This document shows, one piece after another, positions 1 through 46,736 of a stretch of DNA of 46,736 nt. Made by a program: the position numbers and the translations under genes. Origin of the DNA: Draconibacterium orientale (GTDB lineage: Bacteria > Bacteroidota > Bacteroidia > Bacteroidales > DYQJ01). Under the pieces are notes generated by a model that made no database searches, was not told the origin of the DNA, and worked only from the letters and a program-made list of their open reading frames with translations. Numbering within the stretch: the first letter of the stretch is position 1; the number at the start of each line of letters is the position of its first letter. The stretch is taken from positions 1 through 46,736 of the forward strand of contig DYQJ01000002.1 of assembly GCA_020719345.1 (NCBI GenBank), given 5' to 3'.

Positions 1-110
1 CCTTTTTTATTGATTTTATTGTATTTAACTATTTTTTGTCATACATATTGTTATAATACTTTTATTTTTATCTATTTATGCAATTTTATGAATAAATTAA
101 GATTAAATAA

Positions 111-228
111 TATTTGTGATTTTCACGCAAAGTTGCAAAGTCGCAAAGTTTTAAAATATTGGTTTAATTTGCTTTGCATCTCTGCGTTTTTGCGTGATAA
201 TTAATTTTCCACAAAAAACATTTAAGAA
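111..228. repeat. Degenerate copy of the modular intergenic repeat family (TTCACGCA / TCGCAAAG / GCGTGATAATTAA / TTTTCCACAAAA modules)
   Basis: The string tttcacgcaaagttgcaaagtcgcaaag...tgcgtgataattaattttccacaaaaaacatttaagaa shares modules with the element at 14888-15030. Its right end resembles ttttccacaaaagtcattcaagaacc of that element. Confidence 0.5.
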
Positions 229-319
229 GTATTTATTTTTTATATCAAAATATTTTTTGTTAATATTTTTTTTACCTTTGCGCAAATTTTTATAATACAA
301 ACAAATATTAAAAAATAAT

Positions 320-1744
320 ATGGGTACAACAAATGATGTGATTAATGGTTTTTTTGGGATTGTTGAACAATACATTAATTCATTAAATGCTTTGGAAAGA
401 AAAGTAGTAGATTATAAGACGCCATCCGAACTAAAAAAAATGATTAATTTTACTATTTCATCGCAGGGAGAGGACTATCAAAATATTTTTCAATATATTA
501 ATAGTTATTTAGATTATAGTGTAGCAACCGGTAATAAACAGTTTTTTAATCAATTTTATAGTGGATTCAATTTACCTGCATTTATGGGCGAAGTATTGAC
601 AGCAATATCTAACACCTCCATGTACACTTACGAAGTCGCTCCTGTTGCAACTCTTATAGAGATGGAGATGATAAAAAAAATGTCGGAGATAGTAGGTTTC
701 AATAATGGTGACGGCATTTTTGTTACAGGCGGAAGTAATGCTAATTTGATAGCTATGTTCTCGGCTCGTAATAAGCTGTTTCCGGAAATCATGAGCATCG
801 GGATGAAACATTTGCCTCAAATGTCCCTTTTTGTCTCTGACCAGGCTCATTATTCTTTTGAGAATGCAGCCAATCTACTCGGACTTGGCACATCTTCTAT
901 TTATAGTGTCAAATCAGATATAAATGGTAGTATGTTAGTTTCTGATTTGGAAGAGAAAATATTAGAATCCCGACAAAAGAACGAAGTTCCATTCTTTGTA
1001 GTAGCCACAGCAGGAACAACTATGTTATCTTCTTTTGACCCAATCGAAGCAGTTATCGAGACCGCACACAGACATAATATCTGGTGCCATGTAGACGGCG
1101 CTTTCGGTGGCTCACTTATACTAAGTCATAAAACGCGTCATCTCTTCAATGGAGTAGAAAAAGCCGACTCTTTTGCTTGGGACCCGCACAAAATAATGAA
1201 CATACCGCTGATGTCTTCTGTCATTCTCACGCGTGAAAAAGGACGCCTTGCCAAAAATATTACGAACTTACAAGACGACTACATTTATCATGACACCGAA
1301 ACCGGAAACTATGACCTCGGCAAAAAATCTATCCAATGCGGAAGAAGAGTAGATGCACTAAAACTCTGGCTCTCATGGAAATACTATGGAGACCAAGGAT
1401 ACGGTCAAAGAATAACCCGTCTCTTAGAACTCTCCGAATATTTTGAAAATAAGATAAAAGAAAACAGCCGATTTCAACTCACAAAACCGAGACAAACACT
1501 TAACGTCTGCTTTAGATATATGCCACTTAAAGACATTAATATTGATGACTTTAATAAAAATATTCGCGAAACTTTACGGAAAACAGGTAAGACACTCGTC
1601 AATTTTGGAATTATAGACAACCGATTCACATTCCGTTGGGTCGTCTCAAATCCGGAAGTCACTGAAAAAGACATAGACATCTTTTTTGACAATTTTTTAA
1701 CCACAGCAGACCAATTAGAAGATAACATGCAAACAATAAATTAA
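320..1744 (+). CDS. PLP-dependent group II amino-acid decarboxylase (GAD/CSAD/aspartate-decarboxylase-like)
   Basis: 474-aa ORF. WDPHKIMNIPLMSS matches the NPHK PLP-lysine motif of GAD65/CSAD-type decarboxylases, and HVDGAFGG is also present. A TAccTTTG -7 box lies at 273-280. Confidence 0.85.
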   Translation: MGTTNDVINGFFGIVEQYINSLNALERKVVDYKTPSELKKMINFTISSQGEDYQNIFQYINSYLDYSVATGNKQFFNQFYSGFNLPAFMGEVLTAISNTSMYTYEVAPVATLIEMEMIKKMSEIVGFNNGDGIFVTGGSNANLIAMFSARNKLFPEIMSIGMKHLPQMSLFVSDQAHYSFENAANLLGLGTSSIYSVKSDINGSMLVSDLEEKILESRQKNEVPFFVVATAGTTMLSSFDPIEAVIETAHRHNIWCHVDGAFGGSLILSHKTRHLFNGVEKADSFAWDPHKIMNIPLMSSVILTREKGRLAKNITNLQDDYIYHDTETGNYDLGKKSIQCGRRVDALKLWLSWKYYGDQGYGQRITRLLELSEYFENKIKENSRFQLTKPRQTLNVCFRYMPLKDINIDDFNKNIRETLRKTGKTLVNFGIIDNRFTFRWVVSNPEVTEKDIDIFFDNFLTTADQLEDNMQTIN

Positions 1745-1746
1745 TT

Positions 1747-2697
1747 ATGGAGAAAGAAAAAAATAAAACAGGAACAGCTATTGCCCTTGCATGGCCTCGG
1801 ACATATTGTAAACGTGCAAATAACTGGTACGACGGAGTATTAAAAATATTAGGTATAAATGAAAATGATTATTACAGAGTAGGACATGCTGCAGTGGTTC
1901 TGGTAGACAAAAATACGAATAAATGTCATTATTTTGATTTCGGAAGGTATCACGCACCATTCAACCATGGACGTGTGCGAAGCGGCGAAACAGATGCCGA
2001 GTTAGACATAAAAACGAAGGCAATTTATAAAGACAATAAAATTATTAATATAGAAGACATCCTAAAAGAGATGCAAAGTAGAGAAGCGTATCATGGAGAA
2101 TCGCAACTATACTCATCGGTCACTGATGTTAATTTTGAATCTGCTTATAAAATGGCTTTACATTTGCAAGAGGTCAGTCCTATTTATTATGGACCATTTG
2201 TCTGGCGAGGACAAAATTGCTCCCGATTTGTGAACACCGTACTAAGAGCCGGAAAACCTAAATTTTGGCAATGGTTTAAATTACGTTTTGTTAATCCACT
2301 AACGCCCACTCCGATGCGAAATGTGAAAGCGCTATACGATGTCAGAAGTACCGAAAAACAATATAAAGAAATCCTCTTCATCCCGCCGACACTTAACAAT
2401 ACGCAATTACATTCTACTTTGCTGACTCCGGTCAAGCATCCTTCTATTCCGGAATCTTCGCAATGGCTAAGTGGTGAAGGAGCCGGTTCGTGGTACCATA
2501 TCCAAGCAAACAAAGAAATCATCAAGACGACAAGCTACACTCCCGAAGGAAGAATAGAATGGGAAGCGGTTTATAAGAATAAAGATAATTATATCTTAGA
2601 TATTACCAAAAAGTTCACCGTAACTTATAACAGCAATTATAAAATAATAACACTAATAATTGAAGATAAAAAAATTATCTTCCAACGTATTAATTAA
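1747..2697 (+). CDS. Hypothetical protein with a possible permuted papain-like (LRAT / NlpC-P60, His-then-Cys) core
   Basis: 316-aa ORF starting 2 nt after the decarboxylase stop. VGHAAVVLVD followed later by GQNCSRFVNTVLRAG resembles the NCEHF catalytic-Cys motif of LRAT/H-rev107 proteins. The functional assignment is inference. Confidence 0.55.
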   Translation: MEKEKNKTGTAIALAWPRTYCKRANNWYDGVLKILGINENDYYRVGHAAVVLVDKNTNKCHYFDFGRYHAPFNHGRVRSGETDAELDIKTKAIYKDNKIINIEDILKEMQSREAYHGESQLYSSVTDVNFESAYKMALHLQEVSPIYYGPFVWRGQNCSRFVNTVLRAGKPKFWQWFKLRFVNPLTPTPMRNVKALYDVRSTEKQYKEILFIPPTLNNTQLHSTLLTPVKHPSIPESSQWLSGEGAGSWYHIQANKEIIKTTSYTPEGRIEWEAVYKNKDNYILDITKKFTVTYNSNYKIITLIIEDKKIIFQRIN

Positions 2698-2704
2698 ATC
2701 ATTT

Positions 2705-2756
2705 AGAACTATTTAGATTTGACAACTTTTTTTAAAGTTGTCAAATCAATAGTTCT
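2705..2756 (+). terminator. Long hairpin (9 bp + 14 bp stem, 4-nt loop) 8 nt after the stop of the 1747-2697 gene
   Basis: agaactatt(2705-2713) pairs with aatagttct(2748-2756). gatttgacaacttt(2716-2729) pairs with aaagttgtcaaatc(2734-2747). Confidence 0.6.
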
Positions 2757-2873
2757 TACGGGTTAGCAAATTTCCATTTTTCAATACAGAAAAACAGGTG
2801 GTTGATTGGTATTTAGCTCCCCATTTTTAATTGTAATTTTATAATATTCTTCAGTAGAAATAAACAAACAATT

Positions 2874-3024
2874 GGCATCTTTCATAACCGCTTAAAAGTA
2901 GGTTACTATTTTTTCTTTGCGAAACTCTGCGAGAAATTGATAATCAAATATTTCACGCAGAATCTCGCAAAGGTAAAAACGCAAAATTTCGCAAAGAAGT
3001 GTAACCTAATAAATGAAACATGCC
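2874..3024 (+). mobile_element. MITE-like element, copy A (12-bp terminal inverted repeats GGCATCTTTCAT / ATGAAACATGCC)
   Basis: Near-identical, in inverted orientation, to 36027-36189. Internal modules are ctttgcgaaactctgcgagaaattgataatcaaatatttcacgcag. The six-frame ORF 2937-3125 is a translation of this repeat. Confidence 0.7.
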
Positions 3025-3058
3025 CTATTTACCTTATTTGTTTTTACACTCAAATAAT

Positions 3059-3107
3059 TTATACTATAAACGGCAACTTTGCCAAAGTTTTAATTACCAA
3101 ACAATTA
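3059..3107. repeat. Palindromic repeat family 2 (TTATACTATAAACGGCAACTTTGCCAAAGTTTTAATTAC)
   Basis: The same ~48-nt string recurs at 31457-31504. Partial copies lie at 31502-31530 and 33686-33747, and a related hairpin at 13716-13740. Confidence 0.65.
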
Positions 3108-3191
3108 CATAAGAATAAAAGTTAAAATTATACCCGTTTTGAGTATATATTGTTTTATTTGTACATTACCGTAAATAGTATATTTCAAAAA

Positions 3192-4124
3192 TTAGAAGTC
3201 TGTTTCTTGTTTCATTACCACTCCGCCTGTTTGCTCTACCCATATAGTAAATCGTTGTCCTTTGCAGAGGTCAACAAAAGTATGCGGGGCAGCTTCGTAA
3301 TAGCTTCGTATTCCGTTTAGTCGGGCTTCGCTGTCGTTATTAATAATTTGGAAAAGTTCTTTAACGCGGGTATTAAAAGTGTCATGATTCATTCCGTAAA
3401 CTCCTGCTTCTTTCTTATGAAATATGTATGGGACATTATTGGTGTCTGCCACATTAAGTTTTATACCTTCACTGCTGGGAACTTTGTTAGAAAAAATCTT
3501 AATAGGAAGGACTATATTTTGTTTATTTTCGGTTTCTATGAGACTATAATCAAAATTAATTACCTTAGATAACAAATAGATGTCATTACCTTTAATGGTG
3601 ATATTTTGTTGCTGGTCAATATAGTCGTTGATAGAGTTGTCAAAATAGCTGACCGTAAGCGAGGTAATCTCTTTTTCTTGGTCGTAGTTTGTAATTTCTA
3701 TAGTAGCGACTTTATAATTAGCATCTAATTGTTTTATAACTAATTGCATTTCTTGTATTTTGGTTTGATTTTCCATAAATTCGTTGACCGAGCTAATTGA
3801 TGCGGAGAATCCTACAATACCGGAAAGAAATAGCACTGTTATCAGCAGTACGGGAAGGTTCGCAAAAATTCGGTATCCTATTTCAGCTATTGTGCTAATA
3901 GTGATATAAGAAAATTCAGTTATTGGCATTGGCGGTTTATTTGCGGCACGATTTGCAAGTTTTCTTACTCTGACAGCGTCTGAGAGTTTAAAGACTAATA
4001 GAGTAAAAACGAGCAACATTGAAATAACTATTCCCTTAGTAGTAGTAAATAAAAAAATTAAGACCTGAGATACAGGACTAAGGAACCAGTTTATATTATT
4101 TAACATTTCTAAAGAGTCGTTCAT
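3192..4124 (-). CDS. Hypothetical membrane protein (N-terminal hydrophobic segments plus a soluble domain)
   Basis: 310-aa ORF starting 11 nt after the sensor kinase stop. At least three hydrophobic stretches (LIFLFTTTKGIVISMLLVFTLLVF, LPVLLITVLFLSGIVGF). No motif recognised. Confidence 0.6.
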   Translation of the reverse strand: MNDSLEMLNNINWFLSPVSQVLIFLFTTTKGIVISMLLVFTLLVFKLSDAVRVRKLANRAANKPPMPITEFSYITISTIAEIGYRIFANLPVLLITVLFLSGIVGFSASISSVNEFMENQTKIQEMQLVIKQLDANYKVATIEITNYDQEKEITSLTVSYFDNSINDYIDQQQNITIKGNDIYLLSKVINFDYSLIETENKQNIVLPIKIFSNKVPSSEGIKLNVADTNNVPYIFHKKEAGVYGMNHDTFNTRVKELFQIINNDSEARLNGIRSYYEAAPHTFVDLCKGQRFTIWVEQTGGVVMKQETDF

Positions 4125-4135
4125 AACTATATGTA

Positions 4136-6700
4136 TTATTGATTATTAATTTCTTTATTGATTTCGGTTAAAGCCAGATTCCATATACTTTTTAAATTAG
4201 ATATTTGTTCGGTTAATTCGTTAATATTGGTTTTATTGGTTGCTATTTCTTCTATTTTTTTTGCTATCTCTCTAAGTTCTTTTGCTCCTATATAATTGAA
4301 CGTAGATTTCAAAGTGTGCGCTATTGTTCTTAGGACGTCCCATTTTTCTTTATAAAACGATTTCTCCATTTCTATTAATTGGTTCGGTACATTTTGTTGG
4401 CAAAGACTTAAAATATAGTCTATTTTTTTCTTATCGTTCTTGTACATTTGTCTTAAGAGGGACAAATCTATAATATTATAATTATTATACAAAATAAGAT
4501 GGTCATTATTATTTTTTTCTTCGTCTCTTTTAAAATTTCTTTTTGTTAGACGATATATGTGTTGTATTATTTCTTTGTCAATTAGCGGTTTGGTTAAGAA
4601 GACGTTCATGCCTGCTTCTAAGCTTTTGTTTACTTCGTCTTTTATGGCATGCGCAGATAGTCCGATGATAGGAATTTGATTTTTTGGTGTCGGCATCTTA
4701 GTGCGAATGAATTTAGTTGCCTCGTTACCGTCAATGTTAGGCATTCTTATGTCCATGATGATAATATCATATTCCTGATTTTCTAACATTTTAATGGCAA
4801 TTTGTCCGTCTTGTGCGGTGTCAATTTTTATGTTAGGTTCGTAGAGGTTTAGCGTATCTAATAATAGTTTTGTATTTATTGCGTCATCTTCGGCGATTAG
4901 GATTCGCAAATTAGCGAAGTCCATCTTTTCTGCTTTATGTTCGGTTGTTTCTTCTTTTTGGGCATTTTCGTTTTCGTATTCATTAGAAATAATCGGTAGC
5001 GTGAAAAAAAATGTAGTTCCTTTTTTTTGTTCCGATTTGAACCATATTTTTCCGCCCATTTCTTCTATTAAGTGTTTACTTATAGATAGTCCGAGTCCCG
5101 TTCCGCCGGGGTTTCGCACCTCCGAGTCAAGAATTTGTCCGAATCGGCTAAAAATGATGTTGTGTTTGTCCTCCGGTATTCCTATTCCTGAGTCTTGCAC
5201 GTAGAATTTAATTGTGTTGTTATCAACATATTGATATCCAAATTCTATGTGTCCGGTTTCAGTGAATTTCAAAGAATTAGAGAGCAAATTAGTAAAAATT
5301 TGCTTAAAACGGTTGCAGTCGGTATAAATACCAAAATTAGGGTCTTGATTTTCTTTGAACAATCGTATTTCTAAGTGGTCTTTTTCTTTGAGTGCTTTTT
5401 GTTTATTTGTATTATCTAAGAGTTCGTCCAGTATTTTATTTACTCGGCATTTAGATTTTTTAATTAGTATTTGTCCGGCTTCTATCTTAGCTACGTCGAT
5501 GATGTCGTTAATTAGACTAAGCAAATTGTTTCCGCTGTTCTCTATGTAAGCGAAATATTCTTGTCGTTGGTTTTTAGAGAGTTCGTGTTTGGCGAGGAGT
5601 TTAGAGAATCCGAGTATAGCATTTAGCGGTGTTCGTATCTCATGCGAGATGTTGGCGAGGAATGCCGATTTCAGTCGGTCGGATTCTTCGGCTTTGTCCT
5701 TAGCAATGAGTAAGTTTTCAGCATAAGATTTTAGTTCTTGTTCAAATTTTTTTCTCTCCAATGCGATAGCGATATGCTCGGAGATGAATGCAAGTAGTTC
5801 CACGTCTTTTTCGGTGAAGACATTTTTTGTTTTGTAATTTTGCACTACCATGACTCCGATTGTTTTGTCTCGTGTTTTTAGCGGGACTCCGAGCCACGAT
5901 GGTGATGGTGTTCCTACCATTTCTACCTCGCCGTTTTTAATAAGTTCATTATCAATATATTCGGAGAGCAGAAGCGGTTTACCTTTTCTTCGGACGTAGT
6001 CTGTCAGACTTTTTTTGAGGGACTGCGGTTTTATTTTACTTATCTCGTCATATTTGTCCACGTAAAACGGGAAGCTGTAGATGTCATTAGCTTCGTCATA
6101 AAGTGCTACATAGAAATTTGTTGTGTCAATAATTTGAGTTAATTGCTGATGTATGAAGCTGACGAGTTCATTAATATTTGCTACCGAGTGGACGATTTCG
6201 TAGATGTCCAATAATATTTGCCATATTTTTACGGAGCGCGTAGTTTCAGTTATATCTATATAATAAACTATTGCGCCAATTATTTGATTATTATTATTGT
6301 AGAGCGGTCGATAGACATCTTTATAATAATATCTTTGTGCGTTCTTTAAATAATCTCCTACTTGGAAAAATTCTTCGCTGTTAAGCGCGCGTTTTAGCTC
6401 TAATTCTAAATTTCGGGTGTCGGTATAGTTTTTCAAGGTCTCTACAATATTCATTCCGGTAGTAATTTCTTTTCCGATAGTCGCTTTGATATGTTGCAAA
6501 TAATTGTTATTGAAAGCGATGAAGTTTAATTTTTTATCTACCGCGAAAATAATTGTTTCGTCTGGTATTTCTATGACCGAGTTGACTAATATCTGCAAGT
6601 CTTTTAAGTTCATGCTCTGCATCTCGTTTTTTTCATCTTGCAATAGCAAGACTTGTTTTTCCAGTTCGTTGATGCGTGTTATTAATTCGTTATTTTCCAT
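4136..6700 (-). CDS. Hybrid sensor histidine kinase (coiled coil-PAS-GAF-HisKA-HATPase-REC-HPt)
   Basis: H-box SHEIRTPLNAILGF. G-boxes DSGIGIP and GGTGLGLSI. Receiver IIIMDIRMPNIDG...LSAH. C-terminal HPt AHTLKSTFNYIGA. Confidence 0.9.
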   Translation of the reverse strand: MENNELITRINELEKQVLLLQDEKNEMQSMNLKDLQILVNSVIEIPDETIIFAVDKKLNFIAFNNNYLQHIKATIGKEITTGMNIVETLKNYTDTRNLELELKRALNSEEFFQVGDYLKNAQRYYYKDVYRPLYNNNNQIIGAIVYYIDITETTRSVKIWQILLDIYEIVHSVANINELVSFIHQQLTQIIDTTNFYVALYDEANDIYSFPFYVDKYDEISKIKPQSLKKSLTDYVRRKGKPLLLSEYIDNELIKNGEVEMVGTPSPSWLGVPLKTRDKTIGVMVVQNYKTKNVFTEKDVELLAFISEHIAIALERKKFEQELKSYAENLLIAKDKAEESDRLKSAFLANISHEIRTPLNAILGFSKLLAKHELSKNQRQEYFAYIENSGNNLLSLINDIIDVAKIEAGQILIKKSKCRVNKILDELLDNTNKQKALKEKDHLEIRLFKENQDPNFGIYTDCNRFKQIFTNLLSNSLKFTETGHIEFGYQYVDNNTIKFYVQDSGIGIPEDKHNIIFSRFGQILDSEVRNPGGTGLGLSISKHLIEEMGGKIWFKSEQKKGTTFFFTLPIISNEYENENAQKEETTEHKAEKMDFANLRILIAEDDAINTKLLLDTLNLYEPNIKIDTAQDGQIAIKMLENQEYDIIIMDIRMPNIDGNEATKFIRTKMPTPKNQIPIIGLSAHAIKDEVNKSLEAGMNVFLTKPLIDKEIIQHIYRLTKRNFKRDEEKNNNDHLILYNNYNIIDLSLLRQMYKNDKKKIDYILSLCQQNVPNQLIEMEKSFYKEKWDVLRTIAHTLKSTFNYIGAKELREIAKKIEEIATNKTNINELTEQISNLKSIWNLALTEINKEINNQ

Positions 6701-6705
6701 AGTTT

Positions 6706-9700
6706 TTAGAATTTCATTCTATCAAATAAGTGATGAATAATTTGTTTATCATTTACCAGGAGATTAAAATATTCAAATCTGTTAATAAAACCTACATGTG
6801 CGGCTTTGTCCACCGTAAGTTCTTCTACACTTTGAGGAACTTGTAAACCCTTAATAATGACGTCGTTTTTCATAAAAGCGGTGTCTCCTGTTTTTTTGTC
6901 GCTATAAATAATACTTCCTTTGATGAGTAGTATAATATCTTCGCTTCCGTTGTTGTTCTTAAAAAAGATTTTATCACCCTTTTTTTTGCGGCTGGTATTT
7001 ACCAGCGCAGCAAGTTTGACGAGCGATTTTTCGGGGACGGTATAAAACAAAAATATCCGTTTCAAGAGTTTGACTCGGTCAGACAGTACTCCGGCAGATT
7101 CGGTCTGCCTGAGGACATCTATGAGTTTTTGTTTATTAGCTGACATGTTTTTCAAATAATTAATGCACATTATAGGACTGTGTTCGTAAATAATTTTTGC
7201 TGCGGTAGAATAAATGAGCTCGGAGTTGTGATATAAAGTGACAAAAATTTCATCCGGTATATCATCTTTATTAATAAGTTTCAATATATTACGGGCATTT
7301 TCTTCAGTCCAAGTAGTGTTGTCATCATATTGAACTATTATTTTTTCTTCGGTTGCGTCATTTCCGTTCTTTTTGAGTAATTTACCAAAAAGTTCTAATG
7401 CTTTGGTTTGTGTCCAGATATCCACTTTTTTATAATCTTTTAAAATAATATCTTTGAGGCGTTCGTTAAATTCCAATTCAGGCACATAAAAATATGGCAT
7501 GAGTTTTTTTATACGTTGCTTAACTGTTATTTTATCAAACAGCGGAATTATAACATGTTTAATATCTTTTGCGATGAAGTTGTCAATTATTTCCAGCGCA
7601 AATATAGTATTTTCACCGATAATATTTGTTTTTATCAAGTCTATTGTTTCAGGCGGATGGATAAAACTTAATAAATAAAATAAAAGTTCAAAAGTATTTT
7701 CTTTTTCCAGGTCAAGTGATTGCATCAGTTTTAGCGTGTTTTTTTGCGATTCTATGTCTTTAATAGAAACGAGTAGCCACAAAATATTTTCAGATATCTC
7801 CACAATTTTATTTTTAATAATAGGTGTCGTCTCTTGATTTGCTGTATATTCACAATAGCTAAGCCCGATGATGACAGCACGTTGCACCTCTCTGTCGGGA
7901 TAGTTGATGTGAGATATTAAATAATTCTCTGCAACATTAAAGCCAATTTTGGCATATATTTCTATTATTTTTAACAAGATAGTATTATCTGCTTTTTCAT
8001 CAAAATATTTATCTATAACAGGAATAATATCATTTCCTATTTCAACAAAAATATTTATGAGCAAATTATTATATTCGGGATTTTTAAATATTTCTACTAA
8101 TTTTATGAGTAGGAGTTTAGTTTTTCGTTTGCTTGCAATTTTGATGGCAGCGAGTTTTATTGCTTTATCTTCTTCTTCTAAGAGTCGTAGAATTATTGGC
8201 TCGTCGTTCTCCATCTCGTTTTTAAATAAGTACTTAGTTAATTTTATCTTTTCGCGGTATATGTCGGAGTTGATAAATGTCTCTAATTCTTTTTGTGTTA
8301 TGCTGTTAATTTCTGTATAGTCAAGGTGAAACAACGAAGTAAGAATAAGTTTATGTAGTTCGCGTTCTTTAAAATCAATATTGTTACCAATTTGTTCTAT
8401 TGTATTGCTAATTCGTTTGTTATAAGTAGGGTCAATATTTTTAAGTATCATTTTTCGTATCAAACGGTCATCTACTTTGAGTAAGAAATTGGCATACGCT
8501 TCTAAGCTTCGCGGATATGTTTGCGCCAAGACGACAATAGAAAATTTTGCTGCATTAATATCTTCGCCGAGCAGATATTTTTCAAGTATCTGACTGCCAA
8601 AGACTTCTTCGCCGGTGAGTTCAATTTTAAACATCTTCTTTTCAGCGAGAATTTGTCTCAGTTTTTCTTTATATGCGTTATATAATCTAAATGTAACAAA
8701 TCCCCAAAAGACGATAATAGGCAATACCATTAGTGGAAAATAATTGAGTTTAAAGACTCCGTCTTCGGTTAATAATTTAGTTATCAAGAGTAAGATGCCT
8801 CCGGCAATTGCGATAGAAAGCTGCATAACTACTCCTATTCGTGTCTGCACAAATAGTTTTTGTCTCTCCGGCAGAGTTTGATACAAGACATTGAAAGCTG
8901 GGTCATCTAATCCGCGTCTGAGTATTCTCTCCAACGATTTATTTAAAGTTATAAAAGCTAAGAAAGCGATGCTTGTAATTCCAAAAATTGTCTCACTTAG
9001 GTACGCCAGAATCATCAGTGTCGCAATGGAAATAGGCATTATAACTAATCCCAATTTGACTCCCCAACGACTGAGCAGTCTACTGGACAAAATAGATAAC
9101 AGCAGTTCGCCAACTTTCAAAGCGCCGAAGACGATTGATAGAAACAAGGCAACTTGTTTTTTATCACTAAAAATATGCTCGTGATTTTTTATAGTAACCA
9201 AAAACGCATAATCAGATATGTATATTGCAATGGTAGAGAGAGTTGCCGAGAGAATAATAAAGACGAAGAAACGTTTTCGCAGCAATCCCCATAAACTTTT
9301 ATCTTGTATTTCGGTTTCTTCTGAGATTTCTTCGGCTTTAACTTCTTTTGGGGAGTCGGGAAATTTTTTGAAAATTATTATCACTACAATAAAGCTTATT
9401 ACAAGTCCTATCGTTCCAATGATAATCAAATCATACTGGTGCGAAAGCGATTTGAGGAACAACGGAATTAAAAAATAACCGATGATAGATGCAATAATTC
9501 CCCCGATATTGATAATACCAAAATATTTTTTTACTTGAATTAGGTTTAACAGTCTGATAACCAGACCACCGGTAACGATAGCCACCAGCGCAATAATGGG
9601 CCAAGCCCAGATGAAGACAAAAAAGCTAAGCAATTTTTGATAATAGCGATATTCTTCTATGCTGACGTCGCGCTCGTATATTTCAAATATAGTTAATCCG

Positions 9701-10017
9701 AAGCGCGAGATTAGCGAGATTAATAACATGAAGATAATGGCGCCGAAAAATAAGTACTTACTATTCTTAGCATTTTTTTGAATATACGAATACGCATAGG
9801 TGCTAATATATCCCGCCACTCCGGCGAGTAGATATGCAAAAGGAAGATATGTAGTTCCTACATTTTCTAAAAATTCGGAATTAGAAGGGACAAAATAAAA
9901 AGCCACGAACAGTCCTAACGCGAAGGAGAATGCAAAAAGCAACACTATCTTAGTGAAATCTTTTTGCGGAATGTTAATCTTGTCGTATATAGTTTGTTCG
10001 CCTCTGAATAGTCTCAT
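6706..10017 (-). CDS. Large multidomain membrane protein: polytopic N-terminal transporter-like domain, HEAT/ARM-like repeats, C-terminal cyclic-nucleotide-binding-like domain
   Basis: 1103-aa ORF with about 10-12 hydrophobic segments in the first ~450 aa. A long helical repeat region follows. The C-terminus (GDKIFFKNNNGSEDIILLIKGSIIY...) resembles a CAP-family effector domain. Its ATG overlaps the Nramp stop (ATGA at 10014-10017). Confidence 0.65.
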   Translation of the reverse strand: MRLFRGEQTIYDKINIPQKDFTKIVLLFAFSFALGLFVAFYFVPSNSEFLENVGTTYLPFAYLLAGVAGYISTYAYSYIQKNAKNSKYLFFGAIIFMLLISLISRFGLTIFEIYERDVSIEEYRYYQKLLSFFVFIWAWPIIALVAIVTGGLVIRLLNLIQVKKYFGIINIGGIIASIIGYFLIPLFLKSLSHQYDLIIIGTIGLVISFIVVIIIFKKFPDSPKEVKAEEISEETEIQDKSLWGLLRKRFFVFIILSATLSTIAIYISDYAFLVTIKNHEHIFSDKKQVALFLSIVFGALKVGELLLSILSSRLLSRWGVKLGLVIMPISIATLMILAYLSETIFGITSIAFLAFITLNKSLERILRRGLDDPAFNVLYQTLPERQKLFVQTRIGVVMQLSIAIAGGILLLITKLLTEDGVFKLNYFPLMVLPIIVFWGFVTFRLYNAYKEKLRQILAEKKMFKIELTGEEVFGSQILEKYLLGEDINAAKFSIVVLAQTYPRSLEAYANFLLKVDDRLIRKMILKNIDPTYNKRISNTIEQIGNNIDFKERELHKLILTSLFHLDYTEINSITQKELETFINSDIYREKIKLTKYLFKNEMENDEPIILRLLEEEDKAIKLAAIKIASKRKTKLLLIKLVEIFKNPEYNNLLINIFVEIGNDIIPVIDKYFDEKADNTILLKIIEIYAKIGFNVAENYLISHINYPDREVQRAVIIGLSYCEYTANQETTPIIKNKIVEISENILWLLVSIKDIESQKNTLKLMQSLDLEKENTFELLFYLLSFIHPPETIDLIKTNIIGENTIFALEIIDNFIAKDIKHVIIPLFDKITVKQRIKKLMPYFYVPELEFNERLKDIILKDYKKVDIWTQTKALELFGKLLKKNGNDATEEKIIVQYDDNTTWTEENARNILKLINKDDIPDEIFVTLYHNSELIYSTAAKIIYEHSPIMCINYLKNMSANKQKLIDVLRQTESAGVLSDRVKLLKRIFLFYTVPEKSLVKLAALVNTSRKKKGDKIFFKNNNGSEDIILLIKGSIIYSDKKTGDTAFMKNDVIIKGLQVPQSVEELTVDKAAHVGFINRFEYFNLLVNDKQIIHHLFDRMKF

Positions 10018-11414
10018 GGTTTCGTATGGTATTTTTTTATCTCTTTGCGATTCAAATAAATCTTGTACAAAATCCCAAAAGTTAAGATAAAAGATAAAAC
10101 AGCAACTATAACAAAAAAGAAGTCAGGATTAGTCAAATCTTTTTCAAAGATTTTCATCACTGCCTTAGAAACATTTATGGCGCCAATAATCAAAGTTATC
10201 CAGATAACTAAGCCCATCAAGATATTAGAAAACCAACCATTTACTTTGTCCACTCCCATGAGCTTATGATTATTGATAACAAAGACTAAGAAGATAGTTA
10301 TAAATGGCAGAATCAATCCATTCAGTGCTTGCGCTATGATAATTGCCGGTATTGGTTTTACCTCGATAAAACCAAAAGTCAGTCCCACGAGTAGTACCGC
10401 AGTAGAAACTAATTTAAAATAAAAAGCCGAACGTTTTGATTCTGGAGCATCTTCTTTTTTAAATAAGCTTCTCGCCGTTATAGTAGATGCAAGCGGTGCG
10501 GTGATGGCAGAGGAGAATCCTGCTGCGAACATTCCGAACCCGAAAATATATACCGCCCATTGTCCTATGTACAAAGATAAAATATCACTTATCTGATTGA
10601 AATTAAAATTAGAGATTATTTCGTCTTTCGCATATTGTGGCATGCCGTCAGTCAATGCACTACCTACGGTTATTATTGTAAGCGAGATTAATCCGCCGAT
10701 TATTATTGCTACTGCTAACCCAAATCGCATGTCAATAATTGTTTGTTTTTTATCTGCCACTCCAGAGCCCAAGAATAAATCGTACGGCACAACCGTAGTC
10801 CCAATGATTCCGAGAATAAGTATGCCTGAGCCGGTGGCTTCCGGAACCTTTGGAACAAAGCTTCCAATTATCATATCAGGAAAAGATGGTTTCAACATTA
10901 TCGCTGTGGTAATAAATGCTATTCCCATAAAAAACACTATTGCTCCCATCAGCTTAGCGATTGTTTCAGAATTGAAAGTAAGGGCTATAAACGCAAGAAC
11001 TCCTATTATTACAACAAAAATCTTTTTTGGTACCTTCGGAAAGATAAAACGAAGTCCCTCCACCGAACCGAGTATATTGCCGGTCTCATAAGCTGCTGAC
11101 CCCAGAATTATTGCTCCTACAATCAAAATTATTACCAGATATTGTGTTTTCTTCCCTTGATAATGTTTTGCTATTGCTTCACCGAGATTGCGTCCAGAAA
11201 ATATTGTCACTCTCGCAGTTGCCTCTTGCAACAAAATACAGGCAAAAGTAGAAAAGACAATAGACCACATCATGTCATAATTGAACTGAGCTCCAGCTTT
11301 AGTGCAAGTTGTAACGGTACCGGGTCCGATGAAGGCCGCCGATATAACTGACCAAAATAGGAGACTTAATAATCTCGTTTTTATTAGCTTTGTAACCTTT
11401 TTTAGCATTGACAT
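10014..11414 (-). CDS. mntH: Nramp-family divalent metal cation transporter
   Basis: 466-aa polytopic ORF. FIGPGTVTTCTKAGAQFNYDMMW matches the conserved Nramp N-terminal GPG/DPGN region. Confidence 0.8.
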   Translation of the reverse strand: MSMLKKVTKLIKTRLLSLLFWSVISAAFIGPGTVTTCTKAGAQFNYDMMWSIVFSTFACILLQEATARVTIFSGRNLGEAIAKHYQGKKTQYLVIILIVGAIILGSAAYETGNILGSVEGLRFIFPKVPKKIFVVIIGVLAFIALTFNSETIAKLMGAIVFFMGIAFITTAIMLKPSFPDMIIGSFVPKVPEATGSGILILGIIGTTVVPYDLFLGSGVADKKQTIIDMRFGLAVAIIIGGLISLTIITVGSALTDGMPQYAKDEIISNFNFNQISDILSLYIGQWAVYIFGFGMFAAGFSSAITAPLASTITARSLFKKEDAPESKRSAFYFKLVSTAVLLVGLTFGFIEVKPIPAIIIAQALNGLILPFITIFLVFVINNHKLMGVDKVNGWFSNILMGLVIWITLIIGAINVSKAVMKIFEKDLTNPDFFFVIVAVLSFILTFGILYKIYLNRKEIKKYHTKP

Positions 11415-11652
11415 TATGTTCTATACTGTGTTTTTTATGATTTTATTGATTAATAACGTAAAATAAGGTTTAAAATTTAGTTTTTTATAAAAATAATTAT
11501 TATTAAGTAATTTATAAATTATAAATTAAGAATTATAATTTGGTTTTTACTTGAATATAAAGTAGTTGTAAATTATAAATTCCGAAGTTATTTTTTTAAT
11601 TTTACTTAACGGCAAGATCTAAAAATCTACTCAAAAAATAAATTATAATTTA

Positions 11653-12177
11653 TTAAAACTCCACGTCTTCTAATAATTTTTTCACACTTGCGATGATTTC
11701 TTCTTCTCCTACAAATTTATCAGATTCCCTTCTTAGAAAGTCGCCGATGTGTTTTATTGGGTCTAAGTGCAAAGTATAATCACCGCCAAGTATTTTTACT
11801 GGTTCATTCCTTCTACGATAAAAAAATGCAATAGTTAGGTCTTCGTCTTTAAAAGTATATTCGCCGCTTTTGTGCAGCTTCCATATAGGCAAAATAGCCA
11901 AATCATATCCCTTCGGAAATTCGCCGGATACGGCTTCTAAGTGGTTAATACGTTGTAAACAATAGTAATTAACTATATGCAGTTCTCCTATTGTGATGGC
12001 ACTTTTATAAGAGAAATCTATGTAAACGCTTCCGTTTTCTGCCTTCATTAGCTGTCCGTTGGTATAATACAATCCGCAAGGTTTGCTGCCATCCATATAA
12101 AAATCCAAACGCTCACCTACTCGGAGCGTTCCAAAAACAAATATCCGTATGTTATTTTGATTACAATTTTCTACCAT
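11653..12177 (-). CDS. Gamma-glutamylcyclotransferase (AIG2/GGACT)-like protein
   Basis: 174 aa. IFVFGTLRVGE matches the (Y/F)GTLxxG motif of the GGCT-like fold. Confidence 0.55.
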   Translation of the reverse strand: MVENCNQNNIRIFVFGTLRVGERLDFYMDGSKPCGLYYTNGQLMKAENGSVYIDFSYKSAITIGELHIVNYYCLQRINHLEAVSGEFPKGYDLAILPIWKLHKSGEYTFKDEDLTIAFFYRRRNEPVKILGGDYTLHLDPIKHIGDFLRRESDKFVGEEEIIASVKKLLEDVEF

Positions 12178-12270
12178 ATCTTTTTTTATATTATAAGTTA
12201 AAATAATTTTACAATTATATAAAAAAAATAAAAAAAAATAAAACTTTTTAATTTTATTTTTTTATAAAAG

Positions 12271-12301
12271 ATTGTTTTTATCAATAGTAATGTTATTTTT
12301 G
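12271..12301 (+). promoter_or_regulatory. Bacteroidota-type promoter for pgi (-33 TTG, 19-nt spacer, -7 TAttTTTG)
   Basis: attg at 12271-12274 and tatttttg at 12294-12301, 50 nt upstream of the ATG at 12352. Confidence 0.6.
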
Positions 12302-12351
12302 CACAATAAAAAATTTAATACATAAGATAAAAAATTTTAATACACAACATA

Positions 12352-13701
12352 ATGGAAAAGTTAAGTTTACGAATAGACAATATTTTTAAGTTTGTCTCAA
12401 GTTATTCGGTGGAATCATATAAGAATGAAGCGGAGCGTGCTAATACATCTTTGCACGACAAGAGTGGTAAAGGAAATGATTTTTTAGGGTGGGTCAATTT
12501 ACCTTCCTCAATTACCGCAGCAGAAATAAAAGACATTCAAGATATTGCTGACGACTTGAAGAAACGAGTTAAAATAATGGTGGTAGTAGGAATAGGTGGT
12601 TCATATCTCGGCGCAAAAGCAGTGATAGAAGCTTTGTCGCACAGCTTCGCACCGTACATAGCAGAAAAAGATGCTCCGACAATTCTTTTTGCCGGACAAA
12701 ATATTGGCGAAGACTACACTGCCGAACTATTGGAAGTCTTAGAAGGTAAAGAATATGGTATTTGTGTCATCTCTAAGTCCGGAACTACTACGGAGCCGGC
12801 AATAGCATTCCGCATCTTACAAAAACATCTCATCAGCAAAGTAGGAAAAGAAGAAGCTAAGAAAAGAATCATCGCTATAACTGATAAAGAACGCGGCGCA
12901 TTAAAAACACTTGCTAATAACGAGGGATATAAAACTTTTGTCATTGCAGACGACATCGGTGGCAGATATTCTGTGCTTTCGCCGGTAGGACTTTTACCTA
13001 TTGCTATTGCCGGTTTTGATATCCAAAAGATGGTAGAAGGAGCTCTCTTAATGGAAAAAGAAACCGCTGCAGATGTGAAATTTGAAAATAATTTAGCATG
13101 TATATATGCCGCCACACGTAATGTCTTGTACCGAAGAGATTATACCACAGAGATATTGGCTAACTATAATCCTAAATTGCAATATTTTGCCGAATGGTGG
13201 AAACAATTGTATGGCGAAAGTGAAGGGAAAGATAACAGAGGTATTTTTACCGCAAGTGTCAATTTCACTACCGACTTGCACTCGTTAGGACAATATATTC
13301 AAGATGGCAAGCGAAATATTTTTGAGACAGTAATAACTGTTAATAAATCCAAACACGAAGTACTTGTTCCTACAACAGAAGACGATTTAGATAAATTAAA
13401 TTTTCTTGCAGACAAACCGCTTGAATATGTTAATAAGATGGCAAAAATAGGAACGATGCTCGCACACGTAGACGGCGGAGTCCCTAATATAGAAATAGAA
13501 ATTCCCGAACTAAACGAATTTTATCTCGGTGAATTAATATATTTCTTTGAAAAAGCGTGTGGAATTAGTGGGTATTTGCTTGGAGTCAATCCTTTTGACC
13601 AGCCCGGAGTGGAAGCTTATAAGTCTAATATGTTCGCACTGTTAGGAAAACCAGGTTTTGAAGAACAAACAAAACTCATACAAACAAAAATAAAATTATA
13701 A
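12352..13701 (+). CDS. pgi: Glucose-6-phosphate isomerase (short ~450-aa bacterial type)
   Basis: GIGGSYLGAKA, ISKSGTTTEP, GGRYSVLS and the LYGESEGK region are typical PGI motifs. Confidence 0.92.
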   Translation: MEKLSLRIDNIFKFVSSYSVESYKNEAERANTSLHDKSGKGNDFLGWVNLPSSITAAEIKDIQDIADDLKKRVKIMVVVGIGGSYLGAKAVIEALSHSFAPYIAEKDAPTILFAGQNIGEDYTAELLEVLEGKEYGICVISKSGTTTEPAIAFRILQKHLISKVGKEEAKKRIIAITDKERGALKTLANNEGYKTFVIADDIGGRYSVLSPVGLLPIAIAGFDIQKMVEGALLMEKETAADVKFENNLACIYAATRNVLYRRDYTTEILANYNPKLQYFAEWWKQLYGESEGKDNRGIFTASVNFTTDLHSLGQYIQDGKRNIFETVITVNKSKHEVLVPTTEDDLDKLNFLADKPLEYVNKMAKIGTMLAHVDGGVPNIEIEIPELNEFYLGELIYFFEKACGISGYLLGVNPFDQPGVEAYKSNMFALLGKPGFEEQTKLIQTKIKL

Positions 13702-13715
13702 GGAAATATTACAAT

Positions 13716-13740
13716 TTGCCAAAGTTTCAAACTTTGGCAA
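13716..13740 (+). terminator. Perfect palindrome TTGCCAAAGTTT-c-AAACTTTGGCAA after the pgi stop (family 2-related)
   Basis: Begins 15 nt after the stop at 13699-13701. No strong T-run follows it. Confidence 0.5.
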
Positions 13741-13784
13741 GTTATAATTCAATAAAATTTATAAAAAATTAAACATTTGTGATT

Positions 13785-14888
13785 ATGGAAATCAAAATAA
13801 ACGACAAAATAAAATTCCTAAACGACATAGGTGGCGGAACGGTAATAAAAATAATAGATAAAGAATTAGTATTAGTGCGCACCAATGATGGATTTGAATA
13901 TCCGGTCAGCAAAAAAGAAGTTATCAAATCCGAAGAAACCGATTTCTTTATTACTACCGAAGACATAGTAGAAGACAAACAAAAAAGCACAAAGAAAAAT
14001 ACGAAGAAAAAAAATACTGTCATCATGGAGGACGGCGAAGAAATAGAGACCAAAATTGACTTGGAAGAGTTGTATTATCAAAAACCTACGGATGAGATAA
14101 ATATTTTTTTGGCTTTTGTCCCGCAAAATCAGAAAGATATAATTAATTCTAATTTAGATATTTATCTAATTAACGACAGCAATTTTAACTTCTTGTTCAA
14201 TATTTTACGAAAAAATAGTGATAATTTGTTTCTCAGCAACACAGGAAAATTAAGTGCAAATACAAAAGATATTATAGCTAAAATCAAGCGCGAAGATATT
14301 GTTGAATACGAGAATCTCTACTTCCAATTTATTTTCTTTAAAAACAATGCGCACCAATATAAAAAAAGTGTGGAAAAAGAAATTAAGCTAAATCTTACTA
14401 AGCTCTTTAAAGAGGGAAGCTTTGTTACTAATGACTTTTTCAATATGAACGCTTTTATTGTTACAATATACGAAGAAAATATGATGGAAGAAGTTGTAGA
14501 AAGCATTAATAAACAACAAATTAGCAAAGTCATATTTAATAAAGAGATTAAAAGTCAGAATATCAACACGCCACGACAATATTCTAAAAATATTACCAAT
14601 CTACAAATAGAAGTAGATTTGCATATCCACCAGCTCTTAGATGACCACAGCGGACTCAAACCTGCCGAGATATTAGAGATACAGATGCAACATTTTCATA
14701 AACAGATTAATGATGCTATAAAAAATCCTAAGGTAGACCGTATCGTCTTTATACATGGACTCGGAAATGGGACATTAAAGACCGAACTCACCAGAGAATT
14801 AGACCGAAATTACAAAAAGTACAAATATCAAGATGCCTCGTTCAAAGAATACGGATACGGAGCAACTCTGGTATTTATCAAACATTAA
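13785..14888 (+). CDS. Smr-domain protein (Bacteroidota N-terminal domain plus C-terminal Smr)
   Basis: The C-terminus VDLHIHQL...VDRIVFIHGLGNGTLK matches the Smr/MutS2 C-terminal nuclease domain. The first ATG is at 13785, while the track ORF begins at a GTG at 13779. Confidence 0.75.
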   Translation: MEIKINDKIKFLNDIGGGTVIKIIDKELVLVRTNDGFEYPVSKKEVIKSEETDFFITTEDIVEDKQKSTKKNTKKKNTVIMEDGEEIETKIDLEELYYQKPTDEINIFLAFVPQNQKDIINSNLDIYLINDSNFNFLFNILRKNSDNLFLSNTGKLSANTKDIIAKIKREDIVEYENLYFQFIFFKNNAHQYKKSVEKEIKLNLTKLFKEGSFVTNDFFNMNAFIVTIYEENMMEEVVESINKQQISKVIFNKEIKSQNINTPRQYSKNITNLQIEVDLHIHQLLDDHSGLKPAEILEIQMQHFHKQINDAIKNPKVDRIVFIHGLGNGTLKTELTRELDRNYKKYKYQDASFKEYGYGATLVFIKH

Positions 14889-15030
14889 TGGTTCTTCTAT
14901 GATTTTTGTGAGATACCTGATTTTTTAAGAAATTTAATTTTAAATCTTGCGTGAAACTTTTGATTATCAATTTCTCGCAGAGTTTCGCAGAGTTTCGCAA
15001 AGTTTTCCACAAAAGTCATTCAAGAACCAT
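14888..15030. mobile_element. MITE-like element, copy C (~23-bp imperfect TIR ATGGTTCTTCTATGATTTTTGTG / CCACAAAAGTCATTCAAGAACCAT)
   Basis: TIR matches 20/23. The interior gcgtgaaacttttgattatcaatttctcgcagagtttcgcagagtttcgcaaag equals the reverse complement of the modules in copy A. It abuts the Smr stop codon. Confidence 0.65.
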
Positions 15031-15047
15031 ATTAATTTAATTTGTTA

Positions 15048-15749
15048 TCAGACCGTTAAAATATTATTTCCAATTTCATCTATTATTATTTTCTGATTTT
15101 CAAAGTTTTCAACTATAGAGAAACCATTATAAAACGGTTCAATTTGCAAATAGCGTTGCCGGTATAATTCGTTTCCTTGTTTATCAATATGGAACCAACC
15201 GTTTACGTCTTTTGCGGTAGCATAATCTTTGTGAAATATTCCTAAATCAAGAAAATATTTTCCGTTTAGGTTGTTTCCTTGTTTATCAATATGTTTCCAG
15301 CCGGTTTGATTTTTCACACAACAATAACCGTCTTTGTAATCTCCTGCATAAAAATATTCTTCGGTGTAGATTCGGTTGCCGTTCTTATCAAGATGAAAAT
15401 ATTTATTGTTTTGTGTTCTGACGGTGCAAACATTTTCCTGATAATTTCCGCACCAAGAATAATTTTCGTTGTAAATTCGTTCTCCATTTTCATTGATATG
15501 AAACCAATCATTTTGATTATCAATCACTGCGGCACAATTGCAATAAAAACCGAAGCATTTTAAATAACGTTCTTTGTATAATTCGTTTCCATTTATATCA
15601 ATATGAAACCAGCCCGATTTGTCTTTTACAGGCGCCAGACCGGGTGCGTGAAATTTCATAACTTTTTCAAATTCTTTATCAAAAAGTTTATTGTTTTGAA
15701 AAAGAAAAAACTTGCTGTCCTGTGATATTTGTATGTCGTTGTATTTCAT
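15048..15749 (-). CDS. WG-repeat (KWG-like) protein with no signal peptide
   Basis: About 8 repeats of WFHI(D/N)xxGNxxY and WKHIDKQGN. The ATG overlaps the upstream stop (ATGA at 15746-15749). Confidence 0.75.
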   Translation of the reverse strand: MKYNDIQISQDSKFFLFQNNKLFDKEFEKVMKFHAPGLAPVKDKSGWFHIDINGNELYKERYLKCFGFYCNCAAVIDNQNDWFHINENGERIYNENYSWCGNYQENVCTVRTQNNKYFHLDKNGNRIYTEEYFYAGDYKDGYCCVKNQTGWKHIDKQGNNLNGKYFLDLGIFHKDYATAKDVNGWFHIDKQGNELYRQRYLQIEPFYNGFSIVENFENQKIIIDEIGNNILTV

Positions 15750-17179
15750 TTGTTTAGCAATATATTTTTAACTAAAGAAATTTGATTTACATTTAATAGA
15801 CACGAAAGCAAATATTTTTCAATACCACCTTCTTGCTCAATTATTTCTAAAATAATTTGCAAATGTTTTAAATCCACGTCCATTTCGCTTGCTAAATAAT
15901 CGTTGTTAATGCTTTGTAAATTTGCGTTAGAAAGTAAATGAAACAACGTAATTACAAAACCTGTTCGGTCTTTACCTGCCAAACAATGTATGCAAATTGA
16001 ATTATCACTGTTGGCGATAATTGTTTCTATTATTATTTTAACACTTGATTTACAATCTAATACAAAATATTTATACGCAATTTCAACGTTTGTTCCGGTA
16101 TTAACTAAATTTTTAAATTCAAAACTTTGTTTCCATGGGTTAAAAGGTGCGCGAACAATGTTATATTTTGATTTTAAATTTTCGGAATAACTATTTTCAT
16201 CAATTTCTCTGTCGGCTCTTAAATCTATGATTGTCTTTATGTTAAGTTTTTGAAGCGTCTCAATTAAAATGTTTTCTTCTTTGATAAGAGAAAGTGCTGA
16301 GCTACGAAAAATAAATCCGTTTTTGATTTTTTTATTAAATTTGGAAATATCTCTAAAATTCCAAAAGAAATCGCGTTTGTAGATTGTTTCAAGAAAGCTA
16401 ATTATGTCATTTGTTTGTAGTTGTAGGTCAAATTTTGAATTAGCAATTTCTAAATATTTTATAAATAAATCGAGTAATTTTCGTTTGTGCCAATTAGCCA
16501 GACGCAAATCCATTGTTCCTAATTTTTCAATTTCTAAGTTTTGTTTGTAACTTATCGAGGTTAAAAAATTATTTGGCATGTAATCGTGTTCGGTATTTCC
16601 TTGGCAAAAATAAACAAGTCGGACAACTGCATTCAAAGCGTGTGAAAATAAAACATTGAATTTATAGCCGTCACTCTTAGAATGATTATAAGAACAGCCC
16701 TCAAAACGATTTTGAAATTCTGTGATTAAATTTTTTATTTTGTAAGAGAATTCTTTGGCGAAATTTTTTTGTTTTAAAAGCGTGATATTATTCAGATATT
16801 CCAAAATAGAATTAGATTTATCAAAAATGATAGTGTTTTCCGGCACTTTAATTTCAGAGCCAAGAAAATATTTATCAATTTCTGTTTTTGAATAGCAAAC
16901 AAATATTTCGGTAATCATAAAAATTTCCGAAAAATAAAAACACCATTTATTTTTTTCAGACAAAAATAACATATATTTTAGTTCGTCTTGAAATTCTTTT
17001 TTTAGGTTATCTACAAAAAGATTATTATCAAAATCTTTTGTTACAATTATTTGATAGTCAATATCGCTATTAGGTTTAGGTGTTCGGCGACCAAAACTTC
17101 CTATGAGCAAAACAGTTTCTATTGTTTCTGTTTTAGCGAAAAAAGTATTTAATTTTTTTATTAAATTATATTGTATCAT
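15746..17179 (-). CDS. Fusion protein: Pol-beta-superfamily nucleotidyltransferase (ANT/KNTase-like) plus C-terminal Cys-based protein-tyrosine-phosphatase-like domain
   Basis: The N-terminus has IGSFGRRTPKPNSDIDYQIIV (GSx..DxD NTase motif). A helical middle region follows. The C-terminus has IIDLRADRE and CIHCLAGKDRTGFV (HCx5R(T) P-loop). Confidence 0.7.
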   Translation of the reverse strand: MIQYNLIKKLNTFFAKTETIETVLLIGSFGRRTPKPNSDIDYQIIVTKDFDNNLFVDNLKKEFQDELKYMLFLSEKNKWCFYFSEIFMITEIFVCYSKTEIDKYFLGSEIKVPENTIIFDKSNSILEYLNNITLLKQKNFAKEFSYKIKNLITEFQNRFEGCSYNHSKSDGYKFNVLFSHALNAVVRLVYFCQGNTEHDYMPNNFLTSISYKQNLEIEKLGTMDLRLANWHKRKLLDLFIKYLEIANSKFDLQLQTNDIISFLETIYKRDFFWNFRDISKFNKKIKNGFIFRSSALSLIKEENILIETLQKLNIKTIIDLRADREIDENSYSENLKSKYNIVRAPFNPWKQSFEFKNLVNTGTNVEIAYKYFVLDCKSSVKIIIETIIANSDNSICIHCLAGKDRTGFVITLFHLLSNANLQSINNDYLASEMDVDLKHLQIILEIIEQEGGIEKYLLSCLLNVNQISLVKNILLNK

Positions 17180-17313
17180 ATTTTAATTGAGTTTATAAAA
17201 ATGTTAGTAATTGTTTTATTTTTGTTTTTTTTTAAAATGATTGAAACTGCTGTCTTTTCAAAATAATTCTCACGTGTTATTTTCATAATTATTTATTTTT
17301 TTTAGTAAAAAGT

Positions 17314-17344
17314 TTTGTTGTTATGTATAAATGTATTATCTTTG
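17314..17344 (+). promoter_or_regulatory. Consensus Bacteroidota promoter on the + strand (TTTG-N19-TAtcTTTG), unit 1
   Basis: tttg at 17314-17317 and tatctttg at 17337-17344. This is one of three copies of the same ~70-nt element. Confidence 0.55.
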
Positions 17345-17350
17345 TTCTAA

Positions 17351-17434
17351 TAAAAAAGATTATGAAAGGCAGTGGCTTTCACGCAAAACCGGCACCGAGA
17401 ACTGTTCTGTCGGTTTTCTTTTTTATTTTTTTTT
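17351..17434 (+). ncRNA. Candidate small RNA 1 (promoter to stem-loop plus T-run)
   Basis: aaaaccg(17385-17391) pairs with cggtttt(17411-17417) and is followed by cttttttattttttttt. No credible ORF. It converges on the 3' end of the frameshifted small gene. Confidence 0.35.
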
Positions 17435-17825
17435 ACGCAAATCAAAAGCCGTTAATATAAATTTTTTATTTTTTCCTTTCCACTCAGTTATTATTACAAC
17501 TCTAAACATATCACTTTCAAGTAAAATTTTTTGTTGTTTCTTTTGCTTTAACAAGATTCCCTAACTTTGCTATTATAGGTATAAAGTCTTCAATATTAAA
17601 TCCTAATTCTTTAATTTCGTGTCCATGTTTTTCGTAAATATGTTTTAAACCGTACCCTTTATTATTTTTATCATTTTCGCCCCAAACAATATCAATATAA
17701 CCTATGTCTTCTCTGTATAAAGCATTTATACATTCGCCTTCTTGCACCTTTAATAAAAGTTTTATTGCTTCCTTCGGTTTGTTTTTAAATTCCGTATAAA
17801 CCGTTCCAAATTCGTTTTTTTCCAT
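17423..17825 (-). pseudogene. Small H-x-KH protein paralogue 1, interrupted by a 1-nt frameshift in an A6/T4 run
   Basis: The ATG at 17825 is preceded by a -7 box TAtcTTTG (rc of 17847-17854). The reading frame stops at 17517. The +1 frame continues as ILLESDMFRVVIITEWKGKNKKFILTAFDLRKKK to 17423, which is homologous to the C-terminus of paralogue 2. Confidence 0.6.
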
Positions 17826-17990
17826 TTTATCATTTTTAATTTCCTGCAAAGATATATTATTTTTCAACAGTTTGATTTCTATTTGCAACAGTTTGGGCGT
17901 AAATGACATGATTTTCATATATTATTTTTTTAGTAAAAAATTTTGTTATTAATTATAAATGTATTATCTTTGTGCTAATAAAAAGTTGTT
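17578..17990. repeat. Tandem direct repeat, copy 1 (period 662 bp; near-identical to 18240-18652)
   Basis: Same sequence at offset 662 with few mismatches. It covers the 5' two-thirds of the small gene, its leader, and the + strand promoter element. Confidence 0.85.
17942..17972 (+). promoter_or_regulatory. Consensus Bacteroidota promoter on the + strand (TTTG-N19-TAtcTTTG), unit 2
   Basis: tttg at 17942-17945 and tatctttg at 17965-17972. Confidence 0.55.
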
Positions 17991-18092
17991 TTTCGGAGCA
18001 GTGTTCCGTTAGTAAAATTAATGGCGAATGCGCTTTCGTTAATTCCAATTTTTCAGAAACCTGTAATTTATTTTACAGGTTTTTTATTTTTT
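17979..18092 (+). ncRNA. Candidate small RNA 2 (~110 nt) ending in a 10-bp stem intrinsic terminator
   Basis: aaacctgtaa(18057-18066), a 6-nt loop, then ttacaggttt(18073-18082), followed by tttattttttat. The T-run is only on the + strand. The stop codon of the convergent gene (18068-18070) lies in the loop. Confidence 0.4.
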
Positions 18093-18487
18093 ATCGGTCT
18101 CAAATCAAAAGCACTCAATAAAAATTGCTTGTTTTTTCCATTCCATGTTGTTTTAATTATCACTCTAAACATTTTACCTTCTAAATATATTTTATCATCT
18201 TTTTTTGACAAAAATAAGTTTCCAAATTGCACGACAATAGGTATAAAATATTCAATATCAAATCCTAATTCTTTAATTTCGTGTCCATGTTTTTCGTAAA
18301 TATGTTTTAAACCGTACCCTTTATTATTTTTATCATTTTCGCCCCAAACAATATCAATATAACCTATGTCTTCTCTGTATAAAGCATTTATACATTCGCC
18401 TTCTTGCACCTTTAATAAAAGTTTTATTGCTTCCTTCGGTTTGTTTTTAAATTCCGTATAAACCGTTCCAAATTCGTTTTTTTCCAT
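18068..18487 (-). CDS. Small H-x-KH protein paralogue 2 (intact; possibly a barnase/EndoU/colicin-E5/RelE-like PBECR-type nuclease)
   Basis: The likely start is MEKNEFG at 18487, with a -7 box TAtcTTTG 21 nt upstream (rc of 18509-18516). Contains GYGLKHIYEKHGHEIKELGF and a C-terminal LLSAFDLR. The family assignment is tentative. Confidence 0.6.
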   Translation of the reverse strand: MEKNEFGTVYTEFKNKPKEAIKLLLKVQEGECINALYREDIGYIDIVWGENDKNNKGYGLKHIYEKHGHEIKELGFDIEYFIPIVVQFGNLFLSKKDDKIYLEGKMFRVIIKTTWNGKNKQFLLSAFDLRPIKNKKPVK

Positions 18488-18652
18488 TTTATCATTTTTA
18501 ATTTCCTGCAAAGATATATTATTTTTCAACAGTTTGATTTCTATTTGCAACAGTTTGGGCGTAAATGACATGATTTTCATATATTATTTTTTTAGTAAAA
18601 AATTTTGTTATTAATTATAAATGTATTATCTTTGTGCCAATAAAAAATTGTT
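18240..18652. repeat. Tandem direct repeat, copy 2
   Basis: See 17578-17990. A third partial copy containing only the promoter element lies at 17281-17352. Confidence 0.85.
18604..18634 (+). promoter_or_regulatory. Consensus Bacteroidota promoter on the + strand (TTTG-N19-TAtcTTTG), unit 3
   Basis: tttg at 18604-18607 and tatctttg at 18627-18634. The downstream ~100 nt contain tacggct/agccgta pairing but no clear terminator. Confidence 0.45.
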
Positions 18653-18735
18653 ACGGCTCTAAAAACGCTGTCCTTACTGACTACGAAAAATCACAGTATC
18701 GGAAAGAAAAGAGAAACAAGCCGTAGTTAATTGTT

Positions 18736-19116
18736 TCAAATGGGTGCGTTCCTTTGCCATAGCAATTTTTTATTTTTTAGATAGCTATTTCGCATTGGAG
18801 TTGCCGTCATCACCAAATAATATTCTCCATCATATTTATAAGTTAGTTCTACTACCGCAATATTACTTTTATGTTCATCTTCCACGATTAAAAATATAGA
18901 GTTGTTTTTTCCTTGCCTAATAACATTAAAATTTATTGTGATAATTTTAATATAATCTAATGGATTTAAACCTAATGCCTCTAACTCTTTACTATGTTTT
19001 TTATCAACATGAGTAATACTTTTTTCATTTGCAATAATTTTATCTGGCTTGTTTCTTATTATTTCCGCAATTTCTTGCGTAATTTCACCAACCACATCAA
19101 ATTCTTTATTTTCCAT
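18736..19116 (-). CDS. Small H-x-KH protein paralogue 3 (divergent member of the same family)
   Basis: Starts MENKEFD at 19116 behind the same leader (aattaaaaatgataaaATGgaaaa) and a -7 box (rc of 19138-19145). THVDKKHSKELEALGLNPLDYIKII aligns with KHIYEKHGHEIKELGFDIEYFIPIV. TATPMR aligns with LSAFDLR. Confidence 0.6.
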   Translation of the reverse strand: MENKEFDVVGEITQEIAEIIRNKPDKIIANEKSITHVDKKHSKELEALGLNPLDYIKIITINFNVIRQGKNNSIFLIVEDEHKSNIAVVELTYKYDGEYYLVMTATPMRNSYLKNKKLLWQRNAPI

Positions 19117-19153
19117 TTTATCATTTTTAATTCTCGGCAAAGATATTTTTCAT

Positions 19154-20173
19154 TCATGGCTTTCGCATATTACAAGTTTTACATAATGTTTTTTGTTTGT
19201 AATTTTTCACTAAATCAATGTAAACAGAACTATTTAAAATAGATGTAAGTGATTGATTTTGAATGTTTCCAAAAAGTCCTAATGTTTTTCGTAAATTGTC
19301 GGGGGCGCAGCAAGGTGAAATATCTCCTGTTGCAGAAATCCACAATTCACGAGTTAAAAACGGACACTCGTAATTTTCCTGTATTTCTTTATTTTCATTA
19401 AGCTGTAAACGAAAAAAGTTTTCTAAAATTACTTTTTTGCCGTTTTTTCGTTTGAATTTTTCTGCCGAATTTTTTGCTGTTTCAACTATCGTATTCCATT
19501 GATTAATAGTTTGTTCTGTTTTTTTAAAAGATAATTCTTCCAATTCTTTGTAATGTGTCCAAACATGATGTCCTTTTATTCTGTCAATATCCAAATCTGC
19601 GGCTAATTGTATTATGTCGCTGATTTGGTGCATATTGCTTTGTAAATAAGTAATTTGAAAAGTTAAAGTGCAATAATTTCCGCTTTGCTCAAAAATTGAA
19701 TTTCTTATTTTTGAAAATGTTTTGATATTTTCAATTTGTTTGTTGAAATTCAAACCTTGCATAATACCTTCGGCTGTTTTTTCTGTTGCTCCGTTTAGCG
19801 AAAATTTAATATCTTTTGTAACGGGAATTATTAAATTAGCCCATTGGTCTGCTGTTTTTCGCGGAGAAGTTCCGTTTGTTGTCAAATTAAGTTTGATATT
19901 GTATTTTTTGCACAATTCCAAAAAAGTTTCAAAATGTTCGTAAAGCAATGGCTCTCCCATTGTAGTTGGAATAATTTCCTGAATATTCAATTCTTTTGCT
20001 TGCGTAAAAATATTTTCTAACCACTCTTTTGGCATTAAACGTTGTTTAAGTCCCGTTTCACGAAACAAATTTTCTTTAAAATTGCTTAAAAGACTGTGTT
20101 CTTCGCACATAATACAATGCAAATTGCATAATTCGGGATTAGTATCAACGGTTATTCTAAACAAAGATTTCAT
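19154..20173 (-). CDS. Radical SAM enzyme with C-terminal SPASM/twitch-like Cys cluster
   Basis: CNLHCIMC is a CX3CX2C motif. The C-terminal CPFLTRELWISATGDISPCC matches Cx12Gx4C, followed by CKTC. It overlaps the upstream glycosyltransferase gene by 17 nt. Confidence 0.8.
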   Translation of the reverse strand: MKSLFRITVDTNPELCNLHCIMCEEHSLLSNFKENLFRETGLKQRLMPKEWLENIFTQAKELNIQEIIPTTMGEPLLYEHFETFLELCKKYNIKLNLTTNGTSPRKTADQWANLIIPVTKDIKFSLNGATEKTAEGIMQGLNFNKQIENIKTFSKIRNSIFEQSGNYCTLTFQITYLQSNMHQISDIIQLAADLDIDRIKGHHVWTHYKELEELSFKKTEQTINQWNTIVETAKNSAEKFKRKNGKKVILENFFRLQLNENKEIQENYECPFLTRELWISATGDISPCCAPDNLRKTLGLFGNIQNQSLTSILNSSVYIDLVKNYKQKTLCKTCNMRKP

Positions 20174-21452
20174 TTTTCGGTATCAGTTTTTTGTAAATTA
20201 ATATTAATTCCTTACAATGTTCCAGAATATTTGGAACTTCTCCGTTTTCGGAATATAAATAACCGCGAGTACCTAACTGTTTCATTACTTGCGGATTTAG
20301 TATTGCAAATTTCATTTTTTCAGATAAATCATCTGGGTTTCTATGCTCAAATAATAAACCGTTTTCATTGTGATTAACATATTCTTTCATTCCACCAAAA
20401 TTGGAAGTAATAACGGGAATTTTACACGCTTGCGCTTCGTGGATAACCAGAGGCGAATTTTCTCCCCAAATTGAAGGCACAACAATAGCATCAATATTTG
20501 AAAAAACGTCTGACGCCAAATTATGATTAATATATTCTCCAACAAATTCAACTTTGTTTTTATATTTTGTTACTAATTTTTTCAAATATTGTGTGTATTG
20601 ATTTTCTCTTCCCCAGATTTTTAAAGTGGCTTTTTCATTTATTTTAGAAAATGCGGTAATCAATAAATCTAAACCTTTTGCAGGAATGTGAGTTCCAATG
20701 TAACCAAAAGTAAATATTTCGTTTCTTTTTTGTGAAACAGGTGTCAAATAGTGCAGCGGAAATCCGTAATCAAGATAGACGATTTTTGATTTAGGAACAT
20801 TAAAATCATTTATAAATCTGTTCATTAAGTATTTTGAAGGCGCAATAAACAAATCAACTTTTTCAATTATAGATTTTGTTTGATTCATGCGAGAATTTAT
20901 CCACGAAGTCCAATAGTCCATATCTCTCTCATAATCATCTTTTTGTCCTGAGAAATAGCGGTTATAACAATTTTCGGCACATTTTCTGTTTTCCTGCAAA
21001 TCACAAAGTTGATGAAAATTTTGATTGCCGAAATTGACTTGTAAAAATTGTCCGCGTGGACACATCAGCCAAAAATCGTGTAGCGTAAAAACAATAGGAA
21101 TATTTTGTTTCTTCAGTTCATCAATTATTCCGGTAGAAAGGTGGTTAAGATGCCCGATGTGAGCAACATCGGGTTTTGTATCTTGCAATAATTTTGCGAA
21201 ATTTTCATCTAATTTATGGTGTCTGTATCCGTCTTTTCCGCGTGGAATATTTACAAAATATAGCATTAAGCTTTCATTTTCTATTTGTTTACGAATTAAA
21301 AAATCAGGTTCGTAAATGTTTTCTTCTCTTGTAAAAATAATTATTTCGTGTTGCTTTGCCAATTCATTACAAATAGATTGACTGTACACTTCCGAACCTG
21401 CATTATAATTTGGCGGATATCCGTGAATTATTTTTAATATTTTAAGTTTCAT
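20157..21452 (-). CDS. Glycosyltransferase, GT4 (GT-B) family
   Basis: 431 aa. Begins ILKIIHGYPPNYNAGSEVY, and the C-terminal WGENSPLVIHEAQACKIPVITSNFGGMKEYV resembles the EX7E region. Confidence 0.8.
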   Translation of the reverse strand: MKLKILKIIHGYPPNYNAGSEVYSQSICNELAKQHEIIIFTREENIYEPDFLIRKQIENESLMLYFVNIPRGKDGYRHHKLDENFAKLLQDTKPDVAHIGHLNHLSTGIIDELKKQNIPIVFTLHDFWLMCPRGQFLQVNFGNQNFHQLCDLQENRKCAENCYNRYFSGQKDDYERDMDYWTSWINSRMNQTKSIIEKVDLFIAPSKYLMNRFINDFNVPKSKIVYLDYGFPLHYLTPVSQKRNEIFTFGYIGTHIPAKGLDLLITAFSKINEKATLKIWGRENQYTQYLKKLVTKYKNKVEFVGEYINHNLASDVFSNIDAIVVPSIWGENSPLVIHEAQACKIPVITSNFGGMKEYVNHNENGLLFEHRNPDDLSEKMKFAILNPQVMKQLGTRGYLYSENGEVPNILEHCKELILIYKKLIPKNEIFV

Positions 21453-21504
21453 CTTTATTTAAGTTTTTTCGGTTTTACTTTTTTGAGATGTTACAAAAAG
21501 ATAA

Positions 21505-22632
21505 TCAATTAGTATATAAAATATAGTTTTGATATATTTTAGCAATTCCTTCCTGCATGGTTATTTTAGGTTTCCAGCCGTATCCGTTAATTTTTTCTAC
21601 GTTAAGTAATTTTTGTGGTGTTCCATCTGGTTTGTTGGTATCCCATTCTATGTTACCTTCAAATCCGACAGTATTTTTTATCATTTCGGCGAGCTGCAAT
21701 ATGGTTAAATCTTTTCCGATTCCTATGTTTATATGAGTATTTTTAATTTCTGGAGTTGTCATCGGATAAGAATAATCAGTGATGTTATATTCTTTGAGTA
21801 ATATGTCCGTAAAATTTAAGTTCTTCATAATAAACACGCATGCATCTGCCAAGTCGTTAGCATGCAGAAATTCGCGTTTCGGAGTTCCAGTTCCCCATAG
21901 TTTTACTTCGGCAGTTTTATTAGTTCTAATTATTCCGTATTTATGTAAAATATCTAATATACAATTCATATCACTTTCGCCGGTTACTTTCTCTATGGGA
22001 TATTTGTTCAAATCTTGTCGTATTGTGTCCCAATTTTCATTCATTAAAGCTTTCGCAAGGTGCATTTTTCTTAGTATTGCGGGTAGTACGTGCGATTTTT
22101 CCAAGTCAAAATTATCATTATATCCGTACAAATTAGTAGGCATTACGGCGATGAAGTTTGTTCCGTATTGCAAATTGTAGCTTTCTACTGTTTTTATGCC
22201 GGCAATTTTAGCGATGGCATAAGGTTCATTGGTGTATTCTAATGTGTCGGTGAGTAAATATTCTTCTGCGATAGGTTGTTTGCAAAGTTTAGGATATATG
22301 CACGAGCTTCCTAAGAACAACAATTTTTTAACGTCATACTTATAAGCACAATGAATAATATTACTTTGAATCATAATATTTTCGTAAATAAACTGTGCGC
22401 GATAAGTATTATTTGCAACTATACCACCAACTTTAGCTGCTGCTAATACGACATATTCGGGTCGTTTGCTTTTAAAAAAGTCTTCTACTTGTGATTGGTT
22501 TATCAAGTCATATTCTGGATATGGAGTGTAAACTAAGTTGTTATATCCGTCTTCGTGTAATTTTCTTACAATAGCACTACCTACAAGTCCGGTGTTTCCG
22601 GCTACATAAATTTTAGATTTTTGTTCCATCAT
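21505..22632 (-). CDS. fcl: GDP-L-fucose synthase (GDP-4-keto-6-deoxymannose 3,5-epimerase/4-reductase)
   Basis: VAGNTGLVGSAI, AAAKVGGIVANNTY, LLFLGSSCIYPK, NEPYAIAKIAGIK, MPTNLYG and KPDGTPQKLL align along the length of E. coli Fcl. A ~40-aa insertion is present. Confidence 0.9.
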   Translation of the reverse strand: MMEQKSKIYVAGNTGLVGSAIVRKLHEDGYNNLVYTPYPEYDLINQSQVEDFFKSKRPEYVVLAAAKVGGIVANNTYRAQFIYENIMIQSNIIHCAYKYDVKKLLFLGSSCIYPKLCKQPIAEEYLLTDTLEYTNEPYAIAKIAGIKTVESYNLQYGTNFIAVMPTNLYGYNDNFDLEKSHVLPAILRKMHLAKALMNENWDTIRQDLNKYPIEKVTGESDMNCILDILHKYGIIRTNKTAEVKLWGTGTPKREFLHANDLADACVFIMKNLNFTDILLKEYNITDYSYPMTTPEIKNTHINIGIGKDLTILQLAEMIKNTVGFEGNIEWDTNKPDGTPQKLLNVEKINGYGWKPKITMQEGIAKIYQNYILYTN

Positions 22633-22642
22633 TATATTATTT

Positions 22643-25600
22643 TTACAGTTTTATACCTACAATAGTTATATCATCTCTTTGTTCTGAATTAGCTTGGAAT
22701 TTAATAAGTTCGTTATCTAATACTTCTTTTTGTGTGTTCATCTCAAGATGACAAATATTTTGCATTATTTGTATCATTCGTTTTTGCTTGAAGCTGTCTC
22801 TGTTAGGATTATTTTGGTCTGCATATCCGTCAGAGGTTAGATATATAATACTTTGTTTGAGAAGCGCAATTGTCGTGTTTTCAAATTTTTCGGTATTATA
22901 CGTTGATTGTCTTCCACCTGCGGATTTGCGAGTTCCGGATATTTTGTTTATTATCATATCTGTGGCATTTAGATAGAATAGCGGTCTCTTGGCGCCGCAA
23001 AAAGTGACATTATAAAGTTTGGGGTTTTCCTGTTCTATTCGGCACAAACAAATATCCATACCGTCATTGTTATGACTTTCTTCTTGATTCAGCGCTTTAA
23101 TAATATTTTTATTTAACATGTCCAAAATATCAGCTGGCGAATATATATTTCGTTCATTTACAATTTCATTTAGCAAACGGTTACCTATCATAGACATGAA
23201 TGCTCCTGGTACGCCATGCCCTGTGCAGTCGATGACTGCGATAAAATTATAGGTTGTTTTTTCGGTAGCGGTTTCCACATTTTTAGACGAAAACCAATAG
23301 AAGTCTCCACTAACTATGTCTTTAGGACGATATAATATAAAATTGTCATAAAATTTTTGGATCCATTTTTCTGAAGGTAAAATAGCTTGCTGTATAGTTT
23401 CTGCATAATTAATACTCTTTTTTATATTATCATTTTGAAATTCAATCTTCTTATTTTTTTCACGTATCTCCATCTCCGCTTCTTTGAGTTTAGAAATATC
23501 GGCATCTATACCTATAATTTTGATTATTTGAGAGTACTCGTCTAATATTGGGGTTAGTGTTGTCTGTACCCATATTTCTGTTTTCTGTTTTGAACAGAGC
23601 TTTTGTTCGAAAATAATAGTGTGCTTGGTATCAATAAGTTGGTCAAATATTTTAATCATATTAGTATTTTTAAAACTCTCTTTAATATTTGTGCCATATA
23701 CCGCAGTGTACTCGTCTATCTGATATCCGTACAGTCGTGTGAATCCTTCGTTTATCCACTCTATTTCGCCGGTGTTGTCAGTAATTATAATTGCATTGTC
23801 GGTTTCTGCGGCTACAATAGATAATTTTAGTAGTTCATCATTAATGGCTTTTAGTTCTTCTGCTTGTGCTTGAATTTCGTCTTTTTGTTGATTTAAGAGT
23901 TGGTTTTTTTGCATTATTTCCTGCGTTCTATCTACTACTTCTTGTTCAAGTTTTTGTTTTTGACGTTCTATTCTTTGCAGTCGCCATCTGAAAATGGATA
24001 ATACTAAAAAGATAATAAAAAAGAAGGACATTATTCGGAAGAGCCATGTTTCCCAGAATGGTGGATGTATAATAATAATCAACGATTTCCCTACTTCGTT
24101 CCATGTTCCGTCATTATTAGAGCCGCGGACTTTAAAGACATAACGTCCTGGGTCAATGTTAGTATAATACGCCAGACGATGCGAGGCACTTGCTTTTAGC
24201 CAATGTTTATTAAATCCTTCTAATTTGTATTCGTACTCGTTTTGCGAGGGATTGCTAAAATGAAGCGCCGAGAACTCGAAGGCAAAAATTTCATCGGTAT
24301 AAGATAATTCTATTTTGTCGGTTAAAATAATAGATTTTTCCAATTTCTCGCCTATTTTTACTTCTTCATTAAAAAGTTTAAAAGATGTGATGACAATCGG
24401 TGGCACAAAATCGTTATTTTCTATTTGTTCGGGGAAAAAAGCATTTAAGCCGTTAATACCACCGAAAAATAGTTCCCCTGTTTTGCTTTTACAACCGGCG
24501 CCCCAGAAAAACTCTTTACTTTGTAATCCATCATTTTCGTCGAAGATAGTGAAACGTTCTGCCTTGACATCTAATTTAGATATTCCTTTATTTGTGCTTG
24601 CCCATATATTTCCTTCCGAGTCGTCGTATAAACAATAAATAACATTATTAGAGAGTCCATCTGCTTCAGTATATGCAACAAAATTCGGGGTCTCTTTGGT
24701 AAAACTTAATTTGTTTATCCCTCCGCCAAAAGTTCCTATCCATATATTTTGTTGTTTGTCTATCAATAAAGAGATAATTCTGTTATCGCCAAGCGAATTA
24801 ATGTCGTCTTCTGTGTGTTTAAAAATTTCTACTTTTGTATCTGCTATATTTCCATTGTAATTTATTTTATTTAATCCCTGCCATGTTCCTACCCAAATAT
24901 TTCCTTGCGCATCTTCTTGTATAGCAGCTTGAATACTTGTGCTACTTAAAGTAACAATTTCACTAAAACGGATAAAGCTGTCCTTTTTTTTATCGTACAA
25001 ATTTAATCCTTTTGCTGTGCAAATCCAGAGATTTTTGCGAGTATCTTCATAAATAGCTTGAATCGTGTTGTCGGAGATAGTATTTTTGTCGGTCTCCGAA
25101 AATTTGTAATTGATAAAATAATCTATCTTAGTCAGTCCATTTCTTTCATTCTTTTTCTCCACAGCTCTATTTAATCCATGTTCCCATGTTCCTATCCACA
25201 AATTGCCGTAGCTGTCGCGAAGCATTGCGGTAGGAGTGTTAGAACTTATTGTTTTAGAATTATTTTTATTGTGAAGATATTTATCTGTTATTAAAGAGTT
25301 TCTGTCAAAATGTATTAATCCGCCCTCGACGAGTCCTAACCAAAGTGAGGCATCGGTATCTTCATACACTGCGCGAACTGTTTTATCAGGAATGCTGTTC
25401 GGATTTGAGATGCTATTTTGATATAACATGAACTTATTAGATTTTTTATCGTACTTGCTAAGTCCTCTTTCCCATGTACCTATCCAAATAATTCCGGCAT
25501 TGTCTTGAAAAATGCTTGAGATGTTGTCATGATTTATTCCCTTGGGATTTGAGGCGCTGTGCTTGAAGACATAAAAATTGTCGTCTTTGCGATTATAAAT

Positions 25601-26497
25601 ATTTAATCCGTTACTTGTTCCTATCCAGACATTGTTATCAGCATCAACAAAAATCTTTGTTACTATATTGAAGCTCAAGCTGTTGTTATCATTTTCTTTA
25701 TTGGCGTACTTTGTTATTTTCTCTTTAGTAGGTTCATATCTGTACAATCCAATTTTACTGCCTATCCATATTTCTCCATTTTTATCGGTAGTTATAGATA
25801 AGATAGCAGGAAAAGTGTTCTTTTCAAGATTAAAATAGGTTATCTTATTTGTTTTTAAGTTCAAAATATTTACTCCGCGTTCAGTTCCTATCCACAGATT
25901 ATTTTTTTTATCTAACATAAGTGCGTTCACTTTGTCGTTTGCAATAGTATTGCTGTCGTTTTGGTGTCTGAAGTGTGTAAAAATATTTTGTTTGACATTA
26001 AATTTATTTAGTCCATAGTTTTCTGTTCCGAGCCATAAATTACCGGTTTCATCTTCTAATATGCAACGGATGACATTGTCGGATAGCGAGTTCGTGTTTT
26101 CTGGGTCATGTTCGTAATGTGTAAAAAGTTCATTTTCTACATTATATCTGTTTAAGCCATCTCCATTTGTTCCTATCCATAGCGTATTGTCGCGGCAGAG
26201 ATAAATATCAAAAATTATATTTCCGGAGATTGAATTATTTGCGTTCTTCTCTTTTTTAAATATTGTAAAATCATATCCATCATATCTGTTCAGTCCATCG
26301 TGTGTTCCAAACCAGATGAAACCCAAGTTGTCTTGCACTATACTAAGAACCGAGCTTTGTGAGAGTCCATCATCTATAGAGATATGCTCAAAGCGTATAT
26401 TCTGTGATATAACGGGCTTAATAACAACAAATAACAATATTAGCAACAGCCAAATACCTAAATATCCGGGTCTAAGTTTTCTAATGGATAGGTTCAT
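22643..26497 (-). CDS. Sensor protein: periplasmic two-component-regulator beta-propeller repeats plus Y_Y_Y, TM, coiled coil, PAS and PP2C/SpoIIE phosphatase
   Basis: Many W(I/L)GT..GL repeats, then a TM (WLFRIMSFFFIIFLVLSIF). PAS (IIITDNTGEIEWINEGFTRLYGY) and a C-terminal SGDFYWF...DGYADQ...RDDITIVGIKL follow. The first ATG is at 26497, while the track ORF starts at a TTG at 26533. Confidence 0.85.
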   Translation of the reverse strand: MNLSIRKLRPGYLGIWLLLILLFVVIKPVISQNIRFEHISIDDGLSQSSVLSIVQDNLGFIWFGTHDGLNRYDGYDFTIFKKEKNANNSISGNIIFDIYLCRDNTLWIGTNGDGLNRYNVENELFTHYEHDPENTNSLSDNVIRCILEDETGNLWLGTENYGLNKFNVKQNIFTHFRHQNDSNTIANDKVNALMLDKKNNLWIGTERGVNILNLKTNKITYFNLEKNTFPAILSITTDKNGEIWIGSKIGLYRYEPTKEKITKYANKENDNNSLSFNIVTKIFVDADNNVWIGTSNGLNIYNRKDDNFYVFKHSASNPKGINHDNISSIFQDNAGIIWIGTWERGLSKYDKKSNKFMLYQNSISNPNSIPDKTVRAVYEDTDASLWLGLVEGGLIHFDRNSLITDKYLHNKNNSKTISSNTPTAMLRDSYGNLWIGTWEHGLNRAVEKKNERNGLTKIDYFINYKFSETDKNTISDNTIQAIYEDTRKNLWICTAKGLNLYDKKKDSFIRFSEIVTLSSTSIQAAIQEDAQGNIWVGTWQGLNKINYNGNIADTKVEIFKHTEDDINSLGDNRIISLLIDKQQNIWIGTFGGGINKLSFTKETPNFVAYTEADGLSNNVIYCLYDDSEGNIWASTNKGISKLDVKAERFTIFDENDGLQSKEFFWGAGCKSKTGELFFGGINGLNAFFPEQIENNDFVPPIVITSFKLFNEEVKIGEKLEKSIILTDKIELSYTDEIFAFEFSALHFSNPSQNEYEYKLEGFNKHWLKASASHRLAYYTNIDPGRYVFKVRGSNNDGTWNEVGKSLIIIIHPPFWETWLFRIMSFFFIIFLVLSIFRWRLQRIERQKQKLEQEVVDRTQEIMQKNQLLNQQKDEIQAQAEELKAINDELLKLSIVAAETDNAIIITDNTGEIEWINEGFTRLYGYQIDEYTAVYGTNIKESFKNTNMIKIFDQLIDTKHTIIFEQKLCSKQKTEIWVQTTLTPILDEYSQIIKIIGIDADISKLKEAEMEIREKNKKIEFQNDNIKKSINYAETIQQAILPSEKWIQKFYDNFILYRPKDIVSGDFYWFSSKNVETATEKTTYNFIAVIDCTGHGVPGAFMSMIGNRLLNEIVNERNIYSPADILDMLNKNIIKALNQEESHNNDGMDICLCRIEQENPKLYNVTFCGAKRPLFYLNATDMIINKISGTRKSAGGRQSTYNTEKFENTTIALLKQSIIYLTSDGYADQNNPNRDSFKQKRMIQIMQNICHLEMNTQKEVLDNELIKFQANSEQRDDITIVGIKL

Positions 26498-26629
26498 CTT
26501 ATTACTTTTGAAAGATAAAAAAAACAAACTCAAATATAACTTTTTTGTTTTAATAAAACAAATTTTAATAAAATTTTATATAAATTTGTTGATATTTTGT
26601 TTTTATTGTATATTTGTTGAAAAATTCTT

Positions 26630-27073
26630 ATGTTAGAGAACGCGAAAAATTATTTTGCCCCGATGCACACTGCCGAGCATATATTGAATCAAACGATGCA
26701 ACGCATGTTCAATTGTGAGAGGTCGTTTAATAATCACATAGAGAAGAAGAAATCTAAGTGTGATTATCATTTTGATAGACTGATAACCTCGCAGGAAATA
26801 GCCGAGTTGAGTAGTCGTGTCAATCAGACAATAGCGTTAAATCTGTCAGTGTCCGAAGAATTAATCAGTTATGACGAAGCTTCGGCGATATACGATTTAT
26901 CTAAATTGCAACAGTCGGACAATCAAACTATACGCGTCATCAAGATAGGAGACTATGACCGATGCGTATGCAGCGGGGAACATGTAACGAACACAAATGA
27001 AATAGGACTATTCACGATAACCTCTGTTACCTACGAAAATAATGTTTTACGAATACGGTTTAAACTTGCTTAA
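26630..27073 (+). CDS. alaX: AlaX-S type alanyl-tRNA editing protein (Thr/Ala-tRNA synthetase second additional domain)
   Basis: HTAEHIL and CVCSGEHV are the zinc-binding HxxxH / CxxxH motifs. A TAtaTTTG -7 box lies just upstream. Confidence 0.75.
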   Translation: MLENAKNYFAPMHTAEHILNQTMQRMFNCERSFNNHIEKKKSKCDYHFDRLITSQEIAELSSRVNQTIALNLSVSEELISYDEASAIYDLSKLQQSDNQTIRVIKIGDYDRCVCSGEHVTNTNEIGLFTITSVTYENNVLRIRFKLA

Positions 27074-27085
27074 AATTTAGTAGTT

Positions 27086-28060
27086 ATGCAAAAAGATTTT
27101 CATTATTATGCCATAAAAGTGCTTGCCGAAACAGCCGGTTTCTCGCCGGAGGAAGCACAAATTTTGGCGTATAGTTCACAATACGTAGATGAAGTAACGG
27201 ACTGCACATTAACTGTACGCCATATACGAGAGCAATATCCCGATTTTTTAAGAGACGTAGAGACGAATACTTATTTATGTACTGCTTACAAATCAACGAA
27301 TCCTAATACATGTTGCGAAATAGAAATGCAAAAAAATGTCTTGCTTCCATTTCATCTTCTTCCAGAAGTGATCGAACAAGGAATAAATTATATAACTAAA
27401 CCAGACGCTAAATTAGGACGCGAACTTGTGGAAATAGCGATAACAGAGCTCCATAACACAGGCGGCGAAATACGAACACAAAAATTAATCAAGCTTGGTA
27501 TAGCTTTGCACGCTTTTGCTGACAGCTGGGCACATCAAGGATTTGCCGGATACTGCGTAACCAACGAAAACGAAATATCTGAAAACGAAATACTGTATAA
27601 AAATGTATGGGAAAAATTATCCCCATTTCTTCAAAAAGAATTTGGCATAATAGAAGACTTTGCACATCCTACCGCTTTTAACATGCCCGACATCTCGCAT
27701 CTCAAGTGGAGGTACATAAAAAATAGCAATCAAAATAGTATTATCCGCGATAATACGGTCATCTTTATGCAGGCAGCCTTTAAAATTTTTGAACTCTTAA
27801 AAACTGTCACCGGTAAAAACGTAGATTGGGAAGAAGATGACTATAAATTCTTACAATGTTATAATCAAAAATTTTGCGACATCAACACAAAATGTGACTA
27901 TTATAAAAAGAAATTCCCGCATACAGAATTTTTTTACGACAGCCAGCAATGGACTAACGAAGCGAGAAGAGACGAAAATAAAAAACTCCTTTATTTTTTT
28001 ACTGAAGCTTTTTTACAAAGAAAATATGTGACTAACAAAATAACTTTATACACATGTTAA
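27086..28060 (+). CDS. Conserved hypothetical protein, possibly a metal-dependent hydrolase (His/Asp-rich motifs)
   Basis: 324 aa. Contains DFHYYAIKVLAETAGF and LHAFADSWAHQGF (HxxxDxxxH-like). Starts 12 nt after alaX and overlaps the next gene (ATGTTAA at 28054-28060). Confidence 0.5.
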   Translation: MQKDFHYYAIKVLAETAGFSPEEAQILAYSSQYVDEVTDCTLTVRHIREQYPDFLRDVETNTYLCTAYKSTNPNTCCEIEMQKNVLLPFHLLPEVIEQGINYITKPDAKLGRELVEIAITELHNTGGEIRTQKLIKLGIALHAFADSWAHQGFAGYCVTNENEISENEILYKNVWEKLSPFLQKEFGIIEDFAHPTAFNMPDISHLKWRYIKNSNQNSIIRDNTVIFMQAAFKIFELLKTVTGKNVDWEEDDYKFLQCYNQKFCDINTKCDYYKKKFPHTEFFYDSQQWTNEARRDENKKLLYFFTEAFLQRKYVTNKITLYTC

Positions 28061-28611
28061 AAATAGAATTAGAAATATTAGGTCTGACTCACAGTCAGAC
28101 GCAATCCGGAGCATACGTACTTGTGTTGGCAGAAAAAAACGGGGAGCGACGGTTTCCAATTGTCATCGGAGCAACAGAAGCACAAGCAATCGCCATTCAG
28201 TTAGAAAATCTTATCCCCATACGACCTTTAACGCATGACCTGTTGGTTACGATATTATCTGGTTTTGCCATATATGCGGTGGAGATAATCATCACTAAGT
28301 TATCTGACGGCGTATTCTTCTCGGATATTATTTGTGAGCAGGGCGGAAAAAAGGTTAAATTTGATGCCCGAACATCAGATGCTGTAGCAATAGCGCTGCG
28401 TTTCAAATGTCCTATTTATGCTTATGAAACAGTGTTGGAAGAATCCGGGATAATTTTTAATCCGGACAGAACGAAAAATAAATCGGAAGATATAACAACC
28501 ATGAGCATAGAAAGTCTTAATAAGCTGCTCGCCAAAGCAGTAGAAAACGAAGAATACGAAAAAGCATCTATAATCCGAGACGAAATTAAAAGGAGACAAA
28601 AGAAAGATTAA
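28054..28611 (+). CDS. Bifunctional nuclease (DNase/RNase, DUF151-type) with C-terminal UVR motif
   Basis: RFPIVIGATEAQAIAIQLEN...RPLTHDLL is typical of the BFN family. The C-terminal EEYEKASIIRDEIKRR is a UvrB/C-type motif. Confidence 0.75.
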   Translation: MLKIELEILGLTHSQTQSGAYVLVLAEKNGERRFPIVIGATEAQAIAIQLENLIPIRPLTHDLLVTILSGFAIYAVEIIITKLSDGVFFSDIICEQGGKKVKFDARTSDAVAIALRFKCPIYAYETVLEESGIIFNPDRTKNKSEDITTMSIESLNKLLAKAVENEEYEKASIIRDEIKRRQKKD

Positions 28612-28650
28612 TATTTTTGTGTGAAAATACGTTGGAGTATAATTTAAACG

Positions 28651-28690
28651 AGAAATGAAATAATGAAAGTCTTTTCACTATTTCATTTCT
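28651..28690 (+). terminator. Imperfect ~19-bp hairpin after the nuclease gene
   Basis: agaaatgaaataatgaaag pairs with cttttcactatttcatttct. Confidence 0.45.
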
Positions 28691-28714
28691 TCTAAAAGAA
28701 TGGATAGACAGAAC

Positions 28715-28745
28715 TGCTCCCGATTTGTGAACACCGTAATAAGAG
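28715..28745 (+). pseudogene. 31-nt relic of a paralogue of the 1747-2697 gene (covers the NCSRFVNTV catalytic-Cys motif)
   Basis: tgctcccgatttgtgaacaccgtaAtaagag matches 2218-2248 (tgctcccgatttgtgaacaccgtaCtaagag) at 30/31 positions. It lies in otherwise non-coding DNA. Confidence 0.7.
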
Positions 28746-28767
28746 TATATTGTGTGAATTATTTTAT

Positions 28768-29274
28768 TTATAGATAGTCTGTTATAAATCTAAAGCTGTC
28801 CTCAAAAACTTGTTCGTTATTTTCTATTAATTTATTGATAAATAACAATCTTGCCTCAGTAACATCATCATTATTCAAGTTCAAAAAATTAATAGTTGCT
28901 TTTGCTCTGTCGTTATCTTTTTTCGCAATAAGTTTACCCGAGTATGAATCTAAATGAAAATATTTATCAAAAAAATAATCTGGCTCGTCTGGCTTTATCG
29001 GTTTAGGAATTTCAGAATATTTATTGTCGCGTTTGTGAGCATTACAACTGTTGCAAGCCACAAATAAATTTTCCCAAACATACTCTAATTCAGGATAATC
29101 TTTTTTATTTTGAAAATGCTCGACCACTAAATTACCTGAATTATAGAAATATTCATCGCAATACGAACAATGATTTCCTGAGATTAACAATAAAAATGGT
29201 TTTACACAGTCGCGAAACTCCTTATAATTAATATCATTGCAATCGGGCTTTGGAGTTCTATTTTGTTTGTGCAT
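28768..29274 (-). CDS. ptuB: HNH endonuclease (PtuB-like, TIGR02646-style CxxC...H...N...CxxC...H)
   Basis: CSYCDEYF...VEHFQNK...ENLFVACNSCNAHKRD. Overlaps the upstream ATPase gene by 17 nt. Confidence 0.7.
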   Translation of the reverse strand: MHKQNRTPKPDCNDINYKEFRDCVKPFLLLISGNHCSYCDEYFYNSGNLVVEHFQNKKDYPELEYVWENLFVACNSCNAHKRDNKYSEIPKPIKPDEPDYFFDKYFHLDSYSGKLIAKKDNDRAKATINFLNLNNDDVTEARLLFINKLIENNEQVFEDSFRFITDYL

Positions 29275-31435
29275 TTTCTTTTAGTTTTAATAGCTGATTT
29301 TCTTCTATTTTTGCAATCATACGTGTTTGCGAACTTATTTGTAACATTTCAAGCAGTTTTTTGTATTTTTCACTTTCCATTAGCGAAAAATCATTCTTTT
29401 TTATTATTTCATCGCGTATTTTTTGAAATTCTTTAATATTTTTAGTTACATTTTCACTAAAATAATCGCTATCAAAAAAATTACGATACAATGCCTCAAT
29501 ACTATATCCTATTGGAATTTCTTTTAACTCAACATTTCCGTTCTCATTTAAAATGAACGCTTTATGACCTTCGGCAGACTGTAGTGCAACTACATTATGC
29601 GTTGTTAAAATAAACTGAATATTAGGGAAAACTTCTTTTAAAGCCGACAAAAAAGTGCGTTGCCAAACTGGATGCAAGTGTTTATCAAATTCATCTATCA
29701 ATATCGTACCGTTTACAATTTTAAAAATATCTTTTATTTCAACGGGTTTGAGGAACAAATTTTTTCGGGCAGATAGAATTTTAACAACAATATCAGTTAT
29801 TAAAACTATGTTTGTGCGAAACCCCTCACTTATTTCGTACAAAGAAAATTCTACATTATTTGAGTCAACAAAATAAAATCCGTAACTCATTTTTTTAATT
29901 GAATATTTTTTTGAGGATTGCAACATCAAGAATTTATTGATTATGCTTTGTAAACAATTGGAAATTTCTATCAAATCCTTCTGTTGATTCAGAGAATACT
30001 TTTGAATAGATTGTTGTTCCAGTCCATTCAATATATCAAGAGGATTGGGTAACGAAATGTTATAATCATTGAACAAAGTTTCAATATAATATGTTTTGGC
30101 AACGCCACTTGCTAATTCATCTATATAAATACCAGAAGTTGACTGTTTTGAAGTAAATAAATTTTCGCCATAACCTAATGCCAAATAAGTTTGCGGTATT
30201 TCTTTGTTGGCATTTACAGAATAAGGATATATTCGGAGTTCGCGTTCAAAAGTATTCCATTTTAGTTTTATTTCTGCATAAATATCTTCTGTTACAACTT
30301 TTTTGTTTATTATAGATTTTATAAATTGATAGTATCCTTGCTCTCTTGGTATCCATTCCATTGTTGCTTGTGGTATCAAATCTATTGCAATTGCTTGTAA
30401 CAGAGATGTTTTACCACTACCATTCTGACCTATTAATATGTTTATTTTATCTAAATTGTTAATTTCTATACTATTAAATAATTTGAAATTATTAATTTGT
30501 AATGAAGTTATATGTTTATTTTCTTTTTCAAAATCTAATGTTTTAAATACTTGCTCTCTTTGTTTTTCATTTTTTAATTCTATTAATAACTCTTCGCCGC
30601 CAATTGCTATCAATATTTTATCTATAAATTTACCGTAATGTGTTTTTTCGCCAATCTTAAATTTCTGTATTAATTCCGGTACGTCATAAAATTCGTGTGC
30701 ATAATTTGTTGTGTAGAACAATTTATTCGGCTTTGTCACTGAATAGTCTGTTCTTTTTTCATTTATTGCGTTAAAAACCGTTAAAATTGCTTTGTAATTT
30801 TGATTTTGATTTTTGGTATTCAAAAAAAGAACATCTATGTCAAGTTCCTCTTCATACATAGAAGTCAAATATTTCAGGTCATTATCTACAATTATAAAAT
30901 CAGAAAATTTGTAACCCCATTTGAATTTTTTATAGTTTGCAGTTTGAATAGTTAATTGAAAAGCATCTTCAAGTGCTTCTGATAAATTTTTAGAATATCC
31001 ATCTCTGAAAAAATGTAAATTAGTAAGATTATCAATAGAGTTATAAATAGTTAGATATTCTAAATTCTTCAATTCAAAAATTGCATCAGGAAATTTAGTT
31101 AATTTGGTATCAAAAAATTTTAATATTTTAATATTTTGAAGTTTTGGCAAACTTTTTTCAATATATTCTTCAGTTCCTGTTAAATCGGCTTTAAAAAAAT
31201 CTATCCGTTGGAGATTTTTTAATTTAGATAAATCAGTATATATATCACCTCGCCAACTATAACTTATGCAAATATCTTTGATTGTAATCTTATTAAAATA
31301 TGGTATTAATGAAATAAATTCATCTGCGGATAAAAGAATTTTATCATCAATATTATACCAAATTTGGTCATAAACAGTAATGTAATTGTCTTTATTTACT
31401 TTTTCTATCAGATTATCTATTTCTATTTGTGTCAT
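29258..31435 (-). CDS. ptuA: ABC/SMC-type ATPase (PtuA-like, AAA_15/21-style) with a ~300-aa N-terminal leucine-rich-repeat-containing extension
   Basis: Walker A GQNGSGKTSLLQAI, signature-like YEISEGFRT, Walker B GTILIDEFDKHLHP and H-loop ILTTHN. The N-terminus has LPKLQNIKILKFFDTKLTKFPDAIFELKNLEYLTIYNS, which is LRR-like. Confidence 0.7.
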   Translation of the reverse strand: MTQIEIDNLIEKVNKDNYITVYDQIWYNIDDKILLSADEFISLIPYFNKITIKDICISYSWRGDIYTDLSKLKNLQRIDFFKADLTGTEEYIEKSLPKLQNIKILKFFDTKLTKFPDAIFELKNLEYLTIYNSIDNLTNLHFFRDGYSKNLSEALEDAFQLTIQTANYKKFKWGYKFSDFIIVDNDLKYLTSMYEEELDIDVLFLNTKNQNQNYKAILTVFNAINEKRTDYSVTKPNKLFYTTNYAHEFYDVPELIQKFKIGEKTHYGKFIDKILIAIGGEELLIELKNEKQREQVFKTLDFEKENKHITSLQINNFKLFNSIEINNLDKINILIGQNGSGKTSLLQAIAIDLIPQATMEWIPREQGYYQFIKSIINKKVVTEDIYAEIKLKWNTFERELRIYPYSVNANKEIPQTYLALGYGENLFTSKQSTSGIYIDELASGVAKTYYIETLFNDYNISLPNPLDILNGLEQQSIQKYSLNQQKDLIEISNCLQSIINKFLMLQSSKKYSIKKMSYGFYFVDSNNVEFSLYEISEGFRTNIVLITDIVVKILSARKNLFLKPVEIKDIFKIVNGTILIDEFDKHLHPVWQRTFLSALKEVFPNIQFILTTHNVVALQSAEGHKAFILNENGNVELKEIPIGYSIEALYRNFFDSDYFSENVTKNIKEFQKIRDEIIKKNDFSLMESEKYKKLLEMLQISSQTRMIAKIEENQLLKLKENAQTK

Positions 31436-31456
31436 TTTGTTAATTTTTTTACAAAG

Positions 31457-31530
31457 TTATACTATAAACTGCAACTTTGGCAAGTTTTAATTACGAAACA
31501 ATTATACTATAAACGGCAAGTTTTAATTAC
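31457..31530. repeat. Palindromic repeat family 2, one full plus one partial tandem copy
   Basis: ttatactataaactgcaactttggcaagttttaattacgaaacaatta followed by ttatactataaacggcaagttttaattac. Confidence 0.65.
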
Positions 31531-31558
31531 AACCTAAATTTATTTTATCATAAAATTT

Positions 31559-31602
31559 AAGGAATGAATTAATGAAGTTTCTTTCATTAGTTCATTCCCT
31601 TT
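31559..31602 (-). terminator. ~18-bp hairpin downstream of the TPR gene
   Basis: aaggaatgaattaatgaa pairs with ttcattagttcattccctt. Confidence 0.5.
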
Positions 31603-31627
31603 GTGATATATTTGCGAGAAATTTTAA

Positions 31628-32320
31628 TTATATTTCTCCAAGTAGTATTTTTACGCGAGCAATATATTTTTCTATGGTTCTTGCTTCAGTGGAAGTATTG
31701 AAGTCGGTAAATATTTCGTTATAGACTGCAAGAGCTTCGGTGTATTTATTTTGTTTTTCGTAAGCAAGTCCTAATTTTTTCAAATAAATAGGTGTTGTGA
31801 AGTCATTTTTACTTTTATCGGTTGCTTTTTTGTAAGCGGTGATAGCTTGTTGTATGTCTCCTTTTTCCATATATGCATCACCCTTTGCGCCGTTTGCGAT
31901 AGCAAAAAGTAGTATGTCGTCAGTAGAAAAATCGTTAAGATATTTTATCGCCATGTCATAGTCTGCCAAGTGCAAATAACATATACCGCTGTAATAATTA
32001 GCGAGTTCACCGGCTTTTGTAGAGCTGTAATTATTAGCAATTTTCAAGAATCCGGGATAGTTATTATCTCCGTTAAGTGCGAGCGCAAAAGAGTCTATCT
32101 CAAAATAATGTTCAGCATAGAACATTTGTGAGAGTGCTTGTTGTTCTTTAGGTTCTTTAATAAACTTCATAAAAGCCCAGTATCCTCCGAATATAATTAC
32201 TACGGTAAGTAAAACAATAATCAAAGTCTTTTGATTCTTCTCAATAAATTGTTCGGTCTTAGTAAGTGCACCTTCTACATTTTCAAGACCTTCTACTCTG
32301 GTATTTTCTTTATTTGTCAT
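31628..32320 (-). CDS. Membrane-anchored tetratricopeptide-repeat protein (YfgM-like architecture)
   Basis: One N-terminal TM (LIIVLLTVVIIFGGYWAF) followed by TPR-like helices (AGELANYYSGICYLHLADYDMAIKYL, GDIQQAITAYKKA). Confidence 0.65.
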   Translation of the reverse strand: MTNKENTRVEGLENVEGALTKTEQFIEKNQKTLIIVLLTVVIIFGGYWAFMKFIKEPKEQQALSQMFYAEHYFEIDSFALALNGDNNYPGFLKIANNYSSTKAGELANYYSGICYLHLADYDMAIKYLNDFSTDDILLFAIANGAKGDAYMEKGDIQQAITAYKKATDKSKNDFTTPIYLKKLGLAYEKQNKYTEALAVYNEIFTDFNTSTEARTIEKYIARVKILLGEI

Positions 32321-32368
32321 TTTTTGATACGTTTAAATTATGTTCAAAAATAAAAAATTAAAATCAAA

Positions 32369-32399
32369 AAAAAAATCCTCTGTAAATGAGGATTTTTTA
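32369..32399 (-). terminator. Intrinsic terminator after rplS (A-run, 11-bp stem, T-run; potentially bidirectional)
   Basis: aaaaaatcctc tgtaaat gaggatttttt. Confidence 0.7.
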
Positions 32400-32435
32400 C
32401 ATATAAGTAAAAAAGTTCAGCTAGTTGAAATAATA

Positions 32436-32783
32436 TTAGTATTTTTTCTCTTTGATACGGGCTTTTTTACCTGTTAAATTTCGTAGATAGTAAATTCTTG
32501 CGCGTCGGACTCTACCTTTTTTATTAATATCTATTTGCTCTATGAAAGGAGAAGAAATAGGAAATATACGTTCTACCCCAATGTTTCCAGACATCTTACG
32601 GACAGTGAATGTCGCAGTATGTCCGGTTCCTTTTTTTTGTATTACAACACCGCGGTACTGTTGAACACGCTCTTTACTACCTTCTTTTATCTTGTAGTGT
32701 ACTGTAATAGTATCTCCGCTTGAAAATTCTGGCCATTCTCGGCTGACAGTGTAATTTTCTTGTACAATTTTCATTAAATCCAT
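32436..32783 (-). CDS. rplS: 50S ribosomal protein L19
   Basis: [33 protein letters not shown]...ATFTVRK...[11 protein letters not shown] is the canonical L19 sequence. Confidence 0.95.
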
Positions 32784-32928
32784 GACTTATATTTTATGCT
32801 GTGATAATTATAATTTTTAAAATTTTGCTTTTTGAGTGCAATATTAATATATTTTTTTTTATTAATCTAATTTTTTTCTAATTTTTTTTTATTTTTGTTG
32901 TAAATAATTTATTTCTATAAAAAAAAAG

Positions 32929-33690
32929 ATGATTACTCGTTATTTTATCCAGCTCTCTTACAAAGGAACGAACTTTCATGGCTGGCAATATCAACCAAAT
33001 GCTCTCTCGGTACAAGAGACGGTGGAGAGCAAATTAGCAATTATATTACAACAAAAAATACCTTTAACAGGTGCCGGAAGAACAGATACCGGTGTTCATG
33101 CAAGATTTTATGTGGCACATTTTGAGGTAGATACCGACATAGAGACGGTCATTTTGACAAGAAAATTAAATATGATGCTTCCGTCAGATATTGCTGTTCA
33201 AACGATTTTTGAGGTGGACAATAATTTACATGCCCGTTTTGATGCGCTTCGTCGAACCTACGAATATTATTTTCATTTTGCAAAAGACCCGTTCTTGCAA
33301 GATATCTCGCTATATTCGTCTCACAAATTAGATGTGGAAACGATGAATCTCGCAGCCAACGAGCTTTTTCATTATACCGATTTCACAAGTTTTAGTAAAT
33401 TGCATACTGACGTGAAAACTAATAATTGTCAAATATATAAAGCGGAGTGGCGCAAAGCAGGTAATAATTTGATTTTTACTATTGAAGCCGATAGATTTTT
33501 GCGTAACATGGTACGCGCAATAGTTGGAACACTTGTAGAGATTGGAAAACACAAGATGACAATAGCCGAGTTTAAGAATATTATTGAACGAAAAAATAGA
33601 AACGGGGCAGGCATGTCAATGCCCGCACATGGTTTATTTTTAACAAAAATAGATTACCAAAAAGAAGTGAATGACAAATTTATGTTATAA
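32929..33690 (+). CDS. truA: tRNA pseudouridine(38-40) synthase
   Basis: YKGTNFHGWQYQPN and GAGRTDTGVHA (catalytic Asp motif), plus FLRNMVRAIVGTL. Confidence 0.92.
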   Translation: MITRYFIQLSYKGTNFHGWQYQPNALSVQETVESKLAIILQQKIPLTGAGRTDTGVHARFYVAHFEVDTDIETVILTRKLNMMLPSDIAVQTIFEVDNNLHARFDALRRTYEYYFHFAKDPFLQDISLYSSHKLDVETMNLAANELFHYTDFTSFSKLHTDVKTNNCQIYKAEWRKAGNNLIFTIEADRFLRNMVRAIVGTLVEIGKHKMTIAEFKNIIERKNRNGAGMSMPAHGLFLTKIDYQKEVNDKFML

Positions 33691-33747
33691 ACGGCAACTT
33701 GCCAAAGTTTTAATTATAAATGGCAACTTGGCAAAGTTGCGTTTATA
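33686..33747. terminator. Family-2 palindrome forming an ~18-bp hairpin between convergent truA and prfB
   Basis: tataaacggcaacttgcc(33686-33703) pairs with ggcaaagttgcgtttata(33730-33747). The truA stop codon lies inside the 5' arm. Confidence 0.6.
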
Positions 33748-33772
33748 GTATAATTCTCAATTGTTCATTAAC

Positions 33773-34862
33773 TTAGATACTTCCGAACTCCATGAGGTAT
33801 GATTTGATGAACTCTTTTAGTTCGCCGTCTAATACTGCTTGTGCATCAGAGGTTTCGTAATTAGTTCTCAAATCTTTGACCATCTTATAAGGATGTAGCA
33901 CGTAGCTTCGTATTTGTGACCCCCATTCTATTTTGAGTTTTTGTCCTTCTATTTCGGCTTGTTTTTCGCGGCGTTTGCGGAGTTCCAATTCGTAGAGATG
34001 CGATTTTAGTATCCGCAGCGCGTTTTCTTTGTTTTGCAATTGAGAACGGCTTTCGGTGTTTTCTATAATTATTCCGGTCGGTTCATGTCTTAGTCTTACA
34101 CCGGTTTCTACTTTATTGACGTTTTGTCCGCCTGCGCCTCCGGAGCGAAAAGTGTCCCATGTTATGTCTGACTGATTAATTTCTATATTTATGGTGTCAT
34201 CTACAGCGGGAGCCACAAATACGGATGCAAAAGTAGTTTGTCGTTTGCCTTGTGCGTTGAATGGTGAGATTCTGACGAGTCTATGCACCCCGTTTTCCGA
34301 TTTTAAATATCCGTATGCTGATTCTCCAGTAAATTCTATTGTAACCGATTTAACTCCTGCGACTTCGCCTTCTTGTATGTCAAGTATTTTAGCTTTGTAA
34401 TTATTTTTTTCTCCCCAACGTGTGTACATGCGAAGAAGCATTTGTACCCAGTCTAAGCTTTCTGTTCCTCCTGCTCCTGAATTTATTTTCATTATTGCTC
34501 CGAGGGCATCTTCTTCTTTACGGAGCATATTTTTTATTTCCAATTCATCTATGAGTTTCTCTGCTAAAAAGTAAAGTTGCTCCACCTCTTCTTCTGATGC
34601 TTCGGAAGTTTTGTAAAATCCATAAATAGTGTCCACATCTTCTATTGCTTCGGCGACTTTAAAAAAATGTTTAGTCCACTTTTTCATGTCACTAATTTTT
34701 TTCAAATGCTCTTCTGCTTGTTTTGGGTCTGCCCAAAATTTATCATCAGATATTTTAAGTTCGGCTGTGTCTATTTCAATTAATTTATTATCTATATCAA
34801 AGATACCTCCTTAAAGCTTGGTGTTTCTGCTTTAAATCTTTTATTTGCTCTATGCTAATCAT
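33773..34862 (-). CDS. prfB: Peptide chain release factor 2, requiring a programmed +1 frameshift
   Basis: Frame 0 reads [21 protein letters not shown] then TGA (34862-34797). The +1 frame continues [14 protein letters not shown]... into the 310-aa ORF containing SGAGGQ(N)[10 protein letters not shown] (GGQ) and SPF. Confidence 0.92.
34797..34813 (-). promoter_or_regulatory. RF2 autoregulatory frameshift site (AGGAGG TAT CTT TGA)
   Basis: The minus strand reads aaggaggtatctttga. An SD-like AGGAGG lies 3 nt before the CUU UGA slippery/stop site. The T at 34799 is skipped. Confidence 0.9.
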
Positions 34863-34866
34863 GTTA

Positions 34867-35505
34867 TTATTTTTTAAATTTATGAAATCTATAACTTGCT
34901 CCCAATGTGGCAAAATATGGTGACCCAAGTGCAAGTTCTCCGCCGATAGCTATGTTTTGTGTCAAATATACTTCCATTCCAAAAAATACTATTTGAAAAG
35001 AAAATACCGTAGTAGAGGTGCTGTATTCCGGATTTATCGGTATATTGAATTGTAATTTATCAAGGAAACTAAATATTAATTTAGATTCGGCTTTGATTTT
35101 CCAATAGCTCAGACCGAGACGAAGTCCCGAATAAATATTTATTACTCTGTTGTCCACGTAATTAGCCAAATAACGAAACCCTATATTTGTACGGTACAGT
35201 CCCAATTTACCGCTTATGCTGTCCTCCGGAAATACTAAATTAAAAATATAATTTTGGTGCGACAAAGCTACTCCAATGGTAGAAATTTTATTTATTTTGT
35301 AATTATATCCGGCATTGAGGACGGGAATAGTTTTTGCTCCTTCCACGTATTCTGTCAAATCTTCATAATAGTCCACATAGTTGGTTACCATTCCGAGTAC
35401 GCTTCCTCCAATTGCGACATTAAATTTGTAAGGGTAAGAAGGAGTTTGCGAAAATGCGTTCAATGAGAACAGCAATAATATTGCTATTTTAAATATTTTT
35501 TTCAT
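34867..35505 (-). CDS. Outer-membrane beta-barrel protein (porin-family-like)
   Basis: Signal peptide MKKIFKIAILLLFSLNAFSQ. Alternating hydrophobic beta-strand pattern rich in Y/G/N. Its stop lies 4 nt before the prfB ATG. Confidence 0.55.
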   Translation of the reverse strand: MKKIFKIAILLLFSLNAFSQTPSYPYKFNVAIGGSVLGMVTNYVDYYEDLTEYVEGAKTIPVLNAGYNYKINKISTIGVALSHQNYIFNLVFPEDSISGKLGLYRTNIGFRYLANYVDNRVINIYSGLRLGLSYWKIKAESKLIFSFLDKLQFNIPINPEYSTSTTVFSFQIVFFGMEVYLTQNIAIGGELALGSPYFATLGASYRFHKFKK

Positions 35506-35520
35506 ATAGATGTTTGATTA

Positions 35521-35940
35521 TCATATTTTATCTTTTTCCGAAAAGAGTATATCATCAGGAAAGTATAATTGATTGCTGTAAACCGAATTTAAGGCGGCTT
35601 CTATATTTTGAATATTAGCTTTAAATATACAACCTTTGAAACCTGTTGATAATAACTCGGTTAGATATGCTTTATCTTCGTACATAGTTATAGCTATAAT
35701 TTTAAGATAAATATTGTCCCACAATAATTTCTTGGCGGTTAAAATACCGTTTAGTTTAGGCATCTCTATGTCTATCAGGATTATGTCCGGCGTGATTCTC
35801 TGACTTTTATCAAAATAAGACAATAGGTCTTCTCCATTTTCAAAACGCGCCACGACTGTGTGTTTTAGTTCTTGAGTCAAACATTGTTCCAGGTTCTCCC
35901 CAAATTTCTTGTTGTCATCTACAATTATTAAGTTCATAAT
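35521..35940 (-). CDS. Stand-alone response-regulator receiver domain protein
   Basis: MNLIIVDDN...PDIILIDIEMPKLNG...IIAITMY...GFKGCIFK, with no output domain. The start is taken at the ATG at 35940 rather than the track start at 36006. Confidence 0.75.
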   Translation of the reverse strand: MMNLIIVDDNKKFGENLEQCLTQELKHTVVARFENGEDLLSYFDKSQRITPDIILIDIEMPKLNGILTAKKLLWDNIYLKIIAITMYEDKAYLTELLSTGFKGCIFKANIQNIEAALNSVYSNQLYFPDDILFSEKDKI

Positions 35941-36026
35941 ATAATATATTTTTAGTTTTTTACAAAGATAAATAAAAAACAAAAAAAACAAAAAATCTTT
36001 TAACAATTTTATTTATAAAAAAATCG

Positions 36027-36189
36027 GGCATGTTTCATTTATTAGGTTACACTTCTTTGCGAAACTTTGCGTTTTTACCTTTGCGAGACTCTGCGTGAAA
36101 TATTTGATTATCAATTTCTCGCAAAGTTTTTCGCAGAGTTTCGCAAAGAAAAAAATGTAAACTACTTTTAAGCAGTTATGAAAGATGCC
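36027..36189 (-). mobile_element. MITE-like element, copy B (inverted relative to copy A; carries a 12-nt extra module)
   Basis: TIRs are ggcatgtttcat (36027-36038) and atgaaagatgcc (36178-36189). Two mismatches plus one 12-nt indel versus 2874-3024. A GATTTTT-like flank occurs on both sides. The track ORF 36013-36210 is a translation of this repeat. Confidence 0.7.
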
Positions 36190-36206
36190 AAAAATCTGCT
36201 TGAAAA

Positions 36207-38033
36207 TCATTGCAAAATCAGCTCCGCTAAATTAGAATTTGTTATCCACCAATAGTTGAAAATCAAGATGAGCCAGAGGATTCGGGAGTTGTCTTGCTTG
36301 GCGTTCAAATGCTCGGTCAGTAGGGTTTGTACGTATGAATAATCAAAAAGTCCATGCGAAAAATATTTAGTGTCCGTTAATATCGTTTGCATCTTAGCAG
36401 ATTTTTTGAACCATACCGCAATCGGTACCGAGAATCCTTGTTTTTTCCTGTGGATAATATTTTGGGGGAGATGAGTTCGGCAAATTTCTTTAAAAAGAGA
36501 TTTTGTTTTAAAAAGGCGAATTTTATGATATTCCGGCAAACTAAGCACAAGTGGGACGAGGCGAAAGTCTAAGTAAGGCACTCTGACCTCCAGAGAGTTG
36601 AGCATTGATGCTTTATCCGTTTTTCTAAGGATGTCGTTAGATAAATAGTTGTAGAAGTCGTTTAGCTGAAGTGTTAATAAAGTTTTTCCTTGAAAGATTG
36701 ATTTAATTGGGGTGAAATAATTTCCAAGTAGATTTTTTCTCTGGTTGATAGTTGTTTGTGACATCCAGTTTAAGTGTCTTATATTGATATTTTTATCATA
36801 GTCGGCGAAGAATTTTTTTATTTTATAAGTAAAATGAAGATTTTTATCGCTTGCAGGAAGTAAATTAGCTATGCGATTGAAAATTTTAACGGCTATGTTA
36901 GGTATTAATTTGGCTACTTTGTAGGCGAGATAAGAGTCGTATCCGGCAAATATTTCGTCGCTTCCATCTCCGGATATTGCAACTGTAACATTTTGTCGCG
37001 TGATTTTGGAGAGAATATAAGTTGGAATAAGTGACGGGTCTCCAAATGGCTGGTCAAGCTTTTGAATAACATTGAATATTGTATCTTCTTCAATATCAAT
37101 AATTTGATAGAAATGTTTTATATTATAATGCTTGGTAACTATTTTTGCATAATCTAATTCGTCAAATGTTTTTTCATTGAATCCGATAGTAAAAGCTTCG
37201 TATTTATTTTGATATTGTGCAATGATGGCGCTAATAAATGCCGAGTCTATCCCGCCGGAGAGAAAGCTTCCTACTTTGACATCTGCGACAAGAGTTTTGA
37301 TAATGGCATCCGGTAAAATTTCTTTAATTTTAATTATTCTTTCTTTTAAGGGAAGTTTTTTTTGTTCCTCTACTTCTGCTTCTAAGTCGTAATATTTTTT
37401 TATTTCAAAAATATTATTTTTTAAGTCATAAATCATATAGTGCGAAGTAGCCAGCTCCATGATTTCGTTGTAAATAGTAAATAAGCTGTTCACATATTTT
37501 TGGTAGAAATAGAAGTTTAGCGAGTGCATATTGATAGAGAGTTCAATATTATGAGCTTTGATTGCTTTTATTTCAGAGGCAAAAATAAATTTATTGTTTT
37601 TATGATAATAATATAGCGGTTTAATACCAAAACGGTCTCGGGCTAAGAATAGTTTATTATTTGATTTGTCGTAAATTGCAAAAGCCCACATTCCGTTGAA
37701 CTTATTAAGGCACAGATGTTCCCATTCTTTATATGCGTGCAAAATAACTTCGGTATCCGAGTTAGTAACGAAATGATGTCCGAGTTCTATTAGTTCGTTT
37801 TTTATTTCTAAGAAATTATATATCTCACCATTGTATGTGATAGTTAGGTCTTGATAATGCATTGGTTGATTGGCATTTTCAGATAAATCAATAATTGCGA
37901 GTCTTCTGTGTCCGAGTGATATATTTTCTTCACAAAAAATACCGTCTCCATCAGGACCTCTATGTTTTTGTATTTCGTTCATTTTGCGAATTGTCGTCTC
38001 GCAAAGGAAGTTAAATCCGGCTATTCCACACAT
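36207..38033 (-). CDS. asnB: Asparagine synthase (glutamine-hydrolysing)
   Basis: N-terminal MCGIAGF (Ntn Cys2) with RGPDG and HRRLAIID. The synthetase domain has FLSGGIDSA (PP-loop). Confidence 0.92.
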   Translation of the reverse strand: MCGIAGFNFLCETTIRKMNEIQKHRGPDGDGIFCEENISLGHRRLAIIDLSENANQPMHYQDLTITYNGEIYNFLEIKNELIELGHHFVTNSDTEVILHAYKEWEHLCLNKFNGMWAFAIYDKSNNKLFLARDRFGIKPLYYYHKNNKFIFASEIKAIKAHNIELSINMHSLNFYFYQKYVNSLFTIYNEIMELATSHYMIYDLKNNIFEIKKYYDLEAEVEEQKKLPLKERIIKIKEILPDAIIKTLVADVKVGSFLSGGIDSAFISAIIAQYQNKYEAFTIGFNEKTFDELDYAKIVTKHYNIKHFYQIIDIEEDTIFNVIQKLDQPFGDPSLIPTYILSKITRQNVTVAISGDGSDEIFAGYDSYLAYKVAKLIPNIAVKIFNRIANLLPASDKNLHFTYKIKKFFADYDKNINIRHLNWMSQTTINQRKNLLGNYFTPIKSIFQGKTLLTLQLNDFYNYLSNDILRKTDKASMLNSLEVRVPYLDFRLVPLVLSLPEYHKIRLFKTKSLFKEICRTHLPQNIIHRKKQGFSVPIAVWFKKSAKMQTILTDTKYFSHGLFDYSYVQTLLTEHLNAKQDNSRILWLILIFNYWWITNSNLAELILQ

Positions 38034-38058
38034 AAATTTAATAATTAATTGTTTAATT

Positions 38059-38201
38059 GTAACTATTTAGCACCTATTAATATATTGAATATCAACATTT
38101 TTTCTCGCATAGTTTCGCAAAGATTTGATAATCAATAAAGTTCTTTCTGTGGATTTGCGAAAAATATTGATTATCAATAAATTTAGTTGCTAAATAGTTA
38201 C
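38059..38201. mobile_element. MITE-like element, copy E, with perfect 14-bp TIR and 8-bp target-site duplication
   Basis: TIRs are gtaactatttagca (38059-38072) and tgctaaatagttac (38188-38201). The direct repeat gtttaatt flanks it at 38051-38058 and 38202-38209. The interior carries tctcgcatagtttcgcaaag, tttgataatcaa and ttgattatcaa modules. Confidence 0.8.
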
Positions 38202-38314
38202 GTTTAATTCTAACTCAGCTACTCCACTATAGCATTTAACTATGCAAAAATAAAAAATAATAATTATGTAAAAATAGAAAAAATAATTTATTTTTGCAAA
38301 AAATATTTTGGAAT

Positions 38315-39241
38315 ATGCAAACAAATCAAAGAAAATCATATATTTACGCTATATCAGCTATTCTTTTGTGGTCTACGGTTGCTACGGCATTTAAGATGTC
38401 GTTGCAGAGTATGGATTTTATGCAGTTATTGTTTGTAGCGTCCTCTGTTTCTATGCTTGTTCTTTTTTTGATAATTTTACAACAAAAGAAATTAAATCTT
38501 CTTTTTGCTACTACTCGGCGCGAGCTTTTGTTTTCGGGTTTTATTGGCTTTTTGAATCCATTTGTGTATTATTTAACTCTTTTGAAAGCATATTCTATTT
38601 TGCCGGCACAAATAGCGCAGCCCCTTAATTATACATGGCCTATTGTTTTGGTTTTATTATCTGTTCCTTTACTTAAACAAAAGCTTCATATAAAGAGCTT
38701 AATATCTTTGTTAATAAGTTTTGTTGGCGTCTTTGTAATATCTTTGCAAGGGGATTTCACCAATTTTAAAATAGACCAGCCGTTCGGGGTTTTACTTGCC
38801 AGCTCGTCGTCAATTATTTGGAGCTTGTTTTGGATTTTTAATATGAAAGACAAGCGTGATGAGGTAATAAAATTGTTCTTAAATTTTTTCTTTGGCGCAG
38901 GGTATAGTTTACTTGTAGTTCTGCTGTTTTCAGATTTCTTTTTTTGGGATTTAATATCTTTGTCTTCAAGTATATATGTTGGTTTCTTTGAGATGGGAAT
39001 TACTTTTGTATTTTGGCTAAAAGCACTTCAATATACAGTTTCTAATCAGAAAATAAGCAACTTAGTTTATTTATCGCCGTTCTTATCTCTTATTTTTATT
39101 CATTTTATACTTGGTGAAGAAATTTATTTTACTACAATAATAGGTTTAATACTAATAATTTTAGGTATTTTTGTACAACAAATAAAAAAAAATATATCTT
39201 TGAGAAAAAAGATAATTCAAAAGAATAAATGTTATGAATAG
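38315..39241 (+). CDS. DMT-superfamily (EamA-like) transporter
   Basis: About 10 TM segments in two EamA-like halves. The ATG at 38315 follows a TAttTTTG box at 38289-38296, while the track ORF starts at a TTG at 38294. Confidence 0.75.
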   Translation: MQTNQRKSYIYAISAILLWSTVATAFKMSLQSMDFMQLLFVASSVSMLVLFLIILQQKKLNLLFATTRRELLFSGFIGFLNPFVYYLTLLKAYSILPAQIAQPLNYTWPIVLVLLSVPLLKQKLHIKSLISLLISFVGVFVISLQGDFTNFKIDQPFGVLLASSSSIIWSLFWIFNMKDKRDEVIKLFLNFFFGAGYSLLVVLLFSDFFFWDLISLSSSIYVGFFEMGITFVFWLKALQYTVSNQKISNLVYLSPFLSLIFIHFILGEEIYFTTIIGLILIILGIFVQQIKKNISLRKKIIQKNKCYE

Positions 39242-39908
39242 TTATGTTCTCCCGTTAATAGAAGAATTTATTAAGTCTGGTGATTTGGAAATAGCACAGG
39301 CACAATCAAAGTATATGCGCAATCAGTTCGCTTTTTATGGTATCAAAACCGACATGCGCCGCCGAATAGAAAAAGAGTTTTTCAAGAAGTATGGTTTACC
39401 GGATAATGCCGAGTTAAAAAATATTGTCACCGAGTTGTGGTCTTCCGAATATCGTGATTTACATTATTTTGCCATGACGCTGCTAAGCAAGATGAATGAC
39501 GAGCAAGATATGTATTTTGTGGATTTTCTTGAGGAATTGATGCTAAAAAATTCGTGGTGGGATACTATAGATTATATCGCTCCTCATTTGGTGCGAGAAT
39601 TTTTTGAGAAATATCCGGGCTGTATCCTTACTTATTCGTTACGATGGATACATTCAGATAACATTTGGCTGCAGCGTGCGGCTTTAATATTTCAGCTGTA
39701 TAGAAAAGAAGAGACAATGTTTGAGCTGTTAAAGATTTTGATTCGCACACGAGTGAATTCCAAAGAGTTTTTTGTACAAAAAGCCATTGGATGGAGCTTA
39801 CGACAGTATGCGAAGACGAATCCGACGAAGGTTTTGAAATTTGTGAACAAAACCACTAAGTTATCTCAACTCGCAAAGAAAGAGGCGTTAAAACATTTGA
39901 ATAAGTAA
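39234..39908 (+). CDS. DNA alkylation repair protein (AlkD-like HEAT-repeat family)
   Basis: YMRNQFAFYGIK, NSWWDTIDYIAP and KAIGWSLRQYAK are typical of the DNA_alkylation family. Overlaps the upstream gene by 8 nt. Confidence 0.75.
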   Translation: MNSYVLPLIEEFIKSGDLEIAQAQSKYMRNQFAFYGIKTDMRRRIEKEFFKKYGLPDNAELKNIVTELWSSEYRDLHYFAMTLLSKMNDEQDMYFVDFLEELMLKNSWWDTIDYIAPHLVREFFEKYPGCILTYSLRWIHSDNIWLQRAALIFQLYRKEETMFELLKILIRTRVNSKEFFVQKAIGWSLRQYAKTNPTKVLKFVNKTTKLSQLAKKEALKHLNK

Positions 39909-39922
39909 ATAATTTTATATAG

Positions 39923-40549
39923 ATGAAAAGTTTTTTGTATTTCTTGGGGTTGTTGTTTTTCGCGGTGCTGTTTTTTATCTCCTGTAGAACAGGAAATTAT
40001 AGTTTTGATTTAGATAGCACCTATAAAATAACTAAAAATGAGTGTCTTGACTACGGCTTACCTATTACTTGTTTTGAATTACAATATCCGAGTCGCATGC
40101 AGGTTATTTTTGCAAAGACCGGAGCATATAATCCTAACTATATAGAGTTTTATCATAAAACGGAAGATGTTTTTTATGAAGGTTTGACCATTGCTACATA
40201 CGAAGGAGCAAGCAGTGCGACAGATTATTTGAATGAAACAATATTAGAACAATATCTAAGTAATTATAACTCACAAATTCCGGAGATAGAAGTTTTTTTC
40301 AAAGGGAAATCCGATTTTTGCGGAAAAGATTGTTATCAGCTGCAATTAGCCGTAGAAATATCTGACTTAATGTATGGAATTAAAGGAAATTACAAGATAT
40401 TATTAGTTTTGCTGCCTCACGAAAATGGTTTGACAAACGGAGTAACATTGATATTTCAAGCAACAGATAAATCAGATATAGAAGAATTTAGTGATTTCGG
40501 ACACGAGGGAAATACTGCTAAGATATGGCAAAGCTTTAGTTTTAAATAA
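39923..40549 (+). CDS. Hypothetical lipoprotein
   Basis: Signal peptide plus lipobox-like LFFISC. No other motif recognised. Confidence 0.55.
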   Translation: MKSFLYFLGLLFFAVLFFISCRTGNYSFDLDSTYKITKNECLDYGLPITCFELQYPSRMQVIFAKTGAYNPNYIEFYHKTEDVFYEGLTIATYEGASSATDYLNETILEQYLSNYNSQIPEIEVFFKGKSDFCGKDCYQLQLAVEISDLMYGIKGNYKILLVLLPHENGLTNGVTLIFQATDKSDIEEFSDFGHEGNTAKIWQSFSFK

Positions 40550-40550
40550 A

Positions 40551-40997
40551 TTATTTTACCGGATCATACAAAAGTCCTGTAGCATAGTGTGTGTGATAGT
40601 TGTGAGAATTTAAGCCATTGCATCTTGATAAACGGTCGAAGCTGTCTAATATTCCTATAATAAATCCGTTATCTTTCACACTTTCAACTGCATATACCGA
40701 GCAAGAAGGATAGAATGAACAAGATTGCAAATCATTAGCCGAGAAGACTTTTTTATAAAATACGAAAATATTTCCTAACAGGAGTTGATATTCGTTAGAA
40801 AAAGAAAAGCTGTAGTGATATTTTGCAGCTGTAGTTTTATTAGTGTAGCGAAAAGAATTTATATCATAAGTAGTTTGCGAAGCAACATTGCCAACTTCAA
40901 AGCACAAAAGAACACAAAGTAATATAATCTTTGTGTTCTTTTGTAAGTTCAAGATGTTTATATTCTGTTTAAAAACGTGGACAAGGAATGATTGCAT
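40551..40997 (-). CDS. YidD-family (membrane protein insertion efficiency factor / haemolytic domain) protein with N-terminal extension
   Basis: The C-terminus SCSFYPSCSVYAVESVKDNGFIIGILDSFDRLSRCN...LLYDPV matches the YidD consensus C.F.P(S/T)CS.Y....G....R..RC....DPV. Confidence 0.7.
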   Translation of the reverse strand: MQSFLVHVFKQNINILNLQKNTKIILLCVLLCFEVGNVASQTTYDINSFRYTNKTTAAKYHYSFSFSNEYQLLLGNIFVFYKKVFSANDLQSCSFYPSCSVYAVESVKDNGFIIGILDSFDRLSRCNGLNSHNYHTHYATGLLYDPVK

Positions 40998-42012
40998 GCT
41001 TTTTAGGTCTATCTAAACGAGATTCAAATCGGTACATTAAAGATATTTCATGTGCGCCGCCAGAGGCACCCAATAATTTTGAGATAGTCAAATCGTAGCT
41101 GTATCCAATGTTCATTTGAAAGATTTCGTAACCTATTAGAAAAATCAATGCGTCCATGTTTTCCAATCGGTTCATATCTTTAAGAATTTGTCTAGAAGCG
41201 AGAGGTAAACCGCGTACCCATATTCCGAGTGTCATAGGTGGATGCGTCCAATATGCTCCTAAGTCTAATTGGTCATATCCGCCTTGGTATCTGTAATGTG
41301 CTGAAAAAGAGACATTTTCTTGGTCGCGGTCGTTGTAGAGTCTACTATTAGTTTTTCCAACATTTATTCGGTACCCTGCAAAAATAGAAGTCCGCATACT
41401 TACTCGTGACTGGTCATCTAATGTAAGCGATTCATTAGGACGAAATAAGTGGTCTACACTTATTCCAGCCCAGAAGTATTGGGGATTGAAAAATATAATA
41501 GAAGCTACCGCATCTAAGTAAAATTTTTGTGGTAGCGGCGGTTGCTCCAATGTCTGCTTAACTACTGAGCCGTCAGAGGTTATCATATCACCGAAAATTA
41601 ATTTTTGGAAATTAATACTACGTTGTGACATCTTAAGATGCATTCCCGGGTAGACGTAAAAACCACCATTGTATTTGGTTATCGTTCCATGCCAAGAGTA
41701 TGAGACTCCAAATTCTGTTAGCGCCAAATTTCCTGCTCCTGCTTGGTCTCTCACCGACAAAACTCCTAATCCGCTGTTAATATCTTCCAGATTTTGGTCG
41801 TACGAGGCAGAAAACGTAGTATAAGTTCCTTGTATAGAGGGCCACTGGTCTCTAAAATTAGCAACAAATCTTCCGCTCTGGGTGGCTCCCGCAAACGAAG
41901 GCGCAAGGACTAAAGGTGCAGAGTAAAATTGTGAGAATTGAATACTCTGACCGTAACCCAATTTAAACATAATCAGGTTAATCACTATCACTATATAAAT
42001 ACTTTTTTTCAA
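40969..42012 (-). CDS. Type IX secretion system membrane protein, PorP/SprF family
   Basis: IQFSQFYSAPLVLAPSFAG and the later SYDQ... and GISVDHL beta-barrel pattern are typical of PorP/SprF. The start codon is TTG. Confidence 0.8.
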   Translation of the reverse strand: MKKSIYIVIVINLIMFKLGYGQSIQFSQFYSAPLVLAPSFAGATQSGRFVANFRDQWPSIQGTYTTFSASYDQNLEDINSGLGVLSVRDQAGAGNLALTEFGVSYSWHGTITKYNGGFYVYPGMHLKMSQRSINFQKLIFGDMITSDGSVVKQTLEQPPLPQKFYLDAVASIIFFNPQYFWAGISVDHLFRPNESLTLDDQSRVSMRTSIFAGYRINVGKTNSRLYNDRDQENVSFSAHYRYQGGYDQLDLGAYWTHPPMTLGIWVRGLPLASRQILKDMNRLENMDALIFLIGYEIFQMNIGYSYDLTISKLLGASGGAHEISLMYRFESRLDRPKKHAIIPCPRF

Positions 42013-42176
42013 TTTTTTTAGTTTTTGGGTTCGTTATATTTCCTTTTAGAAAAGACAAAGTTATAATTTTTTATGCAAACAAATATATGTTTGTTTATTT
42101 TTTTATTTTTTTTGAAAGTTTACTAATAATAATAACTAAAAAATAGTAAAAAAATTATATTCTTTTTTGTTTTTTT

Positions 42177-43613
42177 TTATTTTATTTTACGAATTTTTAT
42201 TTTTAGCACCGCAAAGAGCATCGTCATAAATGGACTGATGATATTGAAAAAGCAATAAGGCAGATACGATAATGTACTAACTCCCAAGATGCCCGATTGA
42301 GTGGCACCGCAAGTATTCCATGGAATTAGAACAGAGGTAACAGTTCCTGAATCTTCTAAAGTACGGCTGAGAACCTCCGGAGCAAGTCCTTGCTGTTTAT
42401 AAATATCAGCATACATTTTACCGGGGACAACCAGAGAGATATATTGGTCAGAGGCAGTGATGTTGAAAAAGATACAACTAAAAGCCGTAGAGATAATTAA
42501 CGAAGTGGTAGTTTTGGCTACTTTTAAAATACTGGAAGATATTTTGCTTAGCATACCTCCGGCATCCATAGTGCCTCCAAAAATCATAGCGGCGAGAATC
42601 AACCATACAGTGTTCAACATTCCGGACATTCCAGAAGTGCTAAAAAGCGAGTCAACGTTGATATTTCCTGTTGTCACGCTGATATTTCCATACATTGCTT
42701 GCATCATTATTTTGTAAGAGTTCATAAAAGATATTTCTCCGCCGGCAGATAACTGTTGTATGACATCTTCTTGAAAAATAAGAGATAAGATGGCGCCAAG
42801 TAAAGTTCCTATTAATAAAGACGGGATTGGCGGCGTCTTTTTTACTATAATTATTATTAATAATATTGGGACAATAAACAGAATAGGACTGATGAAAAAA
42901 GTGTTTTTTATAGCCGTTTGAACTGCATTCACATCGTTTGTAGAGTCTTGCAAATCTAAGGTAAATCCCATGAACAAAAATATAAGTAATGTAATAATTA
43001 AAGTCGGAACAGTTGTATATAACATATATTTAACATGCGTGAATAAATCTGTTCCAGCCATTGCTGGTGCTAAATTGGTGGTGTCTGAGAGAGGAGATAT
43101 TTTATCGCCAAAGTAAGCACCGGAGATGATTGCGCCGGCGACCAGCGGTTTGCTGATACCTATAGTAGTTCCGATTCCGATGAGCGCGATTCCGAGAGTA
43201 GCAATTGTTGACCACGAGCTTCCTGTCGCCAATGAAACAATGGCACAAATAATTACCGTAGCAAATAAAAAGATTCGGGGTTGTAAGATGTCTAAACCAT
43301 AGTAAACTAATGCAGGAACTATTCCGCCGATGAGCCATGTTCCAGATAATGAACCTATTAATAACAATATAATAATAGAAGGCATGGCATCACTGATTGT
43401 TGAAACGATGCGGCTCCGTATGTCAGTCCATTTTACACCTTTATAAATCGCTATCACAGAGGCAAGTGCTGCACTAAAAAACAATGCGAGCTGATTAGCA
43501 CCGTCCAGAGTAGCATCTTGCCAGATAATTACGTTCAACGTTAATAACGCTATCAATAAGATAATAGGTACAAAAGCAGTGAAAAGCGAAACATTTGTTT
43601 GTTTGTCGTTCAT
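42177..43613 (-). CDS. nhaC: Na+/H+ antiporter NhaC family
   Basis: 478-aa polytopic protein. GAYFGDKISPLSDTTNLA is the conserved NhaC motif. Confidence 0.85.
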   Translation of the reverse strand: MNDKQTNVSLFTAFVPIILLIALLTLNVIIWQDATLDGANQLALFFSAALASVIAIYKGVKWTDIRSRIVSTISDAMPSIIILLLIGSLSGTWLIGGIVPALVYYGLDILQPRIFLFATVIICAIVSLATGSSWSTIATLGIALIGIGTTIGISKPLVAGAIISGAYFGDKISPLSDTTNLAPAMAGTDLFTHVKYMLYTTVPTLIITLLIFLFMGFTLDLQDSTNDVNAVQTAIKNTFFISPILFIVPILLIIIIVKKTPPIPSLLIGTLLGAILSLIFQEDVIQQLSAGGEISFMNSYKIMMQAMYGNISVTTGNINVDSLFSTSGMSGMLNTVWLILAAMIFGGTMDAGGMLSKISSSILKVAKTTTSLIISTAFSCIFFNITASDQYISLVVPGKMYADIYKQQGLAPEVLSRTLEDSGTVTSVLIPWNTCGATQSGILGVSTLSYLPYCFFNIISPFMTMLFAVLKIKIRKIK

Positions 43614-43630
43614 TGTGTTAAAAATATATC

Positions 43631-44485
43631 TTATTTATTTTCTTGGTCTAAAATTATCGCATAATAACCTACTACTTTATTTTTGTCACCATATATTATA
43701 TCGCCAGAGTTTTGATAATCAATAATTTTATATTTTACGGAGTCCATATTTTCAGTGATATTCAACAACACTAATACCGAAGACCATCCGCAAATTCCGG
43801 TAGTAAGGTTTTCTATGTCTGTTTTATCTATAATATTCAGATAAGAAATAAATTCTGCCGATTTATTAGATAAAATAGATAATGCAGTTTTTTTATCTAT
43901 CTCCTTAGCGTCTTCGTAAGTAGGATAATGGGCGAAATCGGTGCTTATCACAAACAAATTCTCGTCTGTGAAGTATGGTTTTATTTTATCGGCTATTTTT
44001 TTTATTGTTTCTACGTTATTTGTGCCTATGATTATCGGGACAATTTTAAAATCATAATTTAGTTTTTGTTGTAAAAACGGCAGCTGCACTTCTAAGCTGT
44101 GTTCGCGCAGATGTGTTGCTTCGTTGTTTTCAAATAACAAATTATTTGTCAATAAATTTTCAATTATTGTCGTGTTAATTTTTACTTCTCCTATCGGGGT
44201 CAAATAATTTCCGAAATTATAAATTGACGCCCCTCGCAGATGCGTATAATGACTCGTTCCTATGAGGAATACATTTTTAAAGATGCGAGAACTATCTATT
44301 TGATTATAAGCGTTAGCTGCTGTTTGTCCGGAAAAGACATATCCTGCGTGTGGCGCAATTACTGCTCTCAAATTATTTTTTTCGTACTTTTTAGCTTTCG
44401 CAAAAAATAGATTTATTTCGTCTATGAGTTCATCTTTATTAGCCGGGTAAAATCTGCCGGCAACAGCGGGAGCTCGGTTTTTCAT
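43631..44485 (-). CDS. Memo-like protein (AmmeMemoRadiSam system protein B)
   Basis: PAVAGRFYP...IAPHAGYVFSGQTAA...GTSH...STDFAHY are the Memo-family His/Asp motifs. Confidence 0.8.
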   Translation of the reverse strand: MKNRAPAVAGRFYPANKDELIDEINLFFAKAKKYEKNNLRAVIAPHAGYVFSGQTAANAYNQIDSSRIFKNVFLIGTSHYTHLRGASIYNFGNYLTPIGEVKINTTIIENLLTNNLLFENNEATHLREHSLEVQLPFLQQKLNYDFKIVPIIIGTNNVETIKKIADKIKPYFTDENLFVISTDFAHYPTYEDAKEIDKKTALSILSNKSAEFISYLNIIDKTDIENLTTGICGWSSVLVLLNITENMDSVKYKIIDYQNSGDIIYGDKNKVVGYYAIILDQENK

Positions 44486-45063
44486 TGTTGTAAAGATAAT
44501 AAGTAATTAATAAGTTTTTGTGTTGCAATGGCTCGGTGACTGATTAGATTTTTTATCTTTGCATCCATTTCTCCGAATGTTTGTTCGTATCCGCGTGGGC
44601 GAAATATTGGGTCGTAGCCAAATCCGTTGGTACCTTGTCTGCCGGTTGTTATTTCGCCTTCTATTATTCCTTCAAATAATGTTTCGTGTCCATTTATTAT
44701 CAGCGAGATGACAGTTTTAAACTGGGCTTTTCTATTGGTGGCATCCTGCATATTAGTTAGAACTTTATCTATATTTCGTTGATAATCTTGTGGTTCGCCG
44801 GAGTAACGTGCCGAGTAAACTCCCGGTGCGCCTCCAAGATGGTCTATTTCTAAACCTGTGTCATCTGCAAAACAGTTGACATTATATTTTTCATAAATAT
44901 AAAATGATTTTTGTGAGGCATTTCCTTCTATTGTATCCTGCGTTTCGGGTACTTCTTCATTACAATTGATTTCACTAAGGGTAAGGAGTTCAAAGTTGTC
45001 ACCTAATATGGCACGTATCTCGTTTACCTTGTTCTTGTTTTGAGTAGCAAAGACTAATTTCAT
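44482..45063 (-). CDS. rdgB: Non-canonical purine NTP pyrophosphatase (RdgB/HAM1)
   Basis: FATQNKNKVNE, ADDTGLEIDHLGGAPGVYSARY, GFGYDPIF and SHRAIA. Overlaps the downstream Memo-like gene start by 4 nt. Confidence 0.9.
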   Translation of the reverse strand: MKLVFATQNKNKVNEIRAILGDNFELLTLSEINCNEEVPETQDTIEGNASQKSFYIYEKYNVNCFADDTGLEIDHLGGAPGVYSARYSGEPQDYQRNIDKVLTNMQDATNRKAQFKTVISLIINGHETLFEGIIEGEITTGRQGTNGFGYDPIFRPRGYEQTFGEMDAKIKNLISHRAIATQKLINYLLSLQQ

Positions 45064-45074
45064 TTGATTGATAT

Positions 45075-46484
45075 TTAAGTTAATATACGTTCTAATAAAA
45101 CAACATTTTCTACATGTTGCGTATGCGGAAACATGTCCACAGGTTGTATGCGCATGACCTGATATGCGGCAGACAAAATATTTATATCTCTCGCTTGAGT
45201 AGCAGGATTGCAGCTGACGTAAACTATCTTATTTACATTTAGTTGCAATATTTTATCTAATATAGAAGGTTCTATTCCTGCTCTTGGAGGATCCATGATT
45301 AAAACATCTGGACTTCCATTAGCTTCTATAAATTCGGTAGTGAATATATTTTTTACGTCTCCACAAAAGAAAAAAGTATTAGTTATGTTATTAAGATTGG
45401 AATTTATTTTGGCATCGTCTATGGCTTCGGGGATATATTCTATTCCGATGACCTTAGATGCTCCTTTGGCGAGGAAGTTAGCAATTGTTCCGGCGCCGGT
45501 ATATAGGTCATAAACAATTTCTTTTCCGGTGAGTGCGGCAAATTCTTCTGTTATTTTGTACAAATTATGTGCTTGCTCGGTGTTGGTTTGAAAGAAAGAT
45601 TTTACTCCGATTTTATATTTCAAGTCTCCTATTCGGTCAATGATATGGTCTTTACCTTTGTATAAAATAGGATTCTGGTCAAAATAGGAGTCATTATATT
45701 TGGTATTAATAATATAATAGAACGAGGTGATTTCCTGATAATTAGTTGCAATATAGTCCATTAGTGCTGTCCGTTTTTCGAGGTCTTCGTAATTGAAAAT
45801 AATAATAACCATTAGTTCGGATTCTATGCTGTTACGTATAATCAAATTTCTGAGGAATCCTTTTTTTTGTTTGTGGTCATAATATTCATAATTATTCTCT
45901 ACAGCAAATTTTCGCACGCTGTTTCGTATCCGATTGGTAGGTTCTTCCTGTAACCAGCATTTACGTATCTCCACGACGCGGTCAAATTTTTCGGGAACAT
46001 GAAAACCGAGTGCTAAGGGAGAGGTATTTTGTGTTTGTTCATCCACTTTTTCAAACCAGCGATGGTTTGAAAATGTATATTCAAGTTTATTGCGGTAACC
46101 GTAAATCTTTTCAGAAGGCAAAATATCGGAGATATTTTTAATCTCTATTTTGGCTATACGTTCTAAGGCATCTACTACTTGTTTTTGTTTATACCTTAGT
46201 TGGTGCTGATATTCAACATTTAACCACTTACAACCGCCGCATGTTCCAAAATGTTCGCACACCGGATTTGTTCGGTATTCGGATAGTTTATGAAACTGTA
46301 CGGGGATTCCTTCTTTGTAGTTCTTCTTCTTTTTAATTATTTGCAAATCTACCACGTCACCGGGTACTACGTGTGTGGCAAATATCACTATATCATTTAG
46401 TTTAGCCAATGCTTTACCTTCGGCTACTATCTCTAATATTTCCACGTTCGCTACTATCTCTATTTTTTTATCTCGTTTTCTCAC
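45075..46484 (-). CDS. rlmD: 23S rRNA (uracil-5)-methyltransferase RlmD/RumA family
   Basis: TRAM-like N-terminus, Fe-S Cys cluster CEHFGTCGGCKW, SAM motif DLYTGAGTI, and DPPRAG...VYVSCNP. The start codon is GTG. Confidence 0.88.
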   Translation of the reverse strand: MRKRDKKIEIVANVEILEIVAEGKALAKLNDIVIFATHVVPGDVVDLQIIKKKKNYKEGIPVQFHKLSEYRTNPVCEHFGTCGGCKWLNVEYQHQLRYKQKQVVDALERIAKIEIKNISDILPSEKIYGYRNKLEYTFSNHRWFEKVDEQTQNTSPLALGFHVPEKFDRVVEIRKCWLQEEPTNRIRNSVRKFAVENNYEYYDHKQKKGFLRNLIIRNSIESELMVIIIFNYEDLEKRTALMDYIATNYQEITSFYYIINTKYNDSYFDQNPILYKGKDHIIDRIGDLKYKIGVKSFFQTNTEQAHNLYKITEEFAALTGKEIVYDLYTGAGTIANFLAKGASKVIGIEYIPEAIDDAKINSNLNNITNTFFFCGDVKNIFTTEFIEANGSPDVLIMDPPRAGIEPSILDKILQLNVNKIVYVSCNPATQARDINILSAAYQVMRIQPVDMFPHTQHVENVVLLERILT

Positions 46485-46682
46485 TGTCGTATTAAGATTA
46501 TTATTTTCAAAATTGTTACAAATATAAAAAAATATATTTATTATCTTTATTTATTATACAACTTTTTTGATTAATACCATTTTTTTACAGCGACGAGTAA
46601 TTACTCCGTTGTTACTTTTCTATTTACTGTACATTATAGAGAAGACACAACAAAATATACAAATAATTTTAGATAAGTATTT

Positions 46683-46736
46683 ATGGCTACCCACGTAATC
46701 TTGGACAAAATTTTGAACCATATAAGGAATATAAGG
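46683..46736 (+). CDS. Possible 5' end of a gene running off the window (MATHVILDKILNHIRNIR...)
   Basis: An ATG at 46683 stays open to the window end. Only 18 codons are visible. Confidence 0.25.
   Translation, partial: MATHVILDKILNHIRNIR

Follow-up and report, generated by a model that had tools for sequence, protein, structure and literature searches.

Two overlapping genes of Draconibacterium orientale, located within a 46,736-nucleotide stretch of DNA (GCA_020719345.1, DYQJ01000002.1:1-46736; the window), raise the question of whether they form a self-contained system or belong to a larger functional unit. The first encodes a fusion of a nucleotidyltransferase (NTase) and a PTP-like cysteine phosphatase, and the second a cytoplasmic protein built of WG-type repeats (WG233). 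In the preliminary description the fusion was not considered a described architecture, and the accessory-looking placement of the pair, beside a miniature transposable element and a cluster of small nuclease-like genes, was taken as compatible with a conflict, toxin-modification or signalling system. Both ORFs, together with the ATGA overlap that couples them translationally, were recovered at the positions given there (Table 1).

Table 1. Features of the fusion/WG233 locus and of the upstream operon genes in the window.
Feature	Coordinates	Strand	Evidence
NTase-helical-PTP fusion gene, 477 aa	15746..17179	minus	ORF; stop codon 15746-15748
Pol-beta-type nucleotidyltransferase catalytic domain, fusion aa 1-120	16820..17179	minus	G27-S28, D39xD41 at 17057-17101, E91
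Helical LinB/KNTase-C-like substrate domain, fusion aa 121-268	16376..16819	minus	LinB profile alignment, Foldseek
MptpB-type (atypical lipid phosphatase) Cys-phosphatase domain, fusion aa 269-477	15749..16375	minus	Pfam Y_phosphatase3
P-loop HCLAGKDRTG, H398-G407 of fusion	15959-15988	minus	read from sequence
ATGA stop/start overlap, fusion/WG233, 4 bases	15746..15749	minus	sequence
WG233, 233-aa cytoplasmic protein, six WG-type repeats, core operon member	15048..15749	minus	homologues, synteny
Lineage-specific insertion dividing the operon	17517..19140	minus	PBECR1 genes 17517-17918, 18068-18580; related 134-aa gene 18736-19140
Radical SAM/SPASM enzyme, 339 aa, upstream core gene	19154..20173	minus	Pfam Radical_SAM + SPASM
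GT4 glycosyltransferase, 431 aa	20157..21452	minus	Pfam Glycos_transf_1 + Glyco_transf_4

The Pfam scan of the fusion protein distinguished (i) a Polbeta domain (PF18765; aa 8-66, E 3.8e-7, 30.6 bits vs. a cut-off of 26.9), with NTP_transf_2 just under its own cut-off (20.7 vs. 21 bits), and (ii) a Y_phosphatase3 domain (aa 273-442, E 1.6e-27, 97.5 bits vs. a cut-off of 22.2). Direct reading of the sequence revealed the motifs G27-S28...D39-I-D41 and H398-C-L-A-G-K-D-R-T-G407. In a profile alignment based on 21 relatives, residues 23-285 (of 287) of the lincosamide nucleotidyltransferase LinB (3jyy) align with aa 2-266 of the fusion (E 1.9e-7) and, since this alignment spans both LinB domains, the middle part of the protein can be assigned as a helical KNTase-like region. 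The AF2 model (pLDDT 91.8, pTM 0.81) contains helices at aa 125-269, and its NTase part was matched by Foldseek to 3jyy (E 1.4e-8, TM(target) 0.73), as well as to 6un8 and 8vxb. Residue E91 aligns with the Glu of the LinB 'GEFHF' motif, which we take to be the LinB catalytic base. For the phosphatase part, PtpB was found both by the PDB profile search (1ywf, E 2e-18) and by Foldseek (2oz5/1ywf, E 3e-10 to 6e-9, TM(target) 0.57-0.66), so that LinB and PtpB are the top matches of the fusion by sequence profile and by structure alike. This confirms that the 477-aa protein is composed of a LinB-like Pol-beta NTase and an MptpB-type Cys-phosphatase, in agreement with the domain reading proposed earlier. 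A HEPN-like reading of the middle domain, considered on account of the sequence 'RFEGCSYNH', was rejected: the spacing is R-x7-H instead of Rx4-6H, the Arg is not conserved, and the region aligns with the helical domain of LinB.

The NTase part shares with LinB and the aminoglycoside nucleotidyltransferases ANT(4')/ANT(6) the Pol-beta core followed by a helical substrate domain and the GS...DxD motif, and its third carboxylate aligns with the LinB Glu; it differs in its low level of identity (13-14%), in having no link to antibiotic resistance and in being covalently joined to a phosphatase. The PTP domain, in turn, has in common with the MptpB/atypical lipid phosphatase (ALP) branch the P-loop signature HCXXGKDR[TA]G (PMC6409689; PMC3091653), with its acid/base Asp and extra in-loop Lys, and the N-terminal 'WNFRD' and 'DLR' motifs. 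Characterised atypical lipid phosphatases act on phosphoinositides, and Pho16B acts on phytate and other phospho-substrates (PMC6409689; PMC3091653). The domain of the fusion is only 20-28% identical to these proteins and is joined to an NTase; moreover, it is cytoplasmic and placed in a putative biosynthetic operon, whereas the MptpB/ALP proteins are secreted virulence factors or extracellular phytases.

The database search revealed 486 homologues of the fusion, of which over 120 are full-length; full-length relatives number in the hundreds, with identity falling to about 25%, and they already bear names, i.e., 'protein tyrosine/serine phosphatase/predicted nucleotidyltransferase' (JGI) or 'tyrosine-protein phosphatase' (NCBI). 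The architecture is old and widespread, and the suggestion that it had not been described before does not hold for the databases; a wide distribution is also among the outcomes that the preliminary description itself had named as speaking against its reading. Searches of the searchable literature, directed at the NTase-PTP fusion, its operon, WG repeats and fusion proteins with Y_phosphatase3, turned up no description of either the architecture or the operon. The catalytic motifs, whose loss in homologues would have spoken against the preliminary description, are maintained: residues G27, S28, D39, D41 and E91 are invariant in an alignment of 21 diverse relatives, as are the H, C, A, G, D, R, T and G of the P-loop, with the K near-invariant (>=90%). 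Within the helical domain of the fusion relatives, S169-D170 is invariant and the 'RSDGY' motif near-invariant. Among the genomic loci described below, the GS...DxD motif is kept in all full-length fusion relatives and HC.AGKDRTG is present in every copy whose phosphatase domain is intact.

The partner protein, WG233, is even more conserved. It consists of repeats of ~35 aa, five of the form 'xHID..G..Y' and a C-terminal one with 'IIIDEIGN', each of which finishes with a conserved Tyr, and its N-terminus is not hydrophobic (maximum Kyte-Doolittle value 0.35), which bears out the proposed cytoplasmic location. The search yielded 730 homologues, almost all exactly 233 aa long and ~60% identical. 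Since both WG233 and the fusion are strongly conserved elsewhere, they may be regarded as real genes and not chance ORFs. The WG233 of the window scores 19.7 bits against the Pfam family WG_beta_rep (PF14903; cut-off 25.6), while most of its homologues carry a precomputed PF14903 match and the orthologue from locus L001 reaches 45.6 bits. The AF2 model is all-beta (pLDDT 95.2). A PDB sequence search with WG233 gave no match, and Foldseek against the PDB returned generic propellers only (BamB and designed proteins; TM ~0.5); no catalytic fold was recognisable in these searches. The repeat length and the 'W-x-x-I-D..G..Y' pattern are shared with WG_beta_rep proteins in general. WG233 differs from these proteins in (i) its fixed length, six repeats and cytoplasmic nature, (ii) 76 invariant alignment columns, which include one His per repeat, (iii) a His at the site, next to 'W(G/F)', where an aromatic residue is usual (five of the repeats), (iv) its strict association with one operon, and (v) the lack of any sequence-related solved structure. 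In one genome (L001) WG233 is fused with Methyltransf_2 into a single 556-aa gene, which links it to an O-methyltransferase.

The genomic context of the pair was surveyed in about 110 related loci, 30 found with the fusion and 80 found independently with WG233. Their gene order is GT4 glycosyltransferase plus radical SAM/SPASM enzyme (rSAM), phosphatase, optional Methyltransf_2, optional carbamoyltransferase and WG233. In most other genomes GT4 and rSAM/SPASM form a single fused protein (~767 aa). Of the 30 fusion-anchored loci, 28 have WG233 downstream of the fusion in the same orientation, and 25 have GT4 plus rSAM/SPASM upstream of it; the loci without the latter are mostly truncated contigs, apart from L030, whose distant fusion stands among other genes. 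The 80 WG233-anchored loci agree in this order whenever their contigs reach far enough. Practically all loci that allow a test contain both the fusion and WG233, as the original proposal would predict. Tight packing is seen at both the fusion/WG233 and the rSAM/phosphatase junctions. The tailoring genes identified in related loci encode Methyltransf_2, Carbam_trans_N/C, PhyH (dioxygenase), Epimerase and AAA_33 proteins. The operon family occurs mainly in Bacteroidota, with relatives in Actinomycetota, in UBP6 and in one MAG each of Gammaproteobacteria and Omnitrophota; its cultured carriers include Algibacter pectinivorans, Lacinutrix mariniflava and Oceanihabitans sediminis.

The phosphatase position is variable. 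In the 79 loci holding both rSAM and WG233 it is occupied by an NTase-PTP fusion (43 loci), by a PTP alone (6) or by an unrelated histidine phosphatase, His_Phos_1 (27), and it is empty in three, one of which carries His_Phos_1 just after WG233 and two an IS insertion. The PTP-only genes, found in four genera, start exactly at the domain boundary ('M(R/K)NFRD'). The three occupants are shown by this distribution to be interchangeable, although not strictly, as L021 and L030 hold both the fusion and His_Phos_1. Such a pattern of occupancy suggests that the phosphatase step belongs to the core of the operon, and that the NTase is an optional add-on. A stand-alone NTase 2.3 kb downstream in L083 was considered as a split-off module and rejected, because only its core matches (hhalign probability 53%). 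Likewise discarded was a sigma-54 promoter upstream of GT4, an idea derived from the divergent AAA+/HTH regulator of some loci: a strict TGGYAY-N5-YTGCH scan found no such site in any locus or in the window.

In the window the same upstream genes are present as separate, overlapping ORFs (17 bases). The rSAM (Radical_SAM 44.4 bits, SPASM 46.7 bits) belongs to a protein cluster that supplies the gene upstream of the fusion in 25 of the 30 fusion-anchored loci and that also occurs in nearly all WG233-anchored ones. No NCBIfam or PDB family named either GT4 or rSAM at cut-off. The top PDB match of GT4 is 6kih, presumably a sucrose-phosphate synthase, an enzyme of classic synthase-then-phosphatase logic.

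Between these genes and the pair lies the nuclease-like cluster of the preliminary description, which is real and contains PBECR1 twice, as well as a 662-bp tandem repeat unit; it is, however, an insertion into an operon that is contiguous elsewhere. Homologues of the insertion genes were not found clustered in any of the 30 fusion-anchored loci, and the rSAM/phosphatase junction is tight in other genomes, which indicates that the insertion is lineage-specific; in the closest relative (L087) this site is taken by another gene, of 253 aa. Because of the insertion, co-expression of the pair with GT4 and rSAM is not assured in this genome. The putative miniature transposable element (14888-15030) is likewise borne out only in part: it is a single 139-bp element (14890-15028) with 21-nt imperfect inverted ends, and no second copy of it exists in the window. 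The GC content is 0.24-0.40 over 11-24 kb and 0.25-0.31 over the fusion and WG233, and no compositional island signal was detected across 11-24 kb.

These results bear directly on the conflict or toxin-antitoxin explanation, according to which an MNT-like NTase-phosphatase would modify or neutralise WG233 or a nuclease toxin, as in MntA-HepT. It draws on the position of the pair next to PBECR1 nuclease-family genes, on weak matches of the NTase core to the NCBIfam MntA model (E 0.01, 15.7 bits, cut-off 60), to PADLOC PDC-S09 (E 1e-4) and to MNT antitoxins of the PDB, and on ~99-aa ORFs upstream of GT4 in some related loci, one of which (L149) was tested and matches DUF4258. However, none of the matches reaches beyond the ~60 aa of the NTase core, and all score far under the family thresholds; in the PADLOC scan nothing else was found for the fusion (13-20 bits, none significant) and nothing at all for WG233. 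With type VII MNT (MntA)-HEPN systems the fusion shares a minimal Pol-beta NTase core and GS...DxD, and it differs from them in its LinB-like helical domain and in a coupled partner that is not HEPN, being all-beta, of fixed length and conserved to a higher degree than the fusion; the Pfam scan gave no HEPN match among the scanned genes of the window. The NTase is moreover dispensable, being missing from the PTP-only and His_Phos_1 variants, and the occurrence of an unrelated histidine phosphatase in the fusion position of about half of the operons argues for a metabolic phosphatase step, not toxin-antitoxin logic. That the pair lies next to the nuclease genes and the repeat element is an accident of this genome. 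In ~110 related loci it comes after a gene for GT4-radical SAM/SPASM and is accompanied by natural-product-type tailoring enzymes. With defence and toxin-antitoxin hits sub-threshold in PADLOC and NCBIfam, and the operon context against it, the conflict explanation was rejected as extremely unlikely; the toxin-modification and signalling readings of the preliminary description are likewise not supported.

Reversible protein modification, in which the fusion would nucleotidylylate and/or dephosphorylate WG233 or another protein on Tyr/Ser/Thr, WG233 being target or adaptor and the GT4/rSAM link regulatory, we consider very unlikely. Protein-modifying members do occur among both PTP-superfamily and Pol-beta NTase enzymes, the genes are tightly coupled in translation, and each WG233 repeat closes with a conserved Tyr. 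On the other hand, the NTase module matches the small-molecule O-nucleotidyltransferases LinB, ANT(4') and ANT(6) across both domains, the P-loop is of the lipid/inositol-phosphate type, and WG233 is joined to a small-molecule-type O-methyltransferase in L001. The replacement of the fusion by a histidine phosphatase, and the loss of the NTase, with WG233 left unchanged, also speak against a dedicated enzyme-target pair.

We favour instead, with a probability of about 0.58, the interpretation that the two genes form the distal end of a conserved biosynthetic operon whose members are translated together and in which the fusion holds the phosphatase position, and not a stand-alone two-gene system. 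The most likely product would be a methylated and/or carbamoylated glycoside, and the most likely role of the fusion, judged from its sequence relationships, dephosphorylation and optional O-nucleotidylylation of a modified-glycoside intermediate. For every enzymatic step we infer the activity from family membership. In the proposed pathway the GT4/rSAM enzyme would build and rearrange a glycoside on a phosphorylated acceptor or donor-derived intermediate, whose phosphate would be taken off by the MptpB-type domain, making the pathway irreversible; Cys399 would act as the nucleophile and Asp404 of the P-loop as acid/base, and Lys403 would suit an anionic, sugar- or inositol-phosphate-like substrate. 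Where present, the LinB-like module may transfer a nucleoside monophosphate from an NTP to a hydroxyl group of this same small molecule, with Mg2+ on D39/D41 and E91 as the base, in an optional tailoring or masking step. WG233 would be the obligatory partner of the tailoring enzymes, either as a substrate-binding scaffold or as a so far unrecognised enzyme. Against this interpretation it counts that proteins of the histidine-phosphatase superfamily can be mutases and not phosphatases, that L021 and L030 hold two kinds of phosphatase, and that the searches with WG233 revealed no catalytic fold.

Synthase-then-phosphatase pairs include sucrose-phosphate synthase/phosphatase and GpgS with the histidine phosphatase GpgP. 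In octosyl acid formation a radical SAM enzyme (PolH) acts on a phosphorylated intermediate and is followed by a dedicated phosphatase, PolJ (PMC5365060). The operon, as proposed here, would follow the logic of these systems, with an adjacent dedicated phosphatase that may come from another superfamily; it is related to their enzymes at superfamily level only, and differs from them in the fusion of GT4 with rSAM and in the obligatory WG-repeat protein.

The main competitor of the glycoside pathway is a RiPP-type pathway, in which rSAM/SPASM would cross-link, and GT4 glycosylate, a ribosomal and very basic peptide of 32-46 aa, with the phosphatase, NTase and methyltransferase as tailoring enzymes and the mildly acidic WG233 (pI 6.0) as an RRE-like binder of these peptides (pI 10.6-11). 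Among radical SAM enzymes with SPASM, maturases of peptides or proteins are commoner than enzymes acting on sugars; the nearest matches of the window rSAM, all far under threshold, include the maturases PqqE and SuiB, and it has no N-terminal recognition domain, its CxxxCxxC motif beginning at residue 16. A candidate precursor, a small basic ORF followed by a 3' hairpin, was found in two types, type-1 ('NHQADIKNxNKGTxGxNxxYDKNQGNRGKQLNPNQKGKR') in 29 and type-2 in 6 of the ~110 loci, always directly upstream of GT4, whichever phosphatase variant is present. It bears a coding signature, with 9/12/28 variable sites per codon position, and 881/399 synonymous vs. non-synonymous codon differences in frame compared with 32/1231 and 38/1227 out of frame. 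The maturase tendency of SPASM enzymes and the conservation of this ORF before GT4 in ~35 related loci favour a peptide substrate. The ORF was, however, undetected in about half of the related loci, and HMMs of both types, run against all six-frame ORFs of the window, gave a best E of 0.16, inside the PBECR1 genes. The window accordingly has a radical SAM enzyme with SPASM, but no precursor peptide gene beside it, and no NCBIfam maturase family matched the enzyme at cut-off. Furthermore, neither a protease nor an exporter is conserved in the operon, the ORF could instead encode a stress protein or a regulatory leader, and the set of Methyltransf_2, NodU/CmcH-type carbamoyltransferase, PhyH and NDP-sugar epimerase/dehydratase is typical of small-molecule, not peptide, pathways. 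On balance, we regard a RiPP-type product as rather unlikely.

A further possibility, which we put forward tentatively and hold to be less probable than not, is that the operon yields a new product class, either an rSAM-rearranged methylated/carbamoylated glycoside or a glycosylated cross-linked basic peptide, in which case WG233 would be a new enzyme or recognition protein and the fusion a bifunctional enzyme that unmasks its substrate by dephosphorylation and then nucleotidylylates it. The glycoside version would proceed via cryptic phospho- and nucleotidyl-intermediates.

What was an isolated two-gene 'conflict' candidate becomes, through this analysis, a member of a defined operon family with hundreds of members. 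That a Cys-phosphatase and a histidine phosphatase replace each other at a single place in the operon represents a natural experiment on the essential activity, from which one would predict that a phospho-intermediate accumulates and that a nucleotidylated product is optional. Cultured carriers make experiments feasible. If the product is found, both the highly conserved WG-repeat protein and the GT4-radical SAM fusion would gain a function, and a new natural product, glycoside or peptide, could come to light that is common among Bacteroidota of marine and freshwater habitats.

Both reading frames announced in the preliminary description, one for a fusion of a nucleotidyltransferase (NTase), a helical and a PTP-like domain (hereafter the fusion) and one for its WG-repeat partner (WG233), were recovered on the minus strand (see the table), where an ATGA holds the TGA of the former and the start codon of the latter; the quoted motifs of the fusion are also present (G27-S28...D39-I-D41 and H398-CLAGKDRTG-407). 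In Pfam, a Pol-beta nucleotidyltransferase core covers aa 8-66 of the fusion (30.6 bits; cut-off 26.9) and Y_phosphatase3 aa 273-442 (97.5 bits; cut-off 22.2). PDB profile searches matched residues 2-266 to the entire lincosamide O-nucleotidyltransferase LinB (3jyy, E 1.9e-7) and the C-terminal part to PtpB of M. tuberculosis (1ywf, E 2e-18). Catalytic residues are conserved in both halves: an alignment of 21 diverse members showed invariant NTase residues (G27, S28, R31, S38, D39, D41 and E91), S169-D170 of the helical domain, W273-N-x-R-D277 and D319-L-R321 of the phosphatase, and H398, C399, A401, G402, D404, R405, T406 and G407 of its P-loop. In the profile alignment, E91 pairs with the Glu of LinB 'GEFHF', which we take to be the LinB catalytic base. 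The AlphaFold2 model (pLDDT 91.8, pTM 0.81) was matched by Foldseek to PtpB, LinB, C. difficile PTP, ANT(4'), ANT(6) and PFA-DSP1. The P-loop conforms to HCXXGKDR[TA]G, the defining signature of the 'atypical lipid phosphatases'; these use the loop Asp as acid/base, their Lys helps to bind phosphoinositide-like substrates, and one of them, Pho16B, hydrolyses phytate too (PMC6409689; PMC3091653).

NTase-PTP fusions make up an old and widespread family that has kept both active sites. Of 486 relatives detected by word-indexed searching, more than 120 are full length (472-482 aa; identity down to 39%); exhaustive HMMER analysis of 1.84 billion cluster representatives gave 1728 matches (90 at E <= 1e-30), the best 150 of which are mostly full length (460-510 aa), with identity down to 23-26%. 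Each domain belongs to a family already known, and databases contain the fusion, unnamed, with its relatives entered as 'tyrosine-protein phosphatase' or 'protein tyrosine/serine phosphatase/predicted nucleotidyltransferase'. A distant fusion (28% identical) of an Acidimicrobiaceae MAG (L030:603-4168; L-labels denote related loci from other genomes or metagenomes) has another gene context, with a P-loop kinase-like protein, a His_Phos_1 protein and a PhyH dioxygenase; it includes neither WG233 nor GT4-rSAM.

With the fusion as query, 30 genome loci were fetched; their sources are Algibacter, Chitinophaga, Marinifilaceae, Chryseobacterium, Saprospiraceae, Flavobacteriales, UBP6 and one MAG each of Gammaproteobacteria, Omnitrophota and Acidimicrobiaceae. 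The NTase, helical and phosphatase motifs are retained in all full-length copies. Synteny is conserved and the genes form a tightly packed operon: WG233 lies downstream of the fusion on the same strand in 28 loci, and a GT4 glycosyltransferase and a radical SAM/SPASM protein (rSAM), a single protein of ~767 aa in most cases, are located immediately upstream in 25. A ~320-aa Methyltransf_2 O-methyltransferase (OMT) and/or a ~560-aa NodU/CmcH-type carbamoyltransferase often separate the fusion from WG233. Genes commonly found nearby encode an NAD-dependent epimerase/dehydratase and a divergent AAA+/HTH regulator. Among PDB entries, 6kih matched GT4 best and PimB' came second. Anchoring on WG233, which is unbiased as to the preceding gene (80 metagenome loci plus four contigs from exact look-ups), the operon recurred wherever the sequence was long enough. 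The family tests failed for a toxin-antitoxin or defence system, and this result, together with the conserved-operon context, led us to reject the proposed conflict function of the fusion and WG233, which we consider highly improbable. In several operons an ORF of ~99 aa lies between the divergent regulator and GT4 (L004:3143-3442, L005:342-641, L145:1981-2283, L149:1271-1573 and others); that of L149 resembles DUF4258 (26.3 bits; cut-off 25), and the L004/L005 type matched no family.

The gene between rSAM and WG233 was scored in the 79 loci containing both. This phosphatase slot is interchangeable, being occupied by the NTase-PTP fusion in 43 loci, by the PTP domain alone in 6 and by an unrelated 189-aa His_Phos_1 protein in 27; of the three empty loci, one has His_Phos_1 directly after WG233 and two an inserted transposase. 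The WG-anchored subset alone comprises 23 fusion, 27 His_Phos_1, 2 PTP-only and the same 3 empty loci. The PTP-only genes (Lacinutrix, Dokdonia, Oceanihabitans, Kordia and others) have their start precisely where the phosphatase domain begins, at 'M(R/K)NFRD', and in L023, the locus in which this junction was read, the start overlaps the rSAM stop. No NTase module was found elsewhere in these loci, and the NTase is dispensable in the operon. Such replacement of the fusion by other phosphatases, the two-domain, LinB-like NTase and the lipid/inositol type of P-loop make a protein-modification or signalling pair very unlikely.

Positions of the operon genes and adjoining features in the window
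Feature	Position	Strand	Remarks
DUF2027 + Smr-domain protein	13779-14888		369 aa; convergent with WG233, unrelated to operon
Inverted-repeat element	14890-15028		139 bp; between DUF2027/Smr gene and WG233
WG233	15048-15749	-	ORF, 233 aa
Fusion	15746-17179	-	ORF, 477 aa
PBECR1 nuclease-family gene	17517-17918	-	between rSAM and fusion
PBECR1 nuclease-family paralogue	18068-18580	-	between rSAM and fusion
Gene related to PBECR1 pair	18736-19140	-	134 aa; between rSAM and fusion
rSAM/SPASM	19154-20173		overlaps GT4 by 17 bases
GT4	20157-21452		operon gene
Fcl-like epimerase/reductase	21505-22632		375 aa; just upstream of GT4
Reg_prop beta-propeller + Y_Y_Y + PAS + SpoIIE/PP2C phosphatase regulator	22643-26533		1296 aa; adjoins operon, not conserved beside it elsewhere

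The three small genes inserted in the window form a 662/629-bp tandem array (17290-19149); the 5' ends of the two PBECR1 genes are identical or near-identical, and the 134-aa gene has a similar 52-nt 5' segment. A 67-nt element (87-88% identical) precedes the fusion and both PBECR1 genes (17290-17356, 17918-17984 and 18580-18646); since its plus strand resembles a Bacteroidetes promoter (TTTG-N19-TAnnTTTG), it could drive transcription of an RNA antisense to the nuclease genes at their 3' ends. Protein clustering placed no homologue of the three genes in any of the 30 genome loci, and the rSAM/phosphatase junction is tightly packed in related operons, including WG-anchored ones, so the placement described as accessory-looking, which prompted the conflict reading, is a local accident. 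GC content gave no signal of a compositional island. The closest relative, L087 (WG233 81% identical), has a different gene at this junction, where occasional inserts in related loci encode a PhyH dioxygenase, an AAA_33 kinase-like protein or an unknown protein of 253 aa; in the metagenome loci L103 (5173-6663) and L111, a 496-aa IS-type transposase fills the slot. These transposases, the PBECR1 insertion and the additional genes of L087, L100 and L017 suggest that the junction tolerates or attracts insertions. The MITE reported at 14888-15030 corresponds to one element with 21-nt inverted ends (3 mismatches) and an internal short tandem 'GCAGAGTTTC' repeat; as the window contains only this copy, a MITE and a terminator-like palindrome are among its possible identities. 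The window epimerase/reductase, whose family differs from that of the epimerase of four related operons, matches GDP-L-fucose synthase in two pieces (435.7; NCBIfam cut-off 500), which suggests an inserted segment.

WG233 contains six repeats of ~35 aa, five of them 'W/Y-x-H-I-D..G..Y', and has no hydrophobic N-terminus; it is therefore cytoplasmic, as first described. Its WG_beta_rep score in Pfam is slightly below threshold, with homologues above it. Of the 730 relatives detected, nearly all have a length of exactly 233 aa and ~60% identity, and WG233 is thus more conserved than the fusion; 76 alignment columns are invariant, including one His per repeat. The all-beta model (pLDDT 95.2) resembles generic beta-propellers only, and a PDB sequence search found no related solved structure. 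In the Gammaproteobacteria MAG, WG233 and the Methyltransf_2 OMT form one 556-aa protein (L001:7347-9017) within a rearranged order (GT4, fusion, carbamoyltransferase, rSAM, WG-OMT), a Rosetta-stone link of WG233 to the O-methyltransferase.

Immediately upstream of GT4, related loci carry a conserved, very basic small ORF of 44-46 aa (type 1, 29 loci; 'NHQADIKNxNKGTxGxNxx[YFH]DKNQGNRGKQLNPNQKGKR') or 32-37 aa (type 2, 6 loci; '..WPSK..GKPSG.GR.NNPPKPKK'), with a clear coding-type substitution pattern and a GC-rich hairpin after it (L083:3991-4128, L085:1710-1844, L014:2058-2198, L008:3539-3634 and ~30 further loci). This ORF and the SPASM domain of rSAM suggest a peptide substrate, and hence a RiPP pathway with WG233 as a possible peptide binder; this is unlikely, as the window and roughly half of the loci lack the ORF and the tailoring enzymes belong to the small-molecule type. 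No Pfam or NCBIfam family matched the ORF. Its product could serve as a RiPP precursor, as a small stress protein or as a leader peptide.

We favour, with a probability of about 0.58, a joint model in which the operon would make a modified glycoside. The substrate of GT4 and rSAM would be a phosphorylated intermediate, the MptpB-type domain of the fusion would be the pathway phosphatase, and the LinB-like module would optionally transfer an NMP to a hydroxyl of the same molecule. The O-methyltransferase and carbamoyltransferase would tailor the product, with WG233 as an obligatory scaffold or enzyme working with them. Comparable synthase/phosphatase pairs are sucrose-phosphate synthase/phosphatase and GpgS with the histidine-phosphatase GpgP. 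A precedent for the proposed rSAM-then-phosphatase order is octosyl acid formation, in which the radical SAM enzyme PolH is followed by the phosphatase PolJ (PMC5365060).

The searched literature, from which most subscription journals are missing, seems to contain no description of the operon as a unit, of its interchangeable phosphatase slot, of the fixed-length WG233 family or of the small ORF. We rate the finding as an uncharacterised biosynthetic operon assembled from known enzyme classes, one that is well defined, experimentally tractable and common in Bacteroidota.

Follow-up and report, generated by a model that had tools for sequence, protein, structure and literature searches.

The window, that is, the whole stretch of 46,736 nucleotides of Draconibacterium orientale DNA that was analysed, carries three small minus-strand genes predicted from their sequences to encode PBECR-type RNases, two PBECR1 and one divergent PBECR. 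PBECR1 copy 1 (17423-17825) is frameshifted and is covered by the ORFs 17517-17918 and 17423-17554, with the frameshift in or near an A6T4 run (approximately 17527-17536); an identical gene call is present in locus L003. Copy 2 (18068-18487) is intact and encodes 139 aa from MEKNEFG; the invariant histidines of its GLKHxxxKH motif are H62 and H67. Both exceed the curated cut-off (27.6 bits) of the Pfam family PBECR1 (PF18809), copy 2 with 56.1 bits and copy 1 with 47.2 bits (E 3.5e-12), and PBECR1 is the sole Pfam family that matches these proteins. The assignment of PBECR1 as an RNase comes from Iyer et al. 2017 (PMC5512222). The AlphaFold2 model of copy 2 (pLDDT 85) had no significant Foldseek match in the PDB (best E 0.27), the best but weak matches being HigB/RelE and CdiA-CT. 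Neither PBECR protein had a match in PADLOC (PADLOC-DB 2.0), NCBIfam gave nothing for them, and the PHROGs matches were to families of unknown function only. In phage records, PBECR1 occurred only as a domain, 35-38% identical, within annotated genes of phages, those of Helicobacter among them, and none was found in plasmid records.

The third gene (18736-19116, minus strand) encodes 126 aa from MENKEFD. Its score against Pfam PBECR3 (PF18812) was 15.4 bits (E 0.018), under the cut-off of 30, and hhalign aligned it to the PBECR1 profile across the BECR core with a probability of 85% (E 6e-6). Being below the PBECR3 cut-off, yet related to PBECR1 in the BECR core, it is therefore called a divergent PBECR-type gene. 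It has 282 remote relatives, either solo or within giant polyvalent proteins, and one close homologue only. The three small genes start with MEKNEFG or MENKEFD at 17825, 18487 and 19116, and each has its own minus-strand TATCTTTG upstream in a repeat called D3. Copy 1 of D3 (17807-17858) holds the promoter (-7 at 17854-17847), the 5' UTR and the start of PBECR1 copy 1, copy 2 (18469-18520, -7 at 18516-18509) the promoter and start of PBECR1 copy 2, and copy 3 (19098-19149, -7 at 19145-19138) those of the PBECR3-like gene, all on the minus strand. These, and not MKIMSF, are the true starts of the small genes; the homologues are 134-155 aa long.

On the opposite strand, the repeat search found a 67-nt direct repeat (D2) in three copies with 87-88% identity to copy 1; this is the element of about 70 nt described in an earlier note on this DNA, whose coordinates were a few bases off. 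The copies comprise the promoter element of sRNA-1 (17290-17356; -33 TTTG at 17314-17317, -7 TATCTTTG at 17337-17344), the promoter of sRNA-2 (17918-17984; -33 at 17942-45, -7 at 17965-72) and the promoter of candidate sRNA-3 (18580-18646; -33 at 18604-07, -7 at 18627-34), all on the plus strand. The exact motif TTTG-N19-TATCTTTG lies at 17314-17344, 17942-17972 and 18604-18634, so that the textbook Bacteroidota promoter proposed for each copy was indeed found: all three have the -7 TAnnTTTG and the -33 TTTG about 19 nt upstream of the sigma-ABfr consensus (PMC7366714). A looser form, TTTG-N17-21-TAnnTTTG, occurs 13 times in the window versus 3.45 +/- 1.87 expected, and none of 100 shuffles reached 13. 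Each D2 promoter points at the 3' end of a minus-strand gene, and from 15048 to 26533 every ORF that was accepted as a gene (at least 100 aa) is encoded on the minus strand, in line with the suggestion that the promoters are antisense to the surrounding genes. Between the divergent promoters lie two 14-nt direct repeats, TTTTCAACAGTTTG and TTTGCAACAGTTTG, which are 21 nt apart (17861-17895, family D7, without strand), and a second such pair is found at 18523-18557. A role of these repeats as an operator is possible.

The first two promoters very probably drive real small RNA genes, judging from the comparison of homologous sequences. The covariance model, the terminator scan and the fold place sRNA-1 at 17350-17434 and sRNA-2 at 17978-18096, both on the plus strand and both members of a PBECR1-associated RNA family. 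The covariance model of this family (R1) has two strong matches within the window, 17351-17424 for sRNA-1 (61.7 bits, E 6e-15) and 17980-18053 for sRNA-2 (62.2 bits, E 4e-15; fold z-score -4.5). The bodies of the two units, which had been taken for non-conserved, are only about 40-50% identical and yet fit a common covariance model at 62 bits; they are instead one structured RNA family. In sRNA-1, hairpin P1 pairs 17362-68 with 17376-82, the linker is GCAAA, and hairpin P2 (17388-94 with 17408-14) is also the terminator stem, followed by a U-run at 17415-17434. In sRNA-2, the closing helix P0 pairs approximately 17981-88 with 18047-54, P1 pairs 17991-97 with 18005-11, and the linker GUAAA (18012-16) leads to P2 (18017-23 with 18037-43).

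The terminator scan found terminator-like hairpins that are functional on the plus strand only at 17397-17418 and 18055-18084, as the earlier note had claimed for both units, and each consists of a G+C-containing hairpin and then a U-run, as in an intrinsic terminator. The hairpin of unit 2 has 12 pairs and is followed by TATTTTTTAT, with a U-run to about 18096. The described arrangement of the gene stops also held: the stop codon of PBECR1 copy 2 (18068-18070) sits in the hairpin loop of unit 2 and that of the frameshifted copy 1 (17423-17425) in the T-run of unit 1.

The layout of the RNA family is the closing helix P0, hairpin P1, a GUAAAA linker, hairpin P2 and the terminator, and its fold is a three-way junction. 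Folding and covariation analysis of homologous loci, which had been proposed as a check, gave a positive result: RNAalifold on 37 non-redundant sequences returned P1 and P2, with compensatory changes in 14 of 14 pairs. In these sequences, 90.7% of the P1/P2 cells were paired versus 33-45% with the pairing slid, and the covariation score of 0.907 compares with 0.10-0.24 for slid pairings and was reached by none of 500 shuffles. For P0, the duplex of each RNA's own 5' and 3' parts had a mean energy of -3.69 kcal/mol versus -1.42 kcal/mol when cross-paired, with none of 20000 permutations as good. An all-column covariation scan for pseudoknots or loop-loop pairing showed no contiguous additional helix besides P0. 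Almost no variation is seen in the unpaired GUAAAA linker or in CGA and UU of the loops. With 40 G.U pairs against 6 A.C mismatches, the fold is assigned to the RNA strand. A hairpin-plus-T-run terminator is present in 59 of 65 homologues, and the terminators have on average 7.1 T/9 on the RNA strand versus 3.9 T/8 on the gene strand. No family of Rfam release 15 reached its gathering threshold, either in the window or among 15 related loci that were scanned; its E-value mode gave matches at chance level only, the best being STnc370 (E 1.4). The papers searched describe no equivalent RNA either.

The pairing of this RNA with PBECR1 recurs at about 90 loci from many Bacteroidota lineages. Cultivable carriers include Segatella copri (L013), Capnocytophaga catalasegens KC07084 (L019) and Draconibacterium orientale (L079). 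R1 matches nearly all of the related loci: it has 87 matches in 83 related loci, all opposite the strand of the PBECR1 gene, and it also matched in each of 9 further loci outside the seed. Among 82 distinct matches, TAnnTTTG lies directly 5' in 74 and a T-run 3' in 81, and at -33, 67 of the 74 sites with the -7 box read TTG or TTTT. In the loci read, the flanks of the homologous sites are unlike those of the window, and the promoter, with its -7 box in 74 of 82 sites despite the differing flanks, is therefore conserved in its own right. No conserved protein partner was found, since the commonest real neighbouring family occurs in at most 8 of 81 loci. The contexts are phage-like or conjugative-element-like, with integrase, polyvalent LPD3/ArdC/MPTase proteins, holin and lysozyme, and in many loci same-strand genes follow the module.

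A damaged RNase gene with an intact RNA was observed in unit 1 of the window and in L058, and orphan RNA units are kept within predicted multi-unit transcripts (L005/L033, L050, L056 and L059). Such multi-unit RNAs are rare and their units are unlike one another. No intact PBECR1 gene of the clade with enough flank was seen without the RNA in the 83 related and 9 further loci. Retention of the RNA beside a decaying RNase gene, with no case of the opposite, is the pattern expected for an antidote. The identities of the RNA and the protein are weakly correlated (Spearman 0.17 and 0.23).

Unit 3 would be a like module with another PBECR-type gene and an unrelated RNA. It has the promoter repeat in common with units 1 and 2; its RNA is of another type, without a match to R1. 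In candidate sRNA-3 (18641-18781, plus strand), located by the repeat search and the fold, a long closing stem pairs 18639-57 with 18756-74 and a U-run follows; no clean short-loop terminator was found in this unit. The candidate RNA overlaps about the last 15 codons of the gene 18736-19116. Its one relative, L086, bears its own TATATTTG at the matching position, and the identity between the two is 81% in the RNA body, 71% in the gene DNA and 56% in the promoter flank. A protein-based metagenome scan gave no further relatives of unit 3, and a scan with 19-mers of the RNA gave two chance matches only. A wider comparison covered solo PBECR3, P3-like (relatives of the third gene of the window) and LPD3 genes: in 12 of 13, a -7 box converges on the gene and a terminator covers its stop codon, and the RNA bodies beside these genes are unrelated. 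Since the geometry is common to families with unrelated RNAs, a mechanism that depends on geometry is favoured.

Regarding these data, the reading preferred here, with a probability of about 0.55 for the whole, is that of a putative RNase toxin with a convergent RNA antidote, in which cis-antisense action is the likelier mode. Units 1 and 2 would each encode a small RNA, structured and about 80-115 nt long, in which the terminator 3' arm and U-run would be, on the other strand, the last codons and stop of the RNase gene. The RNA and the RNase gene would form a self-contained, mobile two-gene module, in which the RNA would silence the RNase or serve as its antidote, as the antitoxin does in toxin-antitoxin systems. 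The cis-encoded and possibly antitoxin-like RNA suggested in the earlier note is well borne out in its first part by the recurrence of promoter, body and terminator at about 90 loci and by the strong covariation. The sequences themselves show the repeats, the promoters and terminators, the RNA family with its covariation, its strict linkage and orientation, and the lack of a conserved protein partner; from these we infer that the sRNAs are transcribed, that the RNase is toxic, that the RNA is its antidote and how it would act. It is probable that the sRNAs are antidotes or repressors of the adjacent gene; antisense action is put forward tentatively as their mode, and direct binding of the protein, though less probable, is a serious alternative.

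In the antisense mode, the RNA may pair in cis with the 3' end or 3' UTR of the RNase mRNA, as in type I systems with overlapping 3' ends, while the three-way junction would give stability and the hairpin loops the first contact. By coordinates, the 3' end of the sRNA covers that of the gene, from the stop codon back over its last 6-15 codons, and thus the RNA is complementary to the mRNA of the putative toxin, as in type I systems. Within the coding region, no more than about 20-30 nt of overlap can be demonstrated. No extra complementarity between RNA core and mRNA was found, either in energy (-28.1 kcal/mol for own pairs versus -27.2 for cross pairs) or in the longest perfect match (7.62 nt own versus 7.66 nt cross), and an antisense to the RNase mRNA acting in trans was rejected for this lack of excess complementarity. 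With a short overlap and no extra complementarity in the core, antisense action would therefore have to rely on that 3' overlap or on an mRNA that reads through the sRNA gene.

The RNA could instead bind the PBECR1 RNase through its three-way junction as an inhibitor or pseudo-substrate, in a type III-like manner, with the overlap only maintaining the linkage of the genes. A putative toxin that is a predicted RNase, and so RNA-binding, would fit, as would the strong conservation of the fold and the near-invariant unpaired bases in the part of the RNA outside the ORF overlap; these bases and the junction exceed the needs of a simple antisense RNA and would suit a protein-binding one. The absence of trans complementarity to the mRNA and the existence of multi-unit RNAs point the same way, and the retained orphan units would give immunity in trans. 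This mode is nevertheless the less likely of the two: the PBECR3, P3-like and LPD3 families have the geometry and not the RNA in common, the RNA subtype is weakly coupled to the protein sequence, and the known antitoxins of this kind are same-strand upstream tandem repeats with ToxN-fold toxins, neither of which is present here. Quite improbable is the idea that the sRNAs are real and not antidotes, and act in timing or limiting the expression of early entry effectors of phages and conjugative elements, in insulating cassettes from one another or terminating transcription between them, on other targets or by binding a host factor. The mobile-element contexts and the same-strand genes after the module in many loci agree with it, as does the view of Iyer et al. 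2017 (PMC5512222) that PBECR domains serve as effectors delivered during entry; however, a timing device does not predict the retention of the RNA upon decay of the RNase with the reverse never seen, and the RNA keeps strictly to one gene family.

The promoter-like motif could also be functionless upstream DNA copied along with the paralogues. D2 copies 2 and 3 do lie within a duplicated block of about 400 bp (approximately 17590-17985 versus 18252-18647), which is 100% identical per 40-nt window from about 17600 to 17940 and then 98% to the end of the repeat, and the two promoter copies are identical because of this recent duplication; moreover, the genome is AT-rich and the window has 119 TAnnTTTG matches. 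The earlier note had itself raised a merely duplicated upstream region, and this holds for copies 2 and 3 and not for the homologous sites, where the -7 box keeps a fixed position in 74 of 82 distinct cases amid different flanks. The downstream RNA covaries, and the counterpart of unit 3 in L086 has a different promoter sequence in the same place. This by-product reading, contradicted by the comparative data, was rejected as extremely unlikely. The same low probability applies to the fold being the 3' UTR or terminator of the PBECR1 mRNA on the gene strand, or a DNA element, for instance an invertible promoter or a recombination site like the attC of integrons. Covariation alone is indifferent to strand, the genes sit in cassette-like arrays, and a 19-nt inverted repeat with 79% complementarity flanks promoter copy 1 (17281-99 / 17349-67); but this repeat is weak, AT-rich, with arms 49 nt apart, and absent at copies 2 and 3, and the orientation is constant in every locus, for which the invertible promoter was rejected. 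An attC-like site was rejected as well, since no R''/R' core (RYYYAAC/GTTRRRY) was found by eye in the sequence of the element and the fold is a three-way junction and not a single bulged hairpin. The excess of G.U pairs, the -7 box and the strong T-run on the RNA strand led to the rejection of a gene-strand 3' UTR.

The RNA/RNase pair looks like a new toxin/RNA-antidote module. It would provide the first identified partner of the PBECR RNases, so far known only from domain analysis, and would add a well-supported structured RNA family with about 90 examples and strong covariation. Bacteroidota are important in gut and environmental microbiomes and, to our knowledge, RNA-based toxin-antitoxin-like control is barely documented in them. 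The recurrence of the geometry with PBECR3-like and LPD3 genes suggests a searchable rule, a convergent sigma-ABfr promoter with a terminator over the stop codon, which could uncover RNA antidotes and hidden toxins in Bacteroidota genomes and could yield compact RNase/RNA-inhibitor pairs as tools. A bolder proposal, which is speculative and rather unlikely as a whole, is that Bacteroidota mobile elements carry a large unrecognised class of two-gene conflict modules, in which the RNA of PBECR1 directly inhibits the RNase and orphan units immunize. If so, each module would pair a solo effector of polyvalent type (PBECR1, PBECR3-like or LPD3) with its own structured sRNA in convergent orientation; for PBECR1, toxin and RNA antitoxin would both have new folds, the RNA being perhaps a pseudo-substrate, and orphan RNA units would protect against incoming copies.

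Among known systems, the convergent type I pairs with overlapping 3' ends are txpA/RatA and bsrG/SR4 of B. subtilis prophages and par of E. faecalis, where RNA I and RNA II have a bidirectional terminator in common. As in these, an RNA of about 100 nt is transcribed toward the 3' end of the putative toxin gene and overlaps it, the location is a mobile element, the RNA is structured with hairpin loops, and the terminator is common or overlapping. Type I toxins are typically small membrane peptides, and those of these three systems are hydrophobic and under 60 aa, whereas the protein here is a soluble predicted RNase of 126-140 aa, so that the small, usually hydrophobic toxin of type I is not found among the PBECR proteins of the window. 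The ORF overlap here is also limited to about 20-30 nt with no second complementary region found, and the RNA differs in its conserved three-way junction and invariant unpaired bases. In SymE/SymR and RalR/RalA, which are enterobacterial type I systems with an sRNA antitoxin, the toxin is a nuclease and not a membrane peptide, as proposed here; the protein folds are different, and so is the pairing region, which in those systems is the 5'/translation-initiation region or an internal one.

In the known type III systems, the toxins have the ToxN/AbiQ fold. ToxIN, CptIN and TenpIN resemble the present module in that an endoribonuclease is neutralised by a structured ncRNA, they are often phage-related, and a few loci here have multi-unit RNAs. 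According to PMC8860590, the known type III antitoxins consist of short direct repeats in an array, which lies upstream of the toxin gene on its own strand with a terminator in between. The RNA here is, in contrast, a single opposite-strand unit located 3' of a BECR-fold gene, without a same-strand upstream tandem-repeat array; the protein is not assigned to the ToxN/AbiQ fold, with PBECR1 as the sole Pfam match and none in PADLOC.

In Bacteroides, cis-antisense RNAs are known from the DonS family and from putative type I pairs in B. thetaiotaomicron (PMC7366714), and they have in common with the RNAs described here the sigma-ABfr promoters, the cis-encoded antisense arrangement and the phylum. 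The DonS-like RNAs are, however, divergent to susC genes, and the type I pairs are divergently encoded, each with a candidate small ORF, whereas the RNA here is the convergent partner of an RNase gene. Finally, the solo PBECR1 and PBECR3-like genes belong to the same kinds of mobile elements as the PBECR polyvalent proteins described by Iyer, Burroughs, Anand, de Souza and Aravind in 2017 (PMC5512222). That work describes no RNA partner, and no report of one for PBECR proteins was found in the literature search; the convergent sRNA is therefore new information for the PBECR family.

Three small genes lie on the minus strand at 17.2-19.2 kb of the window, with a radical-SAM gene upstream of them and an NTase-PTP gene downstream, and judging from their sequences all three encode PBECR-type predicted RNases. 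The first copy (frameshifted) and the second (intact) match the Pfam family PBECR1 with 47 and 56 bits, respectively (cut-off 27.6). The third gene shows a weak PBECR3 likeness and, by profile comparison, a relationship with the BECR core of PBECR1 (probability 85%, E = 6e-6). Its 282 remote relatives are solo proteins or are embedded within giant polyvalent proteins.

The earlier note had described a three-copy repeat carrying one + strand promoter per copy, and with slightly shifted coordinates this was borne out by repeat and pattern searches. The 67-nt direct repeat, D2, occupies 17290-17356, 17918-17984 and 18580-18646, and every copy contains TTTG-N19-TATCTTTG on the + strand (17314-44, 17942-72 and 18604-34), facing one of the genes (units 1, 2 and 3). 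These promoters fit the published consensus of the primary sigma factor of Bacteroidota, TAnnTTTG at -7 with TTTG at -33 (PMC7366714); a looser promoter pattern occurs 13 times in the window versus 3.45 expected. The terminators that the same note placed over the convergent gene ends were likewise recovered, as + strand-only terminator-like hairpins at 17397-17418 and 18055-18084, the stop codon of the converging gene lying within the U-run in unit 1 and within the hairpin loop in unit 2. In a second repeat, D3 (17807-58, 18469-520 and 19098-149), a TATCTTTG on the minus strand precedes ATG-GAA-AA (MEKNEFG/MENKEFD) by about 25 nt. Given this promoter position and the length of PBECR1 homologues (134-155 aa), the starts of the small genes are 17825, 18487 and 19116. 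The D2 (+) promoter and the D3 (-) promoter diverge, with about 110 bp between them, and this gap holds a pair of 14-nt direct repeats, TTTTCAACAGTTTG and TTTGCAACAGTTTG, spaced 21 nt apart (17861-17895 and 18523-18557), which could be an operator for some regulator.

Concerning the surroundings, the NTase-PTP gene directly downstream of the modules (15746-17179, minus strand) encodes a Pol-beta-type nucleotidyltransferase fused to a tyrosine phosphatase (Y_phosphatase3). Its PADLOC matches are weak (E 1e-4 to 1e-3), to an oligonucleotide-cyclase model and to PDC-S09, a candidate system, and it may be a further gene of conflict type in the island that holds the modules. The start of this gene is overlapped by the stop of a 36-aa ORF (MKITRENYF..., 17176-17286, minus strand). 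The first codons of the ORF, in the left flank of D2 copy 1, resemble the MKIMSF extension, itself spurious, of the PBECR1 ORFs; the ORF is probably left over from the duplicated block and not a gene.

Units 1 and 2 are 100% identical per 40-nt window over about 17600-17940 and 98% identical from there to the repeat end, whereas the 3' third of the gene is about 70% and the RNA body about 45% identical. The block is a recent duplication or gene conversion with its breakpoint within the gene, which explains the identity of promoter copies 2 and 3. The frameshift of copy 1 is in or near an A6T4 homopolymer run (17527-17536), and the split gene call is also present in an independent JGI contig; it could be a true pseudogene, an assembly error common to both records, or slippage.

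The RNA bodies had been described in the earlier note as non-conserved, yet both match R1, a covariance model of the PBECR1-associated RNA, at 17351-17424 (61.7 bits) and 17980-18053 (62.2 bits). The folding and covariation check proposed in that note was run on homologous loci using an alignment of 37 non-redundant sequences that includes both units. RNAalifold predicted two helices, P1 and P2, with compensatory changes in 14 of 14 pairs; paired cells reached 90.7% versus 33-45% in slid controls, and the covariation score was 0.907 versus 0.10-0.24, a value attained by none of 500 shuffles. Since G.U pairs outnumber A.C mismatches 40 to 6, the fold was assigned to the strand opposite the gene. 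A covariation scan gave one additional partner pair beyond P1/P2. A closing helix, P0, is more stable between an RNA's own 5' and 3' segments than with those of other RNAs (-3.69 versus -1.42 kcal/mol; 0 of 20000 permutations as good), and because P0 is supported besides P1 and P2, the core is a three-way junction. No matching family was found in Rfam 15, and in the literature searched PBECR domains appear as predicted RNases only, with no RNA partner reported. In the window, R1 does not match unit 3; a weak match at 42807-42887 (minus strand, 17.7 bits, E ~0.01), inside a 478-aa ORF, is most likely a false positive.

With 373 proteins, homologues of PBECR1 are common. Two loci were inspected first, and in both the DNA 3' of the gene has a -7 box on the opposite strand, then a body of about 100 nt and, covering the stop codon, a hairpin with a T-run. 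The set was then widened to 79 genome and 3 viral loci; of 85 gene copies, 76 have a TAnnTTTG on the opposite strand at 40-200 nt 3' of the stop, mostly at a fixed 78-87 nt. R1 gave 87 matches in 83 loci, non-seed ones among them, all opposite the gene strand and nearly all immediately 3' of the gene, and it was positive in all nine further loci from other protein clusters. The -7 box is adjacent to 74 of 82 distinct matches and a 3' T-run follows 81 of them; a clear hairpin plus T-run in RNA-strand orientation is present in 59/65 homologues. The common order is -7 box, GCAGUGUUG, hairpin P1, GUAAAA linker, hairpin P2, UUUC and terminator.

The gene order of the window, a relative of the third gene and then PBECR1, recurs in three Bacteroidales loci (L010 1931-2893, L017 1371-2893 and L061 1390-2896), hence arrays of PBECR paralogues with their RNAs are a recurrent arrangement. 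A locus labelled as an Anaerolineaceae MAG (L033) is near-identical across the module to one from a Marinilabiliaceae MAG (L005), with a Bacteroidota-type promoter in both, so that label is probably a binning error. In a Flavobacteriaceae locus (L036 200-3784), the PBECR1 domain is inside a 1194-aa ORF with a degraded RNA copy (32.8 bits) in frame just after it, as though a solo module had become part of a polyvalent protein or had been released from one.

The RNA is the sole constant partner of PBECR1: no other neighbour family is shared beyond a few loci (real proteins in at most 8 of 81), and the pair moves together through phage-like, conjugative-element and chromosomal contexts. The RNase gene is damaged beside an intact RNA in unit 1 (frameshift) and in L058 (internal deletion). 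In the latter (4360-4641), the N-terminal ~45 aa of PBECR1 are joined to the C-terminal ~20 aa, and the convergent RNA scores 64 bits. Orphan RNA units are kept within predicted two-unit, one-promoter transcripts in L005/L033, L050, L056 and L059. The tandem RNAs of L005 and L033 (both 2895-3041), L050 (2936-3075) and L056 (2925-3050) comprise two units of different subtype, or 1.5 units, with a single promoter and one terminator; they probably arose by deletion of an intervening RNase gene, and are reminiscent of multi-repeat antitoxin RNAs. Among intact PBECR1 genes of this clade with enough flank, none was found without the RNA. This one-sided decay, in which the RNase is lost and the RNA kept, is the pattern expected of an antidote.

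The arrangement extends to other gene families. The loci in hand contain 13 other solo genes, which are PBECR3 genes, LPD3 genes or relatives of the third gene; 12 of them have a -7 box that converges on the gene and a terminator covering the stop codon, and the RNA bodies of these units are unrelated. Solo LPD3-domain genes with predicted convergent sRNAs are found at L059 1438-1990, L060 763-1330, L061 1892-2440 and L062 670-1240. The first two have a common conserved 3' RNA domain (ATCGGGATGAGAGAAYACCGG..AACCAGGACTCTTTAG) inside the terminator hairpin, with an R1-type core fused 5' of it in L059. Unit 3 has a single close relative, L086, with a different promoter sequence at the same position; identity is 81% in the RNA body, 71% in the gene DNA and 56% in the promoter flank. 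A structure cannot be derived from two sequences, which makes unit 3 a plausible, not proven, second RNA type. A Cas2-like protein and a ParE-like toxin are encoded nearby (L086 880-1892), which suggests a defence or toxin-antitoxin island.

These data are best read as a toxin-antitoxin-like module that pairs a BECR-fold RNase with a convergent RNA antidote, for which we infer transcription, RNase toxicity and the antidote role alike. The cis-encoded, antitoxin-like RNA that the earlier note saw in a promoter and terminator converging on the paralogues' 3' ends gains considerable support from the RNA family, its linkage and the one-sided decay. The RNA might act as an antisense through the 3' overlap, in a type I-like manner; this is favoured by a geometry conserved across unrelated gene and RNA families and by an RNA subtype that follows the protein sequence only weakly. 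Direct inhibition of the protein by the RNA, as in type III systems, is a serious if somewhat less likely alternative, favoured by a conserved three-way junction and invariant unpaired bases outside the overlap, a core without other complementarity to the mRNA, and a predicted RNase as partner.

By either route, the toxin-antitoxin-like module resembles known systems in part. Its geometry is like that of the B. subtilis prophage type I systems and the E. faecalis par locus, but it has no small-peptide toxin; its logic is like that of ToxIN, but the same-strand repeat-array RNA and the ToxN-fold toxin of type III systems are absent. RNA-based control systems of such a kind are almost undescribed in Bacteroidota, and the RNA-RNase pairing extends well beyond the window. 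Compared with these systems, the module would be new on two counts, its structured RNA family and the toxin fold brought under RNA-based control.

Follow-up and report, generated by a model that had tools for sequence, protein, structure and literature searches.

A chromosomal array of PBECR-clade genes with convergent structured RNAs in Draconibacterium orientale

Three paralogous genes of the PBECR clade lie in tandem in Draconibacterium orientale, and the 3' flank of every copy carries, on the opposite strand, a perfect Bacteroidota promoter followed by a structured RNA and a terminator (consensus matches). On the sequence evidence we favour, with somewhat better than even confidence, the reading that the locus is an array of RNase-toxin/RNA-antidote modules which exchange cassettes made of a protein C-terminus and its RNA. 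The convergent RNA is probably the missing antidote of the PBECR1 family. The window analysed here is a stretch of 46,736 nt (contig DYQJ01000002.1). The array is chromosomal, and phage genes are absent within 7 kb on either side of it; no tRNA or tmRNA was found at the locus.

The three genes and their mosaic structure

ORF analysis of the window places the three paralogues in one orientation on the minus strand. Copy 3 (18736-19116) is a PBECR3-like gene encoding 126 aa, whose translation contains the motifs THVDKKH, in the His helix, and TATPMR. Copy 2 (18068-18487) is an intact solo PBECR1 gene of 139 aa, counted from the ATG of MEKNEF. Copy 1 is split. Its 5' part (17517-17825, minus strand, 102 aa) encodes PBECR1 residues 1-85, followed by 17 out-of-frame codons and a stop, and corresponds to PBECR1 profile positions 1-66; its 3' part (17423-17554, minus strand) continues in a shifted frame (LLKQKKQQKILLESDMFRVVIITEWKGKNKKFILTAFDLRKKK) and matches positions 61-103 of the Pfam PBECR1 profile. 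The original prediction of three co-oriented genes of about 125-140 aa was thus right about the orientation and about copies 2 and 3, but copy 1 is frameshifted.

The split is due to a 1-nt insertion near 17556, seen as an alignment gap. It is not a sequencing error, because the identical frameshift recurs in L001, a contig of an independent strain that aligns at 99.76% identity with 9 mismatches and without gaps. A programmed frameshift was also considered and judged unlikely, since it would have to be +1 and a slippery site is absent. Copy 1 is therefore a probable pseudogene; possibly it represents a decaying toxin whose RNA, W_a, has been kept intact.

The leader AATTAAAAATGATAAAATGGAAAA is common to all three copies. 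The -7 box TATCTTTG lies exactly 21 nt upstream of the ATG in each of them (17847-17854 for copy 1, 18509-18516 for copy 2 and 19138-19145 for copy 3, all on the minus strand), in agreement with the shared leader and the spacing of about 21 nt that had been predicted. Longer ORFs starting with MKIMSF (133 and 170 aa for copies 1 and 2) were rejected as genes because the extension covers the -7 box; these starts are further disfavoured by the homologues, most of which begin near MEKNEF. The copy 2 ORF stays open to 18580, and this extension overlaps the promoter and lacks conservation.

With PF18809 (PBECR1) the 5' part of copy 1 scores 47.2 bits and copy 2 56.1 bits (E 5.7e-15), both above the Pfam gathering score of 27.6 bits. 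Judged by these profile scores, copies 1 and 2 are members of PBECR1, and the PBECR-type affiliation that had been guessed by eye was correct. PBECR domains are predicted to be widespread phage RNases, and the motifs picked out in that guess are their defining features; PBECR1 is marked by a His in the N-terminal helix of the BECR core and by a C-terminal Thr or Ser (Iyer et al. 2017, PMC5512222). Both traits are present here. H62 and H67 are invariant in 34 PBECR1 sequences and are located in helix 59-73 of the AF2 model of copy 2. The C-terminal LL(S/T)AFDL is conserved in the alignment of these 34 relatives, with Ser in copy 2 and Thr in the shifted frame of copy 1. Homologues of copy 2 (n=195) are mostly 135-155 aa long. 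The endoribonuclease activity of PBECR1 is a prediction, here as in the literature.

Copy 3 is best described, on profile comparisons, as a distant PBECR3-like relative, a divergent sister group within the PBECR clade. The protein itself reached 15.4 bits with PF18812 (PBECR3; E 0.018), under the cut-off of 30, and 23 of 49 copy 3 relatives match this profile (E up to 0.01; best 4.4e-7). Its relatives (n=282) comprise solo proteins as well as domains within proteins of 1500-5400 aa. In BLASTP copy 3 and copy 2 align with an E of 5e-5, the matched positions including H..KH..E(L/I)..LG and (T/S)A...R, and hhalign relates the two families over the core with a probability of 94.6% (E 6.5e-8). This bears out the predicted common H-x-KH core. 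Within the copy 3 family H41 is invariant, H36 nearly invariant, and TA.P.R is present.

The AF2 models of copies 2 and 3 have pLDDT values of 88.4 and 92.6. Their topology of a pre-alpha helix, an alpha helix and four beta strands, as modelled, matches the description of the colicin-like BECR group (bioRxiv 10.64898/2026.08.28.747851). A Foldseek search of the PDB yielded no match with E < 0.001, the weak matches being RelE, HigB and YoeB; HMM searches against the PDB returned no significant relative. In a BFVD structure search nine phage proteins were found (E 1e-10 to 2e-5). Both protein profiles matched the BECR toxin CdiA-CT of S. marcescens BWH57 weakly at the His motif (E 0.25 and 0.85). 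The PADLOC defence models gave no match to the three proteins, and an NCBIfam search of the proteins nothing significant. Homologues do occur in mobile contexts, with phage, prophage and conjugative-element surroundings all represented.

Copies 1 and 2 are mosaics. The stretches 17597-17990 (unit 1) and 18259-18652 (unit 2) form a direct repeat with a period of 662 and differ by 3 mismatches in 394 nt. This recently homogenised block, which includes the repeat D2 and the leader, is made up of 165 nt of upstream non-coding DNA and the first 76 codons, taking the likely ATG as the start. Beyond it the identity of the two copies falls to 0.64-0.74. Near-identity over the first ~320 nt with a period of 662, followed by sharp divergence in the last ~45 codons, had been predicted. 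Period, near-identity and divergence are as described, but the block measures 394 nt, of which 165 nt are non-coding, and the divergent part extends over ~58 codons. Recombination on a variable C-terminus, the explanation offered at the time, is supported both within the window and across the protein family.

Two further repeats belong to this structure. D2, a 67-nt repeat, is present in three copies (17290-17356, 17918-17984 and 18580-18646), which carry the promoters of the RNAs W_a, W_b and W_c, respectively. Between the divergent promoters lie two 14-nt direct repeats, CAAACTGTTG(C/A)AAA, 21 nt apart (17861-17895, minus strand; repeat family D6); the pair recurs at 18523-18557 and looks like a candidate operator.

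The convergent RNAs in the window and beyond

That no protein partner is encoded between the copies was part of the original prediction, and no ORF was found in the spacers. The spacers are not empty, however: on the plus strand each of them contains a structured RNA together with its promoter and terminator. The strict pattern TTTG-N19-TAnnTTTG has four matches in the window against 0.64 expected, and three of the four are the RNA promoters (TTTG-N19-TATCTTTG, plus strand): that of W_a at 17314-17344, convergent to copy 1, that of W_b at 17942-17972, convergent to copy 2, and that of W_c at 18604-18634, convergent to copy 3.

W_a, the partner of copy 1 (17352-17436, plus strand), is supported by the covariance model R1 (61.7 bits), by a terminator scan and by a fold z-score of -2.4. 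Its three-way-junction core spans 17352-17424. The P3 hairpin also serves as the terminator, and the T-run reaches 17436, overlapping the stop of copy 1. For W_b, the partner of copy 2 (17981-18096, plus strand), the same three lines of evidence apply (R1 58.4 bits, terminator scan, fold z-score -5.0); here the core (17981-18053) is followed by an intrinsic terminator (18055-18084) and a T-run over the last codons of copy 2. W_c, the partner of copy 3 (18640-18785, plus strand), belongs to a different RNA family and was recognised by the inverted repeat I3 and by its fold. Its closing stem pairs 18639-18657 (5') with 18756-18774 (3') and is followed by a T-run, and over its last 50 nt W_c is complementary to the end of the copy 3 coding sequence. 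Promoter, closing stem and T-run are kept downstream of copy 3 relatives in L007, L088, L234/235 and L236; the evidence for the copy 3 RNA comes from five independent loci and partly overlaps coding sequence.

The association of the other RNA with PBECR1 is nearly obligate. A convergent -7 box is located 40-200 nt past the PBECR1 stop in 46 of 49 non-redundant Bacteroidota loci, most commonly at 78-88 nt; the figures are 4 of 49 for a box on the same strand and 18 of 106 for control gaps. R1 matches next to 72 of the 78 assessable PBECR1 loci, at the expected position. Of the six misses, four are divergent variants that keep this architecture, and in the remaining two PBECR1 forms the N-terminal domain of a larger protein. 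The multidomain cases L048 and L085 have no RNA, and PBECR1 domains in polyvalent phage proteins apparently do without it; essentially every solo PBECR1 examined has one. R1 also recognised loci outside its seed (L089-L092, E ~1e-8). The RNA is a single unit, downstream of the gene and on the opposite strand, and some loci have two different units per gene. In phages, prophages, conjugative elements and chromosomal islands alike, its position, orientation and distance to the PBECR1 stop are fixed, while the flanking genes are otherwise unrelated.

Strong covariation indicates that the PBECR1-linked RNA folds into a conserved three-way junction with kissing loops. Across 67 distinct sequences P3 is 99.7% paired, and covariation scores 0.757, compared with 0.257 for shuffled and at most 0.17 for slid controls. 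The loop-loop pairs are 100% complementary, these tertiary pairs having been chosen post hoc from a mutual-information scan. Whereas the stems covary, the unpaired GUAAAA, the CAG of the P2 loop and the CGA of the P3 loop are conserved; variation in the RNA falls on paired stems and not on exposed, guide-like segments. The strand is signalled by 88 G.U pairs against 36 A.C pairs and by T-runs (at least 7 of 8), which occur on the RNA strand in 51 of 70 cases and on the gene strand in 3 of 70.

The RNA family is previously undescribed and absent from Rfam 15. None of the 4227 models of that release matched the window at its gathering score, and relaxed searches returned chance-level matches only (E up to 10 for the window, up to 1 for five related loci). 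An RNA partner of PBECR1 is mentioned neither in the 2017 description (PMC5512222) nor in the literature searched. A pattern scan of viral contigs, a set with just three PBECR1 loci, yielded chance matches in GC-rich coding DNA.

The RNA as partner of the PBECR protein

No conserved protein neighbour of PBECR1 was found among 37 loci, the best family occurring in 6 of them. The RNA is also the part of the pair that persists. Among 57 metagenome copies of the RNA found by pattern, 15 are without an intact PBECR1, and at least four RNA-only copies (L204, L210, L213 and L218) lie beside remnants of a deleted PBECR1. Two orphan RNAs adjoin integrase genes (L193 and L231), and one RNA adjoins a solo LPD3 gene. 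Loss is thus asymmetric, the RNA outlasting the PBECR1 gene.

The distances between RNAs correlate with those between the C-terminal thirds of the proteins (Mantel r 0.69, partial 0.59) and less with those of the N-terminal parts (Mantel r 0.47, partial 0.16). In 37 of 37 cases RNA type A is accompanied by a Trp ahead of (L/I)LTAFD; with types B and C this residue is Phe or Leu in 18 of 20. The difference between L009 and L032 is confined to the C-terminal third, and each of them has the same pair of RNA types. By these comparisons the type of the RNA follows the protein's variable C-terminal third, with few independent events, since the RNA types are clades; physical linkage alone could explain this link.

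A possible interpretation, and the one we favour, is that three modules of two parts each are arrayed in tandem at the locus. The protein component would be a small cytoplasmic PBECR-clade protein, a predicted metal-independent endoRNase with an active site made up of the His-bearing helix and the C-terminal Ser or Thr. The RNA component, convergent and ~75-145 nt long, with its own Bacteroidota promoter and with a terminator that overlaps the stop codon of the protein gene, would be the dedicated neutraliser (antitoxin or immunity factor) of the cognate RNase. RNase activity, toxicity, transcription, neutralisation and its mode are what we infer, whereas the family assignment of the proteins, the existence and strand of the RNA, its near-obligate association with PBECR1, the asymmetric loss and the mosaic structure are borne out by the data. 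Most likely the three-way junction with its kissing loops attaches to the protein in the manner of a type III antitoxin; the RNA may in addition pair with the toxin mRNA at its 3' end, as in type I systems. The array would have grown by duplication and been reshuffled by recombination in two conserved regions flanking the variable part, one formed by the leader and the 5' two-thirds of the gene, the other by the 67-nt promoter repeat. By this, the C-terminal third and the RNA would move together as a cassette.

Part of the evidence would also suit an RNA that acts on the message and makes no contact with the protein, in the manner of type I systems, and keeps expression low by pairing with the 3' end of a read-through PBECR mRNA or through colliding transcription. 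Nearly all loci have the stop codon within the RNA terminator, and in the case of W_c the overlap with the copy 3 coding sequence amounts to 50 nt. The gene strand is usually without a strong T-run of its own, so that transcription of the mRNA should continue across the RNA gene, giving a message complementary to the RNA over its full length. The layout resembles the 3'-overlapping type I pairs of Bacillus prophages. Yet an RNA acting purely as cis-antisense could have any sequence, since whatever it is, the target will be complementary to it, and in this family unpaired nucleotides, the three-way junction and the loop-loop pairs are conserved while the stems covary. Nor would one expect orphan RNAs to persist after deletion of the toxin gene, or one gene to be served by two different RNA units, as in some loci. 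No cognate-specific signal emerged for trans pairing between the RNA and the 5' part of the mRNA; this removes one possible antisense mode and has no bearing on protein binding. We regard an antisense-only action as unlikely.

The RNA could instead be a working partner or substrate, which PBECR1 processes or carries as a ribonucleoprotein directed at the RNA of phage or host. That the association is nearly obligate and that the RNA co-varies with the putative substrate-binding beta-sheet suits a cofactor as well as an inhibitor, and type III toxins also process their own RNA. However, intact RNA genes beside deleted or frameshifted PBECR1 genes are hard to square with a cofactor, and the variable parts of the RNA sit in paired stems where a guide would expose them; this makes such a role distinctly improbable. 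Least credible to us, and very improbable, is that the two are mere neighbours, the RNA being a regulatory RNA, terminator, insulator or attachment-site feature of mobile elements and PBECR an enzyme that cuts only foreign RNA and needs no antidote. The orphan RNAs beside integrase genes and the one beside the solo LPD3 gene would fit this, as would the targets proposed for PBECR, which are host or CRISPR RNAs and not self RNAs (Iyer et al., PMC5512222). Against it stand the fixed placement of the RNA relative to the PBECR1 stop amid unrelated genes and the match between RNA type and protein C-terminal type.

A wider form of the favoured toxin/antidote reading can be put forward tentatively, as a conjecture that may well not hold in full. 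Solo PBECR RNases and their convergent RNAs would constitute a new toxin/RNA-antidote class, in which the RNA recognises a variable beta-sheet face, specificity changes by cassette swap, much as toxin and immunity pairs are exchanged among polymorphic toxins, and orphan or tandem RNAs serve as an immunity repertoire against PBECR effectors arriving with other phages and conjugative elements. If the RNA is an antidote, a BECR-fold RNase would for the first time have an RNA antitoxin; the RNA would also be a new fold specifically recognising a protein, and the pair would exemplify how protein-RNA specificity can diversify in cassette style. In itself the RNA is a new structured family, one that is common on the mobile elements of Bacteroidota in gut and rumen.

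Comparison with known systems

The locus shares with the solo phage PBECR1 proteins (PF18809, PMC5512222) the HMM score, the helix His, the C-terminal Ser or Thr, the length of ~140 aa and relatives on mobile elements; it differs from them in being a chromosomal array of three with one frameshifted copy, and in having an RNA partner of which the publications searched make no mention. As in PBECR3 (PF18812), the copy 3 family has an H....H..EL..LG helix and a TA.P.R strand, whereas copy 3 itself stays under the cut-off. With polymorphic toxins (CdiA-CT/CdiI, Rhs) and colicins D and E5 there are several parallels: BECR-fold RNases, a variable C-terminal module co-inherited with an adjacent immunity determinant, and orphan immunity elements with toxin remnants. 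Unlike these, the proteins described here are solo domains without a delivery or secretion region and without a protein immunity gene, and immunity would be conferred by the RNA.

The gene arrangement recalls type I systems. In txpA/RatA and bsrG/SR4 of Bacillus subtilis prophages, convergent antisense RNAs overlap the toxin genes at their 3' ends. Here, too, a convergent small RNA has its own promoter and overlapping 3' ends, and 3'-end complementarity exists by construction (the last codons for W_a and W_b, 50 nt for W_c). But the type I toxins are small hydrophobic membrane peptides, whereas the present ones are soluble alpha/beta proteins of 126-139 aa, modelled with high confidence, and the RNA has a conserved tertiary architecture which lies mostly outside the overlap.

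Like the type III systems (ToxIN, CptIN, TenpIN), the locus combines a predicted endoRNase with a structured non-coding RNA, lacks a protein antitoxin and belongs to phage-related mobile elements. The toxin folds differ, BECR here and ToxN-like there; ToxN/AbiQ, CptN or TenpN were not matched in PADLOC and Pfam. The type III RNA consists of tandem repeats upstream of the toxin on the same strand, in contrast to the single opposite-strand unit with its own promoter found here. The conserved tertiary structure of this RNA and its co-variation with the protein C-terminus suggest that it, too, would bind and inhibit its toxin.

The array and its proteins

The three paralogous genes lie in tandem on the minus strand, in a window with a G+C content of 32.7%. 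Copy 3 (18736-19116) encodes 126 aa and copy 2 (18068-18487) encodes 139 aa from the ATG of MEKNEF, with the ORF remaining open to 18580. Copy 1 is split by one extra base near 17556. The 5' part (17517-17825) starts with 85 residues that agree completely or almost completely with copy 2, after which 17 unrelated residues lead up to a stop; the missing C-terminus LLKQKKQQKILLESDMFRVVIITEWKGKNKKFILTAFDLRKKK, which ends at 17423, is read in another frame. An independent metagenome contig of a closely related strain (L001) aligns gap-free to positions 14893-18652, differing at 9 of 3760 nt; thus the frameshift is real. As the original prediction of a shared -7 box about 21 nt upstream of the ATG had it, TATCTTTG precedes the ATG by exactly 21 nt in all three copies, and the leader and first codons are common to them. 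Copies 1 and 2 show 3 mismatches in 394 nt between 17990 and 17597, a block that runs through a 67-nt repeat (D2) and the leader into the gene as far as codon 76; outside it identity falls to 0.64-0.74. The earlier description of a paralogue cluster with near-identity followed by divergence was therefore right in substance, but had overlooked the frameshift and is corrected as to the extent of the identity.

Two 14-nt direct repeats, CAAACTGTTG(C/A)AAA, 21 nt apart, are found at 17861-17895 and 18523-18557 (minus strand), in the interval separating the PBECR promoter from the divergent promoter of the RNA. They resemble an operator; one of them is altered in L001.

The guess of a PBECR-type family was borne out for copies 1 and 2, which lie far above the Pfam gathering score of PBECR1 (PF18809); the 43 aa that copy 1 encodes in the shifted frame align with the C-terminal portion of this profile. 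Two PHROG families with profiles of polyvalent-protein size also match, and solo PBECR versions are present in phages (PMC5512222). H62, H67 and the S/T of LL(S/T)AFDL are conserved across 34 relatives. In the AlphaFold model of copy 2 (pLDDT 88.4), an extra beta-alpha-beta unit precedes the helix that bears the His, another helix and four strands; phage members of the colicin-like BECR group have been described with this layout (bioRxiv 10.64898/2026.08.28.747851). The model matches the predicted structures of nine phage proteins, for the most part domains within large ones. Among solved structures none was significantly similar by Foldseek or sequence profile; RelE/HigB/YoeB matches were low-scoring, and both protein profiles weakly touch the same His motif in CdiA-CT of S. 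marcescens BWH57, which has a BECR fold according to its depositors. The array proteins are new members of a known family, and their RNase activity is a prediction.

Copy 3 is a more distant relative. It has only a weak PBECR3 match in Pfam and aligns with copy 2 at E 5e-5 in BLASTP. An exhaustive HMMER search yielded 282 relatives, many of them domains within proteins of 1500-5400 aa; PBECR3 was matched by 23 of 49 relatives. Profile-profile comparison linked this family to PBECR1 with a probability of 94.6%, and the model of copy 3 (pLDDT 92.6) has the same topology as that of copy 2.

Homologues were found in mobile contexts, as anticipated. A copy 2 relative in a T4-like phage adjoins Gp23 and the prohead protease, prophage relatives adjoin integrases, Bro-N and lysins, and others stand directly 3' of giant polyvalent proteins of integrative elements. 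The array in the window differs from these loci in its non-phage neighbours, with no phage gene within 7 kb. On one side, immediately upstream of copy 3, radical-SAM/SPASM, GT4 glycosyltransferase and GDP-sugar epimerase/reductase-like genes form an overlapping cluster (19154-22632, minus strand); the -7 box of copy 3 (19138-19145) lies within 20 nt of the radical-SAM stop at 19154. On the other side, directly downstream and behind the first D2 copy, a 477-aa Pol-beta-type nucleotidyltransferase/tyrosine phosphatase fusion overlaps the gene of a 233-aa WG-repeat protein by 4 nt (15048-17179, minus strand). The fusion has weak matches to the MntA antitoxin nucleotidyltransferase, PADLOC PDC-S09 and cyclase models, and may belong to the same conflict island. 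Housekeeping genes follow further out. The closest copy 3 relative (66% identity; L007 229-1900, from the same metagenome as L001) has a Cas2-like gene and a ParE-type toxin pair as neighbours, which gives the locus the look of a defence island.

Convergent RNA genes

D2 occurs three times (17290-17356, 17918-17984 and 18580-18646), once in the 3' flank of each gene. Its plus strand carries TTTG-N19-TATCTTTG, the complete promoter consensus known for Bacteroidota. The whole window holds four matches to this pattern against 0.64 expected, and three of them are the D2 sites. Intrinsic plus-strand terminators follow two of the three promoters and extend over the stops of copies 1 and 2; after the third promoter come a long 5'/3' closing stem and a T-run, overlapping the last 50 nt of copy 3. 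The statement that no protein partner is encoded between the genes thus holds for proteins, but a probable RNA partner in the spacers had been missed.

Generality was tested on 49 non-redundant Bacteroidota genome loci with a solo PBECR1. A convergent TAnnTTTG box lies 40-200 nt past the PBECR1 stop in 46 of them, most commonly at 78-88 nt; the box was found on the gene strand in 4/49 and in 18 of 106 control gaps of the same loci. The aligned, putatively transcribed stretches share a closing stem P1, hairpin P2, a GUAAAA junction, hairpin P3 with a 13-nt loop, a UUUC junction and a terminator hairpin that includes the last codons of the protein gene. G.U pairs exceed A.C pairs (88 vs 36), and strong T-runs follow the structure in 51/70 cases on the RNA strand vs 3/70 on the gene strand. 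The strand opposite the gene is accordingly the functional one.

In a MAFFT alignment of 29 examples, two of them from the window, P3 is 99.4% paired with compensatory changes at every pair. The covariance model R1 built from it has just two matches in the window (17352-17424 and 17981-18053) and 88 in 699 kb of related loci, all convergent and PBECR1-adjacent except three extra copies and one weak match (in L016). R1 matches 72 of 78 assessable loci. Four of the six misses (L026, L044, L050, L055) have a more divergent RNA of the same layout, and the other two (L048, L085) are N-terminal PBECR1 domains of 626-aa and 764-aa proteins. Four loci outside the seed (L089-L092), where PBECR1 lies 3' of a polyvalent protein, were matched at the expected position with E about 1e-8. 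The covariation score on 67 distinct sequences was 0.757, compared with 0.257 for column shuffles and at most 0.17 for slid partners. Three P2-P3 loop-loop pairs, picked post hoc from a mutual-information scan, keep their complementarity in all sequences while using 2-5 pair types. In L051 an additional PBECR1-type RNA (3000-3489) faces a solo LPD3 (PF18798) gene convergently and lies some 500 nt upstream of the PBECR1 gene of that locus.

Rfam 15 holds no family matching the RNA, and our literature searches returned no paper tying PBECR or BECR RNases to an RNA partner. The RNA may be among the thousands of unnamed candidates of large-scale screens; neither the conserved RNA partner nor the module design appears to have been described before. 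A Bacteroidales prophage-like locus (L011) contains two adjacent near-threshold matches to Acido-Lenti-1 of Rfam (7071-7186, minus strand; 35.6 and 33.5 bits, gathering score 37).

The RNA of copy 3 belongs to a different family, examined at five independent loci that encode copy 3 or its relatives (window, L007, L088, L234/235, L236). In all five there is a -7 box in convergent orientation, accompanied by a TTTG-like -33 element, then a 5' strand (A)AGAATTGTT... pairing with the complement of conserved C-terminal codons, and a T-run; the interior varies among subgroups. These sequences support the same design principle for copy 3, the case being thinner and partly confounded by coding constraint.

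The RNA as a candidate antidote

It is well established that BECR RNases of colicins, contact-dependent inhibition and toxin-antitoxin systems are accompanied by an inhibitor (PMC5512222). Next to solo PBECR1 genes no protein family is conserved, the most frequent one being present in 6/37 loci; an RNA is present at every solo PBECR1 examined. Loss is asymmetric, the RNA outlasting PBECR1. Among 57 assessable metagenome copies from a pattern scan for one RNA type, a convergent PBECR1 accompanies 42 and is absent from 15, and at least four of these 15 (L204, L210, L213, L218) adjoin a PBECR1 cut to a few N- and C-terminal codons. Truncated, frameshifted or internally deleted genes that keep their RNA occur in L020 (3970-4207), L082 (3961-4291) and L050 (about 5600-6070), and frameshifted copy 1 retains a high-scoring RNA.

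RNA and protein variants are also paired. RNA distance correlates more closely with distance in the C-terminal third of the protein (r 0.69, partial 0.59) than in its N-terminal part (r 0.47, partial 0.16). In 37/37 cases with RNA type A the residue immediately preceding the (L/I)LTAFD strand, the predicted catalytic strand, is Trp; with types B and C it is Phe or Leu in 18/20. One of the two exceptions (L032) carries, like L009, two tandem RNAs of types C and A after a single PBECR1 gene (4395-4540); the two proteins have identical N-terminal parts and opposite C-terminal types, which would fit each toxin type having its own RNA. The window offers a natural experiment of this kind in copies 1 and 2, with identical 5' parts and different C-termini and RNAs. 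These correlations are supportive and not decisive, since physical linkage alone could yield them.

Taken together, the missing protein neighbour, the asymmetric loss and the paired variants incline us slightly towards an antidote of PBECR, whatever its mode of action; that the RNA is a cofactor or substrate of PBECR seems improbable. As to the mode, we favour protein binding: the tertiary architecture and the unpaired nucleotides of the RNA are conserved, although a purely cis-antisense RNA requires no particular sequence, so that a protein would recognise it in the manner of type III systems, PBECR being the simplest candidate. Antisense control of the PBECR mRNA is also plausible, since RNA and gene overlap at their 3' ends and the gene strand has no good terminator, so that transcription of the mRNA probably continues through the RNA gene. 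Cognate-specific pairing with the mRNA 5' region was not found.

Proposed module exchange and comparison with known systems

The unit has conserved borders, the leader with the 5' coding part on one side and D2 on the other, and a variable middle made up of the protein C-terminal third and the RNA body. The originally suspected recombination on a variable C-terminus agrees with these mosaic units and with database proteins that have identical N-terminal parts and different C-termini. L044 contains two tandem PBECR1-RNA modules, and truncated PBECR1 copies occur in other genomes as well. In L001 (1-900) a second copy-2-type C-terminus and the RNA convergent to copy 2 lie upstream of copy 2, whose leader has copy-3-type bases; another assembly (L093) breaks 184 nt past copy 3. 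Either strains differ in the array or it is difficult to assemble.

For the system as a whole we infer an RNase toxin with an RNA antidote. Its likeness to type III systems would lie in protein-RNA recognition, established there and proposed here. The C-terminal third and the RNA body would be exchanged as a cassette between conserved flanks, much as polymorphic toxin-immunity pairs are, except that an RNA would stand in for the immunity protein.

What the first reader, a model, noticed from the sequence alone, without database searches (positions are those of the whole stretch)
28768..31435. Septu-like ATPase + HNH pair whose ATPase carries an N-terminal leucine-rich-repeat domain
Two minus-strand genes overlap by 17 nt. 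The 725-aa protein has a complete ABC/SMC-type ATPase core: Walker A GQNGSGKT, signature-like ISEGFRT, Walker B ILIDEFD and H-loop TTHN. The 168-aa partner is a zinc-finger HNH nuclease (CSYC...VEHF...ENL...CNSCNAHK). That pairing is the architecture of the Septu (PtuA/PtuB) anti-phage system. What looks unusual is the ~300-aa N-terminal extension of the ATPase. It contains LRR-like units (LPKLQNIKILKFFDTKLTKFPDAIFELKNLEYLTIYNS), a ligand-sensor module typical of NLR-type immune receptors and not, as far as I know, part of canonical PtuA. The pair forms a 2.9-kb islet between housekeeping genes (bifunctional nuclease; TPR protein and rplS). It is bounded by a gene relic on one side and family-2 repeats on the other, which is consistent with horizontal insertion.
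Basis: partly seen in the sequence, partly recalled or inferred. Interest (0 to 1): 0.8.

Follow-up and report, generated by a model that had tools for sequence, protein, structure and literature searches.

The report
Septu defence pair with LRR sensor-like extension
This is a two-gene Septu-type anti-phage system (ATPase PtuA plus HNH nuclease PtuB) whose ATPase carries an unusual 300-residue N-terminal add-on, a short leucine-rich repeat followed by a domain shaped like the COR domain of Roco/LRRK2 proteins, which may be a built-in infection sensor and has not been described for this system.

Summary
Two overlapping minus-strand genes (725 aa and 168 aa) match Septu PtuA and PtuB by profile, motif and fold. 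The top 50 PDB structural matches of the ATPase model are all solved PtuA chains.

The 305-residue N-terminal extension is real and conserved in about 20 homolog clusters. It has two parts:
- a short LRR solenoid of about 4 turns (residues ~51-146);
Its best structural matches are the COR domain of a bacterial Roco protein and LRRK2. Sequence support for COR homology is inconclusive.

No PADLOC PtuA profile covers the extension. The long PADLOC profiles turn out to be PtuB-PtuA fusions.

Related architectures exist and all pair with PtuB: a larger group with Pfam-significant LRRs, and one Roc-COR-PtuA fusion. I found no paper describing any of them.

Low GC, flanking hairpins and homologs in unrelated contexts (one inside a his operon) suggest a mobile cassette. 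No empty site could be found.

Verdict: a new variant of a known system. The sensor function is inferred, not shown.

The parts
29258..31435 (-). ptuA-long: 725-aa PtuA-type ABC/SMC-like ATPase with a 305-residue N-terminal extension
   Evidence: ORF. PADLOC PtuA 4.8e-42. AF2 model pLDDT 84.5, with the top 50 PDB fold matches all PtuA. The start codon is supported by the conserved N-terminus MTQxEIxxLIxKVN in homologs.
31286..31435 (-). N-terminal cap (residues 1-50): helix, two short strands, helix, leading into the solenoid
   Evidence: AF2 secondary structure.
30998..31285 (-). Short leucine-rich-repeat solenoid (residues ~51-146, about 4 turns; strands at 54-58, 77-81, 104-108, 127-131)
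   Evidence: phmmer hits to LRR/Roco proteins. PDB Leptospira LRR proteins, E 6e-12. AF2 models. Foldseek LRR hits. Pfam LRR_14 reaches only 17 bits.
30521..30997 (-). Second N-terminal domain (residues ~147-305): alpha/beta domain with a COR-like fold, ending in a long helix that leads into the ATPase
   Evidence: Foldseek best hits are 3dpt_B and 3dpu_B (COR of C. tepidum Roco, E 1.1e-4 and 4.7e-4) and LRRK2 C-terminal halves. It occupies the same position as the true COR-B in the Roc-COR-PtuA fusion P0023. Sequence tests are inconclusive.
29261..30520 (-). PtuA ATPase core (residues 306-725), with Walker A at 30407-30430, signature at 29813-29833, Walker B at 29684-29704 and H-loop at 29594-29605
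   Evidence: Motif coordinates. Invariant columns G336, K342, S536, G538, D581, E582, H613. Pfam AAA_21, SMC_N and AAA_15 all above threshold.
28768..29274 (-). ptuB: 168-aa zinc-finger HNH nuclease (CSYC 29158-29169, VEHF 29113-29124, ENL 29065-29073, CNSCNAHK 29032-29055)
   Evidence: PADLOC PtuB 1.9e-26. TIGR02646 53.4 bits, above the 52.15 cutoff. Pfam HNH 27.5 bits, above the 21.4 cutoff. PDB PtuB chains, E 1e-7.
29258..29274 (-). 17-nt overlap of ptuA and ptuB, suggesting translational coupling
   Evidence: The same 17-nt overlap occurs in homologous pairs L002, L086 and L172.
28651..28690 (.). Left boundary hairpin: terminator-like, shared by the convergent BFN gene and ptuB
   Evidence: Terminator scan. 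79% related to the right hairpin.
31561..31598 (.). Right boundary hairpin: terminator-like, downstream of the TPR gene. Within the window the only other copy of this hairpin is the left boundary hairpin
31452..31530 (-). ptuA upstream region. It holds a TAACTTTG motif (TAnnTTTG, Bacteroidetes -7-like) 16 nt upstream of the ATG, and two tandem copies of a dispersed intergenic repeat (31457-31494 and 31502-31530)
   Evidence: Sequence and repeats. The promoter reading is my inference from the published Bacteroidetes promoter consensus and was not tested.

Best explanation
This is a functional Septu-type (PtuA/PtuB) anti-phage cassette of a Bacteroidota bacterium, in a rare long form.

Shown: PtuB is a TIGR02646-family HNH nuclease. 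PtuA is a PtuA-fold ABC ATPase with all catalytic motifs intact. The two genes are translationally coupled. PtuA carries a conserved N-terminal module made of a short LRR solenoid plus an alpha/beta domain with a COR-like fold.

Inferred mechanism, by analogy with characterised Septu and retron I-A systems: PtuA oligomerises and holds PtuB in an inactive complex. The N-terminal LRR module acts as the input device, binding a phage protein or otherwise sensing an infection cue. The COR-like domain couples this to the ATPase, possibly through dimerisation as COR-B does in Roco proteins. An ATP-dependent rearrangement then licenses the HNH nuclease to cut nucleic acid, either tRNA-Tyr or DNA as in known Septu systems. 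That stops phage replication at the cost of host growth.

In this reading the PtuA N-terminus is a port for add-on sensors. Retron I-A systems use it to dock the reverse transcriptase. Here it is a covalently fused LRR module.
For: Septu membership:
- HMM hits: PADLOC PtuA 4.8e-42 and PtuB 1.9e-26; TIGR02646 above its cutoff.
- PDB sequence hits to PtuA and PtuB chains.
- Foldseek top 50 matches all PtuA.
- Intact and invariant motifs.
- PtuB H53 and N69 have the same 16-residue spacing as the essential H75 and N91 of Septu EcB88.

The module is real and under selection: it is conserved over its full length in about 20 clusters at 31-60% identity. The models are confident, with pLDDT 84.5 (full length) and 86.1 (N-terminus alone).

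LRR. COR-like fold.

Every intact relative examined pairs with PtuB: L002, L086, L004, L085, L087, L171 and L172.

LRR or Roco modules are fused to at least three different PtuA subclades. Their best PADLOC models differ: PDLC00298/00351, 00304/00337 and 00287/00316. That argues the fusion is functionally favoured.

Precedents: the N-terminal extension of retron Ec78 PtuA docks the RT and ncRNA and is absent from stand-alone PtuA (PMC12819146). Septu needs Walker A/B and HNH activity and cleaves tRNA-Tyr on infection (PMC13096335).
Against: - There is no experimental evidence for defence, for a ligand, or for the nuclease's target.
- The LRR is short (about 4 turns) and falls below Pfam's threshold. 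It could be a structural or scaffolding element and not a sensor.
- COR homology is not supported at sequence level: hhalign probability 0.2-5%, no Pfam COR-B hit, and COR-B HMM scores no better than real-protein nulls.
- A close homolog (P0006, 56% identity) lacks residues 1-233 yet keeps intact motifs and PtuB. The module may therefore be dispensable for the core activity.
- The pair is not in a classical defence island.
- Variable presence among relatives could not be shown.
Confidence: 0.6

Rival explanations
1. The pair is a Septu system, but the N-terminal module is not an infection sensor. It is an assembly or scaffolding device, for example COR-like dimerisation and LRR-mediated self-association replacing or modifying the PtuA hexamer. 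Alternatively it tethers the complex to a host partner or a cellular location. Triggering would then work as in ordinary Septu.
For: COR-B of Roco proteins is a dimerisation device (cited in PMC7159879). The LRR has only about 4 turns. The natural N-terminal deletion P0006 keeps an apparently intact ATPase-nuclease pair. Retron-type PtuA changes its oligomeric state through acquired elements (PMC12819146).
Against: LRRs fused to NTPases in conflict systems usually act as ligand-binding modules (established knowledge of NLR and Roco architectures). Independent fusions of longer, canonical LRRs to other PtuA clades are easier to explain as sensors.
Confidence: 0.25
2. The LRR and COR resemblances are spurious. 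The extension would be a family-specific alpha/beta domain of unrelated origin, and the AF2 model is biased towards common repeat folds.
For: Pfam LRR_14 is below threshold. Foldseek E-values for LRR targets are only 4e-3 to 4e-2. All sequence tests for COR-B are non-significant. The alignments behind the models are shallow, at 11-17 sequences.
Against: The exhaustive phmmer search found 557 hits at E<=1e-3. The best non-family ones match residues ~60-135 through 5-14 stretches each, and the four I scanned are Pfam LRR proteins. PDB LRR proteins score down to 6e-12. Family members P0049 and P0143 give weak LRR Pfam hits at the same place. Model confidence in the LRR region is 90-96 pLDDT.
Confidence: 0.08
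3. The pair is not a defence system. It would be a housekeeping or decaying ATPase-nuclease pair, for example one involved in DNA repair.
For: It sits between housekeeping genes, not in a defence island. It is present in every contig that carries the identical neighbouring gene.
Against: The best matches by far are defence-system models and structures. RecF, Rad50 and RecN models match only the ~45-residue P-loop region. GC is 6-8 points below the flanks. Homologs sit in unrelated contexts, including between hisH and hisA. Distribution is sporadic and rare. All motifs are intact, which argues against decay.
Confidence: 0.05

Closest known systems
Stand-alone Septu (PtuA/PtuB), e.g. E. coli PtuAB (PDB 8EE4, 8EEA, 8SUX) and Septu EcB88
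   Same: Two-gene operon of an ABC/SMC-type ATPase and a TIGR02646 HNH nuclease. The ATPase fold is the same (Foldseek E about 1e-13). Walker A/B, signature, H-loop and H-N-H residues are intact. It would be called Septu by PADLOC models.
   Different: Canonical PtuA (~420-465 aa) starts directly at the ATPase head. This protein has 305 extra N-terminal residues (LRR plus COR-like domain) that none of the best 25 PADLOC PtuA profiles covers. Sequence identity to solved PtuAs is only 16-20%. Oligomeric state and trigger are unknown.
Retron type I-A (Ec78/Eco7, Ec83) PtuA/PtuB effector module
   Same: The same ATPase-nuclease core, and these are the best PDB sequence and fold hits. In both cases the PtuA N-terminus carries an acquired element that connects the effector to a sensing device (PMC12819146).
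   Different: The retron N-terminal extension is about 65 residues and docks a separate RT-ncRNA-msDNA complex. Here there is no RT nearby, and the module is a fused 305-residue protein domain pair. The NCBIfam retron-PtuA equivalog scores 115 bits against a cutoff of 500.
Bacterial Roco proteins / LRRK2 (LRR-Roc-COR)
   Same: The LRR segment's best sequence matches are LRR-Roc-COR proteins. Domain 2's best fold matches are the C. tepidum Roco COR domain and LRRK2. A relative (P0023) is a true Roc-COR-A-COR-B-PtuA fusion with a PtuB partner.
   Different: No Roc GTPase and no COR-A are present. COR-B homology is not supported by sequence. The NTPase is an ABC ATPase.
NLR-like / STAND defence proteins (bNACHT, AVAST)
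   Same: The same conceptual layout: a repeat-type sensor domain, an NTPase switch and a nuclease effector.
   Different: The NTPase is ABC/SMC-type, not STAND. The NACHT hit is 15 bits on the P-loop only. The sensor is N-terminal, not C-terminal, and the effector is a separate protein.
P0021-type LRR-PtuA proteins (Saccharicrinis, Salinimicrobium, Desulfobacterota; annotated only as 'AAA family ATPase')
   Same: An N-terminal LRR, a linker domain of about 160 residues, a PtuA-type ATPase and an adjacent PtuB.
   Different: They have longer, Pfam-significant LRRs. Their linker domain is unrelated to the window's domain 2 (hhalign E 0.24). They are only about 20% identical overall and match different best PADLOC subfamilies.

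Membership tests
Septu (PtuA/PtuB) | PtuA: ABC/SMC-like (AAA_15/AAA_21) ATPase matching PtuA profiles and fold | tested here: met
   PADLOC PtuA models down to 4.8e-42. Pfam AAA_21 69 bits, SMC_N 46.7 and AAA_15 39.3, all above cutoff. Foldseek top 50 hits all PtuA.
Septu (PtuA/PtuB) | PtuB: HNH nuclease of the TIGR02646 family | tested here: met
   TIGR02646 53.4 bits against a cutoff of 52.15. PADLOC PtuB 1.9e-26. PDB PtuB chains, E 1e-7.
Septu (PtuA/PtuB) | The two genes are adjacent and co-oriented in one operon | tested here: met
   17-nt overlap on the same strand, conserved in homologous pairs.
Septu (PtuA/PtuB) | Intact Walker A/B and H-N-H catalytic residues, which are required for defence in characterised Septu | tested here: met
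   K342, D581/E582 and H613 in PtuA; H53, N69 and H80 plus four Cys in PtuB. The requirement is shown in PMC13096335.
Septu (PtuA/PtuB) | Protects against phage; forms a PtuA oligomer-PtuB complex | not testable with these tools
   This needs expression with phage challenge, and a complex structure. No multimer prediction was available.
Retron type I-A PtuAB | Retron-type PtuA equivalog, with an adjacent reverse transcriptase and ncRNA | tested here: not met
   NF041760 scores 115 bits against a cutoff of 500, and NF041761 56 against 150. No RT is among the neighbouring ORFs.
Leucine-rich repeat domain | Tandem LxxLxLxxN-type repeats recognised by curated LRR profiles | tested here: inconclusive
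   Pfam LRR_14 scores 17.2 bits against a cutoff of 40. However, phmmer finds hundreds of LRR proteins and PDB LRR proteins down to 6e-12.
Leucine-rich repeat domain | Curved beta-strand/helix solenoid fold | tested here: met
   AF2 gives strands at 54-58, 77-81, 104-108 and 127-131 alternating with helices, with pLDDT 90-96. Foldseek hits Rsu1, InlA, Leptospira LRR proteins, SHOC2 and LRRC8. This is a prediction, not an experimental structure.
Roco (Roc-COR) proteins | Roc GTPase domain | tested here: not met
   No Roc, Ras or Arf hit at E<=1.
Roco (Roc-COR) proteins | COR domain | tested here: inconclusive
   Fold: 3dpt_B E 1.1e-4 and 3dpu_B 4.7e-4, plus LRRK2. Sequence: hhalign probability 0.2% and 5%, no Pfam COR-B hit, no PDB profile hit, and HMM scores within the null range.
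NLR / STAND NTPases | Central STAND (NACHT/NB-ARC) NTPase module | tested here: not met
   NACHT scores 15.4 bits against a cutoff of 26.7, over residues 333-352 only, which is the P-loop. The ATPase fold is PtuA/ABC.

The most novel reading that the evidence does not exclude
Septu has repeatedly been converted into an NLR-like pattern-recognition machine built on an ABC ATPase instead of a STAND NTPase. In this reading the window's LRR plus COR-like module is a Roco-derived sensor that has lost Roc and COR-A. It binds a phage protein directly and gates the PtuB nuclease through PtuA. The Roc-COR-PtuA fusion (P0023) and the P0021-type LRR-PtuA proteins would be parallel solutions. That would make the PtuA N-terminus a general plug-in port for sensors (retron RT, LRR, Roco). 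It would also give Septu variants whose trigger can be read from, and re-engineered through, the LRR surface.
Probability: 0.3. Interest if true: 0.75.

Novelty: new variant of a known kind. Interest (0 to 1): 0.55.

Why it matters
How stand-alone Septu senses infection is still poorly understood. Retron I-A systems show that the PtuAB effector can be put under the control of an external sensor through the PtuA N-terminus. A PtuA with a covalently fused LRR module would be a tractable case in which the sensor is part of the protein, so the trigger could be found by pull-down or by escape mutants, and specificity could be tested by swapping LRR surfaces.

The finding also extends the combination of repeat sensor, NTPase and nuclease beyond STAND NTPases to ABC ATPases. 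It links bacterial Roco-type modules to a defined defence effector, through a Roc-COR-PtuA fusion that has a PtuB partner. Finally, it flags about 60 database clusters, currently labelled only 'AAA family ATPase' or left unnamed, as probable Septu variants.

Tried and rejected
1. Empty-site and synteny test for variable presence. Relatives fetched with the adjacent BFN gene from genome contigs were at most 56% identical and shared no neighbours. Relatives of the DUF6765 gene in metagenome contigs were at most 39% identical and shared no synteny. Contigs with the identical BFN protein all carry the pair, so they are the same strain. The test therefore could not be done.

2. Viral origin. No relative was found in viral contigs.

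3. Organism name. The cluster look-up gave no accession or name. Assignment to Bacteroidota rests on the relatives of the flanking genes.

4. The idea that the long PADLOC PtuA profiles (726-773 positions) already model LRR-PtuA was rejected. Their first ~250 positions are matched by PtuB proteins, so they model PtuB-PtuA fusions.

5. COR-B homology at sequence level. I tried hhalign with a 5-sequence and a 17-sequence COR-B profile, a Pfam scan of 11 domain-2 segments, a profile search against PDB sequences, and a COR-B HMM against 21 family members with real-ORF nulls. The register was consistent but the scores were not significant.

6. The search for homologous proteins with the domain-2 alignment returned nothing, not even family members. 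I treat that as a failed search, not as negative evidence.

7. The idea that the P0021-type and window-type proteins form one diverged family was rejected on the linker domain (hhalign E 0.24).

8. The idea that the dispersed repeat marks the islet boundary was rejected, because copies lie at two other intergenic sites.

9. Bracketing hairpins at homologous cassettes elsewhere: none found.

10. Literature searches for LRR-, Roco- or COR-linked Septu/PtuA found nothing. The primary Septu structure paper (PMC12318543) is not held.
Full report
OBSERVATION. Every quoted motif is present at the stated place. The ATPase catalytic residues (G336, K342, S536, G538, D581, E582, H613) are invariant across a 17-sequence alignment of homologs. 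The flanking genes are a BFN_dom+UVR 'bifunctional nuclease', a DUF6765 protein, a TPR protein, ribosomal protein L19, TruA and RF2. GC content of the pair is 27.1%, against 34.6% and 33.5% in the 5 kb on either side.

WHAT THE CORE IS. Both proteins belong to Septu.
- The ATPase hits dozens of PADLOC PtuA profiles (best 4.8e-42) over residues ~300-720. The small protein hits PtuB profiles (best 1.9e-26).
- NCBIfam TIGR02646 ('retron system putative HNH endonuclease', the PtuB family) scores 53.4 bits, above its 52.15 cutoff. The retron-specific equivalogs NF041760 and NF041761 are far below theirs, so this is not a retron-type pair.
- By sequence the closest solved structures are PtuA and PtuB chains.
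- A full-length AlphaFold2 model built on the family alignment is confident (mean pLDDT 84.5, pTM 0.77). Its top 50 Foldseek matches in the PDB are all PtuA chains from Septu and from retron Ec78, Ec83 and Eco7 complexes (E 7e-16 to 3e-12).
- RecF, Rad50, RecN and ABC-transporter models match only the ~45-residue P-loop region.

THE N-TERMINAL EXTENSION. Residues 1-305 precede the ATPase head. They are not an artefact of a wrong start codon. The extension is conserved over its full length, starting from a shared MTQxEIxxLIxKVN N-terminus, in 15 full-length homolog clusters of 714-808 aa at 31-60% identity. An exhaustive phmmer search of residues 1-300 against 1.84 billion representatives added four more (P0032, P0049, P0114, P0143), all 729-791 aa PtuA-like proteins.

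That search also answers the LRR question. 557 proteins match at E<=1e-3. The best non-family ones are long proteins matched through 5-14 separate stretches to query residues ~60-135. The four I scanned are LRR-Roc-COR or LRR-STAND proteins with LRR Pfam scores of 250-600 bits. PDB LRR proteins from Leptospira match the same stretch (E down to 6e-12). Pfam's own LRR_14 model is below threshold on the window protein (17.2 against 40 bits), so the repeat is divergent and short.

Both AF2 models (full length, and residues 1-305 alone with pLDDT 86.1 and pTM 0.83) put strands at 54-58, 77-81, 104-108 and 127-131, alternating with short helices at a 23-27-residue period. That is a solenoid of about four turns behind an N-terminal cap. 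Foldseek finds Rsu1, internalin A, Leptospira LRR proteins, SHOC2 and LRRC8, at modest E-values of 4e-3 to 4e-2.

Residues ~147-305 form a separate alpha/beta domain that ends in a long helix running into the ATPase. The two best Foldseek matches of the N-terminal model are the COR domain and the Roc-COR tandem of the Chlorobium tepidum Roco protein (3dpt_B at E 1.1e-4 over 159 columns, and 3dpu_B at 4.7e-4), followed by several LRRK2 C-terminal-half structures. None of those targets contains an LRR, so the match must lie in domain 2.

Independent circumstantial support comes from P0023, a 991-aa relative of the ATPase found. Its layout is Roc (130-240), COR-A (305-444), COR-B (460-593), then a PtuA-type ATPase (PADLOC PDLC00287, 8e-75). 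It is followed by an overlapping, full-length PtuB (PDLC00316, 8e-86) and preceded by another LRR-Roc-COR gene. The window protein aligns to P0023 from residue 284, exactly at its COR-B/ATPase junction. A genuine COR-B therefore sits where the window's domain 2 sits.

At sequence level, however, I could not establish homology:
- hhalign of the domain-2 alignment against COR-B profiles gave probability 0.2% (5 sequences) and 5% (17 sequences; 80 columns; pairwise E 0.0075).
- No family member hits Pfam COR-B.
- A profile search of PDB sequences found nothing.
- A COR-B HMM hit domain 2 in 12 of 21 family members in a consistent register, but at 0.3-4.7 bits, no better than real-ORF nulls.

I therefore call the domain 'COR-like by predicted fold and position', with homology unproven.

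IS IT ALREADY CATALOGUED? Several PADLOC PtuA profiles are 726-773 positions long, which at first suggested that long forms were already known. PtuB proteins match the first ~250 positions of those profiles (PDLC00292, 00288, 00291), so they model PtuB-PtuA fusions, not LRR fusions. None of the best 25 PtuA profiles aligns to window residues 1-248. Full-text searches combining Septu or PtuA with LRR, leucine-rich repeat, Roco, Roc-COR, COR domain, or AAA_15/AAA_21 found no description of such an architecture. The library does not cover most subscription journals, so this is absence of evidence.

The architecture is not unique to this window. A search with the Saccharicrinis protein P0021 revealed about 38 further clusters of 750-844 aa with Pfam-significant LRRs fused to a PtuA-type ATPase. 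They come from Bacteroidota and Desulfobacterota and are annotated, where named at all, with generic labels such as 'AAA family ATPase'. P0021 and the Salinimicrobium member have an adjacent PtuB or HNH gene. A Desulfonema copy is truncated, has lost the Walker-B glutamate and has no PtuB. The linker domain of this second group is unrelated to the window's domain 2 and to COR-B (hhalign E 0.24 and 0.35). Its best PADLOC subfamilies also differ from the window's. LRR or Roco modules therefore seem to have been joined to PtuA at least three times.

CONTEXT AND MOBILITY. The pair is a solitary two-gene unit among housekeeping genes. Homologous pairs with the same 17-nt overlap lie in unrelated places:
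- between hisH and hisA inside a histidine operon, with spacers of 50 and 58 nt (L002);
- next to HEPN/nucleotidyltransferase genes (L086);
- next to nadA and T9SS-related genes (L003 and L004).

No relative was found on viral contigs. In the window, the 2.87-kb segment carrying ptuB, ptuA and their upstream region is bracketed by two related 38-40-nt hairpins (28651-28690 and 31561-31598, 79% matched). These are the only two terminator-like sites in the region and the only copies of that element in the 46.7-kb window. This fits insertion next to, with duplication of, the terminator shared by the once-convergent BFN and TPR genes. Homologous cassettes elsewhere are not bracketed like this, so it is a property of the site and not of the cassette.

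The 'family-2 repeats' upstream of ptuA are two tandem copies of a dispersed intergenic repeat that also occurs at 3059 and 33741. They do not mark the islet. A TAACTTTG motif 16 nt upstream of the ATG matches the Bacteroidetes -7 promoter consensus TAnnTTTG (my own reading, untested).

The direct test of variable presence failed for lack of close relatives. Horizontal acquisition is supported by GC content, by the scattered contexts and by the sporadic distribution, but it is not proven.

A NATURAL DELETION. P0006 is 56% identical to the window protein, comes from a metagenome that also holds a copy of the window's locus, and starts at the equivalent of residue 234. Only 343 nt lie upstream of it and they contain no remnant of the missing module. 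It keeps all ATPase motifs and a 169-aa HNH partner with the 17-nt overlap. The core can therefore persist without the LRR, which is what one would expect if the module is regulatory. It could equally be a decaying copy.

HOW IT MOST LIKELY WORKS. Shown here: the family and fold of both proteins, intact catalytic motifs, translational coupling, and a conserved LRR plus COR-like N-terminal module.

Taken from the literature:
- Stand-alone PtuAB shows DNA-nicking activity that falls as ATP rises, and forms an inflammasome-like assembly under protein-mediated control (as summarised in PMC12819146, and in bioRxiv 10.1101/2024.10.26.620412).
- In retron Ec78 an acquired ~65-residue N-terminal extension of PtuA docks the RT and ncRNA, so that the retron sequesters the effector.

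Inferred: in the long form, the N-terminal module plays the part that the retron plays in type I-A systems. The LRR binds a phage component or holds the complex in an autoinhibited state. The COR-like domain and its long helix transmit this to the ATPase head. ATP binding or hydrolysis then releases or activates PtuB, which cuts tRNA or DNA and halts the infection. I put about 0.9 on 'Septu-type defence pair' and about 0.6 on the whole statement including a regulatory or sensor role for the module. The main rival (0.25) is that the module is an assembly or tethering device.

VERDICT. It is a new variant of a known system: rare (about 20 clusters of this type), apparently undescribed, one of several parallel LRR or Roco fusions to PtuA, and carrying an extra COR-like domain that ties it to Roco proteins. 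The interest is moderate. It does not overturn anything, but it offers a concrete handle on how Septu senses infection, and it is an example of LRR-type sensing wired to an ABC ATPase instead of a STAND NTPase. Everything about function remains inference from sequence and predicted structure.

Noticed in passing
window 28651-28690 and 31561-31598: Two related 38-40-nt hairpins (79% matched) bracket the ptuAB segment exactly. They are the only terminator-like sites in the region and the only copies of this element in the window. This may be a duplicated terminator left by the insertion.
   Followed up: partly
window 3059-3100, 31457-31494, 31502-31530, 33715-33753 (-): A dispersed ~45-nt intergenic repeat (TTATACTATAAAC-GGCAACTTTGCC-AAGTTTTAATTAC) containing a small palindrome. 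All copies lie in gene-end or intergenic regions. Its function is unknown; it may be a REP-like element.
   Followed up: partly
window 15746-18580 (-): The lowest-GC patch of the window (25-28%, with strong negative GC skew) encodes a nucleotidyltransferase (Polbeta)-tyrosine-phosphatase fusion (477 aa) and a PBECR1 'phage-Barnase-EndoU-ColicinE5/D-RelE-like' nuclease (170 aa). It may be a second conflict or toxin islet, about 10 kb from the Septu pair.
   Followed up: partly
L002 6001-8764 (GCA_054923775.1, JBUDVJ010000041.1): A homologous long-PtuA/PtuB cassette sits between hisH and hisA on the same strand, with spacers of 50 and 58 nt. A defence cassette is embedded in a histidine-biosynthesis operon.
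   Followed up: partly
L087 2538-8893 (ENA ERZ23490197 scaffold_311): A Roc-COR-A-COR-B-PtuA fusion (991 aa) with an overlapping full-length PtuB (306 aa), directly downstream of a separate LRR-Roc-COR protein (778 aa). This is a 'Roco-Septu' locus that I did not find described.
   Followed up: partly
P0021 and P0173-P0209 (e.g. L085 6001-9067; L171 4001-7117): About 38 clusters of 750-844-aa proteins with Pfam-significant LRRs fused to a PtuA-type ATPase, from Bacteroidota and Desulfobacterota. They are annotated, where named at all, with generic labels such as 'AAA family ATPase'. The two intact loci checked have an adjacent PtuB or HNH gene.
   Followed up: partly
L172 3421-5401 (JGI 3300000230): A natural N-terminal deletion of the long PtuA (it starts at the equivalent of residue 234, with no upstream remnant). 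ATPase motifs are intact and a PtuB partner is present. It comes from the same metagenome that holds a copy of the window's locus.
   Followed up: yes
PADLOC profiles PDLC00288, PDLC00291, PDLC00292: These long 'PtuA' profiles (726-773 positions) are matched over their first ~200-250 positions by PtuB proteins, so they model PtuB-PtuA fusion proteins.
   Followed up: partly
L170 4001-6016 (Desulfonema limicola CP061799.1): An LRR-ATPase of the P0021 type that is C-terminally truncated, has Walker B VVIVDGID (the catalytic Glu is lost), and has no PtuB within 2 kb. It is probably a decayed copy.
   Followed up: partly
window 33773-34705 (-): The RF2 (prfB) ORF matches the PCRF profile only from position 28 and starts at a TTG. 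This is consistent with the usual +1 programmed frameshift, with the first ~27 codons in another frame.
   Followed up: no
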